In this document: positions 1 through 50,782 of the stretch, piece by piece
Numbering within the stretch: position 1 is the stretch's first letter
Layout: each line of letters opens with the position of its first letter
Virus record (IMG/VR): IMGVR_UViG_3300048589_000933
Location: 1-50,782 of that record
Strand: one strand, 5' to 3'
Length of the DNA stretch: 50,782 nt
Origin: a virus
Lineage: Duplodnaviria > Caudoviricetes
Translations under genes and position numbers: made by a program
Notes under the pieces: model-generated
The model's database searches: none
What the model saw: the letters and a program-made list of their open reading frames with translations, nothing else
What the model was told of the DNA's origin: nothing

Positions 1-44
1 CTTTCACGGTTGCGACCGGGGTTCGAATCCCCGTGGGGACGCCA
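1..44 (+). tRNA. tRNA-Glu(UUC), 3' part (5' end outside window); prophage integration target
   Basis: Anticodon loop CTTTCAC, T-arm CGGGGTTCGAATCCCCG, 3' end GGGGACGCCA (CCA at 42-44). Confidence 0.93.
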
Positions 45-1533
45 CCTTAAACCCGCTTGCCGCGTCGAGTGTGTTCAGCTCGACGCGGTAATGCAGGGTG
101 GCGTCGGTAGTCTCTGGATCCAGCTCGACCCGATCGAGCAGTGCGGCGAGCGCGTCTTTGGTGGCTTCTCTGTTGTCCGCGTCGCGCAGATCGTCGAGCA
201 GTTCGACCATGCGCCGGCGGATATCCATGTCTGTGACCTGTGCCAGTGCCATTGCGGCCTGGTAGTCGCGCTCCTGTGCGCGGATCTGCTCGACTAGGGC
301 AACGCGTTCGCGCTCGAGCTGGTCGAGCTTGCGCACGGCGGGTCCTGGGTCGGCGAGTCTGCCGGCGAGATCCACTGCGCGGCTGATGCGGTCGGTGATG
401 CTGGCCAGCTGCGGCCGCAGGGCGGCGGCGGGGTCTTCGGGAGTTTCTTCGCGGCGGGTGGCCTTGGCGAACAGGCGCACCAGGTCGGTGGTCTGCAGGT
501 CGCTATGCACCTGGGCGACGATGGCGGCCTCGAGCTCGTCGCGCGCGACACGCTTGCCGGGTACGCGGTAGTAGCCCGCGCCATCGCTGTGCCAGGCGCG
601 ACCCTGCGGCGTGAACAGCATGCCGGTCAGCAGGTAAGACGCTGGCGTGCGGCGCGGACGGGTGGCTGAGTACTCCTCGAGGTGCTTCAGGATGCGCTCG
701 GCTTCTGCGTCGGTGATTACCCCGGGGTGGGTGTCTCGCTGCATCATCCATTCGGTGCGCGGCCGCCGGCGTGTTTTGCCTGCCTGTTGCTCGCTGTGCA
801 CGTTCCAGACAGTGTGCCCGGCGTAGGTAAGGGCGTTCCATTCGACGCCGACCAGTGAGGCCTTGGCGATGCGCGGGAGGCCTGGCGCGTGCTCGATCGC
901 GCGAGCCCGGGGCAGTCCGTTGGACCTGGCACGCAGGTAAGCGCCGATCGCGGCGGCGGCGGTATCTGCAAGCTCGAGGGTGGACTTGGTGACGGGCAGG
1001 CCCTCGCGGACGATGCCGGTGTCGATCTTGCGCAGGCGGTAGCCGATCGGCGCGCGGCCGCCGGCGCGGTAGCCGTCGCGGACGTTCTGCGCCATGCCGG
1101 CGAGGCCTTTCTCGCGGCTGGTGAGGCTATGCCATTCGTCCATCGCCTGCAGGATGGACTTGAGCAGCATTTCGGTGATGGGGTCAGCCTCGGGCACGCT
1201 CTTGTAGATCACGCGTACGCCGTGTTTCTTGCACTCGACCTCTTCGAACACGATGGAGATATGCCGGCGCCGCGCCAGGCGCGAGGTATCTAGCACCAGC
1301 AGGTGATCCCAGCCGCGGCGGGGGTTGCGCAGGGCTCGCAGCAGCTGCTGGAAGCCTGGGCGGTCGGTGTCTTTGCCGGACTCGACGACGTCGGCGAAGG
1401 TTTCAGCGATCGACAGGCCTCGGGACAGGGCCAGCGCTTTCAGCTCGCGGCGCTGGACGTCGACCGACACGTCCTTTCGATCCTTCGAGCTGCGGCAGTA
1501 GATCGCCGCGCTCCCGTGTGTTTGTGTCGCCAT
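4..1533 (-). CDS. Large serine recombinase (integrase)
   Basis: N-terminal YCRSSK catalytic motif, SG..DRPGF, DTSRLAR, GGRAPIGY recombinase region, then coiled coil. Adjacent to attL; GGAG upstream of the ATG. Confidence 0.93.
   Translation of the reverse strand: MATQTHGSAAIYCRSSKDRKDVSVDVQRRELKALALSRGLSIAETFADVVESGKDTDRPGFQQLLRALRNPRRGWDHLLVLDTSRLARRRHISIVFEEVECKKHGVRVIYKSVPEADPITEMLLKSILQAMDEWHSLTSREKGLAGMAQNVRDGYRAGGRAPIGYRLRKIDTGIVREGLPVTKSTLELADTAAAAIGAYLRARSNGLPRARAIEHAPGLPRIAKASLVGVEWNALTYAGHTVWNVHSEQQAGKTRRRPRTEWMMQRDTHPGVITDAEAERILKHLEEYSATRPRRTPASYLLTGMLFTPQGRAWHSDGAGYYRVPGKRVARDELEAAIVAQVHSDLQTTDLVRLFAKATRREETPEDPAAALRPQLASITDRISRAVDLAGRLADPGPAVRKLDQLERERVALVEQIRAQERDYQAAMALAQVTDMDIRRRMVELLDDLRDADNREATKDALAALLDRVELDPETTDATLHYRVELNTLDAASGFKVASPRGFEPRSQP
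30..45 (+). repeat. attL core CCCGTGGGGACGCCAC
   Basis: Identical to 43331-43346; overlaps the tRNA acceptor end. Confidence 0.93.
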
Positions 1534-1630
1534 CGATCCGACTCCGTTCCCGCGCCCGCAGCAACGGTACCACCACCGCGACGGCGATCGCTGGGCAGGG
1601 GGCGTTCGCGCTGCGGACGCGGATAGTCAT
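1403..1630 (-). CDS. Possible small protein (75 aa) coupled to the RT stop and overlapping the integrase start
   Basis: ATG at 1630 overlaps the RT TGA (ATGA); no recognisable domain. Confidence 0.3.
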   Translation of the reverse strand: MTIRVRSANAPCPAIAVAVVVPLLRARERSRIDGDTNTRERGDLLPQLEGSKGRVGRRPAPRAESAGPVPRPVDR

Positions 1631-3423
1631 AGGGTGGCCTGGCACCGCAGCCGCACCACCCGCCCTTCCATCGCCGCCGGGAAGCGCCTCTTGGCGGTGG
1701 CTGCCGGGAGCCAGCGGAAGCGCCGCAGCAGCGTCTGCCGCAGCCTGTGGCTGTCGGCGTGGGTGAAGTGGCCCTGGTAGCTGGCCCACACAGCGCGGAC
1801 CGCGCGCAGGCCGTCTGGCGTGGCGAGAATGCGCCGGCCGCGGACGTGGGTGGTCTCCCACTTCGCCAAGGCTTCGCGTGCGTGGCTGACGATGCGGCGG
1901 CGGACGGTGGTGTGGGTGGGGCGGACGATGTACCCGAGGAAGTCGATGCCGGTGGCGAGCGGCGCCAGGCGCTGATCGGCTTTGAGCTCGAGGCGCAGCG
2001 ACTGCTGCAGGAACTGCTCGATCTGCACTCGCCAGCACTCGAGCTGGGCGCGATCGTGGTGGACGATGACGAAGTCGTCGACGTAGCGCAGGTAGCGCTT
2101 GGCCTTGAGCGTGTGCTTGACGAATTGGTCGAGCTGGTCGAGGTAGACGTTAGCGAAGAACTGGCTGCTGAGGTTGCCGATCGGGATCCCGCAGCCCGTC
2201 GGTGCGTTCTGCAGTTGCTTGTGCAGTGGCACGAGTGCGCGGCGCTCAGGTGTGGTGCGGTAGTTGACGCCGGTGCGGTCAATGGATGAACGCAGCAGCG
2301 CGTGCATGGTGCGCTGGGCCGCCAGGCTGAGACCTTCCCGGGTAGTGCGCGTCTTCAGCAGCGCGTATAGCGTGGGGCGATGGATGCGGTTGAAGAAGTT
2401 GGCCACGTCGAGCTGCAGGAACCAGCCGCCACCCTGGCCGCTGTGTACCTCTCGCACGAACTGCTGCAGGCGGCGTACGGCGGCGTGGCTGCCCTTGCCG
2501 CGGCGATTGGCAAAGCTGTCGTGGATGAATGCCGGCTCATAGATGGCCTCGATCTGCGGCACCAGCCAGTGGTGCACGACGCGGTCGCCGAAGTCTGGCG
2601 CGTGGATCTCTCGCGCCTTTGGCCGGGTCGCGATGAAGCACGTCGACGGTTGCGGCTGCCACGTGCCGGCGTTGAGCTGCTCCTGGAGTTCGATCAGGCG
2701 ATCAGCCCAACGGGCATCGAACGCGAGGCGGTTGGCACTGGGTTTCTTGCTGCGGCGCGCGGCCTTCCACGCGGCGTGCAAGTCGGTGAAGCTGACCTGG
2801 TGTTCATCACCCTGCAACTCACGGGCCGGACCGCGAACCGCGCGCACGCGGTTGTTGTTGTCGCGGTGGTTGTTGTTGGCGTTGCCGTTGTTGAAGCTCA
2901 CGATCCACGCGTAAGCGGCAGGCGACGCGTCCCCGCAGACTTGCGACCCGCTCGAGCAGCCGTGCTGGTAGCGCGAGTTCGTCATTTGTAGACCTCCCAT
3001 CGGGAGGCGGGTACTCAGTTGCTGGGCGCGCTGCACGACGGGCGCTTGCCCTTGCGCATCCTGGCCCTTGGGGTGCTGCCCGGTCAGCTGGCGGTACCAA
3101 CCGCCAGCCTGCTTACCCAGTTCGCGAGCGCTGCGGAACAGCGCTTCAAACTGCGCAAGGCTGGTGAATGCACGCAGTCGGCTGCAAAGCTGCAGCTGTA
3201 TTTTCAGCTCATCAATGGCCCACACCAGATTCCACGCATGCTCGCGTTGCCTGGGTCGATCGCGCCAAGCGCGATGGGTGAGCGTGGCGATCGCCAGGGC
3301 CTTCGCGCGCAGGTCGCTGCCTGCCGCGTACCGGTGGTAGCGCGGGAAGCGACGAACAGCCAGCTCGATATCGAGCATCAGTCGCTCGGCAAGCTGTGCG
3401 ATAGGTGGCAGCGCGAAGGTCAT
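1627..3423 (-). CDS. Avd-(TR)-reverse transcriptase in one ORF (598 aa); RT may also start at ATG 2985
   Basis: Residues ~1-113 are Avd-like four-helix bundle (RFPRYHRY..G.DLR ... ELGKQAGGW). The C-terminal part has the DGR RT motifs KAREIHAPDFGDRVVHH, GIPIGNLSSQFFAN, YLRYVDD and GIDFLGY. No stop lies between them; GGAGG precedes ATG 2985. Confidence 0.93.
   Translation of the reverse strand: MTFALPPIAQLAERLMLDIELAVRRFPRYHRYAAGSDLRAKALAIATLTHRAWRDRPRQREHAWNLVWAIDELKIQLQLCSRLRAFTSLAQFEALFRSARELGKQAGGWYRQLTGQHPKGQDAQGQAPVVQRAQQLSTRLPMGGLQMTNSRYQHGCSSGSQVCGDASPAAYAWIVSFNNGNANNNHRDNNNRVRAVRGPARELQGDEHQVSFTDLHAAWKAARRSKKPSANRLAFDARWADRLIELQEQLNAGTWQPQPSTCFIATRPKAREIHAPDFGDRVVHHWLVPQIEAIYEPAFIHDSFANRRGKGSHAAVRRLQQFVREVHSGQGGGWFLQLDVANFFNRIHRPTLYALLKTRTTREGLSLAAQRTMHALLRSSIDRTGVNYRTTPERRALVPLHKQLQNAPTGCGIPIGNLSSQFFANVYLDQLDQFVKHTLKAKRYLRYVDDFVIVHHDRAQLECWRVQIEQFLQQSLRLELKADQRLAPLATGIDFLGYIVRPTHTTVRRRIVSHAREALAKWETTHVRGRRILATPDGLRAVRAVWASYQGHFTHADSHRLRQTLLRRFRWLPAATAKRRFPAAMEGRVVRLRCQATL
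2821..2929 (-). repeat. DGR template repeat (TR), ~109 bp
   Basis: Nine AAC codons and 23 adenines on the coding strand; aligns without gaps to VR1 and VR2. Confidence 0.96.
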
Positions 3424-3442
3424 GGGAGAGCGTCAGAAAGGC

Positions 3443-3955
3443 CTAGAACTGACGGGCCGGACCGCGAACCGCGCGCACGCGGTTGTAGCCGTCGCGGTGG
3501 AAGCCGCTGGCGCTGCCGCTGCCGAAGCACACGAGCCACGCGAAAGCGGCAGGCGACGGCGCGTAGGGCGTGCCGGTCCAGTACCACTCGGACTTGCACG
3601 CGGGGAACGCCTCGGTGTCGATGGCGGGCTCGTGCCGGGTGTCGTCGACCAGCGTGAGCAGCTCGGTGCGTGTCGGCAGGCGCCAGTCGTCGTGCCCGCC
3701 CAAGCGTAGCGCGCGACAGGCGGCCTCGGCGGCCGCCCAGGGCACAGCCTTGGCGGTGGTGTCTTCCTGCGACCACTGCAGGCCGGTGTGCGTGTCGGTG
3801 ACGATGCCATCTGCCGCCTGGAATCGATCGGCGGTTGGGTCGTTGACGGCATGAACTGCAGTCGGCGCCGTCAGCGCAAACGGACGAAGCTCTGCGAGGG
3901 CCGCGAGTGCTGTGATCAAGGTGTCGTCATCGCAGCGCAGGGTAAGTTCGAGCAT
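3443..3955 (-). CDS. DGR target 1: DUF1566/Lcl-type C-lectin-fold protein (170 aa)
   Basis: VTDTHTGLQW, W..A.AAC, DWRLPT..EL, YWTGT, RVRAVRG motifs; VR at the C-terminus; AGGAG upstream. Confidence 0.92.
   Translation of the reverse strand: MLELTLRCDDDTLITALAALAELRPFALTAPTAVHAVNDPTADRFQAADGIVTDTHTGLQWSQEDTTAKAVPWAAAEAACRALRLGGHDDWRLPTRTELLTLVDDTRHEPAIDTEAFPACKSEWYWTGTPYAPSPAAFAWLVCFGSGSASGFHRDGYNRVRAVRGPARQF
3452..3558 (-). repeat. Variable repeat VR1
   Basis: 107-bp gapless match to TR 2821-2927 with 15 mismatches, all at TR adenines. Confidence 0.96.
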
Positions 3956-3986
3956 GGTGATCTCCTGGAGAAAAGCTCAGAAAGGC

Positions 3987-4418
3987 CTAGGACTGACGGG
4001 CCGGACCGCGAACCGCGCGCACGCGGCCGCTGCCGTCGCGGTGGCTGTCGCGGGCGTAGCCGCCGTAGAAGCTCACGACCCACGCGTAAGCGGCAGGCGA
4101 CGCGGCGTAGGGTGTGGCAGTCCAGTACCAGTCCGACTTGCACGTTGGGAACGCGGCGGTGTCGATCGTGGGCTTGGCGCGCGTTCTGTCGGCAAGCGGG
4201 AACAGTTCCTCGACGGTGGGCAGTCGCCAGTCGGTATGTCCGGCAAACGCCTGGGCGTTCAGTGCAGCGATTGCCGCCTCGGCTTCTGAGTGGTCGACAT
4301 CAGCGTCGACGGCGTCGTCGCGCGTCCACTGCAAGCCGGTGGTGGTGTCGGTGACGACGAGCTGGTCGGATGAGACGGAGAAGCGTGAGGCGGTTACGTT
4401 TGCGGCTTGTGCGTTCAT
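3987..4418 (-). CDS. DGR target 2: DUF1566/Lcl-type protein (143 aa; alternative in-frame start 4535)
   Basis: Paralog of target 1 (VTDTTTGLQW, DWRLPTVEEL, YWTAT, RVRAVRG); GAGGA upstream of ATG 4418. Confidence 0.92.
   Translation of the reverse strand: MNAQAANVTASRFSVSSDQLVVTDTTTGLQWTRDDAVDADVDHSEAEAAIAALNAQAFAGHTDWRLPTVEELFPLADRTRAKPTIDTAAFPTCKSDWYWTATPYAASPAAYAWVVSFYGGYARDSHRDGSGRVRAVRGPARQS
3996..4104 (-). repeat. Variable repeat VR2
   Basis: 109-bp gapless match to TR 2821-2929 with 14 mismatches, all at TR adenines. Confidence 0.96.
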
Positions 4419-4531
4419 GTGGGATTCCTCGAGTGGTGTTGGGCTACGGGTAACGCGTCTTGCGTCATCGTCGGCATGCCGCTGCCGGCGCAGGGCTCGC
4501 CGCTCCGGCGTGTCGCCGCTGATGTCGGTGC

Positions 4532-6508
4532 TCATTTGGCGGGCTTCTTTGCCGCTGCCTTTTTCGCGGCGGTCTTCGCGGCGGCTGGCTTGGCCTTGAG
4601 CTTGGGGGCGTTTTTGCGTAGCGCGTAGCCCGGGCGGCGCAGGGGCTTGGGCAGCCAGCCGCTGCGGCGGGTGAGCTCCTCGGCTTTGCCGGCGAGTTCG
4701 GCTTTCTTGAGGCCGGTGAGCTGGGCAGCGACGGTCTTGCCGCACACCTCGGCAACGGCTTCGATGGCGAGGGCGGCGGGCACCAGGCTGAAGAACGTCT
4801 CGGCGGTGGGCTGCCAGTGGTCGGCCATGTTCAGGTCGAGGGCGTCTGCGATGGCGACGGCGCCGAAGGAGGTGCCGCCGCCGCGCATGACGGCGTCGAG
4901 CGTCATCACGGGCACGCTGGCCAGCAGGCCGACGACGGTGTCGCGGGTTTGCTCGAGCAGCCAGGGCAGCAGGCCGGCACGAGTGCCAGGCACGTGCAGG
5001 GTGTAGCGCATGTCCTCGAGGGCTTGCGCGGTTTGGGTGAGATCGGGGTTGGCGTCGAGGTCGGCGAAACCGAGCTTGTGCAGCTCACGGGTGGCGCTTT
5101 CGGCCTTCACCTGGATGGGCAGATCGCCGCCGAATTGAGGCGGATAGATCAACGGCACGAGCAAGGTGTAGGCGAGCGTGGCGAGCGCTACGTCGGCGCG
5201 CTTGAGCAGCTCGGCCTGCAGGGCAACAGTGCGGTGGGCACTGAGGCGGCGCAGCATGCTTTCGGCCAGCGTGGGCGCGGGCTTGGGGGCGGGTGTGCCG
5301 TCTTCGGTTTGAGTGGCGGCGGCGGCCTGGCGCGCGGCTTGCGGGGTTTCGGCGATGAGGCCGCGGGTGATCTCGAGCGTGCCGCTGTGGCCGAGCTTGA
5401 CGCAGGCGCCGGCTTTGGCCTTTTGGCGGTCTGACCACACTTCTGCCGTGGCGCTGAGTTCCTTGATGCGGGCGGTGATCAGTTCGCGCTCGTCGTAGGC
5501 GGCCTCGAAGTCGAAATCGCCCGCTTCTTCGGCCTCCTCGGCTTGCGTCAGTTCGTCATCGAGCTGCATCGCGCGGGCTTCGAGCTGCTGCAGCTCGGCC
5601 TTGGCATCGTCACTTAGCTCGCTGCGCCTTGGCTGGCTGCGGTTGAACTTGTAGACGAAGCTGTGATCGTCGTAGTCCAGCAGCTTGACCCAGCTCCATC
5701 CCTCAGCGCGCAGGGCTTCGGCGGCGGCTTCTAGCTTCTCTGTGCCCAGACGGTCGAGCAGGTCGATATCGGCGACGTAGCCGGCGCCAGGCTCGAAGAG
5801 GTCGCGCACCACGGCGCCGCCCGCGGCTTCGTAGGCGGCGAGGCCCACGAAGACCACGCGCCGGTCACTGCTGTGCACGTGCTTCTCGGTGAGGGCCTCG
5901 CGCAGGCGGCGCGGCTCACGCGCCCAGGGTTGCCGACCATCGGGGCCCCACGCGCGCTCCTGGGCGGCGTGGTCGTCGGTGATGGCGAGGGCCATCAGCT
6001 GCTCGAGGGTGGCCTTGTCTTCGCGGAAGAGCCGCAGCAGCACGGGCGAGAGGTTGGCCAAGCGCAGGCGGCGTTCGACGACAAGCGGCGACACGCCGAA
6101 GCGGGCGGCGATAGTGTCGACGCCCATGCCCTCGGCGGCCAAGTCGCGAAAGGCCACGAACTCGTCATGCGGGTGCATGCGCTCGCGCACGGTGTTCTCG
6201 GCCGTGCTGGCTTCGAGCACGCGGCTGGTATCGGTTTCGATGAGGCAGGGGATGCCGTCGGCCAGCTCGGGCGGCAGTCGGTCTTGCTGGGCCAGCAGCT
6301 TGAGGGCGGCGAGGCGGCGGCCGCCGGCGATGACGCCGAAGCCGCCCATCGACTTGGGCGATGGCTCCACGATGAGGTTTTGCAGCAGGCCGAGCGCGGC
6401 GATGTTGGCGGCGAGGCCTTCGACATCCTTGCCGCCGGTGCGGCGGGCATTGTGCGTCGAGAGGTGGAGGTCGGAGAGCGGAATCAGCGTGGCGCTTGCG
6501 TTGGACAT
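4532..6508 (-). CDS. Long ParB/Spo0J-family protein with Lys/Ala-rich C-terminal tail
   Basis: LAANI..LGLLQNLIV, VIAGGRRLAAL, EN..RE.MHP.DE, HTH IAARFGVS...V.RRLRLA; ends KAKPAAAKTAAKKAAAKKPAK. Confidence 0.88.
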   Translation of the reverse strand: MSNASATLIPLSDLHLSTHNARRTGGKDVEGLAANIAALGLLQNLIVEPSPKSMGGFGVIAGGRRLAALKLLAQQDRLPPELADGIPCLIETDTSRVLEASTAENTVRERMHPHDEFVAFRDLAAEGMGVDTIAARFGVSPLVVERRLRLANLSPVLLRLFREDKATLEQLMALAITDDHAAQERAWGPDGRQPWAREPRRLREALTEKHVHSSDRRVVFVGLAAYEAAGGAVVRDLFEPGAGYVADIDLLDRLGTEKLEAAAEALRAEGWSWVKLLDYDDHSFVYKFNRSQPRRSELSDDAKAELQQLEARAMQLDDELTQAEEAEEAGDFDFEAAYDERELITARIKELSATAEVWSDRQKAKAGACVKLGHSGTLEITRGLIAETPQAARQAAAATQTEDGTPAPKPAPTLAESMLRRLSAHRTVALQAELLKRADVALATLAYTLLVPLIYPPQFGGDLPIQVKAESATRELHKLGFADLDANPDLTQTAQALEDMRYTLHVPGTRAGLLPWLLEQTRDTVVGLLASVPVMTLDAVMRGGGTSFGAVAIADALDLNMADHWQPTAETFFSLVPAALAIEAVAEVCGKTVAAQLTGLKKAELAGKAEELTRRSGWLPKPLRRPGYALRKNAPKLKAKPAAAKTAAKKAAAKKPAK

Positions 6509-6672
6509 GGGTTGACTCCCGGGGCTTGGGATTGCGCGATCTGGTGGGTAAGCACTGCAGCGATGTCGCGATAGGCCTGCAGTGAGGCGTAAGAGCGGTT
6601 GGTGTTGCTGGCCTTGTCTTCGACGAAGCGCAGCAGCTCGCGCAGGCGAGCGGGCTTCACGGGTTCAGCCAT
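6484..6672 (-). CDS. Hypothetical phage protein
   Basis: Tightly packed in the leftward operon. Confidence 0.55.
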   Translation of the reverse strand: MAEPVKPARLRELLRFVEDKASNTNRSYASLQAYRDIAAVLTHQIAQSQAPGVNPCPTQAPR

Positions 6673-6868
6673 GTGTGATCAGCCCTGGGCGCACCCACTG
6701 GAAGGCGTTCTCAGCGTGGTAGGCGGCGAGCTTGCGCAGGCCGGTTGGCAGGCCATCCTCGCCGGCCAGCAAAGGCTCGGACTCTGCGAACGCGGCGCTT
6801 TCGAGCGCGGAGAGGCACTGGCTTGCGTGGTATTGCACGCCGTTGAGTTGCTGCTGCAGACGGCTCAT
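6665..6868 (-). CDS. Hypothetical phage protein (MSRLQQQ...)
   Basis: ATG overlaps the upstream stop (ATGA). Confidence 0.55.
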   Translation of the reverse strand: MSRLQQQLNGVQYHASQCLSALESAAFAESEPLLAGEDGLPTGLRKLAAYHAENAFQWVRPGLITHG

Positions 6869-7170
6869 GCCTGCAGCACTCCCACGCGCTCGGCCTGCTG
6901 GATGCGCTCGCGGTGCGCGTCGATCCACGCCTGGGCCTGCTGCGCCTGGGCGGCGTTGTCCAGCTCGATCGACGTGCGGCCGATCCACAGGGACCAGTGG
7001 CCGGGGTCGTCGAGTTCTTCGGCTGATCGACAGTTGCGCACGTGGTCGACGGACCACGCGACGAAGCCGGCGACCTGCGGGCGCAGCATGACCACGATCT
7101 CGTCATTGATCGGCGCGGGCTTGATCTCGACGGTGATGCCGCAGGCGAGGCGGATGAGGAGCGGGGTCAC
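6865..7170 (-). CDS. Hypothetical phage protein
   Basis: GTGA overlap with the upstream gene; protein-like composition. Confidence 0.6.
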   Translation of the reverse strand: MTPLLIRLACGITVEIKPAPINDEIVVMLRPQVAGFVAWSVDHVRNCRSAEELDDPGHWSLWIGRTSIELDNAAQAQQAQAWIDAHRERIQQAERVGVLQA

Positions 7171-8060
7171 AGGCAAGCGCCCGCGATGCCGTCGAGCACC
7201 TCGCCGAGCCCTTGGGGCGGCTCGGGCTCTGGCCAGCTTTCGAGCATGCGCGCCACCGCCTGGAGCTTCTTGGCGATGCACTGCGCCGAGCTATCGGCGC
7301 AGGTGGTCTCTTCCAATGTGGCGGTGGTGCCGATGCGGGCCTCGATGGGCGCCACCGCCACCACGCCGTTGGCCTTGAGCTCGCCGTACACGCGGTCTGC
7401 CAGGGCGCGGAAGGCGGTGGCCTGCTCTGCGGGGTCGGGCAGGGTGAAGGCAGGGGTGGCGGCCGGCGGGCATTCCGCTGGAACTGCGCGTTCATCGCTG
7501 GCGGGCAGCTTCCGCAGCTCAGCCAGCCATTCTTCGCGGCGCTTGGGTGTGGCCTTCTCCACAAGCGTGCAGTCGGCCAGATCGGCGCGACAGGGCGGAT
7601 ACCCGGACGGCCAAACGTGTTGATCGGTCACGCGAGCGACCACCCAGTCTTCACCGGTAGGGCCGTGGTGCACGATGTCGGCTACCTCGATCGCCGCTGC
7701 TGGCACTGCGCCCGCTTCAGCGCGAGCTGCTTCGGACACCTCACGGTTCGGGACGTCGATTTCGGCGGCGATCGGCGCTGCAGCGATCGGCGCGGATTCC
7801 ATGCGCGCTGGCGCCGGGTCATCGCTCTGCTCAGGCGGGGCCTTGCGCAACGTCTTGGCCACGCCCGCGGCAAGCAAGTACTTCGCCGGGTAGCTGTCAT
7901 CCACAGTGATGACCTTGCCCTCGGCCTTCAGCACCGACAGTGCGACGGCCACACTCTTGCTGGTGGCCTGCTCTTCGTCGATCAGCTCGCGCACCTCGGC
8001 GGCAGACAGCGCCTCGGCGCAGTTGGCGAGCACGCGCATCACATCCGTCTTGGCGCTCAT
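7167..8060 (-). CDS. Hypothetical protein with N-terminal winged-HTH-like region
   Basis: ATGA-coupled; LSAAEVREL...SVAVALSVLKAEGKV wHTH-like pattern. Confidence 0.6.
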   Translation of the reverse strand: MSAKTDVMRVLANCAEALSAAEVRELIDEEQATSKSVAVALSVLKAEGKVITVDDSYPAKYLLAAGVAKTLRKAPPEQSDDPAPARMESAPIAAAPIAAEIDVPNREVSEAARAEAGAVPAAAIEVADIVHHGPTGEDWVVARVTDQHVWPSGYPPCRADLADCTLVEKATPKRREEWLAELRKLPASDERAVPAECPPAATPAFTLPDPAEQATAFRALADRVYGELKANGVVAVAPIEARIGTTATLEETTCADSSAQCIAKKLQAVARMLESWPEPEPPQGLGEVLDGIAGACL

Positions 8061-8329
8061 GCGACGGCCTGCTGCGGGGGCGGCACACCGCAGCCGGCGT
8101 CGGCGAGCGACGCGTGATAGGTGCGCAGGCCGGCCGGTGAGGGCATGAGCTGCGACATGTGGCGGTCTGTCCAGGTCAGCAAGCCGTTTCGATGCAGCGC
8201 GTTGCATGCGCGCACGGTGTGGGCGCGGCCGGACTTGCCGCGAAAGCCGCCGCGACAGCGCGGCATGGGTGCGGCGCAGGCGTCTTCGAGTGCCTGCTGC
8301 TGTGTTGCGGGGAGGTCGGTGAAGTTCAT
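8057..8329 (-). CDS. Hypothetical phage protein
   Basis: ATGA-coupled at both ends. Confidence 0.6.
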   Translation of the reverse strand: MNFTDLPATQQQALEDACAAPMPRCRGGFRGKSGRAHTVRACNALHRNGLLTWTDRHMSQLMPSPAGLRTYHASLADAGCGVPPPQQAVA

Positions 8330-8682
8330 GCGGACTCCGTGGTGCGCCGGGGCGCGGTGAGGTGGGTGGCGGTGCGGCGCGCGGTGCGGCGGCGCAGGAG
8401 GTACTTGATGCGCAGGCCGTCGCAGATGCGCTGCCAGTGGGCGATGTGCCTGGTGTGGCCGCCGTCGGTCAGGCGCTGGCGGTAGGCGGCGCGACGATCG
8501 ATGACGGTGACGTCGGGCCCTGGCGCGGGTGAAGGTGCCCCAACCACGGGCGCCGATGGGGAGGGCGGCGGAGTCAGCGCGAGGGGGCGCGCTGCCCGGG
8601 GTCGGGACATGAAACGGGAGGTGAGCTGGTGCCAGATTTCGCCGGCGACCAGCAGCAGGCCCACGATGGCGAAGATCTCCAT
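8326..8682 (-). CDS. Hypothetical protein with N-terminal hydrophobic segment
   Basis: MEIFAIVGLLLVAG; coupled to neighbours. Confidence 0.55.
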   Translation of the reverse strand: MEIFAIVGLLLVAGEIWHQLTSRFMSRPRAARPLALTPPPSPSAPVVGAPSPAPGPDVTVIDRRAAYRQRLTDGGHTRHIAHWQRICDGLRIKYLLRRRTARRTATHLTAPRRTTESA

Positions 8683-8918
8683 CACGCACGCTCCTGCGGG
8701 CCGCACTGACTGGCCAGGCTGTGCGCCGCCTGGATGACGTGCGCCGGCCGCTTGCCGGCGTCGAGCAGGCGTGAGGCGTAGCTCTCGACATCGGGCAGCG
8801 CGGCATGCCGGCTGCACGCCGGCCGCGCGGCGAATCGAACGCGGCGCATCAGGGCCTCGGCGCTGAGGTCGGCCGCGGCACGCTGCCAGCGCGGGAAGGG
8901 GATGACGGTGGCGGTCAT
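8682..8918 (-). CDS. Hypothetical phage protein (MTATVIPFPR...)
   Basis: ATGA overlap; VIPFP N-terminal motif common in phage ORFs. Confidence 0.6.
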   Translation of the reverse strand: MTATVIPFPRWQRAAADLSAEALMRRVRFAARPACSRHAALPDVESYASRLLDAGKRPAHVIQAAHSLASQCGPQERA

Positions 8919-9184
8919 GCGCGCGACGCCTGGCGCGTGGCGGTGTGGTGCCCAGCTTCGGCGCCGTGCTTGGCGTCGCGCTTCAATTGCGCGATGGCGC
9001 GCTCGGCTTCGTTGAAGCGCAGCGATTCGAGCCAACTCGCGGCCGACTTGCCGACCCAGGCGTCGTCGGTTCCGAGCCGGCGGTACTTCCGGGTGACCTC
9101 GCCGCGGTCGTAGCCGGCGGCGGCGAGCAGGGCCTTGATCTCGATGCGCTGCTGGGCGGTGGCAGACGCCTTGACCGAGCTCAT
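8915..9184 (-). CDS. Hypothetical phage protein
   Basis: ATGA-coupled. Confidence 0.6.
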   Translation of the reverse strand: MSSVKASATAQQRIEIKALLAAAGYDRGEVTRKYRRLGTDDAWVGKSAASWLESLRFNEAERAIAQLKRDAKHGAEAGHHTATRQASRA

Positions 9185-9375
9185 GCGGCGGCCTGCTGGA
9201 TGGCGATCAGGCGGCGCTGAAAGCGGCTGTTCTCCGCGCGCAGGTCGGCGGCCTCGCGCTCAAGCTCGCGCACCTCGAGGGCCGCGTTGCGGTACGTCAT
9301 GGCCGCCAGATCGTTGTCTGAGCCGGCCGCCTCCTGGGCGAGGTTGTCGAGGAGTTGGGTTGCGGTGGTTGCCAT
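9181..9375 (-). CDS. Small coiled-coil protein, first gene of the leftward early operon
   Basis: GGAG upstream; heptad pattern. Confidence 0.6.
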   Translation of the reverse strand: MATTATQLLDNLAQEAAGSDNDLAAMTYRNAALEVRELEREAADLRAENSRFQRRLIAIQQAAA

Positions 9376-9417
9376 CACTAGCTCCGAAGAGCGCCCCGGC
9401 GGGGCGGATGGCGAAAC

Positions 9418-9455
9418 TATAAACGCGCTTACATCGCAGTGCAAGCGTGCTTACA
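9418..9455. promoter_or_regulatory. OL-like operators (2 sites, consensus TGTAAG-N4-CTTACA)
   Basis: TATAAA-CGCG-CTTACA at 9418-9433 and TGCAAG-CGTG-CTTACA at 9440-9455; same motif as between cI and cro. Confidence 0.75.
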
Positions 9456-9474
9456 TCATCCCGTGCGACTCACC

Positions 9475-10092
9475 CTAGTTGCAGTTCGTGTGCGCAAGCG
9501 CAATCACGTCTTCGGAGACTCGCAGGGAGCGTAATGCCTGCCATAGCTCGAGCAGCGTGGCTGTTGATTCGGCGTTGATTGATCCATCAGACATCACCCC
9601 GCACGTCATGTGCAAAGCCTCGAATCCGCCCATCCTGTTGCGGGCTCGAATCTCGATGCCTAGATGAATGTCGTCTCTTCGGCGGGCCCATGCCGAGGAG
9701 ACAACGTACGCGCTGCGCGGGTCAAGCAAAAGTGGCCGGTACGCGTCGAGGCACTTCTCGGCAGAATTGGCCGGAACGGGCTCTGGGATGGTGCAGAAGG
9801 GGGCATTGTTCTCAGCGTAGCGGCCTTCGCGCTCAGTCTCTTCCGCCACCGATTGCTGCGCCTCCTGTTCAGAGGTGCAGTGCTTGCGCCATATGCCATC
9901 GGGGCACTTGTAGTGGGTGCCACCAGGCGGCTTGTAGGACCAACTCTTGGGGTCTACTTCGTACCGCCTGTCGGTGTCTGAGCAAGACGCTAGTGGCACT
10001 CGGGCGCCATCACGGAAGCAACGAATCTCCGCGCCAACTAAAGATCCTGAAGCAATGAGCAGCGATAGGGTGAGGGCAGAAACATGCGACAT
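9475..10092 (-). CDS. Exported Cys-rich protein downstream of cI (lysogen-expressed accessory gene candidate)
   Basis: Signal-peptide-like N-terminus, several Cys, lower GC, AGGAG RBS right after the cI stop. Confidence 0.65.
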   Translation of the reverse strand: MSHVSALTLSLLIASGSLVGAEIRCFRDGARVPLASCSDTDRRYEVDPKSWSYKPPGGTHYKCPDGIWRKHCTSEQEAQQSVAEETEREGRYAENNAPFCTIPEPVPANSAEKCLDAYRPLLLDPRSAYVVSSAWARRRDDIHLGIEIRARNRMGGFEALHMTCGVMSDGSINAESTATLLELWQALRSLRVSEDVIALAHTNCN

Positions 10093-10106
10093 GTGGGCTC
10101 CTGACG

Positions 10107-10886
10107 CTAACGAAAGAGGCCGCCTGATCCCGACCGGTCGATGACTTGTCCAAACAATGCAACCCGATCTCCAATGGCATCCGCCTCGACAAAGATGTCT
10201 GGGTAGGCCTGCTTGTCACTGTTCTCGCTGACGATACGATAGCCACCACCGTGCCGGAAGATGTACTTGACGACTACTTCGCCGTCCAACGCGAAGGCAT
10301 ACATGTTGCCGCTGCGGATCTGGGTTTCCTCCAGCGTGAAGTGGACCGCGATCTTGTCGCCATCGAAGAGCACGCGCTCCATGCTGGCGCCGTTGACGCG
10401 CATCACTCTGACATTCTCAGGCTTGGCACCGAAGCGCCGAAACCAATCGCGCTGGAAGGGCATGCGGTACTTGGTCTCCACGTACTCCGGCGACCATTGT
10501 CCCGGCCCCGCGCCAGCGACCATGTCTACGAACGGCACAAGTGATTCGGTCATTTGGTCGACGTCGCCGTCCCCATCGATGGCACGCACGGCATATGCGT
10601 GAAGCGGTTCTTGAATTTGCTTCGCACTGGCGGCCGCTTCGGTGCCATCGCGCGGGGCGAAGAATTTTGGCTCTCGGCCCGAATTGAGCCATGTCCCGCG
10701 GTAGCCAGTCTCCGACTCATAAGCGGCGAGCAGCTTCCCTCCAAGCTGTTGGGTCTTCCCGCCTTCGATCAAGTAGATCGCCTGGGCTGTGACTTTCAGT
10801 CGTCTGGCAAACGCCGCAACGTTTCGTTCGCCAGTTGATAGGCGCGCTTCGGTGGCTCGTTCTGCAAGCGTTGACATGTAAGCCAT
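10107..10886 (-). CDS. cI: CI-like repressor (HTH + S24 peptidase)
   Basis: HTH AAFARRLKVTAQAIYLIEGG, AG cleavage site, V.GASME catalytic Ser, VVKY Lys; divergent from cro. Confidence 0.9.
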   Translation of the reverse strand: MAYMSTLAERATEARLSTGERNVAAFARRLKVTAQAIYLIEGGKTQQLGGKLLAAYESETGYRGTWLNSGREPKFFAPRDGTEAAASAKQIQEPLHAYAVRAIDGDGDVDQMTESLVPFVDMVAGAGPGQWSPEYVETKYRMPFQRDWFRRFGAKPENVRVMRVNGASMERVLFDGDKIAVHFTLEETQIRSGNMYAFALDGEVVVKYIFRHGGGYRIVSENSDKQAYPDIFVEADAIGDRVALFGQVIDRSGSGGLFR

Positions 10887-10939
10887 TTTACAATCTTGGC
10901 GTGTAAGTGGGCTTGCTATAAGGGCAAAGTCTGCTTACA
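10877..10939. promoter_or_regulatory. OR-like operators (3 sites)
   Basis: TGTAAG-CCAT-TTTACA (10877-10892), TGTAAG-TGGG-CTTGCT (10902-10917), GCAAAG-TCTG-CTTACA (10924-10939). Confidence 0.75.
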
Positions 10940-10950
10940 CTCCTGCAGCA

Positions 10951-11202
10951 ATGACGCCGACCATCGACAAGAAGCAAGCTCTGGATGCCTACGCCGGCAA
11001 CGCAAGTGCGCTCGCTCGCGCGCTGCAGATCACGCCTCAAGCGATCTACCAGTGGCCTGACGGGCCAATTCTCGAGTTGCACGCCCTGAAGCTTTGGTTT
11101 GTTCTGCGTCCCGAGTACTTCCAGTCGCTGGCCGCTAAGGCCTCGGCGGCTGCAGAGGGCGAACCCACCCCAGACCGCGCCGATAGCGCGCAGGCGGCTT
11201 GA
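10951..11202 (+). CDS. cro: Cro-like HTH regulator
   Basis: ALARALQITPQAIYQW HTH, divergent from cI. Confidence 0.88.
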   Translation: MTPTIDKKQALDAYAGNASALARALQITPQAIYQWPDGPILELHALKLWFVLRPEYFQSLAAKASAAAEGEPTPDRADSAQAA

Positions 11203-11469
11203 ATGCTCAATCCAGCTTACAAGCCCGCAAGCATGCGTTCGGTGGGTATGCCTCCCGCGCATCCCGATGTGGTGGGGCTTTCGCTCAGTTGCGGCACGGA
11301 CTGCCCCGCCGATGCCATGCGCTTTCACTTCACGCGGGAGGAAGCCGAGCGCTTGGCGTTGGCCTTGCTCGATGCGGTCTCCATTCAGCGCTATCGAGTG
11401 GCCCAGTCGTCTATCTGCTCGGGCAAGCCAAATTGCGACGGGTCGCCACAATCGGGCCATGCGCAATGA
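11203..11469 (+). CDS. Module 1 forward ORF, hypothetical
   Basis: ATG immediately after the cro stop and repeat 1. Confidence 0.5.
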   Translation: MLNPAYKPASMRSVGMPPAHPDVVGLSLSCGTDCPADAMRFHFTREEAERLALALLDAVSIQRYRVAQSSICSGKPNCDGSPQSGHAQ

Positions 11470-11606
11470 CCGCCGGCCAAGTCGTCCAGCGCGTGCTGAG
11501 CCGTGTGAAACGGGCCGTCGAAACAATCGTCGCCGTGCCAGAGCATCCATCCGCGCGGCTCTCGCACGATTCGGAAAACGCCGGCGCGGGTGTTGTGCCA
11601 GTACAT
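11391..11606 (-). CDS. Module 1 reverse ORF, hypothetical (71 aa, MYWHNTRAG...)
   Basis: GGAGG RBS; globular, Trp/Gly/Asp-rich protein-like sequence. Confidence 0.7.
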   Translation of the reverse strand: MYWHNTRAGVFRIVREPRGWMLWHGDDCFDGPFHTAQHALDDLAGGHCAWPDCGDPSQFGLPEQIDDWATR

Positions 11607-11696
11607 GGACGCCTCCGTCATGCGGACTGATTCGCACCGCGAAGCATATCGCGAGCCCCACACCCCAGACCGCGCCAATAGCGCGCAGGTGGCGTG

Positions 11697-11930
11697 ATGG
11701 CCATGTACATCGAGGACCTTTCGCCCAGTGAGCTTGAGTCCGTCGGCATGGACGTCCAAAGCCACGGCACGGTGGTGGCGTACGCCTACACCCTGAAGCA
11801 CGGGTTGGCAGTGTCGCCCTCGCAGCACAGGCAGCTGATGGTGATGCACCGATCGCTGGGAAGAATGCTGACCGACGCCGAGTTCGCGTCAGTCGTTGGC
11901 ACCGAGGGTGGTGACGATGCGCACCACTGA
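11697..11930 (+). CDS. Module 2 forward ORF, hypothetical
   Basis: Start 7 nt after repeat 2 (AGGTGG RBS-like). Confidence 0.55.
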   Translation: MAMYIEDLSPSELESVGMDVQSHGTVVAYAYTLKHGLAVSPSQHRQLMVMHRSLGRMLTDAEFASVVGTEGGDDAHH

Positions 11931-12080
11931 CCCGCGCTTTGGTTTCCGCTTGCGGCCGCTGGTGTATGCGCGGATGGCGATGAGCGCCTCGGGCCTGGTA
12001 ACCGGCCGGTACGCACAGATCTCGTACGTCACGCCTGTTTGCGGGTCGCGAAGTGTGGCCTGTACCGATGGCATGTCCAT
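11889..12080 (-). CDS. Module 2 reverse ORF, small basic protein (63 aa)
   Basis: MDMPSVQATLRDPQTGVTYEICAYR...; protein-like; TACGAT -10-like element upstream, next to repeat 3. Confidence 0.65.
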   Translation of the reverse strand: MDMPSVQATLRDPQTGVTYEICAYRPVTRPEALIAIRAYTSGRKRKPKRGSVVRIVTTLGAND

Positions 12081-12151
12081 GCAGATTGGTCCGCTGGACG
12101 GTGCCCGAATCGTAACCCCAGACCGCGCCGATAGCGCGCAGGAGACCCGTG

Positions 12152-12349
12152 ATGCCGCGTGAACACTCATCGCCAGAGGGCATCGATGCTGCACTGCTCG
12201 AGCACGAGATCGAAGCGCTGGCGACGCTCGCGCTGTCTGTCCTGCAGACCCGTGGCTGCAGTGCGGCAGAGGCTTCGGCAGAAGCCGCAGTGATACGGCG
12301 CTCTGCCCGCGGCGATGCTGCGGCTATTTTGTCTCGTACGCCTGCTTGA
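12152..12349 (+). CDS. Module 3 forward ORF, hypothetical helical protein
   Basis: CAGGAG RBS formed at the end of repeat 3. Confidence 0.55.
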   Translation: MPREHSSPEGIDAALLEHEIEALATLALSVLQTRGCSAAEASAEAAVIRRSARGDAAAILSRTPA

Positions 12350-12485
12350 CCGCCGCTCGAATGTCCTTGAATGCCGCGGTGATCTCTTGGAGGTTCCCAG
12401 TGCCTGATGTGCTGCGTGCGATGGCTTTGGCCTGCAAGGCAGCGATCAGGATCTCGGATGCAATCTCTTCGAAGGACTTGCTCAC
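12324..12485 (-). CDS. Module 3 reverse ORF, two-helix protein (53 aa)
   Basis: GGAG plus GTG start; EIASEILIAALQ...EITAAFKDIRAAV amphipathic helices. Confidence 0.65.
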   Translation of the reverse strand: MSKSFEEIASEILIAALQAKAIARSTSGTGNLQEITAAFKDIRAAVKQAYETK

Positions 12486-12656
12486 GTCGGTCTCCGGTGG
12501 TGGCGATGGTGGGGTAGCACTCCCATTCTGCCACCGGCAGGCCGACCCCTTCAGCTTGGCATGCGTGATTCCACCGGCGGCAGGGATGATGACGGCTGTC
12601 CATGTGGGCAGGTTGATGCGTTTGCATAGCAGCGTCATCGTTCATGTGGTGCCCGC

Positions 12657-13109
12657 GTGAACGTTCTCGACGCCGCGCACCGCACGGTCCACGCCTACCC
12701 GGGCGGCAGTGAGTCACTGGGCCCGCGCATCGGCATCGTGCCTGCGGTGCTGCGCTCCAAGGTCAACCCGAACTGCCACAGCCACCGCCTGGCGATTGAC
12801 GAGGCGGACCTGATCATGGGCGCCACGGGTGACCTGTCCATCCTGCAGGCGCTCGCGGCCAACCATGGCTGCACGCTGCAGCGCATCGACGGTTCTGCAC
12901 CCGGGTCGCTGTTCGGCGCGCACCTGGCTAGCACCGGTGCCTCGGGTGATTTGGCCGGTGTTTTAGCTGCGGCGCTCGCCGATGGTCGGGTGTCTGCCAA
13001 CGAGGCCGCCACGATCTCGCGCGCCGGGGCCGCACTGCAGGCCGCGATCGTGCACCTGGTGTCGCTGGCCTACGCCGATGCGGTGCAGTCGAGGGCCAAG
13101 CCCGCATGA
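12657..13109 (+). CDS. CII-family phage regulatory protein (Phage_CP76-like)
   Basis: AAHRTVHAYPGGSESL...LRSKVNPN..H.L motif; C-terminal ADGRVS.NE. Confidence 0.85.
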   Translation: MNVLDAAHRTVHAYPGGSESLGPRIGIVPAVLRSKVNPNCHSHRLAIDEADLIMGATGDLSILQALAANHGCTLQRIDGSAPGSLFGAHLASTGASGDLAGVLAAALADGRVSANEAATISRAGAALQAAIVHLVSLAYADAVQSRAKPA

Positions 13110-13303
13110 AGCGCAAGGCCCGGCCAGGCGTCAATCCGTTGGCGGACCCGCGCCGGGCACGATATGTGCGGGCCGCGCTGGATCGCCGCCGAGTGTCGGA
13201 TGAGCAATTGGCGCTGGCGCGACTGCGTGCCGATCCGGAGCGGCAAGCGCAAGCGGTTTCGCGCGTGAAGGGGCTGCTGGCGATGCTGGGTGATTCGACG
13301 TGA
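13106..13303 (+). CDS. Hypothetical phage protein
   Basis: ATGA-coupled. Confidence 0.6.
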   Translation: MKRKARPGVNPLADPRRARYVRAALDRRRVSDEQLALARLRADPERQAQAVSRVKGLLAMLGDST

Positions 13304-13539
13304 GCGTGAGCCACTGCATGCACCGTGCGCTGGAGATAGCGCGCACGCCTGTCGATACCTGGGGTGCGCAGATCGCTGATCTGCCAGAAGGCTGCACGCA
13401 CTCGGATTGCGGTGCGCCGCGCAGCTGCCGTGAGCGCATTGCTGAGTACATGCGTATGCAGTGGCGCATTGAGCAACACCAGGCGCTGCGACGGGAAGAG
13501 ATCGCCAAGGTGGCGGCAGCGAAAAGGGCGTTTGCGTGA
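13300..13539 (+). CDS. Hypothetical protein, possible Zn-binding
   Basis: GTGA-coupled; Cys/His cluster. Confidence 0.6.
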   Translation: MSVSHCMHRALEIARTPVDTWGAQIADLPEGCTHSDCGAPRSCRERIAEYMRMQWRIEQHQALRREEIAKVAAAKRAFA

Positions 13540-14585
13540 GCGATCGTCCGAAAATCGATGTGGATGGAATCAAGGCGCGCGCCGATATTGTCGAGGTGGT
13601 GCAGAGGTATGTGCCACTGAGGAAGGCTGGCAAAGACTGGGTTGGGTTGTGCCCGTTCCACAGTGAGAACTCGCGCAGCTTCACTGTGAGTGAGAAGGGG
13701 TTCGTGCACTGCTTTGGGTGCGGGGCTCACTACGATGTGATCGGGTTCATTCAGGCGATCACTGGCGCGACGTTCGTTGATGCGTGCCGGCAGCTGGGCG
13801 CCGAGGAATTCGGCGAGGCGCGGGCGATCGTGCGGCGCGAGCTGTCGCAGGTGCCTGATGTTCGCTGGGTGCCGATACTGCCGGTGCCAGGTCACGCGCT
13901 TGAGTTGATGGCGGATGAGTCGCGCACAGTGCCGGTGCACAACCCGGGTTCGGGAAAAACATGCGCATGGCGGCCTGAACGAGTTGATGCGTATCGCGAT
14001 GCGCGCGGCGCATTGCTGGGTTACGTGCTGCGCCTTGTGCTGCCAGCGAAGGACGGCAAGAAAGCGGGTAAGTGGACGCCGATGGTGACGTGGTGTGTGG
14101 GGCCTGATGGTGCGCAGCAGTGGTGTCTGCAGGCCTTCCCGGAGCCGCGCCCTATGTGCGGCCTTGACGCGTTGGCGGCAATGCCCTGGGCGCCTGCGCT
14201 GGTGGTGGAGGGCGAAAAGTGCCGCGCGGCTGGCGCTGGCGCGCAGGATCAATACGCCGTGATGACCTGGCCGGGTGGAAGCAACGGCATCGCCAAGGTG
14301 GATTGGTCGCCACTGCATGGTCGTGACGTGGTGTTGTGGCCGGATGCTGACCCCTCCGGGGTGGCGGCGATGATGGGGAAGTCGAATCTGACGGGGTTGG
14401 TTTCACCTGGCGTCGCGCAGCTGGTGGCGCGCGCGGGTGCGCGATCTATCCGAATCATCGATACGAGCGGCCAGCCGAAGGGCTGGGACATAGCGGATGC
14501 GTTGCAGGTGGACCTTTGGACGTGGCCTCAGCTGGCTGCATGGGCGGCCGCGCGGGTCGCTGATGTGCGCGTGGTGCGGGCATGA
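13536..14585 (+). CDS. DNA primase (CHC2 zinc finger + TOPRIM)
   Basis: GLCPFHSE...HCFGCG; VVEGEK; LWPDAD..G; GWDIAD. Confidence 0.9.
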   Translation: MSDRPKIDVDGIKARADIVEVVQRYVPLRKAGKDWVGLCPFHSENSRSFTVSEKGFVHCFGCGAHYDVIGFIQAITGATFVDACRQLGAEEFGEARAIVRRELSQVPDVRWVPILPVPGHALELMADESRTVPVHNPGSGKTCAWRPERVDAYRDARGALLGYVLRLVLPAKDGKKAGKWTPMVTWCVGPDGAQQWCLQAFPEPRPMCGLDALAAMPWAPALVVEGEKCRAAGAGAQDQYAVMTWPGGSNGIAKVDWSPLHGRDVVLWPDADPSGVAAMMGKSNLTGLVSPGVAQLVARAGARSIRIIDTSGQPKGWDIADALQVDLWTWPQLAAWAAARVADVRVVRA

Positions 14586-15976
14586 CCGGGATGTCGGCGC
14601 GGAAGGTGGTGACGCTGGTCGACGGTGGCAAAGGCAGCAAGGGTGGCCCGCCCGCCGGCGGTGGTGGTGGCATGCCTGGGGGCGACGATTGGCACTACCG
14701 GCTGACGAAGAATCGCGACGGCAAGGTTGAGGGGACGCTCCACAACCTGCTGCTGATCTTTGAGAACGATGAACATCTTGCTGGGCTGTGGTGGCTCAAC
14801 GAGTCATCCAACCAGGTCGTGCTTTCGCGTGATGCGCCGTGGCCAGGTGGCAATCGGGAAGAGTTCACTGACTCCGACAGCTGTGAGCTGGCAGCTTGGC
14901 TGCAGACGCCCGAGAACTACGGGATGAGTTGCAGCGATGAGGCGGTGCTGAAGGCAGTGATTGCGGTGGCGCGACGACACCGGCGACATCCTATCCGCGA
15001 GTATCTGTGCGCGCTCAAGTGGGATGGTGTTGAGCGCATTGATTCGATGCTGGTGGATCTGTTCGGTGCTGAGGACACGAGTTACTGCCGACGCGCAGCG
15101 CGGTGTTTCGTTGTGTCGGCGGTGGCGCGAATCATGTGGTTCGACGCCAAGCAACCGTTTGTGGGTGCGCAGGTGGACTTCATGCTGGTGCTCGAGGGCG
15201 AGCAGGGCAAGAAGAAGAGCTCGGCCATACGTGAGCTGTTCGGATCCAACTGGTTCGTTGAGACCAACGAATCGCCTTCGTCCAAGGATTTCTATCAGGT
15301 CATCCAGGGGTGCTGGGGCGTCGAGATCGCGGAGATGGATTCGTTCGGCAAGGCGGACGTGACCAACGTCAAGACTGCCATCACCAGGCGCGTGGATAAG
15401 TTCAGGGCGCCCTACGAGCGCGTACCTCGCAGCTACAGGCGCGAGTGCGTGTTCGTCGGCACGACGAACGAGGGCGAGTATCTGCGCGACCCAACGGGCG
15501 GTCGCCGGTTCTTGCCGGTGCGCACGGCGGCCATGGTCGATATCGAGGCTATCCACAAGCTGCGTGATCAGCTGTGGGCTGAGGCGGTGAAGCTGTTCAA
15601 CGATGGCGAGCAGTGGTGGGAGTTGCCACCCGAGGCTGGTGAGCAGCAAGAGCAGCGCTACGTAGGTGATTCGTGGGAGGGCATCATCAACCGGTGGCTG
15701 GCCGGCGCGGCAGTAGGCGAGCATTCCTACCCAGGGCGATTGATCGGGGGGCGGCCAGACTGGACGACCACGGCCGAGGTGTTGCAGTACGCCCTGAAAG
15801 TGGAGATCGCCAAACACGGCAAGCCTGAGCAGATGCGTGTCGCGGCCGCCATGAAGCGGCTGGGGTGGCATCACGACCGGGTGATGGTAGACGGCTACCG
15901 CGAACGACGGTGGCTACGCGCAGCGCATGATGTGCAAGCGGCGGCAGGCGGAGGTGGCAGTGATCCGCCGTTCTGA
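14582..15976 (+). CDS. VapE/VirE-family helicase-like replication protein
   Basis: HPIREYL..L.WDG, LEGEQGKKKS Walker A, EIAEMD, FRAPYER, GTTN, TGGRRF. Confidence 0.9.
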   Translation: MTGMSARKVVTLVDGGKGSKGGPPAGGGGGMPGGDDWHYRLTKNRDGKVEGTLHNLLLIFENDEHLAGLWWLNESSNQVVLSRDAPWPGGNREEFTDSDSCELAAWLQTPENYGMSCSDEAVLKAVIAVARRHRRHPIREYLCALKWDGVERIDSMLVDLFGAEDTSYCRRAARCFVVSAVARIMWFDAKQPFVGAQVDFMLVLEGEQGKKKSSAIRELFGSNWFVETNESPSSKDFYQVIQGCWGVEIAEMDSFGKADVTNVKTAITRRVDKFRAPYERVPRSYRRECVFVGTTNEGEYLRDPTGGRRFLPVRTAAMVDIEAIHKLRDQLWAEAVKLFNDGEQWWELPPEAGEQQEQRYVGDSWEGIINRWLAGAAVGEHSYPGRLIGGRPDWTTTAEVLQYALKVEIAKHGKPEQMRVAAAMKRLGWHHDRVMVDGYRERRWLRAAHDVQAAAGGGGSDPPF

Positions 15977-15986
15977 TCCCGATCTG

Positions 15987-16213
15987 CCCGACCTTTGTCG
16001 GCCACTGCCCAACCTTTGCCCAACCTTTGCCCAACCTCGGGACAGTTGGGGTATGGGTTTGCCCAACCTACCCAACCTTTTCGCCTCGCGCGTATGGGGT
16101 TTGCTCGGCCACTACACAAACAAAATATTCGCATACAGGTTGGGTAGGTTGGGTAGGTTGGGAATCGTCAAGCGCGGCGCGGGTTTCAGACTGCCCAACC
16201 TCCTGCCCAACCT
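15987..16213. repeat. CCCAACCT iteron cluster; probable phage replication origin
   Basis: 7 forward copies and 3 inverted copies (AGGTTGGG), with an AT-rich spacer, directly after the helicase gene. Confidence 0.7.
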
Positions 16214-16284
16214 CGTCGCATCTCGCGAGGTCAGCCAATCCGCTTCCGTGATCGTGCGCAATGCAACGGCCCCCACCAGTCGAC

Positions 16285-16327
16285 GGGTCCTCCCCAATCA
16301 AACGGAACTGCGGGTAGTGAGGCCGCG
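16285..16327 (+). other. Candidate lambda-like cos site (cosQ-like GGGTCCT + cosN-like GCG-GGTAGTGAGGC-CGC)
   Basis: GGGTCCT equals lambda cosQ and lies upstream of terS in a phage with a GpA-type terminase. Confidence 0.45.
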
Positions 16328-16384
16328 ATTGGCGTGCGTGTTTGGCGTTCCGGCTTTGGTTCCGGTGGCAGGGTGGGTTGCGCC

Positions 16385-16948
16385 ATGAGTTCCGGCCAGT
16401 GGATGACCGCGGTCGAGTACGCGGTGCATCGCGGCTGCAGCGACAGCTTCGTGCGTCGCCTGCGTCGCCAAGGCCGGCTGGTCACGTCCGCTGATGGCCG
16501 GCTGATCGACGTGGTGCAGTCGGATGCGTTGCTCGACGAAACGAATGACCCGCTGCGCGGCGGCGATCGCACTGCCGTGGCGGCTGACTCAGCGGCTGTC
16601 GCTGCCGCGATCAACCTCCCCGAGTCGGGCGGCCCAAACATCAAAGAGGCTGTGCGCCGCGAGCGCTTGGCGAAGGCACGCTTGGCCGAGCTCGATCTTG
16701 GCGAGCAGGCCGCCGACCTCACGCGCCGGCGCGAGGTGCACCGGGCCGTGTTCACGCTGGCGCGGCAGGCTATGGAGCGCCTGGGCGCGATGGGCAGCCG
16801 CTTGGGCCGGCGTCTGGCCAGTGAAACAGAGCCCGCCGCCTGCGCCGCGCTCATCGATGAAGAAGTTGCGCAGATCTGCAAAGAAATGCAGCGGCAGGCG
16901 ACCGAGATGGGCGCGACGGGCACGCAGGCCGTGCGGAGCGCCGCCTGA
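16385..16948 (+). CDS. terS: Terminase small subunit
   Basis: N-terminal HTH (EYAVHRGCS..FVRRL...GRL), coiled coil; overlaps the terL start. Confidence 0.8.
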   Translation: MSSGQWMTAVEYAVHRGCSDSFVRRLRRQGRLVTSADGRLIDVVQSDALLDETNDPLRGGDRTAVAADSAAVAAAINLPESGGPNIKEAVRRERLAKARLAELDLGEQAADLTRRREVHRAVFTLARQAMERLGAMGSRLGRRLASETEPAACAALIDEEVAQICKEMQRQATEMGATGTQAVRSAA

Positions 16949-19131
16949 TGTTCGACACGCTCTACGACTACGACGTACCCCTCGCCGATGCTTGCGCGCT
17001 GGTCTGCGAGGCCTGGCTAGCGGCCTGGACGCCGCCTGCGAAGCTCACAGTCAGCGCCTACGCCGACGCCCACCGCATCATCGCCAAAGGCTCGGGCGCC
17101 GAGCCTGGGCCGTGGCGCACGGCTCGCACGCCGTATCTGCGTGAGATTCAGGATTCGCTCTCCGCGCATTGCCCGGTTCGCGAGGTCAGCTTCAAGAAAT
17201 CCGCGCAGATCGGCGCGACAGAAGTCCTCATCAACTGGGGCTGCTACGTCATCGATCACACGCCCGATGCGATGATCGTCGCGCAGCCCGTGAAGGATCT
17301 GGCGCGCAGCTGGGCGAGCGGCAAGTTTGATCCCGCCGTCGCGCTCATGCCGGAGCTCGCCGCCAAGATTACCTCCGACAACACGCTCGAGAAGATGTTT
17401 CCGGGCGGAACGATGTGGGTCATCTGGGCCAACTCGAGCAACCAGCTGCGACAGCGCACCGCGCGCTACATCGCGATGGATGAGGTCAACGAGTACCCCG
17501 ATGACCTCGATGGTCAAGGGTCGGCTGACAAGCAGCTCGAGGCGCGCGCGCTGTCCTACGGCGACCGCGGCAAGATCTACCGCGCCTGCACGCCGACAGT
17601 CGCCGGCAAGAGCAAGATCTCGAAGAGCTATGACGAAGGCGACGCCCGCCACTACCTGGTGCGCTGCCCGCACTGCCGTCAGCATTTTTCCTTCACTGAA
17701 GCGCTGCTGCAGGACAACGGAACCTTCCTCTGCGGTCATCAGGGCTGCGGCGTCGAGATCGGCGAAGAGCACAAAACCGCCATGCTGGTCGAGCGCAGCG
17801 CGTGCGCTGACTGCGGCACAGTGCCGGTGCGCACCATTCACGACGTCGGCCGCAACGGCTCGCTAATCTTTGCCGACGCCTGCGAATGTCGCTACATCAT
17901 CGACCCGCCAGTGCCTGACGGCGCATATCACCAGCCCAGCAACCCCGAGGCCGATCCTCTCCACCGCAGCTACCACGTCTGGGCTGCATACACACCGGAA
18001 GGCCTCGGCCTCACCTGGGCAGAGATCGCCAAGCGTCGCGCCGAAGCCGCCGCCGACCCGACCAAGCAAGCCGGCTACACCAACCTGATTCTGGGTCTCG
18101 ACTTCGAAGGCGAGCGGCAGTCGCAAGACTCGACCGAGGTCGCGACGCTCGCCGAGGCTGGCGTGAACCTCGGAGTGGTGCCTCGGGGTGGCTACATCCT
18201 GACTGCCGGCGTCGACTGCCAGCACGACCGCTTCGAAGTGCAGGTGATCGCCAGCGGCCGTGGCCAGCGCGTTCGCGTTGTCGACTACCAGGTGATTGAC
18301 GGCGACCCGTCATTGCCTACCGGATACGAGCAGCTGGATGCCTACCTCAAGCGCACGTTCCGCAACTGGTGTGGCGTGGACATGCCCATCCTCGCCGTGG
18401 CCATCGACGGTGGTAACTGGACGGAGATGGTCGCGCAGTACGTCAAGCGCGCTGTGAGCTTTTCCGGCAACAGCCGGCTGATCGAAACCAGCCGCGGCTA
18501 TCAGCCTCAGCGCGTCTACCTGGTGCGCGGCCGAAGCGAGAAGAAATCAGACCGCGCCGTTTACCGTCCTGCGAAGACCGAGGTCAACCATCGTGATCGC
18601 ACCATCGCCCGCAGCGTTGGTGTGTGGGGCGTCGGCACCAGCGTGCTCAAGCACATGATCTATGGCTGGCTGTCGTCGGCCATCGTCAAGCGCGAAGAGG
18701 CCAACAAGGCCGGCGAGCCCGAGGATATCGACGCCCGCATGCTGCGTTTCCCTGGCGGGCGCGGCGAGCCACACGATCCGCTGAAGCCAGATCCCGGCGC
18801 GCTGCTGCCCACCTACTACGCTGGCCTCACCTGCGAGTACTTCGACCTCGATGCGCAGCAGTGGATCAAGCCGAAGGGCAAAGCCAACGAGCCACTGGAC
18901 ACGCTGGCCTACGCAATCTGGGCAGCCCTCAGCCCAGCCATCAAGGTCGACGCCATGCGCGAGCCGCAGTGGGAAGCACTGCAGGCCCAGCTTGAGCCCG
19001 CGGAGGATGATCTCTTCGCGTCCCAATCGCTGCGCCCTGCACCAAAAGCGCCTGACGCTTCCCGTGAAACATCTCCCCCGCAACCCTCCACCACAAGCGT
19101 CGCCAGCGACGCCTGGAGCCGCCGGCTGTGA
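16948..19131 (+). CDS. terL: Terminase large subunit, GpA family
   Basis: TPYLREI, KSAQIGATE Walker A, MDEV Walker B, CTPT, CPHC, LTAGVDCQ, NEPLD. Confidence 0.95.
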   Translation: MFDTLYDYDVPLADACALVCEAWLAAWTPPAKLTVSAYADAHRIIAKGSGAEPGPWRTARTPYLREIQDSLSAHCPVREVSFKKSAQIGATEVLINWGCYVIDHTPDAMIVAQPVKDLARSWASGKFDPAVALMPELAAKITSDNTLEKMFPGGTMWVIWANSSNQLRQRTARYIAMDEVNEYPDDLDGQGSADKQLEARALSYGDRGKIYRACTPTVAGKSKISKSYDEGDARHYLVRCPHCRQHFSFTEALLQDNGTFLCGHQGCGVEIGEEHKTAMLVERSACADCGTVPVRTIHDVGRNGSLIFADACECRYIIDPPVPDGAYHQPSNPEADPLHRSYHVWAAYTPEGLGLTWAEIAKRRAEAAADPTKQAGYTNLILGLDFEGERQSQDSTEVATLAEAGVNLGVVPRGGYILTAGVDCQHDRFEVQVIASGRGQRVRVVDYQVIDGDPSLPTGYEQLDAYLKRTFRNWCGVDMPILAVAIDGGNWTEMVAQYVKRAVSFSGNSRLIETSRGYQPQRVYLVRGRSEKKSDRAVYRPAKTEVNHRDRTIARSVGVWGVGTSVLKHMIYGWLSSAIVKREEANKAGEPEDIDARMLRFPGGRGEPHDPLKPDPGALLPTYYAGLTCEYFDLDAQQWIKPKGKANEPLDTLAYAIWAALSPAIKVDAMREPQWEALQAQLEPAEDDLFASQSLRPAPKAPDASRETSPPQPSTTSVASDAWSRRL

Positions 19132-19451
19132 GTCGCAAGGTCGAGCGTTGCCGGGCACGTGTGGGTGAGCTGGTTGATGAACTATCGATCGGTGCAGCGC
19201 TGCGGCTGCGAACGAACAGCGACGACATTCGCCACGTTGTCGCGGCGGTGGTGGCATATCTGATCGAGGAGTATCCGAGTCAGGACCTCTACATTCCCGC
19301 CGGCGCCAGTGAGCCGCAGTATCCCGTGGCAGCGCTTCGGCGCGCACTGCAATCCGGCAAGTCGGTGCGCTCAATCTGTCGCGAATACCGCATCTCGCGA
19401 CGCACGCTTTACGCCGTGCTCGACAGCGAGGATGTGAGCGCCAGCGCATAG
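19128..19451 (+). CDS. Mor-like HTH transcription activator
   Basis: QDLYIP motif and C-terminal HTH SVRSICREYRISRRTLY. Confidence 0.75.
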   Translation: MSRKVERCRARVGELVDELSIGAALRLRTNSDDIRHVVAAVVAYLIEEYPSQDLYIPAGASEPQYPVAALRRALQSGKSVRSICREYRISRRTLYAVLDSEDVSASA

Positions 19452-19457
19452 ACGCGG

Positions 19458-19489
19458 GTGCGTCCCGTTCCCCCGAGACTGGGACGCAC
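19458..19489. promoter_or_regulatory. Inverted repeat GTGCGTCCC-N14-GGGACGCAC upstream of the head genes
   Basis: Perfect 9-bp dyad between the Mor-like gene and the head operon; candidate late-activator site. Confidence 0.45.
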
Positions 19490-19548
19490 TAGCTCAGGAA
19501 TATGCACCTCGCGCCCCCTTTCATGCGGGGTGGAGAGACCTGAGCCAA

Positions 19549-19797
19549 ATGCCCACCGCCGCCGCCACGATGCTGCAATCCTACATGGACGCCGAAACGG
19601 CGCTCCTGAAAGGGCAGTCGATTCGATGGGGTGAGCGCATGCTCACGCGCGCCGATCTGGCCGTGGTGCAGGCAGGCCGCCGCGAGTGGGAGGGAAAGGT
19701 TGCTGCCGAGTCGGCAGCCGCGCAGGGCCGATCATCGCTGTTTGCAGTGGCGGACTTCAGCGGCCGCGGTGGTGACTGCGAGGGCTTCCGGTCGTGA
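19549..19797 (+). CDS. gpW-like head-tail joining protein
   Basis: ML..Y..AE..LL.GQSI....R.LTRADL pattern; sits before the portal. Confidence 0.8.
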   Translation: MPTAAATMLQSYMDAETALLKGQSIRWGERMLTRADLAVVQAGRREWEGKVAAESAAAQGRSSLFAVADFSGRGGDCEGFRS

Positions 19798-22700
19798 ACT
19801 GGGTGGCCCGCGCAATCGACCGCACCGTCGAGACCATCGCGCCCATGCACGGCTTGCGGCGCGCCCAGGCGCGCAACGCCCTCGCGTTGTCCAACAAAGC
19901 GTACGACGCTGCTGATCGCAACCGCTTCCGCGACTCCGTGCGCGACTTCGGCAGCGGCAACAACGCCGTGGTCGGCAGCGGCTTGTACGTGCGCAACATG
20001 GCGCGCCACCTGGACCGCAATCACGACATCGTCAGCGGCGGCCTGCACACCCTGGCGCAAAACATCATCGGCGCCACGGGCATCGGCGTCGAGCCGCAGC
20101 CGCGCAACCGCAACGGCGACGTGCTCGAGGATCTCGCCTTCCAGCTCAGCATGCTCTGGAGCGACTTCTGCAAGCGGCCCGAGGTTACCTGGCAGCACGA
20201 CAACGGCAGCATGGAGCGCCTGTTGTGCCGCACCTGGTTGCGCGATGGCGAAGGCCTCGCGCAGGAGTTGATTGGCCCTGTCCCGCTGCTCGATCACGGT
20301 ACGCGCGTGCCGTACAGCCTGGAGATGATCGAGCCGGACTTGCTGCCGTGGGATTTCACCGAGCCGGGCCGAGGCATCACGCAGGGGGTGCAGCGCAACG
20401 CCTGGGGGCGTCCCGTCGCCTACCACCTGTACAAGCAACACCCCGGCGAGATGCTGGCCCTGCTCGGTGAAACCAAGAGCGTGCCGGCCGAGCGGATGAT
20501 GCACATCAAGCTGGTCGACCGCATCGGCCAGGTGCGTGGTATCAGCCTGCTGGCGTCCGTGCTCACGCGCCTGGACGACCTGAAAGACTACGAAGAAAGC
20601 GAGCGCATCGCCGCGAAGATCGCCGCGTGCTTCGCCGCTTTCATCATCAAGGGCGACGCAACCCATCTGCCGGAAGGCGTGCCCGACAAGGATCGCACTG
20701 CGCGCCTTTCGCCGGGCATGGTGTTTGACACGCTGCGCCCTGGCGAGTCTGTCGGCACTGTCGACACCAATCGCCCCAACCCGAACCTTGAAGGCTGGCG
20801 CAATGGCCAGCTGCGTGCCGGTGCGTCGGGCTTCCGCATCAGCTTCAGTTCGTTCGCGAAGAACTACAACGGCACCTACAGCGCGCAACGGCAAGAGCTG
20901 GTCGAGCAGTACGGCGCCTATGGCGTGCTCAGCCAGGAGTTCATCGGCGCGATCGCGCGCCGTAAGTACGAGCGCTTTGCCGCTGTCGCCCTGGCCACAC
21001 CCGGCCTGCTGCGCATCCCGTCCGACTTCGCGGCCATGAGCATTGGCGACGCGATGTACGTCGCGCCGCAGATGCCGTGGATCAACCCGATGCACGAAGC
21101 CGAGGCCATGGCGCTGCTCGAAGAGCACACCTACATGTCCGGCCCCGAGATCATCCGCCGCCGCGGCGCAAACCCGCGCGACGTGCTCGATCAGCAATCG
21201 GCCTGGATCGAGCGCAAGCGCACCTGGGGCATTCCCAGTGCCACGACCGGGCCAGCCAAGCCACCGGAGAACCCCATGCAAAACACCCCCGGCGCGGCAG
21301 CGCCCGCCGCTGCGCGTCATCGCACCAGCCACCTTGCTGCCGAGGCGTCAACCTCGGGCGCAACTGGCCAGCGCTCGGTGCTGCGCGCCACCGCGCTCGC
21401 CTCTGGCGTCGAGCTGCTGATCTACGGGCCCATTGGCCTGAGCTTCTGGGATGACGGCATCACCGTCGAGTCCATCGCTGCGCAGCTGCGTGCCGCGCCG
21501 GCCGGTGATGTACGCGTGCGCATCAACAGCGACGGCGGCTTTGTCAGCGAGGGCATCGCCATCCACAACGTGCTGCGCGAGTGCGGTCGGCGCGTCGTTG
21601 TCGATATCGAAGGCGTGGCCGCCAGCATCAGCAGCCTGATCGCGATGGCGGGCGATGAGACCCGCATCTACTCCAACGCGTCGATGATGCTGCACACGCC
21701 AAAGGCCGGCCAGTTCGGCTCGCCGGAGGACATGGAAGACGCCGCGCAGTACCTGCGCGTGCAGCGCGAGGCCATGGCGCAGAGCTACGCCCGCAAGACC
21801 GGCCGGCCCGCCGCCGAATTTGTCGCTCTGATGGCTGACGGCCGCGACCACTGGTACACCGCCGGCGAATCCATCACCGAGAAGCTGGCCGACACCCTCA
21901 TCGACGGCACGCCCGCGCAGCTCGAAGCCGACGCTGCGGCCGCTGCCCTTGTCGGCTACATCAACGCGATCAGCAAGGCGCCGGATGCCCCGCGCCTCCA
22001 GCTGCGTTCGCACATCAACTCGGCCGTTTCCGTGGCCGCTTTCGCCTCGCTTTCCGAGGCATACCAACGCTCCGTCCTGGAGCACATAGAGGACCCAGCC
22101 ATGCGTAAGCTTTTGGTTGAAGCAATGGCGGCTGTCGCAGGCGCCCCGCCGAACACCACTCCCGCAGCAGCGCCCGCTGTTGCCACCGCTCCAGCACCTG
22201 CCGTTGCACCAACGCCTGCGCCCGCACCGGCAGCCGTCGCTGTGGCGCCCCAGCCAGCCGCCGTGGCTGCCGATGCGATGGCCCTGGCCACCGCCGCCAT
22301 CGCCCAGCGCAACACCACCATCCGCGGCATCTTTGCCAGCTTCCGCGAAATGACCGGCGTCGCGACGCTCGAGGCCGACGTGCTGGCCGATCCCAGCATC
22401 ACCATCGAGCAGGCGCAGGCGCGCTTGCTGGGCCGCGTTGGCCAGGGTTCGCCGGTGCAGGGCACCGCCGGCCACGTCGAGGCAGGCACTGACGAGCGTG
22501 ACCGTCTGCGCGCAGCCGCATCCAATCTGCTGCTGGCCCGCCACAACATCATCCAGGGCCCCGAGGCCGAAGCCGCGCGCCAGGGCAACCCATTCGGCAG
22601 CATGACGCTGACGGCGATGGCGGAATCGTTCCTGCGCCACCAGCACGTCGACACGCGAGAGATGAACCGCGAGCAGATCGCGGTTCGCGCCCTGGCGCAG

Positions 22701-23591
22701 CAGACCGCCAGCGACTTCGTGGTGGCCCTCGAGAACACGATGCACCGCTCGGTGCAGGCCGGCTACCGGCTCATCCCGTTCACCTGGTCGCGCTTCTGCT
22801 CCGTCGGCATGCTCACCGACTACCGCCCGCACAACCGCTACTCGCTGTCGAGCTTCAGCGATCTGAAGGACGTCAACGAATCCGGCGAGTACGAGGACGG
22901 CTCGCTGGGCGACGCCGAGAAGCAAACCATTCAGGGCAAGCGCAAGGGGCGCATCCTGCAGATCACTCCGGAAGTCGTCGTGAATGACGACCTCGGCTTG
23001 ATCCTGCGTGCAGCTGGCGCCCTCGGCCAGGCCGCGGGTCGCACGATCGAGAAAGACGTGCACGCCCTGTTCGCCTTGAACAGCGGCTTCGGCCCGACGA
23101 TGTCGGACGGCCTCGCGCTGTTCCACGCCAACCACGCGAACCTGGCTGCCACCGCCGGCGCGCCGACCATCGCGATCATCGATGCAATGCGTCAGCAGAT
23201 GGCCAGCCAGATGGACCCGGCCGGTAACGACTACCTGGACATCACCCCTGCGCTGTGGGTGGGCCCAATGGCTCTCGGCAGCACGGCGCGCGAACTGAAC
23301 GCGCAGGAATACAACGACGAAAGCAACAAGAACCAGCGCAAGCCCAATGTTGTGCGTGGTCTCTTCCGCGACGTTGTCGACTCACGCCGGATGGCCGCGC
23401 AGGTCTGGTACACGTTCGCCGATCCGAATGTCGAGCCGGTGTTCGAGGTTGCCTTCCTCGATGGCGTGCAGACGCCGACGCTCGATCAGCAGACCAACTT
23501 CCGCACCGACGGCGTCGCCTGGAAGGTCTCGCATCGCTACGGCGTTGGCGGGGTCGCCTGGCGTGGCGCCGTGCGTAACGCCGGCGGCTGA
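19794..23591 (+). CDS. Lambda-family portal + ClpP-type head protease + major capsid in one 1265-aa ORF (internal starts 21276, 22101)
   Basis: Portal (YDAA, RDGE, GQVRG, YSAQRQ, WINP..E), ClpP (RINSDGG, AASISS, MMLH) and capsid C-terminus (EVAFLDG.QTP, DGV.WKV...YGVG...WRG); no stop between them. Confidence 0.9.
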   Translation: MNWVARAIDRTVETIAPMHGLRRAQARNALALSNKAYDAADRNRFRDSVRDFGSGNNAVVGSGLYVRNMARHLDRNHDIVSGGLHTLAQNIIGATGIGVEPQPRNRNGDVLEDLAFQLSMLWSDFCKRPEVTWQHDNGSMERLLCRTWLRDGEGLAQELIGPVPLLDHGTRVPYSLEMIEPDLLPWDFTEPGRGITQGVQRNAWGRPVAYHLYKQHPGEMLALLGETKSVPAERMMHIKLVDRIGQVRGISLLASVLTRLDDLKDYEESERIAAKIAACFAAFIIKGDATHLPEGVPDKDRTARLSPGMVFDTLRPGESVGTVDTNRPNPNLEGWRNGQLRAGASGFRISFSSFAKNYNGTYSAQRQELVEQYGAYGVLSQEFIGAIARRKYERFAAVALATPGLLRIPSDFAAMSIGDAMYVAPQMPWINPMHEAEAMALLEEHTYMSGPEIIRRRGANPRDVLDQQSAWIERKRTWGIPSATTGPAKPPENPMQNTPGAAAPAAARHRTSHLAAEASTSGATGQRSVLRATALASGVELLIYGPIGLSFWDDGITVESIAAQLRAAPAGDVRVRINSDGGFVSEGIAIHNVLRECGRRVVVDIEGVAASISSLIAMAGDETRIYSNASMMLHTPKAGQFGSPEDMEDAAQYLRVQREAMAQSYARKTGRPAAEFVALMADGRDHWYTAGESITEKLADTLIDGTPAQLEADAAAAALVGYINAISKAPDAPRLQLRSHINSAVSVAAFASLSEAYQRSVLEHIEDPAMRKLLVEAMAAVAGAPPNTTPAAAPAVATAPAPAVAPTPAPAPAAVAVAPQPAAVAADAMALATAAIAQRNTTIRGIFASFREMTGVATLEADVLADPSITIEQAQARLLGRVGQGSPVQGTAGHVEAGTDERDRLRAAASNLLLARHNIIQGPEAEAARQGNPFGSMTLTAMAESFLRHQHVDTREMNREQIAVRALAQQTASDFVVALENTMHRSVQAGYRLIPFTWSRFCSVGMLTDYRPHNRYSLSSFSDLKDVNESGEYEDGSLGDAEKQTIQGKRKGRILQITPEVVVNDDLGLILRAAGALGQAAGRTIEKDVHALFALNSGFGPTMSDGLALFHANHANLAATAGAPTIAIIDAMRQQMASQMDPAGNDYLDITPALWVGPMALGSTARELNAQEYNDESNKNQRKPNVVRGLFRDVVDSRRMAAQVWYTFADPNVEPVFEVAFLDGVQTPTLDQQTNFRTDGVAWKVSHRYGVGGVAWRGAVRNAGG

Positions 23592-23688
23592 TCGCCGGCA
23601 CAGCGCCTCAGCTCACCTGACTGAGTCAAACCCCTAGCCACATCGCCCGGCCCTACATCGGCCGGGCACATTCAAGAGGAAACGTGTC

Positions 23689-24072
23689 ATGGCAAAGAAC
23701 TATGTGTGTCCCGGCGACACCATCCCGTGGGTCAACACCACCGGCGTAGCGGTCGCTTCCGGCCAGCTCGTGCGAGTCGGCCACATGCTGGGCGTGGCGC
23801 TGGTCGCCATTGCCATCGGCGCCACCGGCAGCGTCGCAATCGAGGGCGTGTTCCGCGGCGTGCCGAAGGTCTCCGGCGCAGTCTTCGTTCAGGGCGAGAA
23901 GCTCGTCTTCGACTCGAGCGCCGGCTCCGGCGTGGGCGCATTCGATGACGCCGCAGCCACGCCAGCCACTGGCGACATCACCGGCGGCGCCGTGGCCTGG
24001 GCGGCGGGCACCGATGGCCAGACCACCTGCACGGTGAAGCTCACCCCGGGCAACGCAACGCTCACCGCGTAA
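23689..24072 (+). CDS. DUF2190-family capsid-associated protein
   Basis: MAKNYV.PG, SG..V..G...GVA, GVF..PK, ends VKL; directly after the capsid gene. Confidence 0.85.
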   Translation: MAKNYVCPGDTIPWVNTTGVAVASGQLVRVGHMLGVALVAIAIGATGSVAIEGVFRGVPKVSGAVFVQGEKLVFDSSAGSGVGAFDDAAATPATGDITGGAVAWAAGTDGQTTCTVKLTPGNATLTA

Positions 24073-24104
24073 CCACTCAGGGCGCCGGGCAGCCGCCCGG
24101 CATT

Positions 24105-24138
24105 GCGGTGCCGACCACTCCCCGGCACCGCCTTTTTT
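24105..24138 (+). terminator. Intrinsic terminator after the head genes
   Basis: GCGGTGCCG-N9-CGGCACCGC followed by CTTTTTT. Confidence 0.7.
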
Positions 24139-24160
24139 CATCGTCATCCGCGAGGGCCGC

Positions 24161-24367
24161 ATGCGCAGGATTCCGCCAGTCACGTCAGGGCAAACAGAAA
24201 CCGGCGAAGGCCCGGTGCCGCACCGGCTGATGCGGGTTGCCGGGCACACGTTTCGCGCGCCCGTGGTGCTGCAGGACAGTCACTCGCGCGGCAGCCTGCC
24301 GCGGCCGGTGCGCGTTGACGATCGCCTGGTGTACGCGCTGCCCGGCGGCGGGCGGGTGGTGGGCTGA
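24161..24367 (+). CDS. Hypothetical protein
   Basis: GAGGG RBS; stop overlaps the next ATG. Confidence 0.5.
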   Translation: MRRIPPVTSGQTETGEGPVPHRLMRVAGHTFRAPVVLQDSHSRGSLPRPVRVDDRLVYALPGGGRVVG

Positions 24368-25005
24368 TGGACGCGCAGTCGGCTTACTTCATCGTCTCCA
24401 TCGTCATCACCGTGTTCGGCGCTGTGTACGCGTTTGCGCGTTGGGCGTGGCCGCGCATCAAAGCGGTGACGGAAAAGCTCCGGCCGTACTTTGCGGGCCT
24501 TGCCTCGCTCGACGTGATCTGCGCAGATCTCGCCGCCATCAAGCACGAGCTGCTGCCCAACGGCGGCGGCAGCTTTCGCGATGAGTTTCGTGAGCAGGCC
24601 CGTGAGAACCGGATGCAGGGCGCGATCTTGCGCGCCTCGCTGGACTTCTCCGACGCCGCGATGTTTCAGGCCGACGCCACCGGCGAGTTCCGCTGGGTGA
24701 GCGCTACGCTGCAGGGCTGGGTGGGGCGTTCCTTCTCCCATCTGCTGCGCCGCGGCTGGCTCACCAGCGTGGCCGACGAAGACCGCGAGCGCGTGCGCGC
24801 CGGCTGGGAAGCCGCGCTGCGCGATCAGCGCGAGTACCGCGGTCAGTACACGTTGATCAGCGACACCGGCGAGCGCATCCCCGTTGAGTGCGTCGCGCGC
24901 CCGGTGTGTGACCCGGCCACCGGCGTGCTGCATCGCTACCTGGGCCACATTCGCCGGCGCTCCTCGGCAATCACCAGCGCCTGGCTGCCGGATGACGGCG
25001 CATGA
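24367..25005 (+). CDS. Membrane-anchored PAS-domain protein at the holin position
   Basis: N-terminal TM helix, ELLPNGGGSFRD linker, then PAS pattern (MFQADATGEFRWVS...GWLTSVADEDRERV...W). Confidence 0.8.
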   Translation: MDAQSAYFIVSIVITVFGAVYAFARWAWPRIKAVTEKLRPYFAGLASLDVICADLAAIKHELLPNGGGSFRDEFREQARENRMQGAILRASLDFSDAAMFQADATGEFRWVSATLQGWVGRSFSHLLRRGWLTSVADEDRERVRAGWEAALRDQREYRGQYTLISDTGERIPVECVARPVCDPATGVLHRYLGHIRRRSSAITSAWLPDDGA

Positions 25006-25583
25006 CCACGCCTGCACCTGTCGAAACCACCCCGCCGGCCGGCGCCGGCCGCCTGGGTTTTGTTGGCGCCAGCGCCGCGGCGGTGATGCTGCTGTGGGCT
25101 GCGCTGATCGGCTCCGAGCAGCGCGAGTACGTGCCGTACCTCGATGTGTTCGGGGTGTTGACCGTGTGCGCCGGCATCACCGGCCCGGAAGTGATCGCCG
25201 GCCGCACCTACTCCGACACGGAGTGCGATGCGCTCGAGCACGGCTACATCACACGCATGCTCGCGCGCATGGGTGAGTGCGTGAAGCGCAGCGATCTTGC
25301 GCTGCACCAGGTCATCGCCTGGGGCCACTTCGCCTACAACGTGGGCAATGCCGGCTTCTGCAAATCCACCGCCGCAAGCTACTTGAACAGCAAGCGCGAC
25401 AAGGAAGCCTGCGATCAGATCATGCGTTGGACGTTCGGCACCTCGCGCCGCACTGGCAACCGAATCGACTGCGCTGTGCGTGCCAATCGCTGCTACGGCC
25501 TGTACGACCGGCGCCTGCGCGAGCGCGCCATGTGCAACGGAGACATGGACGCGTTCAAGCCCGGCTGGAGCGCAGCCGCATGA
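25002..25583 (+). CDS. GH24 lysozyme endolysin, probably SAR-type
   Basis: Ala/Gly-rich N-terminal hydrophobic segment; E-X8-D-X5-T triad; FAYNVG...FCKST; GL..RR..E...C. Confidence 0.92.
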   Translation: MTTPAPVETTPPAGAGRLGFVGASAAAVMLLWAALIGSEQREYVPYLDVFGVLTVCAGITGPEVIAGRTYSDTECDALEHGYITRMLARMGECVKRSDLALHQVIAWGHFAYNVGNAGFCKSTAASYLNSKRDKEACDQIMRWTFGTSRRTGNRIDCAVRANRCYGLYDRRLRERAMCNGDMDAFKPGWSAAA

Positions 25584-25795
25584 TCAGCCTGCTGCTCGCC
25601 GCAACCATGGTGGTGGTGATCGATCCACCAGCGCCGAAGTCCTGCGAACTTCCTGGCCTTCGCATCGTGCTGGCGGATGGCAACGTGATCTACGCCTTGT
25701 CAGCTGACTACATGCTGCCGCCTGCGCTTGGCATCGTGATCGTGCCGTTGCCCGACCAGGTGTTCTGCCACGGCTTCGAGCGGCCGGCGCCATGA
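25580..25795 (+). CDS. Small exported protein with C-terminal DQVFCHGFE motif
   Basis: ATGA-coupled on both sides; hydrophobic N-terminus. Confidence 0.65.
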   Translation: MISLLLAATMVVVIDPPAPKSCELPGLRIVLADGNVIYALSADYMLPPALGIVIVPLPDQVFCHGFERPAP

Positions 25796-26208
25796 CCGTC
25801 GTTCAGGCACTGCAGACCTATCTGGTCAAGATCCTGGCCGGCGTCATCGTGCTGCTACTGCTGGCGTGCGTTGGCCTTGGCATCGCGCTCTATGTCACCG
25901 ACCAGCGCGCGGATATTGCCGAGAAGGCCGTCACCGAGTCGGTGAAGAATCACAAGGCCTGCACCGACGCCAACACCGCATGGTCGGGCACCGTCGACTT
26001 CATCCAGGGCGCCCTGCAGAACTGTGTGGCCGATCGCGCCGAAGTCGCCAAGACCGGCCGTGCCGCCGTCGGCCGCGTGCGCAACCAGGTGGCCACGCTA
26101 GAGGCCGAGCTGGCCACCTGGCGCAGCCAGTCCACCGCGGCCGAGTTGCTGCCGCAGTGCCGCGGCGTGCTCGAGCTTGAGCTGTGCCCCGAGCTGGCGG
26201 ACTACTGA
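25792..26208 (+). CDS. i-spanin (Rz-like)
   Basis: N-terminal TM plus periplasmic coiled coil, in the lysis cassette. Confidence 0.7.
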   Translation: MTVVQALQTYLVKILAGVIVLLLLACVGLGIALYVTDQRADIAEKAVTESVKNHKACTDANTAWSGTVDFIQGALQNCVADRAEVAKTGRAAVGRVRNQVATLEAELATWRSQSTAAELLPQCRGVLELELCPELADY

Positions 26209-26209
26209 C

Positions 26210-26536
26210 ATGACCAAGATGACCCCCCGCCGCCGACCGCCCACCCGGTCAGGGAGAGCCCTGGCCGGTGTGGCCGTGTGCGTGCTGGTGCTGCCGCTCA
26301 CGGGGTGCTTCGGTCGCGGCGTACGCGACTGTCCCACCACGCCCGAGATCGTCGAGGTCCCGCGCCGCGTCTACGTGCCGGTGCCGGATGAACTGACGCG
26401 CCCGGCCGATATCGCCGAGCCGCGCAACCGTCGCGTGGGCGAGCTGCGCGACGTGGCCAAGCAGCGCAAGACCGCGCTCGAGGCCGTCAACGCGCGGCTG
26501 GCCGAGATCCGCGCATTGGCACCACCGGAGGAATGA
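26210..26536 (+). CDS. o-spanin lipoprotein (Rz1-like)
   Basis: Lipobox LTGC; Pro-rich VYVPVP.ELT.P. Confidence 0.75.
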   Translation: MTKMTPRRRPPTRSGRALAGVAVCVLVLPLTGCFGRGVRDCPTTPEIVEVPRRVYVPVPDELTRPADIAEPRNRRVGELRDVAKQRKTALEAVNARLAEIRALAPPEE

Positions 26537-26868
26537 CCGTGAACCCGATCAAGTCGCAGTTGCTGCTGTCCGAAGTTCGCGAGAACACTGAGCGCAAGTT
26601 CGGTGCCGCGAACCACGTCTATCCGCAGTGGGTGGAAACGCTCGAGGGCTTCAGGCCGGCGCAGTTCATTCGCAGCGAAGTGGACGCGGCGTTCGAGCGG
26701 GCCCGCAAGAACCCGGAAGACATGCCGCCGCGCTACATCGCGCCGGCGTCCGCCCCGGTTCTGCAGGTTGCCGCTTCGACGAATCGCGTGGCTGCCATCG
26801 CGGTGCTGTCGGCGCTGGTGGCCAGCATCGTGACGGCCGTGCTCATCCTCGAGCTGGTCGCACAGTAA
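26533..26868 (+). CDS. Hypothetical protein with C-terminal TM helix
   Basis: ATGA-coupled; hydrophobic C-terminus. Confidence 0.6.
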   Translation: MTVNPIKSQLLLSEVRENTERKFGAANHVYPQWVETLEGFRPAQFIRSEVDAAFERARKNPEDMPPRYIAPASAPVLQVAASTNRVAAIAVLSALVASIVTAVLILELVAQ

Positions 26869-27203
26869 TGCACAGCAGCTTCGCCACCGAGTTCGACGAC
26901 CTGGCGCATGAGGCGTTTGCCGACGCCGGCATGGGCGCCGGCACCGGTAGCTATCTCGCGCCGGATGCGGATCCGGCTGACGTTGTCACCGGCGTGCGGA
27001 TCTACATTGATCAGGAATCTCAGACCGCTGGCGAGTACGGCCCCGTGTTCGCGAAGCGCGTCATCATCACGCTGATCAACGCCGACGTGCCGAACCCGTC
27101 TGTCGGTGCCCTGGTAACGCTCGGGTCTGACCGCTGGCTGCTGCGTCGGCTCGAAGCGTCCGATAGCAACAGCACGTCGTGGGTTGTTGAGGTGGCGCCG
27201 TGA
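26868..27203 (+). CDS. Head-tail joining (gpFII-like) protein
   Basis: Size, beta-rich pattern and position. Confidence 0.6.
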   Translation: MHSSFATEFDDLAHEAFADAGMGAGTGSYLAPDADPADVVTGVRIYIDQESQTAGEYGPVFAKRVIITLINADVPNPSVGALVTLGSDRWLLRRLEASDSNSTSWVVEVAP

Positions 27204-28729
27204 GCCGCACAGCCATCACATGCGTGCGCGGTGACCGCTGCCGGTTCGGACTGCGGCTGTCTGCTCGCTTCCCTGATGGCATCCCGGCTGACTACGCCAC
27301 GGCGCGCTTCGAAGTGCGCCACATCCCGGATGACACCAGCACGGCGCTCATTGCCGTCGATCAGACATCAGGCATCACCATCGATCACGACGCAGCGCGC
27401 ATCGACGTGACCGTTGGCGCAAGCGTCACCGGTGCAATGCCCGTCATCACCCGCACACGTGAACCGCACGCACGGCTGCGGCTGTTCCATGCCACCGACC
27501 CGGATGCGTCCATCAGCTGGCTGCTGCCCATGGTGCTGCTGCCCAACGGCGCAGTCGCCGATGGGCAGTATCTGCGCCGCGTGGGCGATGAGGTGGTGGG
27601 TGGCACGCCCGCAGTTGGCGAGGGCGCCGCGGAGTGGGGCGGCATCGGCGGTGATTTGCCTGCTCAGACAGACCTGCAGGCCGCCCTGGACGCCAAGGAA
27701 GCGTCTGGTGCCGCCGCCGCGGCGGTTTCTGCGCACGCCGGCGCAGCTGGCGCTCACGAGATCAGTGGCGTCAACGGCTTGTCGAGCGCGCTGGCGTTGC
27801 TGGCGCCACTGGCATCGCCGGCGCTGACCGGCGCCCCGACGGCGCCGACGGCAGCGGGCGGCACGGCCAGCACCCAGCTGGCAACGACGGCTTTCGTGTC
27901 CGCGGCCATCGCTGCGCTGCTCAACAGCGCGCCAGGCGCACTCGACACGCTCGACGAGCTTGCCGCCGCCTTGGGCGACGACCCGGCTTTCGCGACGACG
28001 ATCACGAACGCGCTGGCGGGCAAGTTGGCCAAGGCCAGCAACCTGAGCGACCTGACAGACGCTGCGGCAGCGCTGAACCTGGGCGCGACAACCATCGGCG
28101 GACAGGTGTTCACTGCGGCCAATGCCGGCGCCATCCGGACGCTGCTGGAGCTTGGCGCGGCCGCGCTCCTGGCTGTCGGCACATCAAGCGGCACCGTGAT
28201 GGCCGGCGACGATGCGCACGCGCCCACATCTGACCAGAAAGCGGCGCTCGCCGGCACGAACGGAACGCCGGCAACCGGCAACCGCTACGTGACCGACAGC
28301 GACGCGCGCAACACGAACGCCCGCACGCCGACGAGTCACGGCAGCGGCCACGGCTATGCCGGCGGCGACCCAGCCAGCGGCCTGCGCAGCGACCAGATGC
28401 CGCGCGCCAACGTCGTCACCGAGTCCACCACCGCGCGCACGATAACGCACACCGACGACACCAACACCGACGCCGGGAAGGTCATTCGATGCACGAATGC
28501 GTCCGGCTGTGTCGTGACCTTCCCGGCCTCGCTGCCGGTCGGTGCCGCGGGGTCGCTCCTGCAGGCGGTCGGGGCGGGGCCCATCGAATGGGCGGTGTCC
28601 GGCTCAATGGTCGCCACGCCGGCCGGTGACGCGCGCGCGGCGCACACCGAGAGCGGCGGCGAAGGCGCAACGATCCATTGGCTTGTCGATGTCGCCAATA
28701 GCGTCATCATCGACGGGCAGACGGCATGA
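27200..28729 (+). CDS. Fibre protein (tail-fibre repeats, baseplate-upper-like N-terminus)
   Basis: APLASPALTGAPTAPT..., APGALDTLDELAAALGDDPAFATTITNALAGK, SNLSDL..A motifs. Confidence 0.8.
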   Translation: MSRTAITCVRGDRCRFGLRLSARFPDGIPADYATARFEVRHIPDDTSTALIAVDQTSGITIDHDAARIDVTVGASVTGAMPVITRTREPHARLRLFHATDPDASISWLLPMVLLPNGAVADGQYLRRVGDEVVGGTPAVGEGAAEWGGIGGDLPAQTDLQAALDAKEASGAAAAAVSAHAGAAGAHEISGVNGLSSALALLAPLASPALTGAPTAPTAAGGTASTQLATTAFVSAAIAALLNSAPGALDTLDELAAALGDDPAFATTITNALAGKLAKASNLSDLTDAAAALNLGATTIGGQVFTAANAGAIRTLLELGAAALLAVGTSSGTVMAGDDAHAPTSDQKAALAGTNGTPATGNRYVTDSDARNTNARTPTSHGSGHGYAGGDPASGLRSDQMPRANVVTESTTARTITHTDDTNTDAGKVIRCTNASGCVVTFPASLPVGAAGSLLQAVGAGPIEWAVSGSMVATPAGDARAAHTESGGEGATIHWLVDVANSVIIDGQTA

Positions 28730-29385
28730 TCCAGCATCCCACCATGAGGCTTGGTCGCTCGCTGATTGATGCAGCGGCTTCTCCCACGCTGCCCATAGAG
28801 TCATTCGTTACCGATGCCGTGAATGATCCAACCGTCACGTGGTCGGGCACGCCAGCCGTCGGCGAGCTGCTGTTCGCCATGCAACTGTCGCGCTTGGGCT
28901 CGACGCCTACGCACACAACCCCCTCTGGCTGGGGAGTATTCGTTGAGTCTACTTCCAGCAATTGTAGGGTCACGGTTTACACCAAGGTGGCTGGCGCGTC
29001 AGAGCCAACATCCTTCTCCCTGCAAAGCTCCGCGACGATTCTGCATTGCACGTATGCCGCGAGGTTCCCTGTTGGGTCGGTGGCTGAGTCAAGCGGTAGC
29101 AATACATCAAGCTCAGCGCTTGCTCTGAAAGTATCAAACGCACCAATCGAAGTTTCGGCGGGTGCGTTTGTTATCGCCGCGATAGCCATGAACAGCAGCG
29201 TCAGGGCGGACTTTGCATTCGACAACCCGCCGTATGACTTTGAGCTGCTGAAAGATGCTGCAAGTGGCAACTTTGAAGCCGCAATCGCGTCGAGAAATTA
29301 CGATGCTGGCGGAACAATCGACCCTGAGTTTTCTTCGACAGGGACAGCCCAGAATATTTGTTCGGGCATAGCGAGCATCAGATGA
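28726..29385 (+). CDS. Beta-rich fibre-associated protein, lower GC
   Basis: TTPSGW...YTKVAGASEP pattern; A/T-ending codons more frequent than in the flanks. Confidence 0.65.
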   Translation: MIQHPTMRLGRSLIDAAASPTLPIESFVTDAVNDPTVTWSGTPAVGELLFAMQLSRLGSTPTHTTPSGWGVFVESTSSNCRVTVYTKVAGASEPTSFSLQSSATILHCTYAARFPVGSVAESSGSNTSSSALALKVSNAPIEVSAGAFVIAAIAMNSSVRADFAFDNPPYDFELLKDAASGNFEAAIASRNYDAGGTIDPEFSSTGTAQNICSGIASIR

Positions 29386-29969
29386 TCGTCCACCATACGA
29401 CGGGCATTCCCGCCGCAATCCGCGACATCCTGCGCACCCACTCCCGCATCGTCGCCGACGGCTCGCTGCTGATCGGCACCCTCGACGCACAAGGCAAGGG
29501 CTACCGCACGCGCTGGGCAGACACGACGGCGCCCACAGACGCCGAGCTGCGCAGCATCGGCTACAGCTACACGGTCGACACTGAGCAGCCGACGCCTGCC
29601 GAGGGCGAGCAGGTGCGCGCTGGGCCGCTGGAGCTTGTCGAAGACGCCTGGCGGCAGACGTGGATCGTCGAGCCGATCCCGCCTCCGCCGGTGCCGGAGT
29701 CTGTCTACGGACACAAGATGCGCGCGGAGTTGCGCAGCCGCATGTTCGGCGAGCAGACGCTGATGGCCGTTGTGCTGGCAATGGCCAACCAGATGCCCGA
29801 ACAGCCGAGCGCGCCGGGTGGCCTGGCGCGCGCGGATGTGCTCGATGCGCTGCACGGGCCTGTGTTTCACCACGACTCGCTGACCATTGCCGCGTTCGCC
29901 TCGCTGCTGGGCTTGGATCAGGCCTATATCGACGGTCTGTTCATCGCTGCTGACGCGAGGCAGTTTTGA
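29382..29969 (+). CDS. Tail fibre assembly-like protein
   Basis: W.QTW.V..IP.P.VPESV and LGL....IDGLFI.A motifs. Confidence 0.65.
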   Translation: MIVHHTTGIPAAIRDILRTHSRIVADGSLLIGTLDAQGKGYRTRWADTTAPTDAELRSIGYSYTVDTEQPTPAEGEQVRAGPLELVEDAWRQTWIVEPIPPPPVPESVYGHKMRAELRSRMFGEQTLMAVVLAMANQMPEQPSAPGGLARADVLDALHGPVFHHDSLTIAAFASLLGLDQAYIDGLFIAADARQF

Positions 29970-30448
29970 TGAGCCGCCAGGAACCTCTCACCTGGCGCGC
30001 GCTCGAGGCGATCAAGGCCCTGGTTCAGCGCGTTCGCGCGGCCGATGGCTACTACACCGACCTCGGCAGCAATGTGAGCCTCGAAGCGCCATCGGCGGAT
30101 GCGAATGTCGAGCGCGTGGTGATCGTCAGCCCGACGGACGATCTCAGCGACGCGCGCGCATCGCGCGGTCTGCGTGGCCCGGGCGCGATCAGCGGCACGA
30201 TGACGGTGGTAGTCGAGTACTCGATCCCAGCCACGCGCACCGATGCGATGCGCCAGGCGCACCGCGGTCGCGCGGATCTGGTGCGGGTGTTGCGCGACGA
30301 CCCCGCGCTGCTGCCCGCGCGCATCACGTCGCTGACGATCACTGGCCGGCAGATTCTGCAGCCCGAAGACATGCCCTGCGTCATCACCCAAATCACGCTG
30401 AGCGTGGGCCTGTCTGAGCCCACGCCGGCGCCGCAGCTCACCCCCTAG
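29969..30448 (+). CDS. Tail terminator-like protein
   Basis: VRAADGYYTDLG motif; precedes the tube gene. Confidence 0.7.
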   Translation: MSRQEPLTWRALEAIKALVQRVRAADGYYTDLGSNVSLEAPSADANVERVVIVSPTDDLSDARASRGLRGPGAISGTMTVVVEYSIPATRTDAMRQAHRGRADLVRVLRDDPALLPARITSLTITGRQILQPEDMPCVITQITLSVGLSEPTPAPQLTP

Positions 30449-30484
30449 CTCGCATTCGCGAGCACCCACCGCCAGGAGAACACC

Positions 30485-31288
30485 ATGGCCGCTCCAAAAG
30501 TTCGTCAATTCGCCGGTGACATCCGGTTCTGGGAGAAAGATTCCGATGGCAATCTGACCCCCGTCATCCCCGAGGCTGCCGACGCATCGGGCAATCAGCC
30601 GCTGGAAGTCGACGCGCTCACCTTCAGCTATGAGGCCGGCGAAGAGATCAACGTCGTGAGCAAGCGCCGCGATGCGCGCTACAACCAGCCCATCCACAAC
30701 GAGACGCTGCCGGGCACGACCAACGTCAGCGTGGGAACGCTCGAGGTGCCGCCGCTCATCCTGGCGCGCATGCTGTACGGCGAAGGCACGACTGCCACGG
30801 TGGCCGGCGGCACGGCCACCGCTGCGGCGTTCACGCTTCCGGCCAACATCGACGCACCGGTCCAACTGCCCCATCGGTTGTTGACCGATGCCACGGCCAC
30901 GGTCACCAACAACGCAGCTGACGTGACGTACGTTGCCGGCACGGACTACATCCTCGACCGCCGGCGCGGGCAGATCATCATTCCGGCGACCGGCTCTGCC
31001 ATTGTGGCCGGCCAGGTGATCAAGCTCACCTACACGTACGCCTCGCACGTGAAGACCGACATCGTCGGCGGTGCAACGCCCACCAAGGCGTTCTACATCA
31101 CTGGCGACATGCAGGACCGCATCTCTGAGGAGAACGGTGAGCTGCGCATCCCGCAGGCCAATCTCACCACGGATGGTGATGTGGACTGGCTGGCGGCCGA
31201 GCCGATCAAGGTCACGCTCACCGGCCCGTGCGTCGTCGCCGACGGCGAGTCTGCGCCCTACACGTTCACTGCCTACAAGGCCAGCTGA
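30485..31288 (+). CDS. Major tail tube protein
   Basis: Strong AGGAG RBS; GTDYILD...GQI insert; position before the tape measure gene. Confidence 0.75.
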   Translation: MAAPKVRQFAGDIRFWEKDSDGNLTPVIPEAADASGNQPLEVDALTFSYEAGEEINVVSKRRDARYNQPIHNETLPGTTNVSVGTLEVPPLILARMLYGEGTTATVAGGTATAAAFTLPANIDAPVQLPHRLLTDATATVTNNAADVTYVAGTDYILDRRRGQIIIPATGSAIVAGQVIKLTYTYASHVKTDIVGGATPTKAFYITGDMQDRISEENGELRIPQANLTTDGDVDWLAAEPIKVTLTGPCVVADGESAPYTFTAYKAS

Positions 31289-31319
31289 CCCCGGCCTGAG
31301 CGCCACCGCGTAGCACCCA

Positions 31320-31348
31320 CGCTGCGGCCTCGCACTGAGGCCGCAGCG
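31320..31348. terminator. 12-bp hairpin after the tube gene (attenuator or mRNA stabiliser)
   Basis: CGCTGCGGCCTC-GCACT-GAGGCCGCAGCG; no U-tract. Confidence 0.45.
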
Positions 31349-31363
31349 CACACCGAGGCCCCA

Positions 31364-31942
31364 ATGGCAAACGACCGTCGAAACTCCAGCCGCACCGACA
31401 CGTCGGCGATCAACCGCGCCCTGGCGCGCGTGCTGGGCGTCAAGAGAGGCGTGGAGGCCGCGCGCAAGAAAGCGATCGCCAGCGTCGGCCGCAAGCTCAA
31501 AACCGAAACCTCGCGCGCCGTGTCTGACCTGCAGCTCAATGCCGCTGCCCGGTCGCTGGTGCCCTACCTGCAGACGTCGACCGACCCCGATGGCGTCACC
31601 GTGTCGGCCAGCGGCACACGCCTGCCCATCAAACTGTTCAAGCCGCGCGTGAGCAAGACCACCGGCGTGCGCGTCAAGATTTGGCATGAGCGCGGCGAGG
31701 AGCACTGGCCGATCGCGTTCAAGCATGACGGCAACATCAAGCAGCGCGTGGGCCGCTCGCGCCTACCCATCACCACGCGCGTGGGGCCGTCGCTGTCGCG
31801 CGCCCTGGGCAGCGTGCGCACCGGCAACTCGCGCACCCTTGCCGCCGGCCCCGGCCGCGAGAAGGTGGTCGATCGGCTGAAGGGATTCGCGCAGCAGACG
31901 CTCTCCGATGAGCTGGCGCGCCTGAAAAAGGCGGGCTTCTGA
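31364..31942 (+). CDS. Minor tail protein (gpZ-like)
   Basis: Basic protein; R.GR.RLPI....GPS motif. Confidence 0.7.
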   Translation: MANDRRNSSRTDTSAINRALARVLGVKRGVEAARKKAIASVGRKLKTETSRAVSDLQLNAAARSLVPYLQTSTDPDGVTVSASGTRLPIKLFKPRVSKTTGVRVKIWHERGEEHWPIAFKHDGNIKQRVGRSRLPITTRVGPSLSRALGSVRTGNSRTLAAGPGREKVVDRLKGFAQQTLSDELARLKKAGF

Positions 31943-34900
31943 TGGCCGCCAATTTTGAGGAAGTCATCCGCCTGGTGCTGGAAGCCGCTGGCGAGAAAGA
32001 CGTTGCCAAGCTGCAAACTGCGCTGACCGATCTAGTCAAGACTGGCGACCTCACCGAGGACCAGCTCGCCGGTCTGTCGGAAGCGATGCGCGACTTCGGT
32101 GCCGCCGCGGCGGTCACCGATGGCGTCAAGCAAGCCATCGACACGTATGCCGCGCTGGCCGCCAAACAAGGCGAGCTGGCCGATGCGGCCGAAGCCGCTG
32201 GCCTGCGCCTGAAGCTGGCCAGCGAAGCCGAAGCCGGCGCCGCAGCGGTGCTCCGCGAGAAGCAACAGGCCGTCGAGCAGCTGGTGGCCGCGCAAAAGGA
32301 ATACCGCGACAGCAACGATGCCACGCGCGACGGGCTGAAGGAGTTCGCAAAGCAGGTACGCGAGGCGAAGGACGCGCAAGCCGAGGCCAAGAAGGAATAC
32401 CGCGACAGCGCCTCATCGCTCGATGCCGCCACCAAGGGCTACGAAAGCGCTGCGACCGCGCAGCAACGCCTGGCCGACGGCATCGACCGCGCCGCCACCA
32501 CCATCCGCGCCGCCGGCGAGAGCACGGATGATCTGGTGGGCGCGCAAGAGCGGCTGGATGCATCGGCGAAGGCCGCGGCGGCGGGCATCGCTGAGCTGGT
32601 CACGAAGGCCAAGGCCACCGCCGACGCCACGCGCTCTGTGCGCGAGCGGCTTGATGAGCAGGACGAAGCGTTCCGGCGCCAGGCAGCCGCCAGCAAGACG
32701 TCGGCCGATGCGCTGGCCGCGTACCAGCAGCGAGCGAAGGCCGCGGCGGATGAGTCCGCCAACCTGGGCGAGGAGGCCTCGAAGACCGGCGGCGTGCTGG
32801 ACAAGCTGAAGGGCATCGCAGCCGGCGTGTTCGCGTTTTTCAGCGTCGACAAGGCCATTGACGGGATCAAGTCGATCTTCGCCGAGGCCTCGGAGGCAGA
32901 GCAGTCGCTCGCCCAGCTGGACGCCGCGCTGGCGTCCACCGGCCGGCAGGCCGAGTTCAGCGCTGACCAGCTACAGGAAATGGCCACGGCGCTGCGTGAC
33001 AGCAGCAACTTCAGCGACGACCAAATCCAGAGCGCGCAAACGCGCCTGCTGAGCTACGTCAACATCGTTGGCGAGCAGTTCCCGGCCGCGCTGCAGATCT
33101 CCATCGACCAGGCCGCGCGCCTGGGCATCAGCGTGGAGTCGTCGGCCGAGATCGTTGGCAAGGCGCTGCAGACGCCATCGAAGGCGATGGAGGGCCTGGC
33201 CAAGCAGGGCTTCGTGCTCGATGCGGGTCAGCGCGATCTGCTCAAGACGCTGGAAGCCACCGGCCGCACGGCCGAGGCGCAGGCGATCATTCTGGATCTG
33301 CTGGTGGAGTCCTACGGCGGCGCCGCGGCGGCGCAGAAACTCGGTACGGCGGCAGGTCTCTACAAGGCGCTGCAGGACCAGATCGACGATTTCAAGCAGA
33401 GCATCGCCGATGCCGGCGTGTTTGACTTCTTCAAGTCGCGGCTCGCCGCGCTGACCGAGCAGGTGCGTGCAGCGGCGGCAGATGGCTCGTTGCTTGAGTA
33501 TGCGCGGAAGATCTCGGACGGCATTGTCGCAACGGCCAAAGCGGTCGAGGGCGCAGTCGTATTTGTGGTGCGCTACAGCGATGCGCTGATTCAGCTGGCT
33601 AAGGCGTATCTGGCCATCAAGTTCGCCGCGTTCCTGCAGGGCATGGCGCAGAGCGCAGTGCGGATGTACGAGGCGGGGCGTGCGGCGGCAGCGGCGGCGA
33701 CGCAGGTCGGCGGGCTTCGTGGTGCGCTGGCCAGCGTGCCGGCGAACATCAAGATTGCCATTGCTCTCATCGCGATCGAGTATGTTCTTGGAAAGCTGGT
33801 TGAGCTCAAGGACGCCATCGATGAGCTGCGGGCGGTGCAGGCCCAGCAGGTGGAGTCGAACAGAGCGCTCAGTGATGCTCAGATTCAGCTGCGGAAGAAC
33901 TTGGATGCAACGCTTGCGGTACTGGGCAAGTACCGCGACACAGCCATCAGTACTCGCGAAGAGACCGACAAGCTTACCGACCGCGAGTTGAAGAGCTACC
34001 AGGAGCGGCTTGAGGCTGCTCGTCGCTACTACAGTGCGGTAGAGATCAGCGCGAGGCGCGCTGGAGATGCCGCTACGTCGGCACTCGCGGCGGAAAGAGT
34101 TCGCGAGTACCTGGCAGAGATTGCGCGCATTAAGGCAATCTTTGACGGGATTGCCGCCAGCACGAAGGCCGCCGAGGACGCGCAACTCCAGTTCCGCCAG
34201 GCTCTTCGAGATCTCGGCGTGGACGCCCAGAACGCCGGTGATGAAGTCACCGAGGCAGGTCGGAAGATCCTCACCAACTTCGAGCTGGTGGCCAACGGCG
34301 CGAAAGCATCGGCCCAGCAGATCGGCGCCGCCTATGCTCGTGCCATTGACCAGGTGCAAACGACGGCCGAAGTCGACGAGCTGGCGCAGTCGCTGCGGGT
34401 GGCGTTTGAGTCCGGAAAGATCAGTGCGGCGGAGTATGCCGAGGGCGCAGAAGTCGCCGCCGCGCGAACGCGGGAGATCAAGGCCGCGGCCGTGGAGGCG
34501 GCCGGCGGCTTTGGGACGCTGAAGCAATCCAGCGCGGATGCCGCCCATGCGCTGATCGCCAACTGGACGACGGCGCGCGACACGCTGGTGGTGCAGTCGG
34601 CCCAGATCGCAGCGGCCATTGCCGATGCGCTCAAGCGTGGCGTGGCACAGGGCAGCGAAGAGATGAAGGGCTTGCTGGGGAAGTCCAGTGAAGTCGAGGC
34701 CGGCATTCGTGCGCTTAACGAGCGCATCGCCAACGCACAGAAGGGCCTGGAAGGAACCAAGGACCCGGTAGACGCGTTGGCTGACAGCATCGGCGCGCTT
34801 GGGGCGGCAGGCACCGAGGCCGGCGATGGGGCCGAGCGTGCGGCGGCTGGCGTCAAGCGGGTGGGCGACGAAGCCAAGGCATCCGGCGGTGCGGCGCAAG

Positions 34901-35853
34901 TCTTCGCGAGTTTCCTGGGCGACCTGACGGCCGAGTTTGCTGCCGTCAGTGACGCCGCGCGCGAGTACTTTGTCGATCAGCAGATTGGCATGACCCGTGC
35001 GGTGGGCACGCTCAGCGAGTACCTCGCTGCGACGCGGGCGGCAGCCGATGCCACCCGCATGGCCATCGCCGAGCAACGCCGCTCCCTGGAGGAAAACACT
35101 GTCGGCATCCAGCGGTTGGTGGATGCAAGCGAGAGTGGCTTTGACGCGGTGGGCCGCGCCATTGGCAACACCGCGCTGGACATGCAGCAGCTGGAACGCG
35201 TGGCGAGCCAGGGGGTGGCGCAGTTCTCGCTGCTCAATGATTCGGACCTCAGCCGGCTGCAGGCGCAGATCGATCGCGCCAAGGGCCGGCTGCAGGCGCT
35301 GCAGGACCAGGCACTCTCGGCGCAGGAGGAGCTGGGCTCGCTGGGCGACAGCCTGCAGGCCGCGTTGGACCGGCGCGCGGGCGACGAAAGCGCGGTGCGT
35401 GAGCGGGAGTTCGCGCGCGAGCTGGAGCGCATCAAGGAGCTCGCCGATGCGGGGGGTGCCGGTGCGCGCGATGCTGCGAACCGCGCACGCGAGCTGGCCA
35501 AGCGCAACTTCGACGCCGACATCGAAGAGATCAACCAGCGCCGCGCCGCCGAGGCATTACGCGCACAGGAGGAGGCTGCTGCGCAGCAAGAGCGCCTGGC
35601 GCGCATCGAAGAAGAGTCCCGCGCCCGCGAGGCGGCCGCGCGGGAGGGTGAAGCGCGGCGCGCCGGCTTTGAGAACCAGACCGCGACCGTGCGATCTGAG
35701 GTTACGGTGAATGTGCGCCTGCAAGACACCGTGACGACACAGGTCTCCGGCGAAGGCCTGACAACGCAGCAGGCGCGCGAGCTGTGGCGCGTGCTGGGCC
35801 CGGTGGTCATCGAAGAGCTGCGCCGCGAGCGCTCATTGAAAGGGGGTGGATGA
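31942..35853 (+). CDS. Tape measure protein (1303 aa)
   Basis: Long Ala-rich helical ORF with GKALQTP...L.KQG...AQ.IIL..L...YGGAA TMP motif. Confidence 0.92.
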   Translation: MAANFEEVIRLVLEAAGEKDVAKLQTALTDLVKTGDLTEDQLAGLSEAMRDFGAAAAVTDGVKQAIDTYAALAAKQGELADAAEAAGLRLKLASEAEAGAAAVLREKQQAVEQLVAAQKEYRDSNDATRDGLKEFAKQVREAKDAQAEAKKEYRDSASSLDAATKGYESAATAQQRLADGIDRAATTIRAAGESTDDLVGAQERLDASAKAAAAGIAELVTKAKATADATRSVRERLDEQDEAFRRQAAASKTSADALAAYQQRAKAAADESANLGEEASKTGGVLDKLKGIAAGVFAFFSVDKAIDGIKSIFAEASEAEQSLAQLDAALASTGRQAEFSADQLQEMATALRDSSNFSDDQIQSAQTRLLSYVNIVGEQFPAALQISIDQAARLGISVESSAEIVGKALQTPSKAMEGLAKQGFVLDAGQRDLLKTLEATGRTAEAQAIILDLLVESYGGAAAAQKLGTAAGLYKALQDQIDDFKQSIADAGVFDFFKSRLAALTEQVRAAAADGSLLEYARKISDGIVATAKAVEGAVVFVVRYSDALIQLAKAYLAIKFAAFLQGMAQSAVRMYEAGRAAAAAATQVGGLRGALASVPANIKIAIALIAIEYVLGKLVELKDAIDELRAVQAQQVESNRALSDAQIQLRKNLDATLAVLGKYRDTAISTREETDKLTDRELKSYQERLEAARRYYSAVEISARRAGDAATSALAAERVREYLAEIARIKAIFDGIAASTKAAEDAQLQFRQALRDLGVDAQNAGDEVTEAGRKILTNFELVANGAKASAQQIGAAYARAIDQVQTTAEVDELAQSLRVAFESGKISAAEYAEGAEVAAARTREIKAAAVEAAGGFGTLKQSSADAAHALIANWTTARDTLVVQSAQIAAAIADALKRGVAQGSEEMKGLLGKSSEVEAGIRALNERIANAQKGLEGTKDPVDALADSIGALGAAGTEAGDGAERAAAGVKRVGDEAKASGGAAQVFASFLGDLTAEFAAVSDAAREYFVDQQIGMTRAVGTLSEYLAATRAAADATRMAIAEQRRSLEENTVGIQRLVDASESGFDAVGRAIGNTALDMQQLERVASQGVAQFSLLNDSDLSRLQAQIDRAKGRLQALQDQALSAQEELGSLGDSLQAALDRRAGDESAVREREFARELERIKELADAGGAGARDAANRARELAKRNFDADIEEINQRRAAEALRAQEEAAAQQERLARIEEESRAREAAAREGEARRAGFENQTATVRSEVTVNVRLQDTVTTQVSGEGLTTQQARELWRVLGPVVIEELRRERSLKGGG

Positions 35854-36275
35854 TGCCACTGACCATCGGCGGCCTGACGCTGTCTGGCGTCGCCGGCAGC
35901 GGCGAGGATCTGCGCTGGATCGATGAGTTTGCCGACGGCTCGGATCTGGTTGGCCAGTCTGAGCGCGTGACCATTACCGGTGCGCTGGTGATTCAGGCCA
36001 GCGCGCAGCAAAGCGGCCGCCGCATGACGCTCGAGGGTGGCAATGACGCCGGCGAGTACTTCGGCGTGATCACCCGCGCGGAGGTCGAGGCTCTTCGCGA
36101 ACTGGCCGCCGAGCCAGGCGAGATCTACGAGGTGGTACTGCCCGATGGCCGCGAGTTCGAGGCGGTGTTCAGCCGCGCGAGCGGTCCGGCGGTTGAGGCC
36201 TCGCCGCTGCGTCACATCGTGCCGCACCAAGCGGCTGACCTGTACATCCCCACACTACGACTGGTACTGCTCTGA
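35850..36275 (+). CDS. Distal tail protein
   Basis: W.DEF, TITGALVIQ....GR.MTL motif; follows the tape measure gene. Confidence 0.7.
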   Translation: MMPLTIGGLTLSGVAGSGEDLRWIDEFADGSDLVGQSERVTITGALVIQASAQQSGRRMTLEGGNDAGEYFGVITRAEVEALRELAAEPGEIYEVVLPDGREFEAVFSRASGPAVEASPLRHIVPHQAADLYIPTLRLVLL

Positions 36276-39200
36276 TGACGATTACCTCGCTCGACCTGCG
36301 CGTGATGCAGTCGCAACGCATGACGGACTTCTCGGACGGCGGCGGCCGGATGTCGGCGACCGAGGTGGTCGACGGACAGATGAACAACGTGTTCCCCGAT
36401 CAGTCGGATCTCGACCGCATCAACGGCCGTGTGTCGCTGCGCAAGATATTTCTGAACGTCGACACCGACAACGCCGACACGTACCTGGGCGCGTTCGGCT
36501 TTCTGACCGATCCGCCGCTTGATCCGTCTGTCGCGTGCCTGATCTTCACCACGCAGTCGCCCACCGACTTGCGCTCGGCTGCGCGCAGCTACGTTGAGAA
36601 CTACCGGATCAAGGGCAGTCGCTCGCAGCTGGTGCTCTACGGCACCCATCTGGCTGGGCAGAGCACGCTGCAGATGTACTGCCGTCCGACCATCGCGTCG
36701 CCCGATATCGGTGACGTGCTGTGCTTGTCGATCGAGGCCAGTGGCTACGCTGCTGCGGAGCAATTCGTTGCCGTGCAGGAGGTGCTGAGTCGGCAGACGG
36801 TGCGGTTCTACGATGCCGGCAGCAATGCCGAGTTTGACCGCGACGTGCTGATCATCCGCATCACGACAGCGCTTGGGCAGGACTTCCCAGGCCGTGACGA
36901 GCCCATCCAGGCGGCCACGGCGGCACCCACGCTGGTGCGTACGACGCAGGTGTCGGACGGCGCGCGCTATTACGGCGTGCTGCCGCTGACCGACGTGGCC
37001 GAGATCGGCGACCTGAGCGTCAAGACCGAGACGCCCTACGTGACCATCGTGCCCACCACGACGGCAGAGACGCCGCTGGTCGACCAGCTGGCAGGGCTGG
37101 GTAACGTGGCCATGATCCGCTCGGGTGCTGTGGATGCGCTGAGCTATGCCGGAAGCGTTACCGGCGCGGCAGCCACGCTGGTGCGGCGCTACCTGGGCAC
37201 GCCCTACACGCGGCGGTCGCTGTTCATCACCATCGGCGCCACGCAGCTGCGCGACGACGGACACGGCGGCATCGTGGCGGTGGATCCATCCGCCACGGGC
37301 TGGAGCGGCGAGGCGGACTACACGACCGGCGCATTCGCCGTGGCGCGCGATGTGGGGTTCAGTGGCACGCTGTCAGCCACGGCGACGCCGGCCGGTGGCG
37401 TGCTCGAGCAGGGCCAGACGTTCGCGCTGGACATCACTGCGGGCAACCGCAACACCTCATACGTGTTTCAGCTGAGCGCATCGCCGGCGCCGGGAACGGT
37501 GTCGCTGGATTATCTGGCGCTGGGCAAGTGGATCCGGCTGAGCGACACCGGTGCCGGACAGCTGGCGGGTAACGCCGGCGAGGGCAGCGCCACGCTGAAC
37601 TACTCGACGGGTACGCTGGCGGTGACGCTGGGCGCCCTGCCGGATGTGGACAGCCAGATCCTGCTGGCATGGGGCACCGACCTGCGCGCCCGCAACAGCA
37701 GCGGCGACATCACCACGCCGCCGGTGCGGCATCGGCAGGTGCTGGCGCATGGTGATGTGGTGCCTGGCACGCTGGTGATGACGTGGGAGACGGCCACCGT
37801 GGCCAAGACTGCGTCGGCCAACGCCGCCGGCGTGATCAGCGGTGACGCCTCCGGCACGATCGACGCGGTATCCGGCACGGTGCTGTTCACGACGTCGGCC
37901 AGTCCTGACGCCAACATCACCTACAGCTATGACTACGCCGAGGGCGTGCACTCGGAGACCTTCACGCCGACACCGGCCAGCGGCACGGTGTCGTTCACGC
38001 TTGGCAGCGGTGTGCCGCTGTCGGCAGGCAGCGTGCGGGCGACGTGGGTCGCGCGGCTCAGCTATCTGTATGGCACCGCCGGCGTGGCGCAGACGCAGCG
38101 CGTGATCAACGTGGTGGACGACAGCGCTGGCGCGTTCTCGCTGCCGATTGGCAACGATGGCTACGGCACCAGCAGCTTCGAGGGCACGATCAACTACACC
38201 ACGGGCGCGGTGAGTCTGGATGTGGAGGCGCTGTTGCCGTCCTGGGTGCCGACACTGCAGTCGCGGCTGCTCTCGAATGGCCGCGTGTGCACCTACATCT
38301 CTGCGTACACGCTGGAGGATCACGGCTACACGTTCCCCGCCGGCACGGCCATCGATGTGCGCTGGCAAGAGGCCGGTGCGTCGGAGATCAGCCACTCCGA
38401 GGGCCACCCGCTGCCGCCGATCGACATCTATCTGGGGCAGGGTGCGGCGGGGCCAACGGTGCCCGGCTCGCTGCGCTTCACGTTTCGTGGTCGCACATAC
38501 GTCGATCGCGCCGGTTCGCTGGTGTACGGCGTCAACAGCACGACCAACGCCGGCACCGCGGGCGGCAGCTTCGACTACGTGAGCAACGTGGCCACCATCA
38601 GCGACTTCGGCAGCGGCAGCGGCAGCACCGTGGCCATTGAGTCCATGCTCACCCGGTGGGTGAATGTGGGCGTGGCGTCGGTGCTGTTCCGCGCGCCGGG
38701 TACACCGTTGCGGCCCGGCAACTTCACCGTGCGGGCCACGACGCTGCTGGGCACGCTGCTGACGGCCAGTGCCGACATCAACGGCGTGATCACTGGCACG
38801 CTGGTGCGCGGCGAGGTGAGTTGGGGCAGTGGCGCGGCGTCGGTGAGCTTTGGCGAGTGGGTGACCGCGGCGGGCAATGAGGCAGAGCCGTGGTACGACC
38901 CGGACGGCATCGTCGAAGGTGAGGTATGGAAGCCCACCCTGGTCGACCCGTCGACGGTGTTCTTCGGCTGTGTAGTGTTTCGCTCGATTCCGGTCGACCC
39001 TGAGCTGATCGGCATCGATCCCGTGCGCTTGCCGAGCGATGGCAGGGTGGTGGCCATCCGCGCTGGCGACACCATCATCATCCACAACACGCAGGAGCTG
39101 GAGATCGCCACGCCGGTGGCCGGTACCGAGCATGATCTGGGTCGGCCCCGGCTCGCATTCTGCGAGGTGTTCGATGCGACGGGCGCGGCGGTGGAGTCGA

Positions 39201-39862
39201 TCTGGTACACGCAGGACCTCGATGCCGGCACGCACACGTGGGCAGACCCGCTGAACCTGAGCGCGTACACCATGCCGATCACGCTGCGGCATCGGATTGA
39301 AGACGCCATGCTGTGCACCGATGTGCAGATCACCGGCGAGGTGACCCTGCAGCGTGCGCTGACGCACGAGTTTGGCGAGGGCTCGCAGGTGTCGGCGGCG
39401 ATCACGTACGGCGACATGCAGGCGAGGTACACCAACCTGTTCGATCAGGCGACGTACTCCGCCGGCGTGTGGTCTGACGTGGTGGTGGGCGCCAATGCCG
39501 CCGCAACGTACAACGACGTGGTCTATCCGATCGGCATCACCAACGATGGCGCGATTGATGAGCGCTGGGCACTGGTGTTCACGTCGTCTGGCCTGATCAA
39601 CGTGATCGGTGAAAGCGTTGGCCAGGTGCTCACGTCAGCATCGATTGCCAGTACGGTCGCGCCTATCAACCCGGTGTCTGGCGAGCCGTATTTCAGCATG
39701 GCCGCGGCGGGGTTTGGGTCGGGTTGGGCGGCGGGCAACGTGATTCGGTTCAACACGATCTCGGCGACGCGGCCCACGTGGGTGGCGCGCGTCACGAAAC
39801 CCGGGCCGGTCGTCGAAGCTGATGACCGTACGCGGTATCAGGTCTATGGGAACGCTTACTGA
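36275..39862 (+). CDS. Large tail tip/baseplate structural protein
   Basis: SQRMTD..DGGGRM, repeated G.INY.TG, GIDPVRLPSDGRV, GWAAGNVIRFNT. Confidence 0.8.
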   Translation: MTITSLDLRVMQSQRMTDFSDGGGRMSATEVVDGQMNNVFPDQSDLDRINGRVSLRKIFLNVDTDNADTYLGAFGFLTDPPLDPSVACLIFTTQSPTDLRSAARSYVENYRIKGSRSQLVLYGTHLAGQSTLQMYCRPTIASPDIGDVLCLSIEASGYAAAEQFVAVQEVLSRQTVRFYDAGSNAEFDRDVLIIRITTALGQDFPGRDEPIQAATAAPTLVRTTQVSDGARYYGVLPLTDVAEIGDLSVKTETPYVTIVPTTTAETPLVDQLAGLGNVAMIRSGAVDALSYAGSVTGAAATLVRRYLGTPYTRRSLFITIGATQLRDDGHGGIVAVDPSATGWSGEADYTTGAFAVARDVGFSGTLSATATPAGGVLEQGQTFALDITAGNRNTSYVFQLSASPAPGTVSLDYLALGKWIRLSDTGAGQLAGNAGEGSATLNYSTGTLAVTLGALPDVDSQILLAWGTDLRARNSSGDITTPPVRHRQVLAHGDVVPGTLVMTWETATVAKTASANAAGVISGDASGTIDAVSGTVLFTTSASPDANITYSYDYAEGVHSETFTPTPASGTVSFTLGSGVPLSAGSVRATWVARLSYLYGTAGVAQTQRVINVVDDSAGAFSLPIGNDGYGTSSFEGTINYTTGAVSLDVEALLPSWVPTLQSRLLSNGRVCTYISAYTLEDHGYTFPAGTAIDVRWQEAGASEISHSEGHPLPPIDIYLGQGAAGPTVPGSLRFTFRGRTYVDRAGSLVYGVNSTTNAGTAGGSFDYVSNVATISDFGSGSGSTVAIESMLTRWVNVGVASVLFRAPGTPLRPGNFTVRATTLLGTLLTASADINGVITGTLVRGEVSWGSGAASVSFGEWVTAAGNEAEPWYDPDGIVEGEVWKPTLVDPSTVFFGCVVFRSIPVDPELIGIDPVRLPSDGRVVAIRAGDTIIIHNTQELEIATPVAGTEHDLGRPRLAFCEVFDATGAAVESIWYTQDLDAGTHTWADPLNLSAYTMPITLRHRIEDAMLCTDVQITGEVTLQRALTHEFGEGSQVSAAITYGDMQARYTNLFDQATYSAGVWSDVVVGANAAATYNDVVYPIGITNDGAIDERWALVFTSSGLINVIGESVGQVLTSASIASTVAPINPVSGEPYFSMAAAGFGSGWAAGNVIRFNTISATRPTWVARVTKPGPVVEADDRTRYQVYGNAY

Positions 39863-40875
39863 TGACCACTCGATACTTCCGCTGGGATGACCCGTCGGCG
39901 CCGACGCTGGACGGGCAGGCGGGCACGTTCATCGATCTGATGATCAAGTGCCTGGTGGGCACCGCCGGCGTGGCCTACGGTACCGGCGCAGACGAAAAGC
40001 TGGCAGCGGGCTGGAGCATCGCGTACCAGGATCTGCCCGGCAAGATCGTGTTTCGGAACGATCCGACGCTCGGCAGCGGGTGCTATCTGCGCATCCTGGA
40101 TGACGGCTCGGATGCGACCTACGGCGCCCGGGTGGCGCGCATGCAGGTGTACGAGTCGATGTCGGACATCGACACGGGCACGGCGGCCGCGTCGTCGATC
40201 TCGGGCGGCGTTTACATCCGCAAGTCGGAGGCGCTGAGCAGTGCGGCGCGCGTGTGGGTGGTTTGCGCGGATGAGCGAACGATGTATTTCAACCTCTACT
40301 CCGCCGGCAGCACGCCGTTGAGTGCCTCGACGGGCGATTCCTATTCGACGCTGGGTGGGGCCGGCGACTACGAGCCCATGATTGCGGGTGACCCGGGTGT
40401 GTTCGTGGCTGGGCGGCATGCCAATGGCACGATCTTCGCGGTTTCGGGCATGGTCTTGGCGGCGACGCCAGTGGCGGCGGCCGTGTCGATTGGCGTAGGC
40501 AGCTTCGGAGTTACGCGTGACACGGCGCTCAGCGCTTCTGCGAGTGCGGTAGATATTCCGTTCACAGCGGGTAGCACGACATCACAAGCGATCGGAAACT
40601 CCACTCTGGCCATGATGACGAGCCCTGCACCCGGCACGTCCGGTGACTTCTTCATTCCGGCGCTGATCAAGCAGGGGGCGGCGCTGCGCGGCAAGATGCG
40701 CGGGCTGTATGCGCCGATCACGCGCATTGCAGGCAACAAGACAATGGCCGATGAGGTGATTCCGCTGGCGGCGGGCGCCTCCCGTCTGGTGATCATGAGC
40801 GGATCGGGTATCGCCGCGGGCGGCAACTCGCAAATGCGTGGCCGCGTAGCGGTCGAGACGGACCTGGCCTGGTGA
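39862..40875 (+). CDS. Tail structural protein
   Basis: APTL.GQAG..I..L..CLV...G...AAGW motif. Confidence 0.7.
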   Translation: MTTRYFRWDDPSAPTLDGQAGTFIDLMIKCLVGTAGVAYGTGADEKLAAGWSIAYQDLPGKIVFRNDPTLGSGCYLRILDDGSDATYGARVARMQVYESMSDIDTGTAAASSISGGVYIRKSEALSSAARVWVVCADERTMYFNLYSAGSTPLSASTGDSYSTLGGAGDYEPMIAGDPGVFVAGRHANGTIFAVSGMVLAATPVAAAVSIGVGSFGVTRDTALSASASAVDIPFTAGSTTSQAIGNSTLAMMTSPAPGTSGDFFIPALIKQGAALRGKMRGLYAPITRIAGNKTMADEVIPLAAGASRLVIMSGSGIAAGGNSQMRGRVAVETDLAW

Positions 40876-40881
40876 TGCGCG

Positions 40882-41187
40882 ATGGCCGCTGATCTGACGG
40901 TGTTTCGAGTACTTGCCACCGACACTCTGCACGGTGGCCGGGGGTTGATTGCCGGGACGTTGCCGGATGGCATCGTGACGGTTGGCAGTGTGCCGACGGG
41001 CGGCTGCGAGATCGAGGTGCGCGAGCGGCTCAGCCGGCACCTGGTTGCGACAAGGCGGTCGCTACCGGATGGGTCCTACGAATTCCGGGGGCTCAATCCC
41101 GCAGAGAGGTTCGACGTCATCGCCCGGGACTGGTCGGGCACGTATGAGGACGTGATCGTCGGCGGCGTGACGCCGATCCCGTACTGA
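40882..41187 (+). CDS. Small tail-associated Ig-like protein
   Basis: DGSYEF.GL....FDVIA.D pattern. Confidence 0.65.
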   Translation: MAADLTVFRVLATDTLHGGRGLIAGTLPDGIVTVGSVPTGGCEIEVRERLSRHLVATRRSLPDGSYEFRGLNPAERFDVIARDWSGTYEDVIVGGVTPIPY

Positions 41188-41189
41188 CG

Positions 41190-43274
41190 ATGACCGTCGC
41201 CGGCGACCAGGTCGCGCTCGCGTTTGCCGCGCTGCGCAGCACGCCGGCGGGTGATCAGGTTGCGCTGGCATTTGGGCTGGAAGGCCCAGACCCGCCGCTG
41301 CCGCCGCCGGATCGGTACGCCTATGTTTCGGCGGGCATGCCCTGGGGCGTACAGCCGCGCCGCCGGCGACTACTGCGGATTCCTTATGGCCTGGCCCCGC
41401 GGGCTACAAAGGCCGTCGAAGTCCCTTGGGGCGATGCGCTGCGCGCGATCGTAGCGGCAGAGGTTCGCTGGCAACGGGTGCCGGCGGCGCGGGCGGCGGT
41501 GGATGTGCCTTGGGAGGGCGCCGCCCGGCTCGATGCTGGATCCACGGCGATGCCGTGGCAACACATCCCTCGAGTGCAGGCGGCCGCCACCATCCCGTGG
41601 TTGGGCGACATTGACCGTGCGGCGGTGGGTGCCTCGCTGCCGTGGCGCAACCCGCCCCGTCAATCGGTTGACGCGCAGTTGCCCTGGCGCATGCCTCCGC
41701 TGCACCTGACCCTGGCGGGCCTGCCATGGCGATCGGCCCCGCAGCAACCGGTGCGAGTCGTGTTGCTGTGGGGGCAGGCCGGCGCGGTGCGCTGGTTTGT
41801 GGGCTCGCCCGGCGTTGATCCACCCGGCCCGGTGCCGCCCTGGGTCAACCCTCGCCCGCCGGGTGGCAGGGTCGCGCTCAGGTTTCTATGCCCTCGCGTC
41901 GCGCCACGCGCGCTGGCCAACGCCATTCCACTTGCCTTCGGTCGCGCGCAATGCGCGATCGCGTGGCCTCGCCCCAGGAGGTACATCGTGCTCAATACTG
42001 CCAGCGTCGTGCGGCTGCCCGAGCGCACGCCCATCGCCGTCGAAAGCGGCCGCATCTCGGCTTCGCGCGACAACGCCTTTCGATCGTTCGATCTGGATCT
42101 CGCCGACCCTGCGCACCTGGCGTTGCTGCGCCCGGGTGAGGACGGCCCCAAGTCGGTCGAGATCAACCTCAACGGCTACGTGTGGACCGCCATCATTGAG
42201 AGCTGGACGCGCAACCGCCGGCACCTGCTCGATGGCGGCAGCGGCGAGACCGTGAGCGTGAGCGGGCGCAGCCGCCCCGCGCTGCTGGCCGCGCCCTGGG
42301 CGCCGGTGCGCGCGCACGTAGTGGCCGTCGACCGGCTATCGCAGCAGCTCATCGATGACGAGCTCGACGGTACGGACTTCACGGCCACGGTGCCGGCGGA
42401 CTGGAGCTGGCTGATCGACGGCGGCGCGTATCACTACGACGGCCTGACCCCGATGGATGCCATCAGCCGTGTGGCGGGCGCTGCCGGCGCCGTCGCGCTG
42501 TCGCATCCGTGGGATGACGTGATCGACATTCGCCCGGCGTACCCGGTGTCGCCATGGGCGTGGAGCGTGACACCGCCCGATGTGCAGATCCCCGTCGACG
42601 TGATCTTGCAGGACGGCCGCGGCGCGGGTGCCGGCGAGCGTGCGAGCGAGTCGATCACGATCCCGCTGTGGCCGCCCAGCGCGACCGACATGCCGCGCTT
42701 GGTCGAGCCGCTGGATCTGGTTGAGGTCGTCGAGGAGGAGTCGCACAAAGCACTGGCCGCGGCGGTGGAGATCACCTTCAGGCGCGAACGCAGCAGCAAC
42801 GGCGCGGCCGCGCTGGTGGTCGAACAGTCCATCGTGCTCGACCCGGCGCCCGCCGAGCCGCTATACAACCAGGTGCTGGTGAGCGGCGAGCAGGTGGGCG
42901 TCAGCGACCCCATCATCCGCGACGGCACCGCCGGCGACGTGCGCCTGGCGTCCGTCATTGATCCGCTGATCACCACGCACGCCGTCGCCCGCGAGCGCGG
43001 CCGCATCGCCCTCGCCGCCGGCACCGCGCAGCGCGCCTCGAGCAATCTCTGGTCGTCGCTGGTCGGCCTGCAGCCTACCGCGCCCCAGCGGAAGGGCAAC
43101 GTCACGGCATTGAACCCGGACGGCAGCTACACCATCGCCACCGCCGACGGCGGCACCCTCCGCGCCCGCCCGCTGCCTGGCCAGACGTGGGAGATTGGCG
43201 TTGGAGTGTTCATCCGCGATGGACGGATCGTGGATAGCGCCCCGTCGCTGGCCAGCGTGTCGCAGGTGGTTTGA
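41190..43274 (+). CDS. Tail protein with PW repeats; last prophage gene
   Basis: ~11-aa xPW repeats, then INLNGYVW...IE, YPVSPW, ERGR tail-hub-like motifs. Confidence 0.75.
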   Translation: MTVAGDQVALAFAALRSTPAGDQVALAFGLEGPDPPLPPPDRYAYVSAGMPWGVQPRRRRLLRIPYGLAPRATKAVEVPWGDALRAIVAAEVRWQRVPAARAAVDVPWEGAARLDAGSTAMPWQHIPRVQAAATIPWLGDIDRAAVGASLPWRNPPRQSVDAQLPWRMPPLHLTLAGLPWRSAPQQPVRVVLLWGQAGAVRWFVGSPGVDPPGPVPPWVNPRPPGGRVALRFLCPRVAPRALANAIPLAFGRAQCAIAWPRPRRYIVLNTASVVRLPERTPIAVESGRISASRDNAFRSFDLDLADPAHLALLRPGEDGPKSVEINLNGYVWTAIIESWTRNRRHLLDGGSGETVSVSGRSRPALLAAPWAPVRAHVVAVDRLSQQLIDDELDGTDFTATVPADWSWLIDGGAYHYDGLTPMDAISRVAGAAGAVALSHPWDDVIDIRPAYPVSPWAWSVTPPDVQIPVDVILQDGRGAGAGERASESITIPLWPPSATDMPRLVEPLDLVEVVEEESHKALAAAVEITFRRERSSNGAAALVVEQSIVLDPAPAEPLYNQVLVSGEQVGVSDPIIRDGTAGDVRLASVIDPLITTHAVARERGRIALAAGTAQRASSNLWSSLVGLQPTAPQRKGNVTALNPDGSYTIATADGGTLRARPLPGQTWEIGVGVFIRDGRIVDSAPSLASVSQVV

Positions 43275-43330
43275 TTACCCCGCGCGGCGCAAGGGCATTG
43301 AGGCGCAGAGAGCGGGGATAGGGTCGGTTA

Positions 43331-43346
43331 CCCGTGGGGACGCCAC
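43331..43346 (+). repeat. attR core (duplicated tRNA-Glu 3' end)
   Basis: Identical to 30-45. Confidence 0.93.
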
Positions 43347-43360
43347 ACAAGCAAAGACTT

Positions 43361-43385
43361 AGGCCACCTTCGGGTGGCTTTTTTG
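43361..43385 (+). terminator. Intrinsic terminator (native tRNA-Glu terminator displaced by the prophage)
   Basis: GCCACC-TTCG-GGTGGC followed by TTTTTT, just after attR. Confidence 0.85.
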
Positions 43386-43470
43386 TTTCTTCCGGAGCAG
43401 TTCCGGGACTGATCGTCGGTCCTCCGCAGATCCAGGGTTCCGCACCGTGTGCGCAGGCGTGGACTGCCGA

Positions 43471-43686
43471 CTACGCGACTGGCTTCTCAGCCGAAAGCGC
43501 AGAGAGCATGTCGGTCATCCACATGCCGTGACGGCCCCTCAGCGTTACCAGCGCGATCGATCCCCACGGGACTGCACCGCTGGCGGTTCGGTCCTCGATG
43601 GTGTCGCCATTGGCCAGCCTGACCCGCACGGGTGTGCCGATCGGGTGCTCGCGATTCCAGCGCTCGGCGGCGTCGTTGTGCGGCAT
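43471..43686 (-). CDS. Hypothetical protein (71 aa)
   Basis: WN..HPIGTPV.V motif; protein-like. Confidence 0.6.
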   Translation of the reverse strand: MPHNDAAERWNREHPIGTPVRVRLANGDTIEDRTASGAVPWGSIALVTLRGRHGMWMTDMLSALSAEKPVA

Positions 43687-43727
43687 GATGCGGCGATGGC
43701 TCTCGTTGCGTTTCGGGACGGCGGGGA

Positions 43728-44015
43728 TCAGGAGGCAACCCTTACCTGTTCACTGCCGATCCGGCGCAGCACCAGGGCGTGTTCGGCATCGCTTTCCGCT
43801 TCGCGCGGTCCGATCACCAGCTGCTGCAGCATGCGGCCGGCGAAGTCCTCGGCGAAGATCTCGCCAGTGTGACCCAGCTTGTTTGCCTCGATGGTGGCCA
43901 TGAAGACCGCGGCGTCCAGCGCCCGTTGCCGGGTGGGGTGGCTGCCTTGCACCTTGCCTTCGCGCATCAGGGCGTAGCGATCACTGCTGGGGACCACGTA
44001 GTAGCGGATAAGCAT
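43728..44015 (-). CDS. DUF2188-like small protein
   Basis: YYVVP..D.Y.L..EG....H.T...A...A pattern; GGAG RBS. Confidence 0.6.
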   Translation of the reverse strand: MLIRYYVVPSSDRYALMREGKVQGSHPTRQRALDAAVFMATIEANKLGHTGEIFAEDFAGRMLQQLVIGPREAESDAEHALVLRRIGSEQVRVAS

Positions 44016-44252
44016 GCGTTTCTCCAGGGTGGTCAGGCGTGTTCGCGGAGTGCCGCCGCGTGCATTCGGAAGGCCTGGTCTTCGGCGGCTTGGTGGATGT
44101 TCCGTCGATGTCCGCGAACTCCGCTCAGGGTGTAGTCGAAATGCTCGACGCGCCATCGGACGATGTCGTGACGCGGTGTAGGAAAATTCCTACACGGGCG
44201 TGCGTGTGTTGCGGGAGTTGGCGCGCGTCAGCGTCTGGATGGACCCCTCTCC

Positions 44253-44329
44253 TGTAGGAGCGGCCTTGGCCTCGGTGCGAGTCTGTCGGCAAGGGGGCTT
44301 AGGGCATCGCGCCTTCCGGCGCTCCTACA
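44253..44329. repeat. GTAG-family REP doublet (REPIN-like)
   Basis: TGTAGGAGCG ... CGCTCCTACA inverted pair in intergenic DNA. Confidence 0.7.
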
Positions 44330-44468
44330 AGGGCTGGGATGCTTTGGCCCTGGCCGTGAACTGACAAGGGCATCGCGCCGAGCCCTGTTGAAGTTTGCGA
44401 GCTTCGGCGTAAGCTCTGCTCAGGTTCGGGACAGACCCGGACCGCCACCACCACCGTGAGGGAGCCTC

Positions 44469-45518
44469 ATGGAACACGACTACTTGGTCTTCATTGGCCG
44501 CTTCGAGCCGTTTCACAACGGCCACGCCGCCGTCGCCCGCCACGCACTGGCTCGGGCACGCAAGCTGATCGTTCTGGTCGGCTCGGCCGACACCCCACGC
44601 ACCATCCGCAATCCGTGGTCCGCGTCCGAGCGGGCGGTGATGATCCGTGCCGCTTTGGGCGAGGATTCTGCACGCGTGCTGGTGCATCCCTTGCGCGACC
44701 ATCTGTACAACGAGGCGCAGTGGATCACCTCGGTGCAGCGCACGGTGGCGGAAGCCATCCGCATCGATGGCGGTGCCGAGGATGCACGCGTCGGGCTGGT
44801 CGGTCAGGACAAGGACGCCAGCAGCTATTACCTCGCCGAGTTTCCGCAATGGCCGCTGCTTGATGTACGGCGCAGTGAAACGCTGTCGGCCACCGACCTG
44901 CGGCGCTATCTGTTCGAGGCCGATGGTCCCTCCGCCTCCGGTGCCTTGCGCCTGCTCGAGGCCAATGTGCCGACGCCGGTCTACGAGATGCTCGACGCAT
45001 TTCGCCGGAGCTCGCCGGCCTATGCGCAGCTGGTTGCCGAACACCGTTTCATCGATGCCTACCGTGCCGGTTGGGCGGTCGCGCCGTATCCGCCGACCTT
45101 TGTCACCACCGATGCGGTGGTCGTCCATTCCGGCCACCTGCTGCTGGTCCGACGTCGGGCCGAACCCGGCAAGGGTCTGTGGGCGCTGCCCGGTGGCTTT
45201 GTCCAGCAGGGCGAGCGCCTGCTTGATGGCTGCCTGCGCGAGCTGCGCGAGGAGACTCGGCTGCGGGTGCCGATGCCCGTGCTGCGCGGCTCGCTGCGCG
45301 GCACGCATGTGTTCGATCACCCGGAGCGCTCGCTGCGCGGTCGCACCATCACCCACGCTTTCCACTTCGATTTTCCCACCGGCGAGCTGCCGCTGGTGCG
45401 CGGCGCCGACGATGCCGACAAGGCACGCTGGCTGCCGCTGAGCGACGTGCTGGAGATGGGCGCGCAGCTGTTCGAAGATCATCTGCACATCATCGAGTTC
45501 TTCGTCGGTCGCGGTTGA
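44469..45518 (+). CDS. nadM: Bifunctional NMN adenylyltransferase / ADP-ribose Nudix hydrolase (NadM-Nudix)
   Basis: FIGRFEPFHNGH, RNPW, LSATDLR, Nudix box LPGGF...E....CLRELREETR, FEDH. Confidence 0.93.
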   Translation: MEHDYLVFIGRFEPFHNGHAAVARHALARARKLIVLVGSADTPRTIRNPWSASERAVMIRAALGEDSARVLVHPLRDHLYNEAQWITSVQRTVAEAIRIDGGAEDARVGLVGQDKDASSYYLAEFPQWPLLDVRRSETLSATDLRRYLFEADGPSASGALRLLEANVPTPVYEMLDAFRRSSPAYAQLVAEHRFIDAYRAGWAVAPYPPTFVTTDAVVVHSGHLLLVRRRAEPGKGLWALPGGFVQQGERLLDGCLRELREETRLRVPMPVLRGSLRGTHVFDHPERSLRGRTITHAFHFDFPTGELPLVRGADDADKARWLPLSDVLEMGAQLFEDHLHIIEFFVGRG

Positions 45519-45575
45519 CCGACGTTCCGGCCGGGGACAGACCCCCGCCATCACCGACGCGAAGGAGCTTCCGTC

Positions 45576-46997
45576 ATGCGCCACCTCGACAACCTCATCC
45601 TCAACACCGACAGCTACAAGGCCAGCCACTGGCTGCAGTACCCGCCGAACACCGACGCGACCTTCTTCTACGTCGAATCGCGTGGCGGCCAATACGAACG
45701 CACACTGTTCTTCGGTTTGCAGGCGATCATCAAGCAGAGCCTGCTGACGCCGATCACCCATGCCGACGTCGACGAAGCGCGCGACTTCTTCGCTGCCCAC
45801 GGCGAGCCGTTCAACGAGGCGGGCTGGCGGCGCATCGTCGAAGTCCACGGCGGACGCATGCCGGTGCGCATCCGCGCCGTGCCGGAGGGCAGCGTGGTGC
45901 CGACGCACCAGGTGCTGGTCACCATCGAGTCGACCGATCCCGAGGCGTTCTGGCTGCCGTCCTATCTGGAGACCCTGCTATTGCGGCTGTGGTATCCGGT
46001 GACCGTTGCCACGGTCAGCTGGCATGCCAAACGCACCATCCGCAAGTTCCTGCTCAAGACCTCGGACGACCCCGAGGGCCAGCTGCCCTTCAAGCTGCAC
46101 GACTTCGGCGCCCGCGGCGTGTCCAGCAACGAATCGGCCGGCCTTGGTGGTGCCGCGCATCTGGTCAATTTCCTCGGTACCGACACTGTCGCCGGCGTGC
46201 TCACCGCGCGTGCCTACTACGGTGCCGAGATGGCCGGCTTCTCGATCCCGGCCGCCGAGCACAGCACTATCACCAGCTGGGGGCGCGACAACGAGGTCGA
46301 GGCCTATCGCAACATGCTGCGCCAGTTCGCCAAGCCCGGCGCGCTGCTTGCCGTGGTGTCCGACAGCTACGACATTTATCACGCGATCGACCAGCACTGG
46401 GGCGTGACCCTGCGCGACGAAGTCATCGCCTCGGGTGCGACGGTCGTCATCCGCCCGGACTCCGGCGAGCCGGTCGAAGTGGTCCACCGCTGTCTTGAGC
46501 GGCTCGAGGCGCAGTTCGGCAGCAGCACCAACAGCAAGGGCTTTCGCGTGCTCAACCACGTACGGGTGATCCAGGGTGACGGCGTCAACCCGGCCAGCAT
46601 CCGGCAGATTCTGGAACGCATCACCGCCGCCGGCTTTTCCGCCGACAACCTCGCCTTCGGCATGGGTGGGGCGCTGCTGCAGCGGCTCGATCGCGATACC
46701 CAGAAGTTCGCGCTGAAGTGCTCGGCGGCGCGGATTGAGGGGCAATGGCGCGACGTCTACAAGGATCCGATCACCGACACCGGCAAGACCTCAAAGCGCG
46801 GGCGTCTGACACTCGTGCGCTCAGAAGAGTTCGACACCTGGCGCAGCGTGCCGGTGCCAGCCAACCTCGATGCGGTTGAACAGATGTCGGCGCCGGCCGG
46901 CTACCGGCACGCGATGGAAACCGTCTACGAGGATGGTCGACTGCTGCGCGAGTGGACGCTGGAAGAGGTTCGCGCCGCCAGCCGTGGAGCGCTCTGA
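45576..46997 (+). CDS. nadV: Nicotinamide phosphoribosyltransferase (NAMPT)
   Basis: TDSYKASH..QYP, LHDFGARG, SIPAAEHS, VSDSYD, RPDSG, IQGDG, FGMGGALLQ. Confidence 0.93.
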   Translation: MRHLDNLILNTDSYKASHWLQYPPNTDATFFYVESRGGQYERTLFFGLQAIIKQSLLTPITHADVDEARDFFAAHGEPFNEAGWRRIVEVHGGRMPVRIRAVPEGSVVPTHQVLVTIESTDPEAFWLPSYLETLLLRLWYPVTVATVSWHAKRTIRKFLLKTSDDPEGQLPFKLHDFGARGVSSNESAGLGGAAHLVNFLGTDTVAGVLTARAYYGAEMAGFSIPAAEHSTITSWGRDNEVEAYRNMLRQFAKPGALLAVVSDSYDIYHAIDQHWGVTLRDEVIASGATVVIRPDSGEPVEVVHRCLERLEAQFGSSTNSKGFRVLNHVRVIQGDGVNPASIRQILERITAAGFSADNLAFGMGGALLQRLDRDTQKFALKCSAARIEGQWRDVYKDPITDTGKTSKRGRLTLVRSEEFDTWRSVPVPANLDAVEQMSAPAGYRHAMETVYEDGRLLREWTLEEVRAASRGAL

Positions 46998-47316
46998 GGG
47001 GGCGTCGCCGCAGTGGCCCATTCCCGGGCGCAAGGCGACGGCTCTCGCGTCGCGGCGCGAGCGCCGCCCCGGCGGCTCCGCTGGGTCAGTTGGTCGGCGA
47101 CGTGCTGGGCGTTCTCCACGTCGCCTGAAGGGGCAAACGTCAGTGGTGTGCTGCGAGGAAGTGGTGGCGGCACATGGCGGGCGCCTGCGGAGATGAATGG
47201 CCCTGTTCGGGCAACTCACCTGGGTGCGCTGGCCAGGCGACGAGCCACCCTTTGGCCGCTTATCCTTCAGTCGAGAACAAGCGGCCAACTGCCGACTTGA
47301 GGGTTTCGGAACACGC

Positions 47317-49650
47317 ATGAGTCCAAATACTGCCGCTCCCCTTGGAATGCCGTCCTTGCTGACCCGCTGTGGCCAGGTGTTTGGTGCGGAATGGACTGCC
47401 ACCGAGGCAGCCGAGATCCATCAGCGCATCGAGGTGATGGCAGAAGAAGTGGACAGCGCAGGCTTGGCTGAGCTGTCAGAGTCGCTGCTTGAGCTGTCGG
47501 TCTTTCTCTGCTCCCTGGTCGACATGGGCGCGGCGCCCAGTGCCGCCTCGCAAGCGCGAATTGCCGCGATGTGCGCCGCTATGCTTCCTCAGGAGGTCGC
47601 GGCCGCGGCGCCGGTGCAAGAGCGTGCTGCGCTCGCCGAGCGCGCTCCGCTGGTGCTGTTGCTGGTTCCGCCGGGTGTGTCTGCGGCGGCGCTGGTAACC
47701 GAGATCGGTCGCCGCAAGCTGCTGGCGAGCCAGGTCGATTCGCTGGAAGGGCTGGCAGCCGAAGTGTCAAAGCGACCGGTAAGTGTGGTCGCCATCGACA
47801 TCAGTTGGGTGGACCGTGCGGCCGAAGTCTCCGCAGCCATCGAGCGCGCGCATCCGCATGCGTTGACCCAGCCTGGCCTGCTGGCGGTCATCGAGGCCGG
47901 CAACCGGTCACGCCGCATGTTTGCGCTGCGCGCCGGCGTCGATCAAGTGGTCGAGGAGTCATCCGCCAGTACCTTGGCGGACGAGATCTCGGCCTTCGTC
48001 CACAAGCGACGTCACTCTGCCTTTCGCGTGTTGGTGGTGGAAGACGATCACGCCCAGGCCCTCTTTGCCCAGAGGGTGCTGGGTCACCGCGGCATCGAGA
48101 CGCGGGTGGCCGCCAGCGCTGAGGCGGCGCTGGCGATGGTCGAAGACTTCCGCCCCGACCTGTGTCTGCTCGACCTCAACCTGCCGGACCGCAACGGCAT
48201 CGAACTGGCGCAGATGTTGCGCGAGCGCCCCGGCTTCGAACTGGTCCAGATTGTTTTTCTGACCGGAGAGATGGACCCCGATGCCCGCGCACTGGCCGTA
48301 CGTCTGGGCGCCGATGACTGGATCGTCAAGCCGGTGCGACCGCGCGATTTGCTGACCGTGGTGGAAAGCCGCGCGGAGCGCGCGCGGCGTGCGGCGCCGC
48401 ACGACCCGGTGGCCGGGCTGGGCCGCGATGCTGCCCGCGGCGTGCATTCGCGGCGCCGAGTGGTGAGCGCCATCGCCAGCGCCATTGCCGAGCCACCTTC
48501 CGACGACCGCAGCGTGTTGATCGCGGTGTCGCCACAGCTGCCGCCGGAAGATCTGCCGGGCGTCAGCTGGGAGGCGCAGGCCGAACTGGGCGGCGAAATC
48601 GCGCGAGCACTGCGCGGCGACGGGCTGGTGCGCTCTGAGGTTTGCCAGGCCGAGACGCTGTGTTGCCTCTTCATTGCCGACCCCTCGGCGGCCGGTCAGG
48701 TTGCGCTGGCGGCGCTGGCCAACAGCCTCGACCGGCGGCAGTGGCTTGGGGCTGCCGAGAGCGGCGTGCGCCTCGCCTTTGCCGTGGCCGGCCTGCCGCT
48801 GGACCCGCAGCTCACGCCGCACGGCGCCATCGAGAGCGTGCTGTCGTTGCTGCGCAAGGCCCGCGAGCAGGCGCCGCGAGTGCGCTTTCAGGCCGGTGCG
48901 AGCGCCCAGGCTGCGCCGCCGGGCTGGCCGCAGCTGCGCAAGATGTTCAACGACGACGCCCTTGGTCGTTCGCATCGGCTCGCCTTCCACCCGCTGGTGC
49001 CGGTGACCGGCACGCGCAGTGGTCAATTCCTGCTCAGCGCGGAATTCGAGGTCGTGCTGGACGACGGCGGCAGCGTGGTTCCCGACCACCGCGCCTTTGC
49101 CCGCTCGGCTGGATTTCACCTCAAGCTCGACCAGTGGCTGCTGTCGCGCTGCCTGGATCGCCTGCGTCTGTCGCGCGGCGGCCTCAGCCTGCACGTCGAG
49201 GTGTGTCCGGAATCGCTTGAGGACCCGGCGCTGGCGGCCTGGCTGCAGGCCGAACTGCAGCGGCGCCGGATTCCGGCGCCCGATCTGATGCTCTGGGTGG
49301 CCGCGGATCGCATGCGTGGCGCCGGCAGCCGCGTCTCGCAGTACCTGCGGCCCTACGCGGCCATGGGCGTGCAGATCGGCATCGGCCCACTCGGCGATAC
49401 GCCGGCTGAGCTCGAACTGCTGAAGTTGGACGAGGTGCACATGATCAGCTGCAGGGCAGGGGCCACGGCAACGGAAATCTCGCCGGTGCTGCTGCAAGCC
49501 GCCGCAGAGCGCGGCAAGTCCGTGCTGGTGGACAGTGTGGACGACCCGAGCACGGCGGGCGCCGTGTTCCGCCTGCCCATCCACTACGTCACTGGCCTGG
49601 CCATTTCGCCACCGCTGACGCGACCGGAGTTCGAGTTCCCCAGCCAGTGA
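47317..49650 (+). CDS. Response regulator with REC domain(s) and degenerate GGDEF/EAL domains
   Basis: RVLVVEDD...PDLCLLDLNLPD.NG...GADDWIVKP; C-terminal EAL-like fold lacking the EAL motif. Start uncertain (47197 alternative). Confidence 0.82.
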   Translation: MSPNTAAPLGMPSLLTRCGQVFGAEWTATEAAEIHQRIEVMAEEVDSAGLAELSESLLELSVFLCSLVDMGAAPSAASQARIAAMCAAMLPQEVAAAAPVQERAALAERAPLVLLLVPPGVSAAALVTEIGRRKLLASQVDSLEGLAAEVSKRPVSVVAIDISWVDRAAEVSAAIERAHPHALTQPGLLAVIEAGNRSRRMFALRAGVDQVVEESSASTLADEISAFVHKRRHSAFRVLVVEDDHAQALFAQRVLGHRGIETRVAASAEAALAMVEDFRPDLCLLDLNLPDRNGIELAQMLRERPGFELVQIVFLTGEMDPDARALAVRLGADDWIVKPVRPRDLLTVVESRAERARRAAPHDPVAGLGRDAARGVHSRRRVVSAIASAIAEPPSDDRSVLIAVSPQLPPEDLPGVSWEAQAELGGEIARALRGDGLVRSEVCQAETLCCLFIADPSAAGQVALAALANSLDRRQWLGAAESGVRLAFAVAGLPLDPQLTPHGAIESVLSLLRKAREQAPRVRFQAGASAQAAPPGWPQLRKMFNDDALGRSHRLAFHPLVPVTGTRSGQFLLSAEFEVVLDDGGSVVPDHRAFARSAGFHLKLDQWLLSRCLDRLRLSRGGLSLHVEVCPESLEDPALAAWLQAELQRRRIPAPDLMLWVAADRMRGAGSRVSQYLRPYAAMGVQIGIGPLGDTPAELELLKLDEVHMISCRAGATATEISPVLLQAAAERGKSVLVDSVDDPSTAGAVFRLPIHYVTGLAISPPLTRPEFEFPSQ

Positions 49651-49693
49651 AGCGGGCAGAGGATGGCGGACAAACACCGTGCGACGCCGAAGT

Positions 49694-49722
49694 TTGACGA
49701 AGCAGCGCGCCAGCCCTATCAT
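49694..49722 (+). promoter_or_regulatory. Sigma70 promoter of tRNA-Val
   Basis: TTGACG-N17-TATCAT. Confidence 0.75.
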
Positions 49723-49735
49723 TCCGGGCTGACTT

Positions 49736-49810
49736 GGGCGGTTAGCTCAGCGGTAGAGCACTGCTTTCACACGGCAGGGGTCACAGGTTCAATCCCTGTA
49801 CCGCCCACCA
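49736..49810 (+). tRNA. tRNA-Val(CAC)
   Basis: GGGCGGTTAGCTCAGCGGTAGAGC...TTCACAC...GGTTCAATCC...CCGCCCACCA cloverleaf. Confidence 0.96.
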
Positions 49811-49823
49811 AGGCTTCAAGACA

Positions 49824-49857
49824 ACACAGGCTCGCTTCGGCGGGCCTGTGTCGTTTT
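49824..49857 (+). terminator. Intrinsic terminator after tRNA-Val
   Basis: ACACAGGCTCGC-TTCG-GCGGGCCTGTGT followed by CGTTTT. Confidence 0.75.
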
Positions 49858-50194
49858 CGGCCGCTGAAGCGCCGAAAGGGGAGCAGCCGAGGCGGCTCAG
49901 GGCTTCCTGAAGCGCTGGTTGAAGCAGTGGGAAGCGGCCGTCGCCTGCTCTCGGTAACGCATGCCAGCGTTGCTCACCCTACCGAAAGCGCTAGCATGCG
50001 CTTGCGCCGGGACGGGCTTGATCGGGGCACGCAAGCGACGTTAGCGTCATCCGATGGGTGGCTCGTTTTCGGAGCCGATGCGTCTGGCGGCGTGCCCGGA
50101 TCGGCGCTTGAAGCACTGCATTGCACCGCCTGGTAATGAGTCGACAAGGAAGCCGTGTCTTGCAGACGATCAGCGTGCCCTCGATGCTGCCGCC

Positions 50195-50782
50195 ATGAGA
50201 TTCCTGGCCGAACTGCGGCGCCGCAACGTCATACGCATGGCGGGGCTTTACATGGTCGGGGCGTGGTTGGTCATCCAGGTGGCGGCGACGCTGCTGCCCG
50301 TGTTCGACGCGCCTGGTTGGGTGATGAAGGTTCTGGTGGCGGCGCTCGCAATCGGGTTTCTGGCGGCGCTCGTGGTGTCATGGATCTACGAGCTGACGCC
50401 CGCGGGCCTGCAGCGCGAAGTGGACCTGGCGCCAGGCCAGTCCGCCTGGCAGGGCGCAGATCGACGCTTGCGCCGCATCAGCGACCGCTCACCGCAGCCT
50501 TCGGGTGAGCCGCATTTGCCGGCGTCGCAGGCGCGCAGGCAGGAACGGCTGATCATTTTCCTGCTGTTGCTGGCGGTGGGCTACTTCCTTGTCGAGAAGA
50601 TGCTGGTGACGCGATCCGCGTCGCCAACCAGTGCGTCAGGCAGCTCGAATGTGAAAACGATGGTCAGCGGGAAATCGATCGCGGTGCTCGCCTTCGCCGA
50701 TCTCAGCCCTGACCAGAAAAGTGAGTACTTCGCCGACGGCATCAGCGAGGAGATCCTCAACGCGTTGGCCAAGGTCGAGGAT
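50195..50782 (+). CDS. Membrane protein of the TolB-like/TPR family (5' part, runs off the window)
   Basis: MRFLAELRRRNVIRMAGLY...W.YELTP.GL.RE, then KSIAVLAFADLS...EYFADGISEEILNALAK. Confidence 0.85.
   Translation, partial: MRFLAELRRRNVIRMAGLYMVGAWLVIQVAATLLPVFDAPGWVMKVLVAALAIGFLAALVVSWIYELTPAGLQREVDLAPGQSAWQGADRRLRRISDRSPQPSGEPHLPASQARRQERLIIFLLLLAVGYFLVEKMLVTRSASPTSASGSSNVKTMVSGKSIAVLAFADLSPDQKSEYFADGISEEILNALAKVED

Follow-up and report, generated by a model that had tools for sequence, protein, structure and literature searches.

The window, by which we mean the whole 50,782-nt stretch of phage DNA that was analysed, carries near its left end a genuine diversity-generating retroelement (DGR). 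As the first-pass annotation had proposed, it is a two-target element, and its RT, TR and two VR-bearing genes, together with a probable Avd, were identified by profiles and alignment. On the - strand the gene order is ParB-like protein, target 2, target 1, Avd-TR-RT and serine recombinase (Table 1), with two targets of the predicted size (140-170 aa) placed between parB and the integrase, as originally described. The cassette thus comprises two short Lcl_C/DUF1566 targets together with Avd, TR and RT, TR being situated in the 5' end of the RT ORF itself. The RT translation includes the motifs IGNLSSQ and YVDD, of which the former is an instance of the DGR-typical RT motif IGxxxSQ; among NCBIfam models, none dedicated to DGR RTs matched. 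Avd falls short of the cut-off in both Pfam bAvd (22.3 bits against 40) and NCBIfam DivGenRetAVD (43.6 bits against 80), and its position in the cassette matches that of Avd in relatives, to which it is 34-60% identical.

In both targets the VR-encoded residues fall within a C-type-lectin fold. Target 1 consists of a ~45-aa N-terminal extension followed by the C-type-lectin-fold Lcl_C domain, with the variable residues at 138-158, and its AF2 model (pLDDT 85.8) has as its top PDB match the Lcl C-terminal domain (8q4e, E 1e-5). Target 2 is practically the lectin-fold domain only, with an 'MNA' start that is common to its relatives. A profile search detected no domain besides Lcl_C in either protein, including fibre or anchor domains, and neither N-terminus, read by eye, contains a signal peptide or lipobox, which bears out the description of both as stand-alone proteins lacking a signal peptide or anchor. 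Among the 120 closest short homologs, a crude heuristic flagged one signal-like N-terminus and no lipobox. The targets of relatives are 133-195 aa long, only six longer target homologs were found (35-43% identity), and the short homologs of target 1 include Stenotrophomonas-named ones.

Table 1 Features of the DGR cassette and its surroundings, in window coordinates
Feature	Coordinates	Strand	Length	Evidence or remarks
Large serine recombinase (integrase)	4..1533	-		Pfam Resolvase 1.9e-21; phrog_95 integrase 3.7e-46
DGR RT	1627..2985	-	452 aa	phrog_1423 6.3e-106; RVT_1 1e-16, 61.7 bits (cut-off 29.6)
TR	2821..2929	-		Codons 19-55 of RT; 3' 30 nt G+C-rich, invariant
avd	3010..3423	-	~138 aa of homology	phrog_3206 'Avd protein of DGR' 1.7e-15
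Target 1	3443..3955	-	170 aa	Pfam Lcl_C 1.5e-30, 106.3 bits (cut-off 34.9)
VR1	3452..3558	-		3' end of target 1; IMH-like invariant 3' part 3452-3481
Target 2	3987..4418	-	143 aa	Pfam Lcl_C 7.6e-32, 110.5 bits (cut-off 34.9)
VR2	3996..4104	-		3' end of target 2; 14 mismatches to TR, all at A
ParB-like protein	4532..6508	-	658 aa	phrog_7783 4.8e-81; ParB_N 6e-4 (below cut-off)
Promoter-/operator-like site	9416..9456	-		TTGCAC 9444-9439, 17-nt spacer, TATAGT 9421-9416
cI-type repressor	10107..10886	-	259 aa	Peptidase_S24 1.5e-19
cro-like gene	10951..11202			Divergent from cI; P22_Cro 7.7e-07, just under cut-off

Adenine-specific differences between the repeats

Read on the coding (-) strand, TR can be aligned gap-free with VR1 (15 mismatches) and with VR2 (14). 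Each of these 29 mismatches sits at an adenine of TR (20 A>G, 7 A>T, 2 A>C), in exact agreement with the alignments first reported. Chance alone would place all mismatches on A with a hypergeometric probability of 4.8e-13 (VR1) and 5.1e-12 (VR2). The 23 adenines in the 109 nt of TR are distributed over nine AAC codons and five single-A codons, such that adenine changes can never create a stop, and they set a ceiling for each VR of 7.0e13 DNA sequences (recomputed here, and in agreement with the earlier ~7e13) and 3.9e13 protein sequences. Stretching VR1 to 109 nt introduces two non-A mismatches at its 5' edge, indicating that the homology truly stops at 3558. Within the homology, mismatches at non-A positions number 0/84 in VR1 and 0/86 in VR2, while the two genes are just 71% identical to each other over the 150 nt that precede their VRs. 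This combination of clean non-A positions and diverged flanks suggests that homing is recent or ongoing.

The repeat is present in three copies in the 50.8-kb record (TR, VR1 and VR2). Indeed, a search of the whole record with the 3' 25-mer of TR, allowing up to three mismatches, gave three matches against 0.00 expected, and the whole-record search for remote targets located no VR copy in tail or fibre genes, in keeping with the earlier claim. The VRs end 6-7 nt from the target stop codons. Beyond the identical 3' 30 nt, the first base to discriminate TR from the VRs is 2820, which on the coding strand is G in TR and C in the VRs, and this G-versus-C difference is present in every full-length TR-VR alignment from 27 related loci. 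We infer that the conserved 3' end and the G/C base probably act as the IMH. No significant hairpin was detected at the VR ends or the TR end (61-nt DNA folds, z -0.55, 0.06, 0.08).

Across all 27 related loci, the VRs equal their own TR except at A positions and at one 3' G>C, and although the loci differ by ~15% in DNA they keep this VR-TR match. One candidate for fresh diversification, between loci L078 and L075, was rejected, as L078 is a deletion between tandem VRs that leaves the second VR unchanged. A search of sequencing runs gave one DNA run with 0.05 of the sampled words, representing short contigs of relatives and leaving VR1 uncovered; no RNA run carrying sampled words of the record was listed, and an exact 30-mer of target 1 retrieved no near-identical contig from viral and metagenome contigs.

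Position in the prophage and distribution among relatives

The - strand holds every gene from 9444 down to 4, and a scan found no terminator-like site on that strand below 9426. At the head of this leftward string, the promoter-/operator-like site carries two ATGTAAGC repeats (9456-9449 and 9434-9427), and these operator-like repeats are common to the cI/cro region: all three ATGTAAGC and all six TGTAAGY of the window are located within 9427-11221. The candidate leftward promoter was read by eye, has 8/12 consensus positions, and is absent from the promoter scan's list. The string is closed by the serine recombinase, which has a weak match to Pfam Recombinase and whose 3' end extends into a partial tRNA-like sequence (window 1-46). 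The first-pass reading of a leftward operon behind OL-like operators therefore holds, in that the string runs from operator-like repeats beside a cI-type repressor to the integrase. This placement, on the leftward strand between repressor-associated repeats and integrase, supports assigning the cassette to the putative early arm, leftward and next to the integrase, of a lambdoid siphovirus prophage. No head or tail gene shares the strand of the cassette and targets, and in relatives the cassette likewise lies in a co-directional string, diverging from CII. Elsewhere in the flanks, a protein encoded at 47197-49650 matched only distant receiver domains.

We found 88 RT relatives. All 27 of the related loci tested (Lysobacterales genomes and IMG/VR phages) possess the same cassette, with TR/VR pairs and one to three short targets, and a recurring layout consists of a longer Avd-adjacent target plus one or two short paralogues. 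Prophages of cultured bacteria also belong to the family, among them those of Arenimonas caeni z29 (L008) and Pseudoxanthomonas sp. LH2527 (L010). Only the RT relatives and a G+C content of ~67% point to the host, which we infer to be of Lysobacterales type; the genera of the closest RT relatives belong to the same order as Stenotrophomonas. A homolog of the ParB-like protein occurs in the flanks of just 6/29 related loci (L008, L074, L077, L010, L069 and L070, of which L008 and L074 are one sequence), which rules out ParB as an obligatory partner of the cassette.

The six CheckV-complete relatives all conserve RT, Avd and targets, yet homologs of the window's major tail protein, 509-aa fibre, and 337-aa and 694-aa tail proteins were found in none of them, and homologs of its 1195-aa tail protein and tape measure in one (among ten related viral records, the 1195-aa protein has a homolog in two). 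Judged by these gene comparisons, the cassette appears to travel with unrelated tail modules. Head genes are partly common to five of the six. Isolated phages offer little resemblance: tblastn of target 2 against 50,697 phage records gave no match. By megablast, the window's first half likewise matched nothing, and its second half matched only over a tRNA-sized piece and an NAD gene. RTs of isolated phages reach at most 41.7% identity among the matches listed, and all 149 matching records lie below 60%.

Comparison with known DGRs and possible roles of the targets

The DGR of Bordetella phage BPP-1 diversifies the Mtd tail fibre and thereby mediates tropism switching. Like the element described here, it resides in a temperate phage and combines Avd, TR and RT with a C-type-lectin-fold gene whose 3' end contains the VR, and the two share adenine-specific changes, an AAC-rich TR, an invariant G+C-rich 3' end and a base that discriminates TR from VR. 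However, Mtd is a multi-domain tail-fibre protein, whereas the present targets are two stand-alone proteins of 143 and 170 aa, with no N-terminal fibre or trimerisation domain and with genes opposite in strand to the tail module. Furthermore, TR here lies inside the RT ORF, and the VRs lack a significant hairpin downstream.

A closer resemblance is to DGRs that have already been catalogued. In the portions of Wu et al. 2018 available to us, DUF1566-type targets account for 14% of DGRs, approximately half of these targets are short with no further motif, and two-target DGRs make up 13% (PMC5758913). Its 'category d' (DUF1566/CLec2; type Legionella LdtA) has in common with our locus a DUF1566/Lcl_C target domain and, in about half of its targets, short length, but LdtA is described there as a surface lipoprotein (PMC5758913), and the present targets show neither a signal with lipobox nor a Tat motif of the kind expected of LdtA/TvpA-like lipoproteins. 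Similarly, the accounts of Stenotrophomonas sp. SKA14 that we consulted in part report 6-8 tandem CLec2/DUF1566 targets (PMC6602519, PMC6642488); by description only, that DGR resembles ours in having several short tandem targets beside an Avd-RT core, and differs in its greater number of targets and its two reported TRs. Consequently, the novelty that the first-pass annotation implied is overstated, given that short DUF1566-only targets and two-target DGRs (PMC5758913) as well as a multi-target Stenotrophomonas DGR (PMC6602519, PMC6642488) are in print, and from its sequence the locus is a further member of a known DGR type, not a new kind. In those parts of the DGR literature that we consulted, we found no reported function for short single-domain DUF1566-type targets.

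The reading that we favour, at about even credence, is that the targets are soluble cytoplasmic early proteins that form no part of the tail and act as two evolvable binders of a variable molecule, from the host or a rival phage, that is encountered early in infection. It draws on the short Lcl_C-only targets, the lack of an export signal, the independence of the cassette from tail genes, and its early-arm placement. An intracellular anti-defence role would be coherent with these features. Precedent for DGR targets acting inside cells comes from sensors and regulators proposed for cyanobacteria and multicellular bacteria, according to the sections consulted (PMC7517822, PMC11661182, PMC10053308), although those are cellular multi-domain signalling proteins (PMC7517822, PMC11661182), whereas the present targets are phage-borne and single-domain.

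Alternatively, the targets could be virion accessories, docked non-covalently on a tail fibre, the tail tip or the capsid, where they would serve as diversified subunits for receptor binding or adhesion in a BPP-1-like tropism switch, a possibility that we regard as doubtful but serious. There are phages in which a stand-alone adhesin caps the fibre, and the same fold tips long fibre-like proteins of other phages (594-, 1034- and 1417-aa matches) and recurs, by structure matches, both in the Lcl adhesin and in fibres of Bdellovibrio (8oks; Bd2740 fibre domains). Phage DGR targets are, moreover, mostly structural, and unannotated viral ones are presumed to be so, in the portion seen of the preprint by Roux et al. 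(10.1101/2020.04.01.020958). The Avd-adjacent targets of several relatives have in common an N-terminal motif, strand-like with alternating hydrophobic residues, that might be a docking element, the partly common head genes would permit a capsid partner, and in the circular phage map of L086 the cassette and the tail genes face each other across attP. Against this, target 2 has almost no sequence beyond its lectin domain, the target genes are opposite in strand to head and tail genes and downstream of an operator-like site, and the tail genes are seldom shared by complete relatives with the same cassette. As target 2 has no homolog in the phage records searched, no virion proteome informs the question.

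It is also conceivable, though unlikely, that the element in this record is inactive and that its VRs are frozen products of past homing. In 13/13 relatives avd terminates in a TGA that overlaps the RT ATG, whereas in the record the gene lacks a stop codon and stays open in frame across TR and into RT, as a 598-codon ORF (1627-3423), a stop loss that fuses Avd to RT. This fusion is restricted to the record, and was thus rejected as a family trait; the missing stop may impair the element or may simply be a sequencing or assembly indel. Moreover, the RT retains its own ATG (2985) with a Shine-Dalgarno sequence (GGGAGG) upstream, at a start position kept in 13/13 relatives, and since neither VR has a non-A mismatch any inactivation would be very recent.

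Less probable again is a role in the lysogen, in which the targets would be expressed from a weak promoter of their own in the prophage as diversified sensors or blockers of incoming phages or cells, in defence or exclusion. The intracellular sensors proposed elsewhere lend this some plausibility, as do the location of the cassette at the end next to the integrase, a region that collects accessory genes, and a gap of 113 nt upstream of target 2. Yet a scan of that gap found no promoter-like site, the string lies behind repressor-type operators, no effector domain is present in or adjoining the targets, and PADLOC returned no match for the targets and small neighbours tested (the ParB-like protein gave weak PD-Lambda-5_A matches, E 7.6e-05 to 6.8e-04, and the RT generic RT matches). 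Finally, release at lysis as free extracellular lectins coating debris, exopolysaccharide or neighbouring cells is very improbable: the lectin fold, the lack of an anchor and a phage lysis cassette that would free cytoplasmic proteins are compatible with it, but no observation supports it, early expression would be unnecessary, and selection on single variants would be weak because a released protein is uncoupled from its encoding genome.

Proposed early binders and a possible pre-diversified repertoire

In the proposed mechanism, departure of the cI-type repressor from the operator-like repeats at 9427-9456 would allow transcription of the leftward string. Avd and RT would then reverse-transcribe TR RNA, inserting random bases opposite A, and the resulting cDNA would replace VR1 or VR2 starting at the shared G+C-rich 3' end, while TR would be protected by the single base that is G in TR and C in the VRs. 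As a result of such replacement, progeny genomes would each carry their own pair of variants, drawn from ~4e13 possible per gene.

A more specific and somewhat unlikely extension is that a clade of temperate Lysobacterales phages uses free cytoplasmic early lectin-fold binders as a pre-diversified repertoire that neutralises a variable host-defence or rival-phage protein. If true, the phage-borne repertoire could be likened to an antibody library of minimal form, with selection acting on it at every new infection, and the longer Avd-adjacent target and its short paralogues would represent a division of labour between binders.

The default in the field, in the part of the preprint available to us, is that unannotated viral DGR targets are virion proteins (10.1101/2020.04.01.020958). 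For the family of the window this default looks doubtful, in view of the early-arm genes, the lack of an anchor and the unrelated tails. Together with its 27 relatives, the locus provides a well-defined family for probing short DGR targets, and the localisation and ligand of these proteins bear on whether phages use DGRs beyond tropism switching.

Cassette and adenine-specific repeats

The window carries a bona fide diversity-generating retroelement (DGR) of an already catalogued type. As the first-pass annotation proposed, this is a two-target element, in which Avd and a reverse transcriptase (RT) bearing the template repeat (TR) accompany two Lcl_C proteins, each with a variable repeat (VR1 and VR2). 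The reported match between these repeats, with mismatches at adenines only, was reproduced exactly: the 109-nt TR gives gap-free alignments with VR1 (15 mismatches) and VR2 (14), and each of the 29 is at an adenine of the TR (20 A>G, 7 A>T, 2 A>C), the probability of every mismatch lying on an A being 4.8e-13 for VR1 and 5.1e-12 for VR2. Nine AAC codons and five codons with a single A account for the 23 TR adenines; no change at these adenines can yield a stop codon, and the ceiling for each VR is 7.0e13 DNA variants or 3.9e13 protein variants. The final 30 nt are identical and G+C-rich in all three copies, and the base that follows distinguishes the TR (G) from the two VRs (C). No significant hairpin was found after the VRs. 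Furthermore, a BLAST search of the 50.8-kb record (E up to 10) returned only TR, VR1 and VR2, and the 3' 25-mer, with up to three mismatches allowed, gave 3 matches against 0.00 expected; the tail and fibre genes of this record, which is a whole IMG/VR virus entry, thus contain no third VR, in agreement with the earlier claim.

Approximately 19 nt 3' of each VR (3433-3451 and 3977-3995, stop codon included) are also near-identical between the targets, with a TAGGCCTTTCTGA core. This similarity extends past the point where the TR diverges, and may be left over from a duplication or act as a signal on the target side.

Features of the window discussed in the text
Feature	Coordinates	Strand	Remarks
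Large serine recombinase	4-1533	-	
RT	2985-1627	-	ATG at 2985; phrog_1423, 6.3e-106; RVT_1, 1e-16; YVDD and IGNLSSQ visible
TR	2821-2929	-	codons 19-55 of RT ORF
Avd	3423-3010	-	phrog_3206, 1.7e-15; Pfam and NCBIfam scores under curated cut-offs
VR1	3452-3558	-	end of target 1
Target 1	3955-3443	-	170 aa; Pfam Lcl_C (formerly DUF1566), 106 bits, cut-off 34.9
VR2	3996-4104	-	end of target 2
Target 2	4418-3987	-	143 aa; Pfam Lcl_C (formerly DUF1566), 110 bits, cut-off 34.9
ParB-like protein	6508-4532	-	658 aa
Promoter-like element with two ATGTAAGC repeats	9456-9416		
205-aa protein	9475-10092	-	hydrophobic N-terminus
cI-type S24 repressor	10886-10107	-	divergent from cro-like gene
Portal-protease-capsid ORF	19794-23591	+	1265 codons; profiles: portal (6-536), head maturation protease (~530-800), major head protein (804-1264)
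Three distal tail proteins	last ends at 43274		
Probable host flank	44469-50782		
tRNA-Val	49736-49810		sole ARAGORN call

The element matches the paradigm of Bordetella phage BPP-1 part for part, from which we infer that its targets would be diversified by retrohoming. The TR forms part of the RT coding sequence (2821-2985), which makes the N-terminus of the RT a translated duplicate of the lectin-fold tail. On this part of the protein Pfam gives a weak Lcl_C match, and the layout is conserved among related loci. In 13 of 13 relatives checked, the terminal TGA of avd and the start codon of the RT overlap (ATGA). The avd of the window lacks a stop codon and is in frame with TR and RT, forming a single 598-codon ORF (1627-3423, - strand), as a consequence of a length difference, not a multiple of three, within the last ten avd codons. 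The RT nevertheless retains its own ATG and a GGGAGG. The joining may represent a genuine fusion, a defect acquired very recently or an indel introduced by sequencing, and the clean VRs speak against prolonged inactivity.

Related loci in bacterial genomes and viral contigs

DGRs of this type are well represented in prophages of the Lysobacterales. Cultured strains with such a prophage include Arenimonas caeni z29 (L008) and Pseudoxanthomonas sp. LH2527 (L010). RT relatives number 66 in a collection of species-representative genomes and 22 in IMG/VR, the closest (55-69% identical) deriving from Lysobacter, Frateuria, Aquimonas, Arenimonas caeni, Pseudoxanthomonas and Nevskia, and from viral contigs of 21-49 kb. 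We tested 27 of these 88 loci, namely those with RT identity of about 50% or more and sequence present upstream of the RT; L070 and L087 were omitted because their RTs lie at contig edges, and the loci include duplicates (L008/L074 and L084/L085) and a near duplicate (L075/L076). In all 27 the 5' end of the RT contains a TR, accompanied by one to three VRs (one in 7 loci, two in 14, three in 6), with mismatches nearly all at A, and the same single G>C change marks the 3' boundary in every full-length TR-VR alignment. Some VRs lie 1.5-6 kb from their TR, with a ParB-like gene between them in L008. The loci are approximately 15% divergent in DNA, yet their VRs equal their own TR at non-A positions. 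Taken with an identity of just 71% between the two target genes in the 150 nt upstream of the window's VRs, this tracking of each TR shows that homing has remained in operation throughout the family. Separately, the locus L078 (2400-5800) is ~99% identical to L075 (3000-6400), but has one target where the latter has two, and its junction falls within the VRs, as recombination between tandem repeats would give.

Position in the prophage

The window comprises a lambdoid siphovirus prophage and probable host flank. Rightward of the cro-like gene lie CII, a primase and a VapE-like helicase. After these come the terminase and the portal-protease-capsid ORF, and then the lysis genes; the genes beyond run from a 509-aa fibre through the major tail protein and tape measure to the distal tail proteins. 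The portal-protease-capsid ORF comprises either fused genes or adjacent genes without stops in a G+C-rich frame. Beyond the tail genes are NAD-salvage genes (a NadM/Nudix-like gene and a nicotinamide phosphoribosyltransferase gene whose DNA is 72% identical to that of a Xanthomonas jumbo-phage gene), along with a response-regulator/EAL protein and tRNA-Val. This region is probably host flank, which would place the right prophage end near 43.3-44.4 kb. At the opposite end, positions 1-46 look, by eye, like a tRNA 3' half with T-arm and acceptor end, and overlap the last ~14 codons of the recombinase ORF.

The cassette had been assigned to the leftward early arm, and several features favour this placement. 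All genes from 9444 down to the recombinase lie on the - strand, and a scan of that strand found no terminator-like site below 9426. Two ATGTAAGC repeats lie around a TTGCAC-17-TATAGT element, and all three ATGTAAGC and all six TGTAAGY sites of the window fall in 9427-11221, around this leftward element and the cI/cro intergenic region, so that operator-like repeats are common to both. Because the element matches 8 of 12 consensus promoter positions and was not called by the promoter scan, an early leftward operon behind OL-like operators is a reasonable reading of the sequence, short of a demonstrated one. In relatives, the cassette also belongs to a co-directional gene string diverging from CII, with mosaic neighbours, and in L086 this string converges on the tail genes, as a circular map predicts. 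The 205-aa protein, for which no family match was found, is encoded between the cI-type repressor and the operator-like site, immediately following the repressor gene, a position typical of a lysogen-expressed gene.

Target proteins and their candidate roles

Both targets appear to stand alone, as the first-pass annotation held, and are probably not fibre proteins: a profile search found no domain other than the lectin fold in either, and only ~20 residues precede it in target 2. Target 1 was modelled with AlphaFold on an alignment of 30 family members, giving a pLDDT of 85.8, with uncertainty in the first 44 residues only. Among solved structures the model is closest to the C-terminal domain of Legionella Lcl (8q4e, E 1e-5), with C-type-lectin-like proteins and the Bdellovibrio Bd2740 fibre domain next in rank. 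In this model the variable codons (residues 138-158) lie on strands 138-143 and 148-153 and the loop after each. A search of 5.8 billion proteins recovered 197 short homologs (E <= 0.001), with PF07603 in all 120 matches listed, some named from Stenotrophomonas and Xylella. Only 6 longer homologs were found (35-43% identity); the relatives' targets, with starts taken as an ATG with a Shine-Dalgarno-like sequence, span 133-195 aa. We saw no signal-like segment at either N-terminus, and when the 120 closest short homologs were screened by a crude test of hydrophobicity and pattern, one had a signal-like N-terminus and none a lipobox, suggesting that the targets are probably not exported.

Short targets of this kind have precedents in the literature. 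Wu et al. (2018, PMC5758913) report DUF1566-type targets in 14% (51) of DGRs, about half of them short with the DUF1566 domain alone, two targets in 13% of DGRs, and eight tandem targets in one Stenotrophomonas DGR. The Stenotrophomonas sp. SKA14 cassette is described both in the MyDGR paper and by Yan et al. 2019 (PMC6602519, PMC6642488), as is a DGR of Vibrio cholerae whose targets are two DUF1566 proteins, and DUF1566 is given as the commonest DGR target domain in human microbiomes (Ye 2014, PMC4159848). Viral DGR targets have mostly been assigned as structural, with unannotated ones presumed so (Roux et al., preprint 10.1101/2020.04.01.020958), the purpose of two different targets in phage DGRs has been called unclear (tentaclin paper, PMC10743442), and intracellular or immune roles have been proposed for cellular DGR targets (PMC7517822, PMC11661182, PMC10053308). 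Judged by titles, abstract openings and one passage, none of the papers returned by literature searches on DGRs in anti-defence or cytoplasmic contexts appears to describe an early-expressed phage DGR target, and published catalogues may list these loci.

We consider the chances about even that the targets are soluble binders, expressed early and working in the infected cell. At the next infection each genome would express its own target variant, making selection on individual variants possible. The intracellular anti-defence role first suggested is a fair hypothesis, and a candidate only.

That the targets are instead virion accessory proteins is a less probable explanation, which we regard as doubtful. 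In its favour, five of six complete relatives share the capsid portion of the 1265-aa ORF and the gene of 127 aa that follows. Additionally, Avd-adjacent targets of several relatives tend to share an N-terminal alternating-hydrophobic motif of ~20 aa (M..L.I....L.LHL; e.g. L006:9030, L072:9010, L091:9009), which is divergent in the window (3823-3955) and absent from additional paralogues. The lectin fold also caps long fibre-like proteins in other phages, although short stand-alone DUF1566 proteins occur in other phages too. A tie to one particular tail is improbable: RT, Avd and targets occur in all six CheckV-complete relatives, none of which has homologs of the window's major tail protein, fibre, or 337-aa and 694-aa tail proteins, while homologs of the tape measure and of the 1195-aa tail protein occur in one of six (those of the latter in 2 of 10 related viral records). 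Less probable still are roles in serving the lysogen or as released lectins. This DGR family provides a tractable route to learning the role of short DUF1566 targets.

Follow-up and report, generated by a model that had tools for sequence, protein, structure and literature searches.

What might explain why a phage diversity-generating retroelement (DGR) carries Avd, the template repeat (TR) and the reverse transcriptase (RT) in one uninterrupted reading frame? The window, by which we mean the whole of the IMG/VR virus sequence analysed here (50,782 bases, 63-73% G+C), contains on its minus strand a frame of 598 codons that starts with ATG at 3423, ends at 1627 and is open throughout in the ORF listing, and its translated product includes the peptide AYAWIVSFNNGNANNNHRDNNNRVRAVRGPAR. 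A preliminary description of this DNA had reported the lack of any stop between the Avd start at 3423 and the RT stop at 1627, correctly as the listing confirms, and had considered a true Avd-RT fusion with a translated template. The explanation that we favor, with a probability of roughly 0.88, is that an otherwise ordinary phage DGR core has had its two overlapping genes joined by a small deletion private to this record.

A DGR with two DUF1566-type targets

The minus-strand locus is a genuine DGR that comprises two DUF1566/Lcl_C targets, Avd, a TR and a BPP-1-type RT. The identity given to the region in the preliminary description, the Avd, TR and RT of a DGR, agrees with the Pfam and NCBIfam matches, with the TR/VR comparison and with the RT fold. 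Copies of the repeat at 2811-2927 are found at 3442-3558 and 3986-4102, each lying at the C-terminal end of an Lcl_C/DUF1566 protein, and the TR does share its reading frame with these variable repeats (VRs), as had been noticed. Within this repeat the TR proper (2821..2927, minus strand, 107 nt) differs from both VRs exclusively at its adenines (16/16 differences for VR1 and 15/15 for VR2), the first TR/VR difference at a base other than A being at 2820, and such adenine-only differences indicate that the element was active not long ago. VR1 (3452..3558, minus strand) lies at the C-terminal end of the target gene at 3443..3955, which encodes 170 aa, and VR2 (3996..4102, minus strand) at that of the target gene at 3987..4745; the Lcl_C matches of the two targets have E values of 1.5e-30 and 3.2e-31 (Pfam). 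The AAC-rich TR was the only tract reported by Tandem Repeats Finder.

The longest ORF for target 2 (3987-4745, minus strand) shares about 200 nt with the final part of a ParB-like gene of 658 aa (4532-6508, minus strand). Its true start is probably an internal Met, which would make target 2 about as small as target 1. Directly downstream of the RT, at the end of the record, lies a large serine recombinase (4-1533, minus strand; Resolvase E 1.9e-21 and a weak Recombinase domain), and the DGR therefore adjoins a likely integration module.

Domains encoded by the 598-codon frame

The N-terminal part of the product is recognized as Avd by NF033474 ('DGR protein Avd', NCBIfam), which matches residues 7-110 with E 3.3e-11 over profile positions 2-103 of 104, at 43 bits against a cutoff of 80, and by bAvd (Pfam), which matches residues 12-112 with E 1.9e-4 and 22.3 bits, below the gathering score of 40. 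Compared with Avd from 31 relatives, this part shows 41-61% identity; when PDB sequences were searched with a profile of Avd, no match fell below E 0.4. RVT_1 (Pfam) matches residues 269-499 of the 598-aa product with E 1e-16, and a weak Lcl_C match (Pfam) at residues 167-197 corresponds to the translated TR. In an AlphaFold/AF2 model of the whole frame, the Avd helices occupy residues 7-114, pLDDT is below 50 at residues 120-207, and a confidently predicted RT begins at about residue 208. The five best Foldseek matches are all BPP-1 bRT chains (8ub7_A, E 2e-20, TM 0.86 on the target), and the RT keeps every invariant column of the homologue alignment (A2).

The part of avd still in its own frame spans 3007..3423 on the minus strand (residues 1-139), with the helical-bundle core at residues ~7-114 followed by a conserved tail up to '...QRAQQLSTR'. 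The RT gene, laid out as in relatives, spans 1627..2985 on the same strand (452 aa plus stop) and comprises the ATG at 2985, a leader of 19 codons, the TR, a short linker and an RT core that begins at about 2802. At 63-73% G+C, long open frames come cheaply in this record, and several out-of-frame ORFs of 200-280 aa overlap the 598-codon stretch. An open fused frame is what any +1 or -2 indel near the end of avd would be expected to produce, since only about eight stop-free codons are needed before the RT start.

Avd and RT are separate in related loci

Two independent samples were compared with the record. From IMG/VR, 80 related loci were fetched through RT-core motifs and their frames scored by script, 76 of them having both Avd and RT, and from genome contigs 59 of 80 loci had both avd and RT. 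In none of these 135 related loci does avd read into RT (0/76 in IMG/VR, 0/59 in genome contigs). The prevailing layout in IMG/VR, found in 72 of the 76, places avd in the +1 frame relative to RT and ends it at a TGA that overlaps an in-frame start codon (ATG in 70, GTG in 2), from which the frame is open to the RT core. Of the four exceptions, L049 and L072 have the ATGA, but out of frame with the RT core, and L080 and L083 are distant (42% identity) and have separate genes. Among genome contigs with an RT identity of at least 55% the same ATGA/GTGA overlap is shared by 32 of 35, the exceptions being L102 and L110, which are out of frame, and L117, which has CTGA; in the 24 genome loci with an RT identity below 55%, avd and RT are mostly apart. 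The fused frame is thus, to judge from the sequences compared, private to this record. The fusion contemplated in the preliminary description is not conserved, and the idea of a true Avd-RT fusion finds no support in the relatives, in which avd stops at the TGA overlapping the RT start, an outcome that the description itself had named as counting against a fusion.

The combination of an ATGA overlap with a TR inside the RT frame is largely confined to the clade with an RT identity of at least 55% (32/35, vs 1/24 of the farther loci), and this close clade is mostly Xanthomonadales/Lysobacterales, judged by record titles. Named relatives are Lysobacter, Dyella, Xanthomonas, Stenotrophomonas and Rhodanobacter, and 11 records of named phages match, each over at most 11% of the query and in the RT core only. 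Of 111 close relatives, 4 (L049, L072, L102 and L110) have the frame interrupted elsewhere, on the way from the RT start to its core, so private indels in this type of locus are not rare in public records. L049 also holds N's and a new in-frame ATG in its leader.

Protein searches gave a similar picture. In a search with the 598-aa product, its own protein formed a cluster of one member from one contig, and among the matches listed the 119 others were RT-only proteins of 420-516 aa, 59-71% identical and covering 64-77% of the query. When the Avd part was compared with word-sharing candidates among proteins of 328-1047 aa, it found its own protein and three others, none a clean fusion: one is Avd with RadC, and the other two consist of Avd/RT pieces in scrambled frames. 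With an Avd profile, 1796 matches were obtained among 1.84 billion representatives; the best 150 include eight longer than 240 aa, with RVT_1 in none of the eight. Among 5.8 billion clustered proteins, searched through word-sharing candidates for the Avd part, no clean Avd-RT fusion was found.

An indel at the end of avd

How, then, did the stop of avd come to be missed? Family Avd proteins are 140-155 aa long and have a conserved tail, '…HPKGQN…QRAQ.LSTR.AS…', which ends a few residues later at the ATGA. The record matches this tail in frame as far as '…QRAQQLSTR' (codon CGC at 3009-3007), and past that point a three-frame translation finds the family ending again in the +1 frame, as SRWEVYK* at the TGA at 2984-2982. 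The ancestral avd end, now out of frame, is at 2982..3005 on the minus strand (TCC CGA TGG GAG GTC TAC AAA TGA), and comparable avd endings are '...NWEVYR*' in L004 and '...AGVYK*' in L067. MAFFT places a 5-nt gap in the record between 3008 and 3007, where relatives have ACC CGY GCC GCC TCC, so the frameshift site can be put at 3005..3010 (minus strand), with a net change of -2 (or +1) nt. Because the length of the avd tail varies among relatives, the event could equally be -2 or +1, a frameshift either way. The residues at the junction, LPMGGLQ, result from reading the conserved end of avd and the SD-like sequence out of frame. The ATG at 2985-2983 is in frame and the TGA at 2984-2982 is in the +1 frame, which bears out the earlier recognition of ATG 2985 as an RT start overlapped by a TGA.

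No public sequencing run was found that contains the stretch (best share of words 0.09), and contigs assembled at 80% likeness (X1-X4) were short pieces of relatives, none of them bridging 3000-3027. The record has uninterrupted frames of 1207-1313 codons, which with so much G+C still leaves room for local indels.

We picture the locus as follows. In the clade, avd (~140-155 codons) normally ends at a TGA overlapping the RT start as ATGA, with an SD-like GAGG/GGGG upstream of the RT start sequestered in a small hairpin; the RT frame consists of a leader of ~19 codons, the TR, a short linker and the RT core, and the stretch that begins in the avd tail and ends shortly after the TR also encodes a structured DGR RNA with a duplex that brackets the template. 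In the record, the 5-nt gap (net -2) moves the last ~9 avd codons into the RT frame, and the avd stop is missed. As written, the record encodes a 598-aa Avd-RT chimera and no free Avd, and RT alone could still initiate at ATG 2985, the GGGAGG being retained. Both halves otherwise look intact, which suggests that the event is recent or artefactual. The change would be a real mutation of recent date or else an error of assembly, and we lean slightly toward the former, since homopolymer miscalls do not account for a gap of 5 nt. If real, the shift has probably left mutagenic homing crippled and has not produced a new form of the enzyme. As a one-off frameshift, the fusion teaches nothing new about Avd-RT assembly.

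Alternatives to a private deletion

The alternative that survives best, very improbable as we consider it, is a true and selected Avd-RT fusion, made as one polypeptide with extra RT produced from the internal ATG 2985. It would account for an open frame with both domains complete, for the retention of the internal SD and ATG, and for VRs that were diversified recently. Against it stand the absence of a fused frame from all 135 related loci, the failure to find a clean fusion either among the word-sharing candidates from the 5.8 billion clustered proteins or in the best 150 of the 1796 profile matches, and the junction LPMGGLQ, which is merely the avd ending and SD read out of frame. The architecture of the BPP-1 complex also weighs against it. 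The bRT:Avd:RNA stoichiometry is taken as 1:5:1 in the available text of 10.1101/2023.10.23.563531, that is, an Avd pentamer with one RT, and when a bulky pentameric protein was joined to the Avd C-terminus, RNA with a truncated TR was reverse transcribed and RNA with an intact TR was not, according to the same text. That experiment concerns another DGR and another fusion partner than those of this record. By inference, giving each Avd protomer an RT of 450 aa would be a hindrance and not an aid. In the literature on Avd fusions we found nothing relevant beyond an engineered Avd-Fae fusion.

A private origin and a working product could also be combined. The deletion would then be real and the 598-aa chimera functional, with helper and polymerase in one chain and RT from the internal start added to it, and this we regard as very improbable. 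Several observations nevertheless count against the explanation that we prefer. The best RT identity among the listed homologues is 71%, and a very young lineage with the fusion would escape notice; both domains are complete and the linker of ~90 residues is predicted to be disordered, so that the sequence forbids no working chimera; and the adenine-only TR-VR differences speak for recent DGR activity. Were the chimera to work, there would be five RT domains per Avd pentamer, and the 5:1 Avd:RT architecture would not be obligatory.

A programmed switch between free Avd and the fusion, whether through frameshifting by the ribosome or through a tract prone to slippage, is hardly credible: the SD-like GGGAGG just downstream of the shift site speaks for it, but Tandem Repeats Finder reports no tandem repeat at 3000-3015, no slippery heptamer is seen in the record sequence, the 5-nt gap falls in a C/G-rich, non-repetitive stretch, and relatives show no frame variation at the site, loci with the ATGA layout keeping one frame relation.

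The RT of the clade is translated through its template

The loss of the avd stop in one record, explained most probably by a private deletion, leaves a property of the locus that is common to its relatives. The translated template mentioned in the preliminary description holds clade-wide, since in relatives the RT ORF opens at the ATG corresponding to 2985 and continues across the TR. In an alignment of 26 RT homologues, 22 start at a Met matching M147 (ATG 2985) and have a translated TR; one of the other four starts further upstream and three further downstream. The RT start with an SD-like GAGG/GGGG is present in 69 of 70 unique loci. In the record this element is GGGAGG at 2993..2998 (minus strand), 7 nt before ATG 2985, and it can pair with CCUCC at 3007-3003 in a small hairpin, which would hide the ribosome-binding site. 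The distance from the RT start to the RT core takes 17 distinct values between 126 and 198 nt, all of them in frame, and downstream of the TR, ahead of the RT core, 53 of the 70 unique loci have no in-frame ATG, GTG or TTG. These results show that the ATGA is where the RT of this clade starts and that its translation passes through the TR. A start after the TR (TTG 2817 in the record) was considered and rejected as the family start, since only 17 of the 70 unique loci have an in-frame ATG, GTG or TTG there. Because the RT of the clade is made only by translating its own template, the same stretch of RNA must be both message and template. One point that may interest DGR specialists in this Xanthomonadales-type clade is the coupling of the RT start to the avd stop through the ATGA.

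Three loci (L014, L020 and L069) cross the TR in another frame, which gives a Thr/Ser-rich rather than an Asn-rich peptide, yet regain the RT frame. This switch of TR frame, together with the predicted disorder of the segment, suggests that it is the open frame that is kept and not a particular peptide. The leader peptide 'MT.PRY..GC.AGSQ' was considered as a protein-level constraint and rejected in favor of a constraint at the RNA level, because of a covarying hairpin, a weak codon-position signal and the 3 of 70 unique loci that use another TR frame. Two RT homologues of 515-516 aa (P0016 and P0033) have an in-frame insertion of ~70 residues between the TR-encoded segment and the RT core.

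A covarying RNA structure overlies the coding sequence

RNAalifold applied to 48 sequences (alignment A3) gave 40 pairs in eight helices, corresponding to 2810-3073 of the record (minus strand). Helix cells are paired in 93.9% of cases, and sliding the partners lowers this to 33-47%. Covariation scores 0.437 vs at most 0.099, and none of 500 shuffles reached the observed values. A structured DGR RNA, with helices whose role is putative, covers the avd tail, the leader and the TR flanks.

The RT leader (2928..2985, minus strand) contains a covarying hairpin, 2977-2971/2957-2951 (helix 7), and a strand at 2938-2932 that pairs with the avd tail at 3011-3008 (helix 5). A conserved strand containing GUGAGU (2810..2823, minus strand) covers the TR's 3' end (2823-2821) together with the bases next to it, and pairs with the avd tail at 3022-3013 (through 2823-2814) and 3073-3071 (helices 4 and 1), thereby bracketing leader and TR; one column pair of this long-range duplex, 73/324, is CG in 15 sequences, AU in 11, UG in 10 and UA in 10. 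Within the avd tail there is a further covarying hairpin (3025..3066, minus strand), formed by 3066-3064/3027-3025 and 3058-3052/3038-3032 (helices 2 and 3), in which changes on both sides are seen in 10 of 10 pairs, and third codon positions are conserved in the avd-tail blocks that flank it. The SD hairpin is helix 6 (columns 90-93 with 106-109) and also covaries. The gap in the record, as aligned, costs the tail-leader helix three pairs and the SD hairpin one; on our reading of the alignments, both could still form in the record in shorter versions. A second point that may interest DGR specialists is that, with clear covariation, RNA elements around the TR are embedded in the codons of the avd tail and of the RT leader.

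Comparison with known systems

The locus resembles the BPP-1 DGR (mtd-avd-TR-brt) in its order of target(s), avd, TR and RT, in its adenine-specific mutagenesis and in the fold of its RT, which is closest to bRT 8ub7_A. It differs in having two small DUF1566-type targets and no Mtd, in the ATGA overlap of avd and RT and the TR inside the RT frame, both of which characterize its clade, and, in this record, in the loss of the avd stop. The available text of 10.1101/2023.10.23.563531 describes the last avd codons of BPP-1 as pairing with the spacer after the TR, in an avd:Sp duplex called the 'cPRT Stop', and the pairing of the avd 3' end with the sequence after the TR in our clade is like it. 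Unlike in BPP-1, the upstream strand of the duplex does not immediately adjoin the TR but lies ~90 nt before it, and this is beyond the 40 nt examined in the published cPRT-Stop survey, as that text describes it.

A TR that overlaps the annotated RT ORF defines structural group 3 of DiGReF, according to the available text of Schillinger et al. (PMC3521204), the only paper that we found on DGR TRs within an RT gene. The present clade is like that group in having its TR in the 5' part of the RT ORF, and the RefSeq/JGI annotations of RT in relatives likewise start upstream of the TR. In the same available text, layouts are classified, the translation of the overlap is not asked about and an avd overlap is not mentioned. 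The clade-wide points made here extend, and do not overturn, the published group 3 layout and the cPRT Stop duplex.

In its targets the record recalls the Legionella-type DGRs (CLec2, 'category d', DUF1566 targets), which, in the available text of PMC5758913, share with it the Lcl_C/DUF1566 targets and a C-terminal VR; the likeness is one of target type, and in contrast to the Legionella DGR the present one is from a phage record and a Xanthomonadales-like clade. Cassettes with more than one target are reported there as about 15% of DGRs (Wu et al. 2018, PMC5758913), and the record, with its two targets, resembles these.

Follow-up and report, generated by a model that had tools for sequence, protein, structure and literature searches.

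Organization of the cro–cII region

The window, by which we mean the whole stretch of DNA that was analysed (50,782 nt, the complete virus record of a temperate phage), carries three tandem modules between a cro-like gene and a cII gene. Each module begins at a copy of a short direct repeat and consists of a forward gene (F1 to F3) whose 3′ end overlaps that of a convergent reverse gene (R1 to R3), by 79, 42 and 26 nt, respectively (Table 1).

Table 1. Features of the cro–cII region, in window coordinates
Feature	Position	Strand	Remarks
cI-type repressor (HTH + S24 peptidase)	10107..10886	-	Peptidase_S24 E 1.5e-19; phrog_4 E 6.7e-32
cro-like gene	10951..11202	+	P22_Cro E 7.7e-7 (below Pfam cut-off); phrog_409 E 7e-8, phrog_35; C-terminus ...EGEPTPDRADSAQAA*
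Junction copy 1	11157..11202	+	cro tail, 28-mer 11167-11194, AGG, TGA 11200-11202, then F1 ATG
F1, 88 aa	11203..11469	+	Conserved domain ~residues 1-66; homologues in L018, L023, L038
R1, 71 aa, conserved small phage protein	11391..11606	-	phrog_13590 E 1.1e-18; GGAGG 5 nt before ATG
Junction copy 2	11650..11699	+	Orphan cro-tail fragment ...REPHTPDRANSAQVA*; 28-mer 11662-11689; TGATG stop/start with F2
F2, 77 aa	11697..11930	+	Codon-position GC 0.64/0.41/0.82; L043 homologue
R2, 63 aa, conserved small protein	11889..12080	-	Two homologues (68% and 65%) and one in L043 (67%); AF2 pLDDT 88.6
Junction copy 3	12115..12154	+	28-mer 12115-12142, identical to copy 1; AGGAG, GTGATG with F3 start; in-frame ...IVTPDRADSAQETRDAA*
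F3, 65 aa, ORFan	12152..12349	+	Called in source record; codon LLR +0.085 to +0.091; codon-position GC 0.73/0.61/0.59
Terminator-like hairpin + T run, possible tR1 analogue	12307..12333	+	Inside F3/R3 overlap
R3, 53 aa, ORFan	12324..12485	-	GTG start 12485, GGAG 6 nt upstream
cII (CP76 type)	12657..13109	+	Phage_CP76 E 3.5e-32; phrog_101

The repeat, ACCCCAGACCGCGCC(G/A)ATAGCGCGCAGG, is 28 nt long and occurs three times on the forward strand, with 0, 1 and 0 mismatches in copies 1, 2 and 3 and spacings of 495 and 453 nt. No match arose in 100 shuffles of the sequence, and no fourth copy was found in the window. Copies 1 and 3 are identical at 28 of 28 positions and similarity between them is lost abruptly on both flanks, while the likeness of copies 1 and 2 reaches over ~50 nt with a 3-nt indel. 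Over the three modules, these 28–29 nt are the sole common sequence at either the DNA or the protein level. An earlier note on this DNA had reported the repeats at 11167, 11662 and 12115, forward starts at 11203, 11697 and 12152, the three overlap lengths, a ribosome-binding-site-like sequence at the repeat end and the lack of any sequence common to the modules. Our analysis bears these points out, the last with the repeat itself excepted; in 3 of 3 copies, an AGG at the repeat end precedes the forward ATG, by 8, 7 and 9 nt for copies 1, 2 and 3.

The same note had singled out the internal hairpin of the repeat, a feature that proved to be ordinary. All three copies contain the dyad CGCGC-N5-GCGCG but, being one sequence, they count as a single observation; the only variable position of the 28-mer falls in the hairpin loop. 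The window holds this dyad pattern 8 times where 4.9 occurrences are expected, a number that is attained in 12 of 100 shuffles. In 13.5% of the 28-nt segments of this genome there is a perfect stem of 5 bp or more, and the folding energy of the 28-mer is -7.8 kcal/mol, compared with a genome mean of -6.6. Both the hairpin and the local folding are unremarkable. The 5-bp stem is not followed by a T run and does not appear in the output of a terminator scan, and Rfam gave no match at the repeats and one sub-threshold match away from them.

A consensus scan of positions 10000–13600 returned two promoter-like sites, neither of them at a repeat. For the reverse genes, neither a promoter nor a terminator was identified; a conserved promoter upstream of the R1 homologues was likewise not found. 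The terminator call inside the F3/R3 overlap is weak because the scanned region holds 3 such sites against 2.3 expected. In the cII start region (12300–12800), no exact 7–8-nt direct repeats at a spacing of 9–23 nt, the form of a candidate CII site, were present. The GC content at third codon positions is 0.67–0.73 in the cassette region, compared with 0.80–0.88 in most other genes of the phage. A single recombinase gene was identified; it lies at the extreme left (4–1533) and encodes a large serine integrase of 509 aa.

Identity of the repeat: the cro tail with a translation start

Copy 1 lies inside cro and takes up its last ~12 codons; the repeat consists of the 3′ coding tail of cro, a Shine–Dalgarno sequence and a stop/start junction. 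The earlier note had missed this identity. Read in the cro frame, copies 1, 2 and 3 end in EGEPTPDRADSAQAA*, REPHTPDRANSAQVA* and IVTPDRADSAQETRDAA*, and copies 2 and 3 remain in frame as Cro-like C-termini. Just to the left of the 28-mer, copies 1 and 2 are told apart by an indel of one whole codon (CAC) and a GAA/GAG change, which is the look expected of remnants of related cro alleles.

The six module genes

F1 has homologues in L018 (48%, E 4e-23) and L023 (41%, E 1.6e-15), as well as in L038. Its final 26 codons, which lie antisense to R1, run on without conservation, with a stop position that varies between homologues (alignment A4), and the codon log-likelihood ratio (LLR) falls from +0.086 in the non-overlapping part to -0.204 in this tail. 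R1 has four homologues among 5.8 billion clusters (alignment A5), and P0002 matches it at 73% identity; its AF2 model has a pLDDT of 87.2 and its structural neighbours in the Atlas are phage or hypothetical proteins of ~75 aa, at TM scores of 0.82–0.89. Complex prediction for F1 with R1 gave a score of 0.02, a value that counts neither for nor against binding.

F2 gave no match in a word-based search of the 5.8 billion clusters; its homologue in L043 shares 42% identity over the full length (E 2.4e-15) and ends at the same point. R2 matches that prophage at 67% (E 2e-27) and has two further homologues, at 68% and 65%, that align over the full 63 aa with coincident start and end. Under the five starts tried, R2 is absent from the called proteins of the source record. 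In Foldseek searches against the PDB, R1 and R2 had no match at E ≤ 0.001, and their matches in the Atlas are clusters of small proteins without names.

F3 is the weakest gene call among the six, with no family match in Pfam, PHROGs or PADLOC. The source record calls R3 as a 104-aa form starting at 12638; the codon LLR is +0.141 for 12324–12485 and -0.004 for 12486–12638, and an exhaustive phmmer search with the long form returned no credible homologue. For toxin, antitoxin and defence families, none of the six reading frames had a PADLOC or Pfam match, and the sole PHROGs match is that of R1.

Modules 1 and 2 recur in other prophages

Four other prophages (L018, L023, L038 and L011) also carry F1 and R1 in a convergent, overlapping arrangement; two of them, L018 and L023, are among 17 loci gathered through a neighbouring VapE gene. 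The F1 likeness is weak in L011 (25%, E 0.01). In L023 and L011, as in the window, the pair stands directly behind cro. F2/R2 is present in one of 251 family genomes (L043), where it also lies directly behind a Cro-like gene, with the same TGATG junction and the same 42-nt overlap; the DNA similarity of this locus to the window stops at the R2 start codon. Modules 1 and 2 are genuine, conserved two-gene units. For module 3, no homologues were found by exhaustive phmmer (R3) or in Pfam, PHROGs and PADLOC (F3).

The 28-mer itself did not turn up elsewhere. A 25-nt pattern of the repeat had no matches in either viral_contigs or genome_contigs, and the 28-mer was absent from the five related genomes at up to three mismatches and from the 17 related loci at up to six. 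Two candidates were rejected: the single viral_contigs match of a looser 19-mer (L017) is within a coding region with unrelated flanks and is attributed to chance, and a match to the 28-mer in one of 401 family genomes lies within a chromosomal reading frame of 709 aa. Queries of viral_contigs with R1, F2 and cI returned no close relatives and a query with cII returned only loci at 28–38% identity, and isolated phages contained no tblastn match to R1, F2, cro or F1.

A sister junction repeat in Xanthomonas prophages

Three Xanthomonas prophages (L018, L024 and L038, the first and last being isolate genomes) carry a sister junction repeat, CGC(A/G)GGAGGTGGCCTGATGTC, that is common to five positions with differing flanks. 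In L018 it occurs at the 3′ end of cro and again before F1, with a convergent pair, Fa/Ra, in between. L038 holds a different module between its two copies, and the similarity of L018 and L038 breaks off at copy 1 and picks up again at copy 2. In L024, a single copy is followed immediately by a phrog_20477 gene that in L018 sits behind two modules. The sister prophages differ by the insertion or replacement of modules exactly between junction copies. In L023, a junction pair agrees at 23/33, against 0.02 expected.

No hairpin is present in the sister junction repeats. Over 25 nt, copy 2 of the window and the Xanthomonas junction are 84% alike; the best-conserved part lies upstream of the Shine–Dalgarno/stop/start segment in the window and is that segment itself in the Xanthomonas junction. 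Comparative support for cassette exchange comes from a sister junction whose sequence differs from that of the window's 28-mer. The earlier note had proposed that the repeat is a recombination junction, and this is supported in part. Cassette boundaries are marked by the repeat: modules 1 and 2 are conserved units that elsewhere stand singly behind cro, and sister prophages vary between junction copies. The 28-mer itself was found in no relative.

Origin of the array

We favour, with a probability of roughly 0.6, an origin in which recombination at boundary sequences stacked cro-proximal cassettes and the leftover duplicates of the cro tail now supply the ribosome-binding sites of the forward genes. 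Copies 2 and 3 would then be orphan duplicates of the cro-tail junction, and each junction copy would head an accessory module made up of a forward gene in the pR direction and its convergent, 3′-overlapping reverse partner. Single modules of the kind that stand behind cro in related prophages would have been stacked to three here when related phages recombined at a short common boundary sequence or close beside it, every added module having brought or left a copy of the cro tail. Today, the direct repeats would provide the Shine–Dalgarno sequence of each forward gene and may still be substrates for the homologous gain, loss or swap of modules. The recombination route is one that we infer. The F genes are probably transcribed from pR and the R genes leftward towards cI, the latter driven by promoters of their own or by an establishment promoter close to cII that depends on CII.

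The main competitor, which we consider unlikely, is that the 28-mer is a selected cis-element, either an RNA hairpin or translational operator directly upstream of the Shine–Dalgarno sequences of F1–F3, through which a phage or host factor would control all three forward genes jointly, or a DNA site for a dimeric protein with half-sites 10 bp apart. The copies are indeed alike in orientation and in distance to three unrelated start codons, the identity of copies 1 and 3 has sharp borders, and the one variable position is confined to the loop, but the commonness of the stem and the unexceptional folding energy described above speak against such an element. There are also only three copies, with no covariation and no Rfam family, the 28-mer was not found in the 401 family genomes or the collections scanned, and the sister junctions do without a hairpin. 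The intergenic region between cI and cro, inspected by eye, has no similar dyad, which makes CI and Cro unlikely binders of the 28-mer. The layout does recall the start-associated sequences of Cluster K mycobacteriophages, as far as the available part of that report describes them (PMC3203893).

Direct repeats with an internal dyad that bound every module, in a phage that encodes a serine recombinase, could also suggest a dedicated site-specific system for the capture and excision of modules, akin to an integron or to an invertase or resolvase. We hold this to be very improbable given that the sole recombinase identified is the large serine integrase at the far left end, that there is no integron-type integrase and no attI- or attC-like structure, and that the repeat is cro coding sequence and the sister junctions are Shine–Dalgarno/stop/start sequences. 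A role as nut-like antitermination sites in the pR operon is more improbable still. The position of the repeats between cro and cII, the terminator-like site downstream and a hairpin that shares the geometry of boxB in lambda and P22 (5-bp stem, 5-nt loop) would fit, but no copy lies on the leftward strand or operon, no N-like family was matched among the leftward genes, a tandem of three such sites would be out of the ordinary, copy 1 belongs to a coding sequence and the loops, CGAUA and CAAUA, are presumably not GNRA-like. Hardly credible at all is an assembly artefact that chained population variants through the 28-mer: the record is a metagenome-derived virus contig and F1, R1 and F2 are present on a second contig too, but the sequence to the left of copies 2 and 3 is unlike that to the left of copy 1, so a de Bruijn path that runs through alternative modules would fail to come back to the repeat, and analogous stacked arrangements exist in the isolate genomes L018 and L038.

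Several observations sit uneasily with the stacking of cassettes. One might expect a third cro allele, if it survives as a passive remnant, to show some differences, and the full identity of copies 1 and 3 would fit selection on the 28-mer or gene conversion as well. Unlike replacement, stacking calls for a circular intermediate or for a joint that is unequal or illegitimate, and nothing of this kind was seen. Module 3, with no homologues found, is a travelling unit only putatively. The conserved part is placed differently in the window and in the Xanthomonas junction, and no phage recombinase was identified besides the large serine integrase.

A more far-reaching version of the stacking model is doubtful. 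In it, the cro-tail junction would actively capture cassettes, as a site peculiar to one group of temperate phages of Xanthomonadales, with F/R modules gained, lost and swapped as units, possibly via circles. The pairs would be sense/antisense switches, F being read from pR in the lytic cycle and R leftward with cI in the establishment or maintenance of lysogeny, and would tune the lysis–lysogeny choice or act as antidote/toxin-like or defence genes.

Relation to known systems and significance

Juhala and colleagues are said to have described morons, in 2000, as independent accessory units inserted between phage genes. The modules share with them small accessory genes of atypical composition that are inserted in an operon, some in opposite orientation, but differ in that neither promoters nor terminators could be assigned to the reverse genes and in that the units are 3′-overlapping pairs headed by a duplicated junction. 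The layout also resembles the convergent antisense arrangement of cII and oop in lambda, where a leftward transcript extends across the 3′ end of a rightward early gene in the cII region; the leftward partners here, at least R1 and R2, appear instead to be protein-coding. Integron cassette arrays depend on a tyrosine integrase of the IntI type, an attI site and attC sites of ~57–141 bp, whereas the sole recombinase here is of the large serine type and the repeat is 28–50 nt of cro coding sequence.

Although the earlier note did not recognise the locus as a described system, two systems embody the same idea, in so far as the available parts of the reports describe them: the boundary sequences of lambdoid phages (PMC3029335) and the PeSL cassettes of T4-type phages (PMC2839356). 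Lambdoid module junctions carry short conserved boundary, or linker, sequences (Susskind & Botstein 1978 and Clark et al. 2001, cited in PMC3029335), and homologous exchange at such sequences is an old proposal for phage mosaicism, but the sequences themselves, according to the accessible text of PMC3029335, are rarely visible at real mosaic joints. The present repeats are similarly short gene-boundary sequences common to unrelated flanks, of the type proposed for homologous module exchange; they differ from the lambdoid sequences, so far as these are described there, in being a cro tail with a translation junction, in being direct repeats within one genome and in bracketing stacked convergent pairs. 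Module differences that lie exactly at the shared sequence, as expected from the lambdoid proposal, are seen for the sister junction (L018, L024 and L038), and for the 28-mer no relative was found.

In PeSL cassettes (Arbiol et al. 2010, PMC2839356), a strong sigma-70 promoter is combined with a stem-loop of the terminator type. As the consulted portion of that paper describes them, they too are short repeated cassettes, intergenic in position, that end in a Shine–Dalgarno sequence and a start codon, flank ORFans within plastic regions and shuffle modules by recombination, but the present repeats have no promoter-like site, their hairpin is short with no T run and they are coding sequence of the upstream gene. 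The start-associated sequences (SAS) of Cluster K and their extended form (ESAS) number 93 sites in all, occur throughout the non-structural half of each genome and are conserved across the cluster, according to the available part of PMC3203893. Like the present repeat, the SAS is asymmetric, keeps one orientation and lies a few nucleotides before the starts of unrelated non-structural genes with a Shine–Dalgarno core inside, and the ESAS adds an inverted repeat that may be compared with the dyad. Unlike those sites, as described there, the three copies here fall within 1 kb (11167–12142) and no other genome was found to have them.

Together with its Xanthomonas sisters, the locus offers a legible case of boundary exchange: the boundary is the cro tail with its translation junction, the units are defined, and natural genomes show them singly, in stacks and replaced. 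Two or more conserved gene pairs that converge and overlap at their 3′ ends, F1/R1 and F2/R2 among them, are defined here too, and their location at the heart of the lysis–lysogeny control region makes them natural candidates for regulators or for accessory functions expressed in the lysogen. The repeats provide simple PCR handles on cassette turnover, and the PCR for excised module circles suggested in the earlier note matches the mini-circles that PeSL recombination yields, as reported in the available part of PMC2839356.

Organization of the array

A 28-nt repeat, ACCCCAGACCGCGCC(G/A)ATAGCGCGCAGG, occurs three times on the plus strand of the window between a Cro-like gene and a CP76-type cII gene, with 0, 1 and 0 mismatches. 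No match turned up in 100 shuffles, and the whole 50,782-nt phage record has no further copy. The cI/S24 repressor gene is divergent from cro. The AGG end of the copies falls 8, 7 and 9 nt upstream of the ATG of the forward ORFs F1, F2 and F3, each of which overlaps a reverse ORF (R1, R2 and R3). The repeat, its positions, the ORF pairs and the lengths of their overlaps had all been described in an earlier note, and we recovered every one of them. The same note held that the modules are alike in architecture and not in sequence; our comparison agrees, as the three share nothing outside the repeat at the DNA or protein level.

Coordinates of the array and associated features (in the window unless another phage or prophage locus is named)
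Feature	Position	Strand	Remark
Large serine recombinase	4-1533	-	left end of record; Resolvase and Recombinase domains
Diversity-generating retroelement	1627-4745
Reverse transcriptase ORF	1627-3423	-	bAvd-like N-terminal part
Template repeat (TR)	2811-2927
Variable repeats (VR)	3442-3558, 3986-4102		at 3' ends of two Lcl_C-domain genes
205-aa ORF	9475-10092	-	directly downstream of cI
609-aa open frame	10888-12717	-	antisense to cro and whole array
Cro-like gene	10951-11202
Junction copies 1, 2, 3	11167, 11662, 12115	+	spacings 495, 453
F1	11203 (start)	forward
R1	11391-11606	reverse	overlap 79 nt
F2	11697 (start)	forward
R2	11889-12080	reverse	overlap 42 nt
F3	12152 (start)	forward
R3	12324-12485	reverse	overlap 26 nt
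Terminator-like hairpin and T run	12307-12333	+	inside F3/R3 overlap, upstream of cII
CP76-type cII	12657-13109
L018 junction copies	3876/4350		spacing 474
L018 Fa, Ra	3892-4107, 4007-4261		convergent overlapping pair bracketed by two junction copies
L018 long antisense frame	4327-6351
L023 junction copies	742/1393		spacing 651
L038 junction copies	1515/2122		spacing 607
L004 gene-boundary repeat	2655-3206
L015 R1-like protein	1215-1781	reverse	188 aa

Identity of the repeat

Copy 1 forms the last 12 codons of cro, and in the cro frame the copies read EGEPTPDRADSAQAA, REPHTPDRANSAQVA and IVTPDRADSAQETRDAA, each followed by a stop. On their right side lies the SD-like AGG and then a stop/start (TGAATG, TGATG and TGATG), so that the repeat amounts to a cro tail together with the translational junction into the gene that follows; this unit is present in orphan form as copies 2 and 3. 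Similarity between copies 1 and 2 extends over ~50 nt, and to the left of the 28-mer they differ by an indel of one whole codon (CAC) and by GAA versus GAG, the pattern expected of two related cro alleles. The 609-aa antisense frame reads LRAIGAVWG three times and is non-coding by its codon statistics (LLR -0.237); L018, a prophage locus, has a similar long frame. Four of the five junction spacings are divisible by three, the exception being that of L038, and R1, R2 and R3 lie in one common reverse frame, a pattern that may be chance (its probability with random frames is about 0.045).

The CGCGC-N5-GCGCG hairpin listed in the earlier note did not hold up as a special feature. The dyad is real, with eight occurrences of the pattern in the window against 4.9 expected, but of little weight: in this GC-rich genome, 13.5% of 28-nt windows have a perfect stem of 5 bp or more around a 3-8-nt loop, and the folding energy of the 28-mer is -7.8 kcal/mol, the genome-wide mean being -6.6. 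Shuffled sequences fold as well as the 66-nt repeat contexts, whichever strand is taken (z -1.69 to +0.82), and there is no Rfam match at the repeats. As the three copies are one sequence, the stem counts as a single observation.

Related phages and the sister junction

With the neighboring VapE-type gene as query we obtained 17 loci (49-71% identical), mostly from Xanthomonas, Stenotrophomonas, Lysobacteraceae, Pseudoxanthomonas, Rhodanobacter and Frateuria, with four from MAGs labeled Anaerolinea, Azohydromonas or Proteobacteria; this taxonomy points to a host of Xanthomonadales type. F1/R1 is also a convergent overlapping pair in L018, L023, L038 and L011 (F1 similarity being weak in the last), and it lies directly behind cro in L023, L011 and the window. 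Among 251 family genomes, F2/R2 was found in one, L043, where a Cro-like gene immediately precedes the pair across a TGATG junction and the overlap is again 42 nt; the DNA ceases to resemble that of the window at the R2 start codon.

Xanthomonas prophages carry an analogous junction of different sequence, which window copy 2 resembles (84% over 25 nt). In L018 one copy of this 21-nt junction, CGC(A/G)GGAGGTGGCCTGATGTC, lies at the 3' end of cro and a second immediately upstream of F1, and a phrog_20477 gene follows behind two modules. L024 has one junction copy and then immediately the phrog_20477 gene, and the order in L038 is junction, a different module, a junction-like copy, F1/R1 and the phrog_20477 gene. 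Similarity between L018 and L038 breaks off at the first junction copy and restarts at the second. L023 contains a diverged junction pair (23/33, against 0.02 expected), and the 19-mer of the sister junction is present in 3 of 41 Xanthomonas genomes. On sequence comparison, then, the cro-distal junction of this phage group is a site of insertion, stacking and replacement of two-gene modules, whose borders carry duplicates of the junction. The unrelated phage L004, with a cII of 38% identity, shows a gene-boundary repeat of its own, ATGGAGGTGATGAATGGAA, three times at intervals of 259-274 nt, a hint of a wider distribution of SD/stop/start junction repeats.

Coding evidence for the six ORFs

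The whole of R1 aligns with phrog_13590 (E 1.1e-18), a search of 5.8 billion clusters gave four homologues, and the predicted fold has a pLDDT of 87. An R1-like domain forms the N terminus of a protein in L014 and L015, whose gene is again in reverse orientation and downstream of a Cro-like one. For R2, two homologues share its exact length of 63 aa as well as its start and end, and the predicted fold has a pLDDT of 88.6; none of five starts tried for R2 matched a called protein of the source record. Clear F1 homologues are present in L018 (48%, E 4e-23) and L023 (41%). F2 has a full-length homologue in L043 (42%, E 2.4e-15); a word-based search had given none. F3 and R3 are ORFans, F3 with respect to the family libraries and fetched loci, and the 104-aa form of R3 called in the source record from 12638 (R3long) has no credible match among 1.84 billion representatives.

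A log-likelihood test of codon usage, with the long genes of the phage as training set, was positive for all six ORFs and negative for the F1 tail and the antisense shadow ORF of R3, as for the 609-aa frame; the shadow of R2 scored +0.034, below R2 itself (+0.098). In an alignment of F1 the conserved domain stops about where R1 ends, and the stop position differs among phages; for F1 at least, the overlap looks like an unconserved run-on into R1 antisense. In a large protein collection the exact F1, R1 and F2 proteins (window 11203-11930) are recorded on two contigs, of which the second is probably short and from a different assembly; the other phage proteins checked (cro, F3, R3long and five more) are each recorded on a single contig.

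Origin of the array

We favor, at a probability of roughly 0.6, a scenario in which related phages recombined at or next to a short conserved boundary and the cro-proximal modules were stacked by this recombination. The earlier proposal of cassette swapping with the repeat as the junction thus survives in part, since F1/R1 and F2/R2 recur as pairs and sister junctions flank inserted or replaced modules. The main rival, that selection keeps the 28-mer as a cis-element, would account for the perfect identity of copies 1 and 3 (28/28, with abrupt borders). We nevertheless consider it doubtful, as the stem is ordinary, the sister junctions have no hairpin, and the 28-mer is absent from the 17 VapE-linked loci even with 6 mismatches allowed and from the wider scans beyond them. 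Readings of the copies as nut-like or integron-like elements or as an assembly artefact are unlikely.

If recombination stacked the modules, the duplicated cro tails would be its trace, would now serve as the ribosome-binding sites of F1-F3 and could still be substrates for further module gain and loss. Judging from position, the forward genes would belong to the pR operon, and the reverse genes would be read leftward towards cI, either from promoters of their own or from one near cII that depends on CII.

The earlier note recognized no described system; three close concepts exist. Short boundary sequences have been proposed for lambdoid phage mosaicism (cited in PMC3029335), and the window locus would work the same way. 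Without promoter or terminator, the window repeats do not have what defines the PeSL cassettes described for T4-type phages (PMC2839356), and they lack the many conserved copies of the start-associated sequences (SAS) of Cluster K mycobacteriophages (PMC3203893). A limited literature search found nothing specific on cro-cII module arrays.

Other features of the phage

The terminator-like hairpin could be a tR1 analogue; the scanned region holds three such sites against 2.3 expected. The 205-aa ORF, with a hydrophobic N terminus, low GC3 (0.67) and no family match, may encode a lysogen-expressed accessory protein. The large serine recombinase is presumably the integrase. In the retroelement, TR adenines account for 15 of 18 TR/VR mismatches with one variable repeat and 14 of 18 with the other.

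Follow-up and report, generated by a model that had tools for sequence, protein, structure and literature searches.

What does a PAS domain do in the lysis cassette of a phage? In the genome considered here, the gene for a one-pass membrane protein with a PAS domain directly precedes, and overlaps, the gene for the endolysin. To our knowledge, only a handful of model systems show in detail how phages time lysis and shift that time, and what these systems monitor is either the concentration of the holin itself or, in T4, a periplasmic sign of superinfection. A literature search, judged by titles and the starts of abstracts, found no published phage lysis protein that bears a PAS domain. A cytoplasmic sensor welded to a lysis-cassette membrane module would provide a direct and testable route by which the internal state of the host could enter the timing of the burst.

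The window, by which we mean the whole stretch of DNA that was analysed, is an entire IMG/VR virus record of 50,782 bp with 66.7% G+C, which CheckV rates as complete. The phage is temperate and is a phage of Lysobacter-type bacteria. Nine of ten related genomes contain prophage genes that are 58-71% identical to its large terminase, the tenth has one at 46%, and nine of the ten are Lysobacterales (Chiayiivirga, Arenimonas, Marilutibacter, Luteimonas, Pseudoxanthomonas).

The lysis operon and its PAS protein

The PAS gene stands second, after orf68, in a series of ORFs that overlap one another, and it is the first of the lysis genes. The features of the operon are as follows.

24161-24367, + strand: orf68, hypothetical protein of 68 aa with no membrane helix and no family match; GC3 0.81
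24367-25005, + strand: PAS gene, encoding a 212-aa one-pass membrane protein made up of an N-terminal helix, a PNGGxSxRD motif and a PAS domain (ORF, Pfam, hydropathy, AlphaFold2)
24382-24447, + strand: membrane helix of the PAS protein, residues ~6-27 (Kyte-Doolittle)
24547-24582, + strand: signature motif E-L-L-P-N-G-G-G-S-F-R-D, residues 61-72 (alignments; modelled as a loop with a helix on either side)
24643-24957, + strand: PAS domain, residues ~93-197, with no output domain after it (Pfam, AlphaFold2, Foldseek, PDB sequence search)
25002-25583, + strand: SAR-type GH24 lysozyme (endolysin), 193 aa (Pfam, PHROG, hydropathy, alignment)
25580-25795, + strand: orf71, 71 aa, with a short N-terminal hydrophobic stretch, ATGA-coupled on both sides
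25792-26208, + strand: i-spanin (Rz-like), 138 aa, with a strong N-terminal membrane helix
26210-26536, + strand: o-spanin (LysC/Rz1-like lipoprotein, lipobox LTGC), in an ORF open from 26177
26533-26868, + strand: orf111, a tail-anchored protein of 111 aa, ATGA-coupled to the o-spanin

An earlier note on this DNA had described the PAS gene as ATGA-coupled to the endolysin and followed by spanins, with no conventional multi-TM holin, and this description agrees with what we find. Between orf68 and the PAS gene, stop (TGA) and start (ATG) have one base in common, the PAS and lysozyme genes overlap by ATGA at 25002-25005, and ATGA junctions recur between lysozyme and orf71, orf71 and the i-spanin, and the o-spanin and orf111. 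The spanins are identifiable as an Rz-like i-spanin and a LysC-type o-spanin. When all six frames of the whole 50.8-kb genome were scanned for ORFs that encode 40 aa or more, have the G+C pattern of coding sequence and include a hydrophobic segment, no small multi-pass membrane ORF came up; every small membrane protein returned belongs to the lysis cassette. A search for promoters and terminators in 23400-27600 gave nothing beyond chance. The ORF at 24367-25005 has a strong coding signature, with G+C of 0.67/0.52/0.85 by codon position; an antisense ORF of 245 aa (24280-25017) failed the codon-position filter.

The endolysin matches PF00959 (E 6.7e-19) and the endolysin family phrog_7 (E 5.8e-32). 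It begins with a Pro-rich tail of 17 residues, which is followed by a Gly/Ala-rich, weakly hydrophobic segment at residues 18-38, and its E39, D48 and T54 do not vary among four homologues.

The single TM helix and the complete PAS domain without an output domain, both of which had been claimed for the upstream protein, are likewise upheld, the former by one hydrophobic helix in the Kyte-Doolittle profile and the latter by the agreement of Pfam, AlphaFold2 and Foldseek. In Pfam, residues 95-196 match PAS_4 (E 8.2e-9; 36.1 bits against a curated cut-off of 23.1), and there are matches to PAS_3 (E 3e-8; 34.3 bits against 25.6) and to the PAS family (E 9.9e-5). In an AlphaFold2 model, for which 21 relatives were used, the mean pLDDT is 89, rising to ~97 over residues 98-197; the model consists of a long helix (3-62), a loop (about 63-69), a second helix (69-92) and the PAS fold (98-197), a five-stranded sheet with flanking helices. 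The best Foldseek matches of the model are all PAS or LOV domains (probability 1.0, E ~4e-7, TM-score by target 0.65-0.82), led in the PDB by 3lyx, NifL 2gj3, HIF-2a/ARNT PAS-B and PpSB1-LOV, and a PDB sequence search returned generic PAS sensors only. The PAS residues conserved across the family, W131, R140, W147 and R155, point to no specific cofactor that could be named.

A membrane module with and without a PAS domain

Neither the PAS protein nor its relative from locus L006 gave a tblastn match among 50,697 cultured-phage records, and a word-indexed protein search with the PAS protein returned only itself. An exhaustive phmmer search, in contrast, returned 1924 proteins with E<=1e-3, of which 297 reach E<=1e-10. 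A length of 150-280 aa is shared by 141 of the best 150 matches, and for most the alignment spans everything from the helix through the PAS domain. A strict motif pattern is present in 109 of these 141 long relatives, and 11 of 13 misses that were inspected carry close variants such as T-N-G-G-K-S-L-K-D. Across 135 relatives, N65 is conserved in 97%, G67 in 95%, S69 in 91% and D72 in 98%, and the commonest residue at a position has an average frequency of 0.58 over residues 59-75, 0.43 over the PAS domain and 0.29 over the helix. Because residues 59-75 are conserved above the PAS domain, ELLPNGGGSFRD, which the earlier note had taken for a short linker, is instead the family signature and the best-conserved stretch of these proteins. 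In the 21 closest relatives, conservation also extends to a juxtamembrane RW..P and to the C-terminal half of the helix. A structure search of the ESM Atlas with the N-terminal part returned clusters of PAS proteins of 183-229 aa labelled 100% viral. The motif family is apparently large and phage-specific.

Scans of IMG/VR and GTDB genomes for related loci yielded 13, 3 and 54 loci, which at 85% identity form 42 clusters, 25 with the PAS domain and 17 of short forms. The short forms have 53-151 aa and end soon after the motif. When the N-terminal parts of 121 PAS forms were compared with those of 16 short forms (including Av-1 HolA, mu1/6 gp52 and P1312_040), hhalign gave a probability of 99.45% with E 4.8e-22 over 64 columns; judged by this profile comparison, the N-terminal modules of the two forms are clearly homologous. 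Matches among cultured phages are confined to the short forms: tblastn with a short form found 8 records from 5 cultured actinophages, and the three phages of these that were examined, Av-1, mu1/6 and P1312, all have the helix and the motif. P64, N65, G67, S69 and D72 are invariant in all 17 rows of alignment A6, in which HolA, mu1/6 gp52 and P1312_040 are included. Matches to phrog_9869, itself of unknown function, have E 5e-21 for L016, 2.8e-7 for L003 and 2.6e-6 for L006, and the match of the N-terminus of the window protein is weak (E 0.011); phrog_15431, which is annotated 'holin', matches the motif region of the relatives more weakly than phrog_9869 does. The PAS protein has the features of a HolA-like module, namely one N-terminal helix, basic residues after it and the signature motif, here x-P-N-G-G-x-S-x-[RK]-D at 15-55 residues from the helix, and on these sequence features we assign it to the HolA/phrog_9869 module family.

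The charge pattern around the helix bears on the side of the membrane that the motif and the PAS domain face. The N-terminus of the PAS protein is short and acidic, with 0 K/R before the helix and 5 K/R in the 15 residues that follow it. The same bias recurs in 18 of the 21 rows of alignment A1 and in 15 of the 17 of A6: ahead of the helix there are few or no K/R, and fewer than the 1-6 that occur within the 15 residues following it. The other rows are those for which the script had chosen a later hydrophobic stretch or in which there was a long upstream start. By the positive-inside rule, this asymmetry predicts that the motif and the PAS domain are cytoplasmic (N-out, C-in).

Gene neighbourhoods and the proposed role of the PAS protein

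In the neighbourhoods compared, a small and partly non-independent sample, seven of the 25 clusters of PAS forms lie in lysis cassettes, where they stand beside four endolysin families. The PAS gene is followed by a PF00959 lysozyme in L002 and in L004, the latter with the same ATGA overlap as in the window, and by a lysozyme homologue two bases downstream in L015. L005 and L006 share the order two-pass small ORF, PAS gene and Peptidase_M15_4, with a homing endonuclease inserted in L005. In L024, the PAS gene precedes a three-pass ORF, a GTA_holin_3TM gene and Peptidase_M15_3, and in L026 it overlaps a following GH108 endolysin gene, after which comes a two-pass ORF. A further PAS gene stands directly before a SAR-like lysozyme in a Chiayiivirga MAG (L090). 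Direct pairing with a SAR-type GH24 lysozyme occurs in five diverged lineages, the window among them, which are 27-42% identical in the PAS protein and 33-43% in the lysozyme. Short forms, too, are found in lysis cassettes in three of 17 cases: L016 (GH25), L050 (adjacent Amidase_2) and L063 (Amidase_2 three genes on). In three of the 25 PAS clusters, an endolysin was found only at a distance (16.5 kb in L042, 31 kb in L013, ~16 kb in L033), and in 15 of the 25, mostly fragments 13-50% complete, searches with six Pfam families located none; for two of these families, GH108 and GH19, sought in 17 records, the controls were silent too, so that these two negatives carry no information. The link to lysis that the earlier note had drawn is thus real, resting on the N-terminal homology to lysis-cassette proteins and on the recurrence beside four endolysin families; the neighbourhoods bear it out in the 7 of 25 clusters with lysis cassettes and run against it in the 3 of 25 with a distant endolysin.

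What would such a protein have to do? A SAR lysozyme needs only membrane depolarisation or active release, and no large hole, and we therefore read the PAS protein as a trigger or regulator. On the basis of the observed fold and family, the topology as predicted and a gene neighbourhood that is conserved, our main reading, to which we give a probability of about 55%, is that the PAS protein is a membrane-tethered, cytoplasm-facing lysis-timing protein, with release of the SAR lysozyme as the controlled step and the PAS domain as the input; an effect on lysis, a partner and sensing by the PAS domain would all be entailed. The PAS sensor domain would here replace the usual short charged tail of the HolA-like module, and the protein would decide when the SAR lysozyme leaves the membrane. 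Two routes can be envisaged. First, the PAS protein may act on the membrane anchor or the cytoplasmic tail of the lysozyme, as Mu releasin does. Second, it may oligomerise via its partly conserved helix, as one-pass LysF1b does. The PAS domain would make the release step depend on a cytoplasmic cue, although that it senses a signal at all is something that we purely infer.

We also put forward, tentatively, that the PAS protein could be the sole lysis timer, a sensor-gated releasin or holin in which a cue such as redox, energy state or a metabolite would switch the helix-PNGG module and so free the SAR lysozyme. If this were true, then, with the module present in well over a hundred phage lineages, many phages would couple the time of their burst to the state of the host. 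The window is a good test case, with its compact and fully overlapping cassette, its SAR-type endolysin and no other holin to cloud the read-out, and the short, PAS-less natural relatives can serve as ready-made controls.

The loci of relatives with soluble endolysins (L005, L006, L024, L026) speak to whether the PAS protein makes the hole itself. In all of these a small multi-pass holin candidate adjoins the PAS gene as a separate gene, and an accessory, trigger or regulator role is therefore favoured over a hole-forming one. In the SAR-lysozyme operons of the window and of G003, no multi-pass membrane gene is found; the PAS-lysozyme operon of G003 (98% complete) has, apart from a lipoprotein, no other membrane protein, and in G001 a one-pass ORF of 47 aa lies between the PAS gene and the lysozyme. 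It seems unlikely that the PAS protein is itself a holin or pinholin, whose helix would oligomerise, depolarise the membrane at a set time and free the SAR lysozyme, with the PAS domain modulating oligomerisation. Av-1 HolA is annotated as an enhancer and not as the holin, and among 135 relatives the helix is less conserved (0.29) than the cytoplasmic motif (0.58), even if its C-terminal half and the RW..P are conserved in the 21 closest. Such a role would, on the other hand, suit the holin position of the gene and its ATGA overlap with the endolysin, in a genome without a multi-pass holin, as well as the weak match of phrog_15431 ('holin') to the motif region of the relatives; moreover, the one-pass, N-out/C-in LysF1b is reported to support lysis alone (PMC13056207). 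The proposal of the earlier note, a signal-responsive holin or antiholin, accordingly survives in part: its link to lysis stands, its likeness to T4 holin T is not supported, and the hole-forming role has become the less favoured one.

It is quite improbable that the PAS protein is a membrane sensor with a role outside lysis (superinfection exclusion or host signalling, for example) and stands beside lysis genes by chance in some phages. Many family members do lie beside genes of replication or nucleotide metabolism, or far from an endolysin. L003 and L027 have the order ribonucleotide reductase, PAS gene, Mom, and in L010 DnaE precedes the PAS gene. Pfam searches of 141 neighbouring ORFs are dominated by replication-type families, with Phage_lysozyme at 2, among the families listed (25 of 59). 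Against a chance association stand the translational coupling to the endolysin in five diverged lineages, the association with holin-like genes as well as with endolysins of four unrelated families, and the homology of the module to lysis-cassette proteins of cultured actinophages; and a place outside the cassette is compatible with a role in lysis, in that the proven lysis regulator LysA2b of D29 is reported to be encoded among tail genes (10.64898/2026.08.27.747656).

The syntenic Lysobacterales prophages also fit a role outside lysis. There, too, the slot after the head-decoration gene is a lysis cassette (n=5), and the PAS gene is found in none of the five. It is therefore dispensable for that type of cassette, an optional, mosaic part. 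Three of the five cassettes hold two- or three-pass holin candidates, and two (L110, L111) have a one-pass coiled-coil protein in the position of the PAS gene. These coiled-coil proteins were considered as relatives of the PAS protein and rejected, with no significant similarity in profile comparison (probability at most 18.5%).

Finally, orf111, which the earlier note had named as a possible alternative holin, with a C-terminal helix at ~86-108 and an N-terminal part of ~85 aa that is predicted to be cytoplasmic, could be the holin, with the PAS protein as its antiholin or activator through the cytoplasmic domains of both. It is coding, ATGA-coupled and one-pass, with almost nothing outside, and among the window genes it is orf111, and not the PAS protein, that has the gross topology of class IIIB, as in phiKZ gp142, reported as a proven class IIIB holin tuned by a cytoplasmic regulator (PMC12894885). 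This gp142-like layout makes orf111 a live holin candidate, but we regard the idea as very improbable: orf111 has no family match in Pfam or PHROG, the ESM Atlas gave no usable look-alikes, and no homologue is found in the PAS-lysozyme loci G001, G003 and L015, where the PAS-lysozyme pair is conserved.

Known one-pass and SAR-linked lysis systems

The lysis-timing protein of our main reading can be set beside several known systems. Phage 21 combines the SAR endolysin R21 with the pinholin S21-68, which, unlike the PAS protein, has two membrane helices and no soluble domain. The resemblance lies in the arrangement, a SAR lysozyme preceded by a small membrane protein, and in phage 21 that protein sets the time of release (as also reported in PMC13056207).

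Like the PAS protein, the lysis proteins T4 holin T (class IIIA) and phiKZ gp142 (class IIIB) pass through the membrane once and have a large soluble regulatory domain, and T is of about the same size. The analogy to T drawn in the earlier note is nevertheless not supported. Topology prediction gives the single helix that the analogy presupposes, but T and gp142 are reported to be oriented N-in, C-out (PMC12894885), which is the reverse of the N-out, C-in predicted for the PAS protein. The positive-inside prediction thus does not give the N-in/C-out layout with a periplasmic domain that defines class III of the T type. Nor is there any match of T or gp142 to the PAS protein in Pfam or PHROG.

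The Mu releasin gp25 shares the design. It is reported as a membrane-tethered, cytoplasmic protein, N-out/C-in with few residues outside, that works with a SAR endolysin in a holin-less phage; the family to which it belongs (DUF2730) is described as paired with diverse endolysins (PMC9239132). The likeness is one of design only, that is, a predicted N-out/C-in tether together with a SAR endolysin and no multi-pass holin. Gp25, in contrast to the PAS protein, has 99 aa, is encoded downstream of the endolysin and has no PAS domain. Homology to DUF2730 (PF10805) was considered and rejected, with no HMMER match at E<=1 or E<=10 and hhalign probabilities of 2.3% and 0.5%.

The nearest counterparts in sequence are the short forms of cultured actinophages. 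In Actinomyces phage Av-1, HolA (AV1_gp16) is followed by HolB, a two-pass holin, and LysA, and its GenBank note reads 'single transmembrane region; appears to enhance holin activity of HolB'. Gp52 of Streptomyces phage mu1/6 comes directly after the endolysin gp50 and the holin gp51, and P1312_040 of a Thermobifida phage directly before an amidase. All three share with the PAS protein one helix, basic residues after it, the motif x-P-N-x-G-x-S-x-x-D and a location in the lysis cassette. They differ from it in their length of 91-147 aa, in ending with a short charged tail and in having no PAS domain; in addition, the hosts of the HolA-like proteins are Gram-positive actinobacteria, and a two-pass holin adjoins HolA and mu1/6 gp52.

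A second group of one-pass proteins is formed by LysF1b (Girr gp35, NBJ gp33) and LysA2b (D29 gp30) of mycobacteriophages, which among N-out/C-in lysis proteins with one pass have been studied best. LysF1b is reported to be N-out/C-in and to be triggered by energy poisons, and its deletion to delay lysis and cut burst size (PMC13056207). LysA2b is described as a one-pass, N-out/C-in lysis regulator, deletion of which likewise delays lysis and cuts burst size (10.64898/2026.08.27.747656). In the current model for both, the one-pass protein activates a two-pass partner (PMC13056207; 10.64898/2026.08.27.747656). As far as these accounts describe them, the two resemble the PAS protein in their N-terminal helix, N-out/C-in orientation, basic residues after the helix and cytoplasmic helical part, and differ from it in having no PAS domain and in having a two-pass partner, which the window lacks. 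HMMER found no match to PF10874 (DUF2746) in the window and five short-form phage records, and hhalign gave a probability of 27% between the short forms and DUF2746. The motif helix of the long PAS forms, in turn, aligned with the ..VSNSHDENLRDEITR.. stretch of the D29 family at 88% (E 3e-6, 23 columns), and distant homology to LysF1b and LysA2b is therefore possible, as it is, on these alignments, between the PAS family and DUF2746. The comparison thus links by design three little-known groups of one-pass, N-out/C-in proteins, the HolA-like proteins, the LysF1b-like proteins and releasin, and the first two of these may possibly be linked by distant homology as well.

Genes at the two ends of the window and the capsid region

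Four genes outside the lysis cassette were noted:
4-1533, minus strand, large serine recombinase of 509 aa (Resolvase N-terminal domain, E 1.9e-21)
1627-3423, minus strand, reverse transcriptase of 598 aa (RVT_1, E 1e-16)
19794-23591, plus strand, uninterrupted ORF of 1265 aa (portal, protease and capsid)
47197-49650, plus strand, 817-aa protein with receiver and EAL (c-di-GMP phosphodiesterase) domains, near the right end

The recombinase and the reverse transcriptase adjoin one another at the left end, which shows the phage to be temperate, with a retroelement that may be a DGR, a retron or an abortive-infection type. The receiver–EAL gene could belong to the phage, as a signalling gene, or to a host flank. 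Within the 1265-aa ORF, a lambda-type portal occupies residues 53-375; a ClpP-type prohead protease (567-704) and then a major capsid protein (Phage_capsid_4, 966-1262) follow in the same frame. Such a triple fusion is an unusual arrangement, and it could be genuine or else reflect read-through.

Variation in and around the PAS gene

Four proteins matched in the exhaustive phmmer search with the PAS protein (P0007, P0016, P0053 and P0056; 363-396 aa) align with the query over two stretches; thus, tandem-PAS forms exist, with the same helix and motif in front. In two syntenic Lysobacterales prophages, the slot of the PAS gene holds a one-pass protein of ~100 aa whose C-terminal part is a coiled coil (L110, 351-941; L111, 299-730); this protein is conserved between the two and has no detectable relationship to the PNGG family. 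In L078 (G001), the closest viral relative, the PAS and lysozyme genes are separated by a small overlapping ORF (10675-10818, minus strand), which encodes a one-pass protein of 47 aa and has the G+C pattern of coding sequence; this ORF may be a mini-holin, absent from the window.

N-terminal tails of the paired lysozymes

All SAR lysozymes that follow PAS genes begin with an unusually long, proline-rich cytoplasmic tail of ~10-23 residues, and four of them have M1, T9 and P12 in common. The lysozymes concerned are:
25002-25052, proline-rich lysozyme tail, window
4549-5076, SAR lysozyme, locus L015
3069-3611, minus strand, SAR lysozyme, locus L077
10113-10673, minus strand, SAR lysozyme, L078
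891-1433, minus strand, SAR lysozyme, Chiayiivirga MAG locus L090

In one of these lysozymes, that of the relative G003, the tail contains five basic residues. In Mu gp22, it is basic residues in the tail that cause dependence on the Mu releasin, gp25, and the G003 tail likewise has them.
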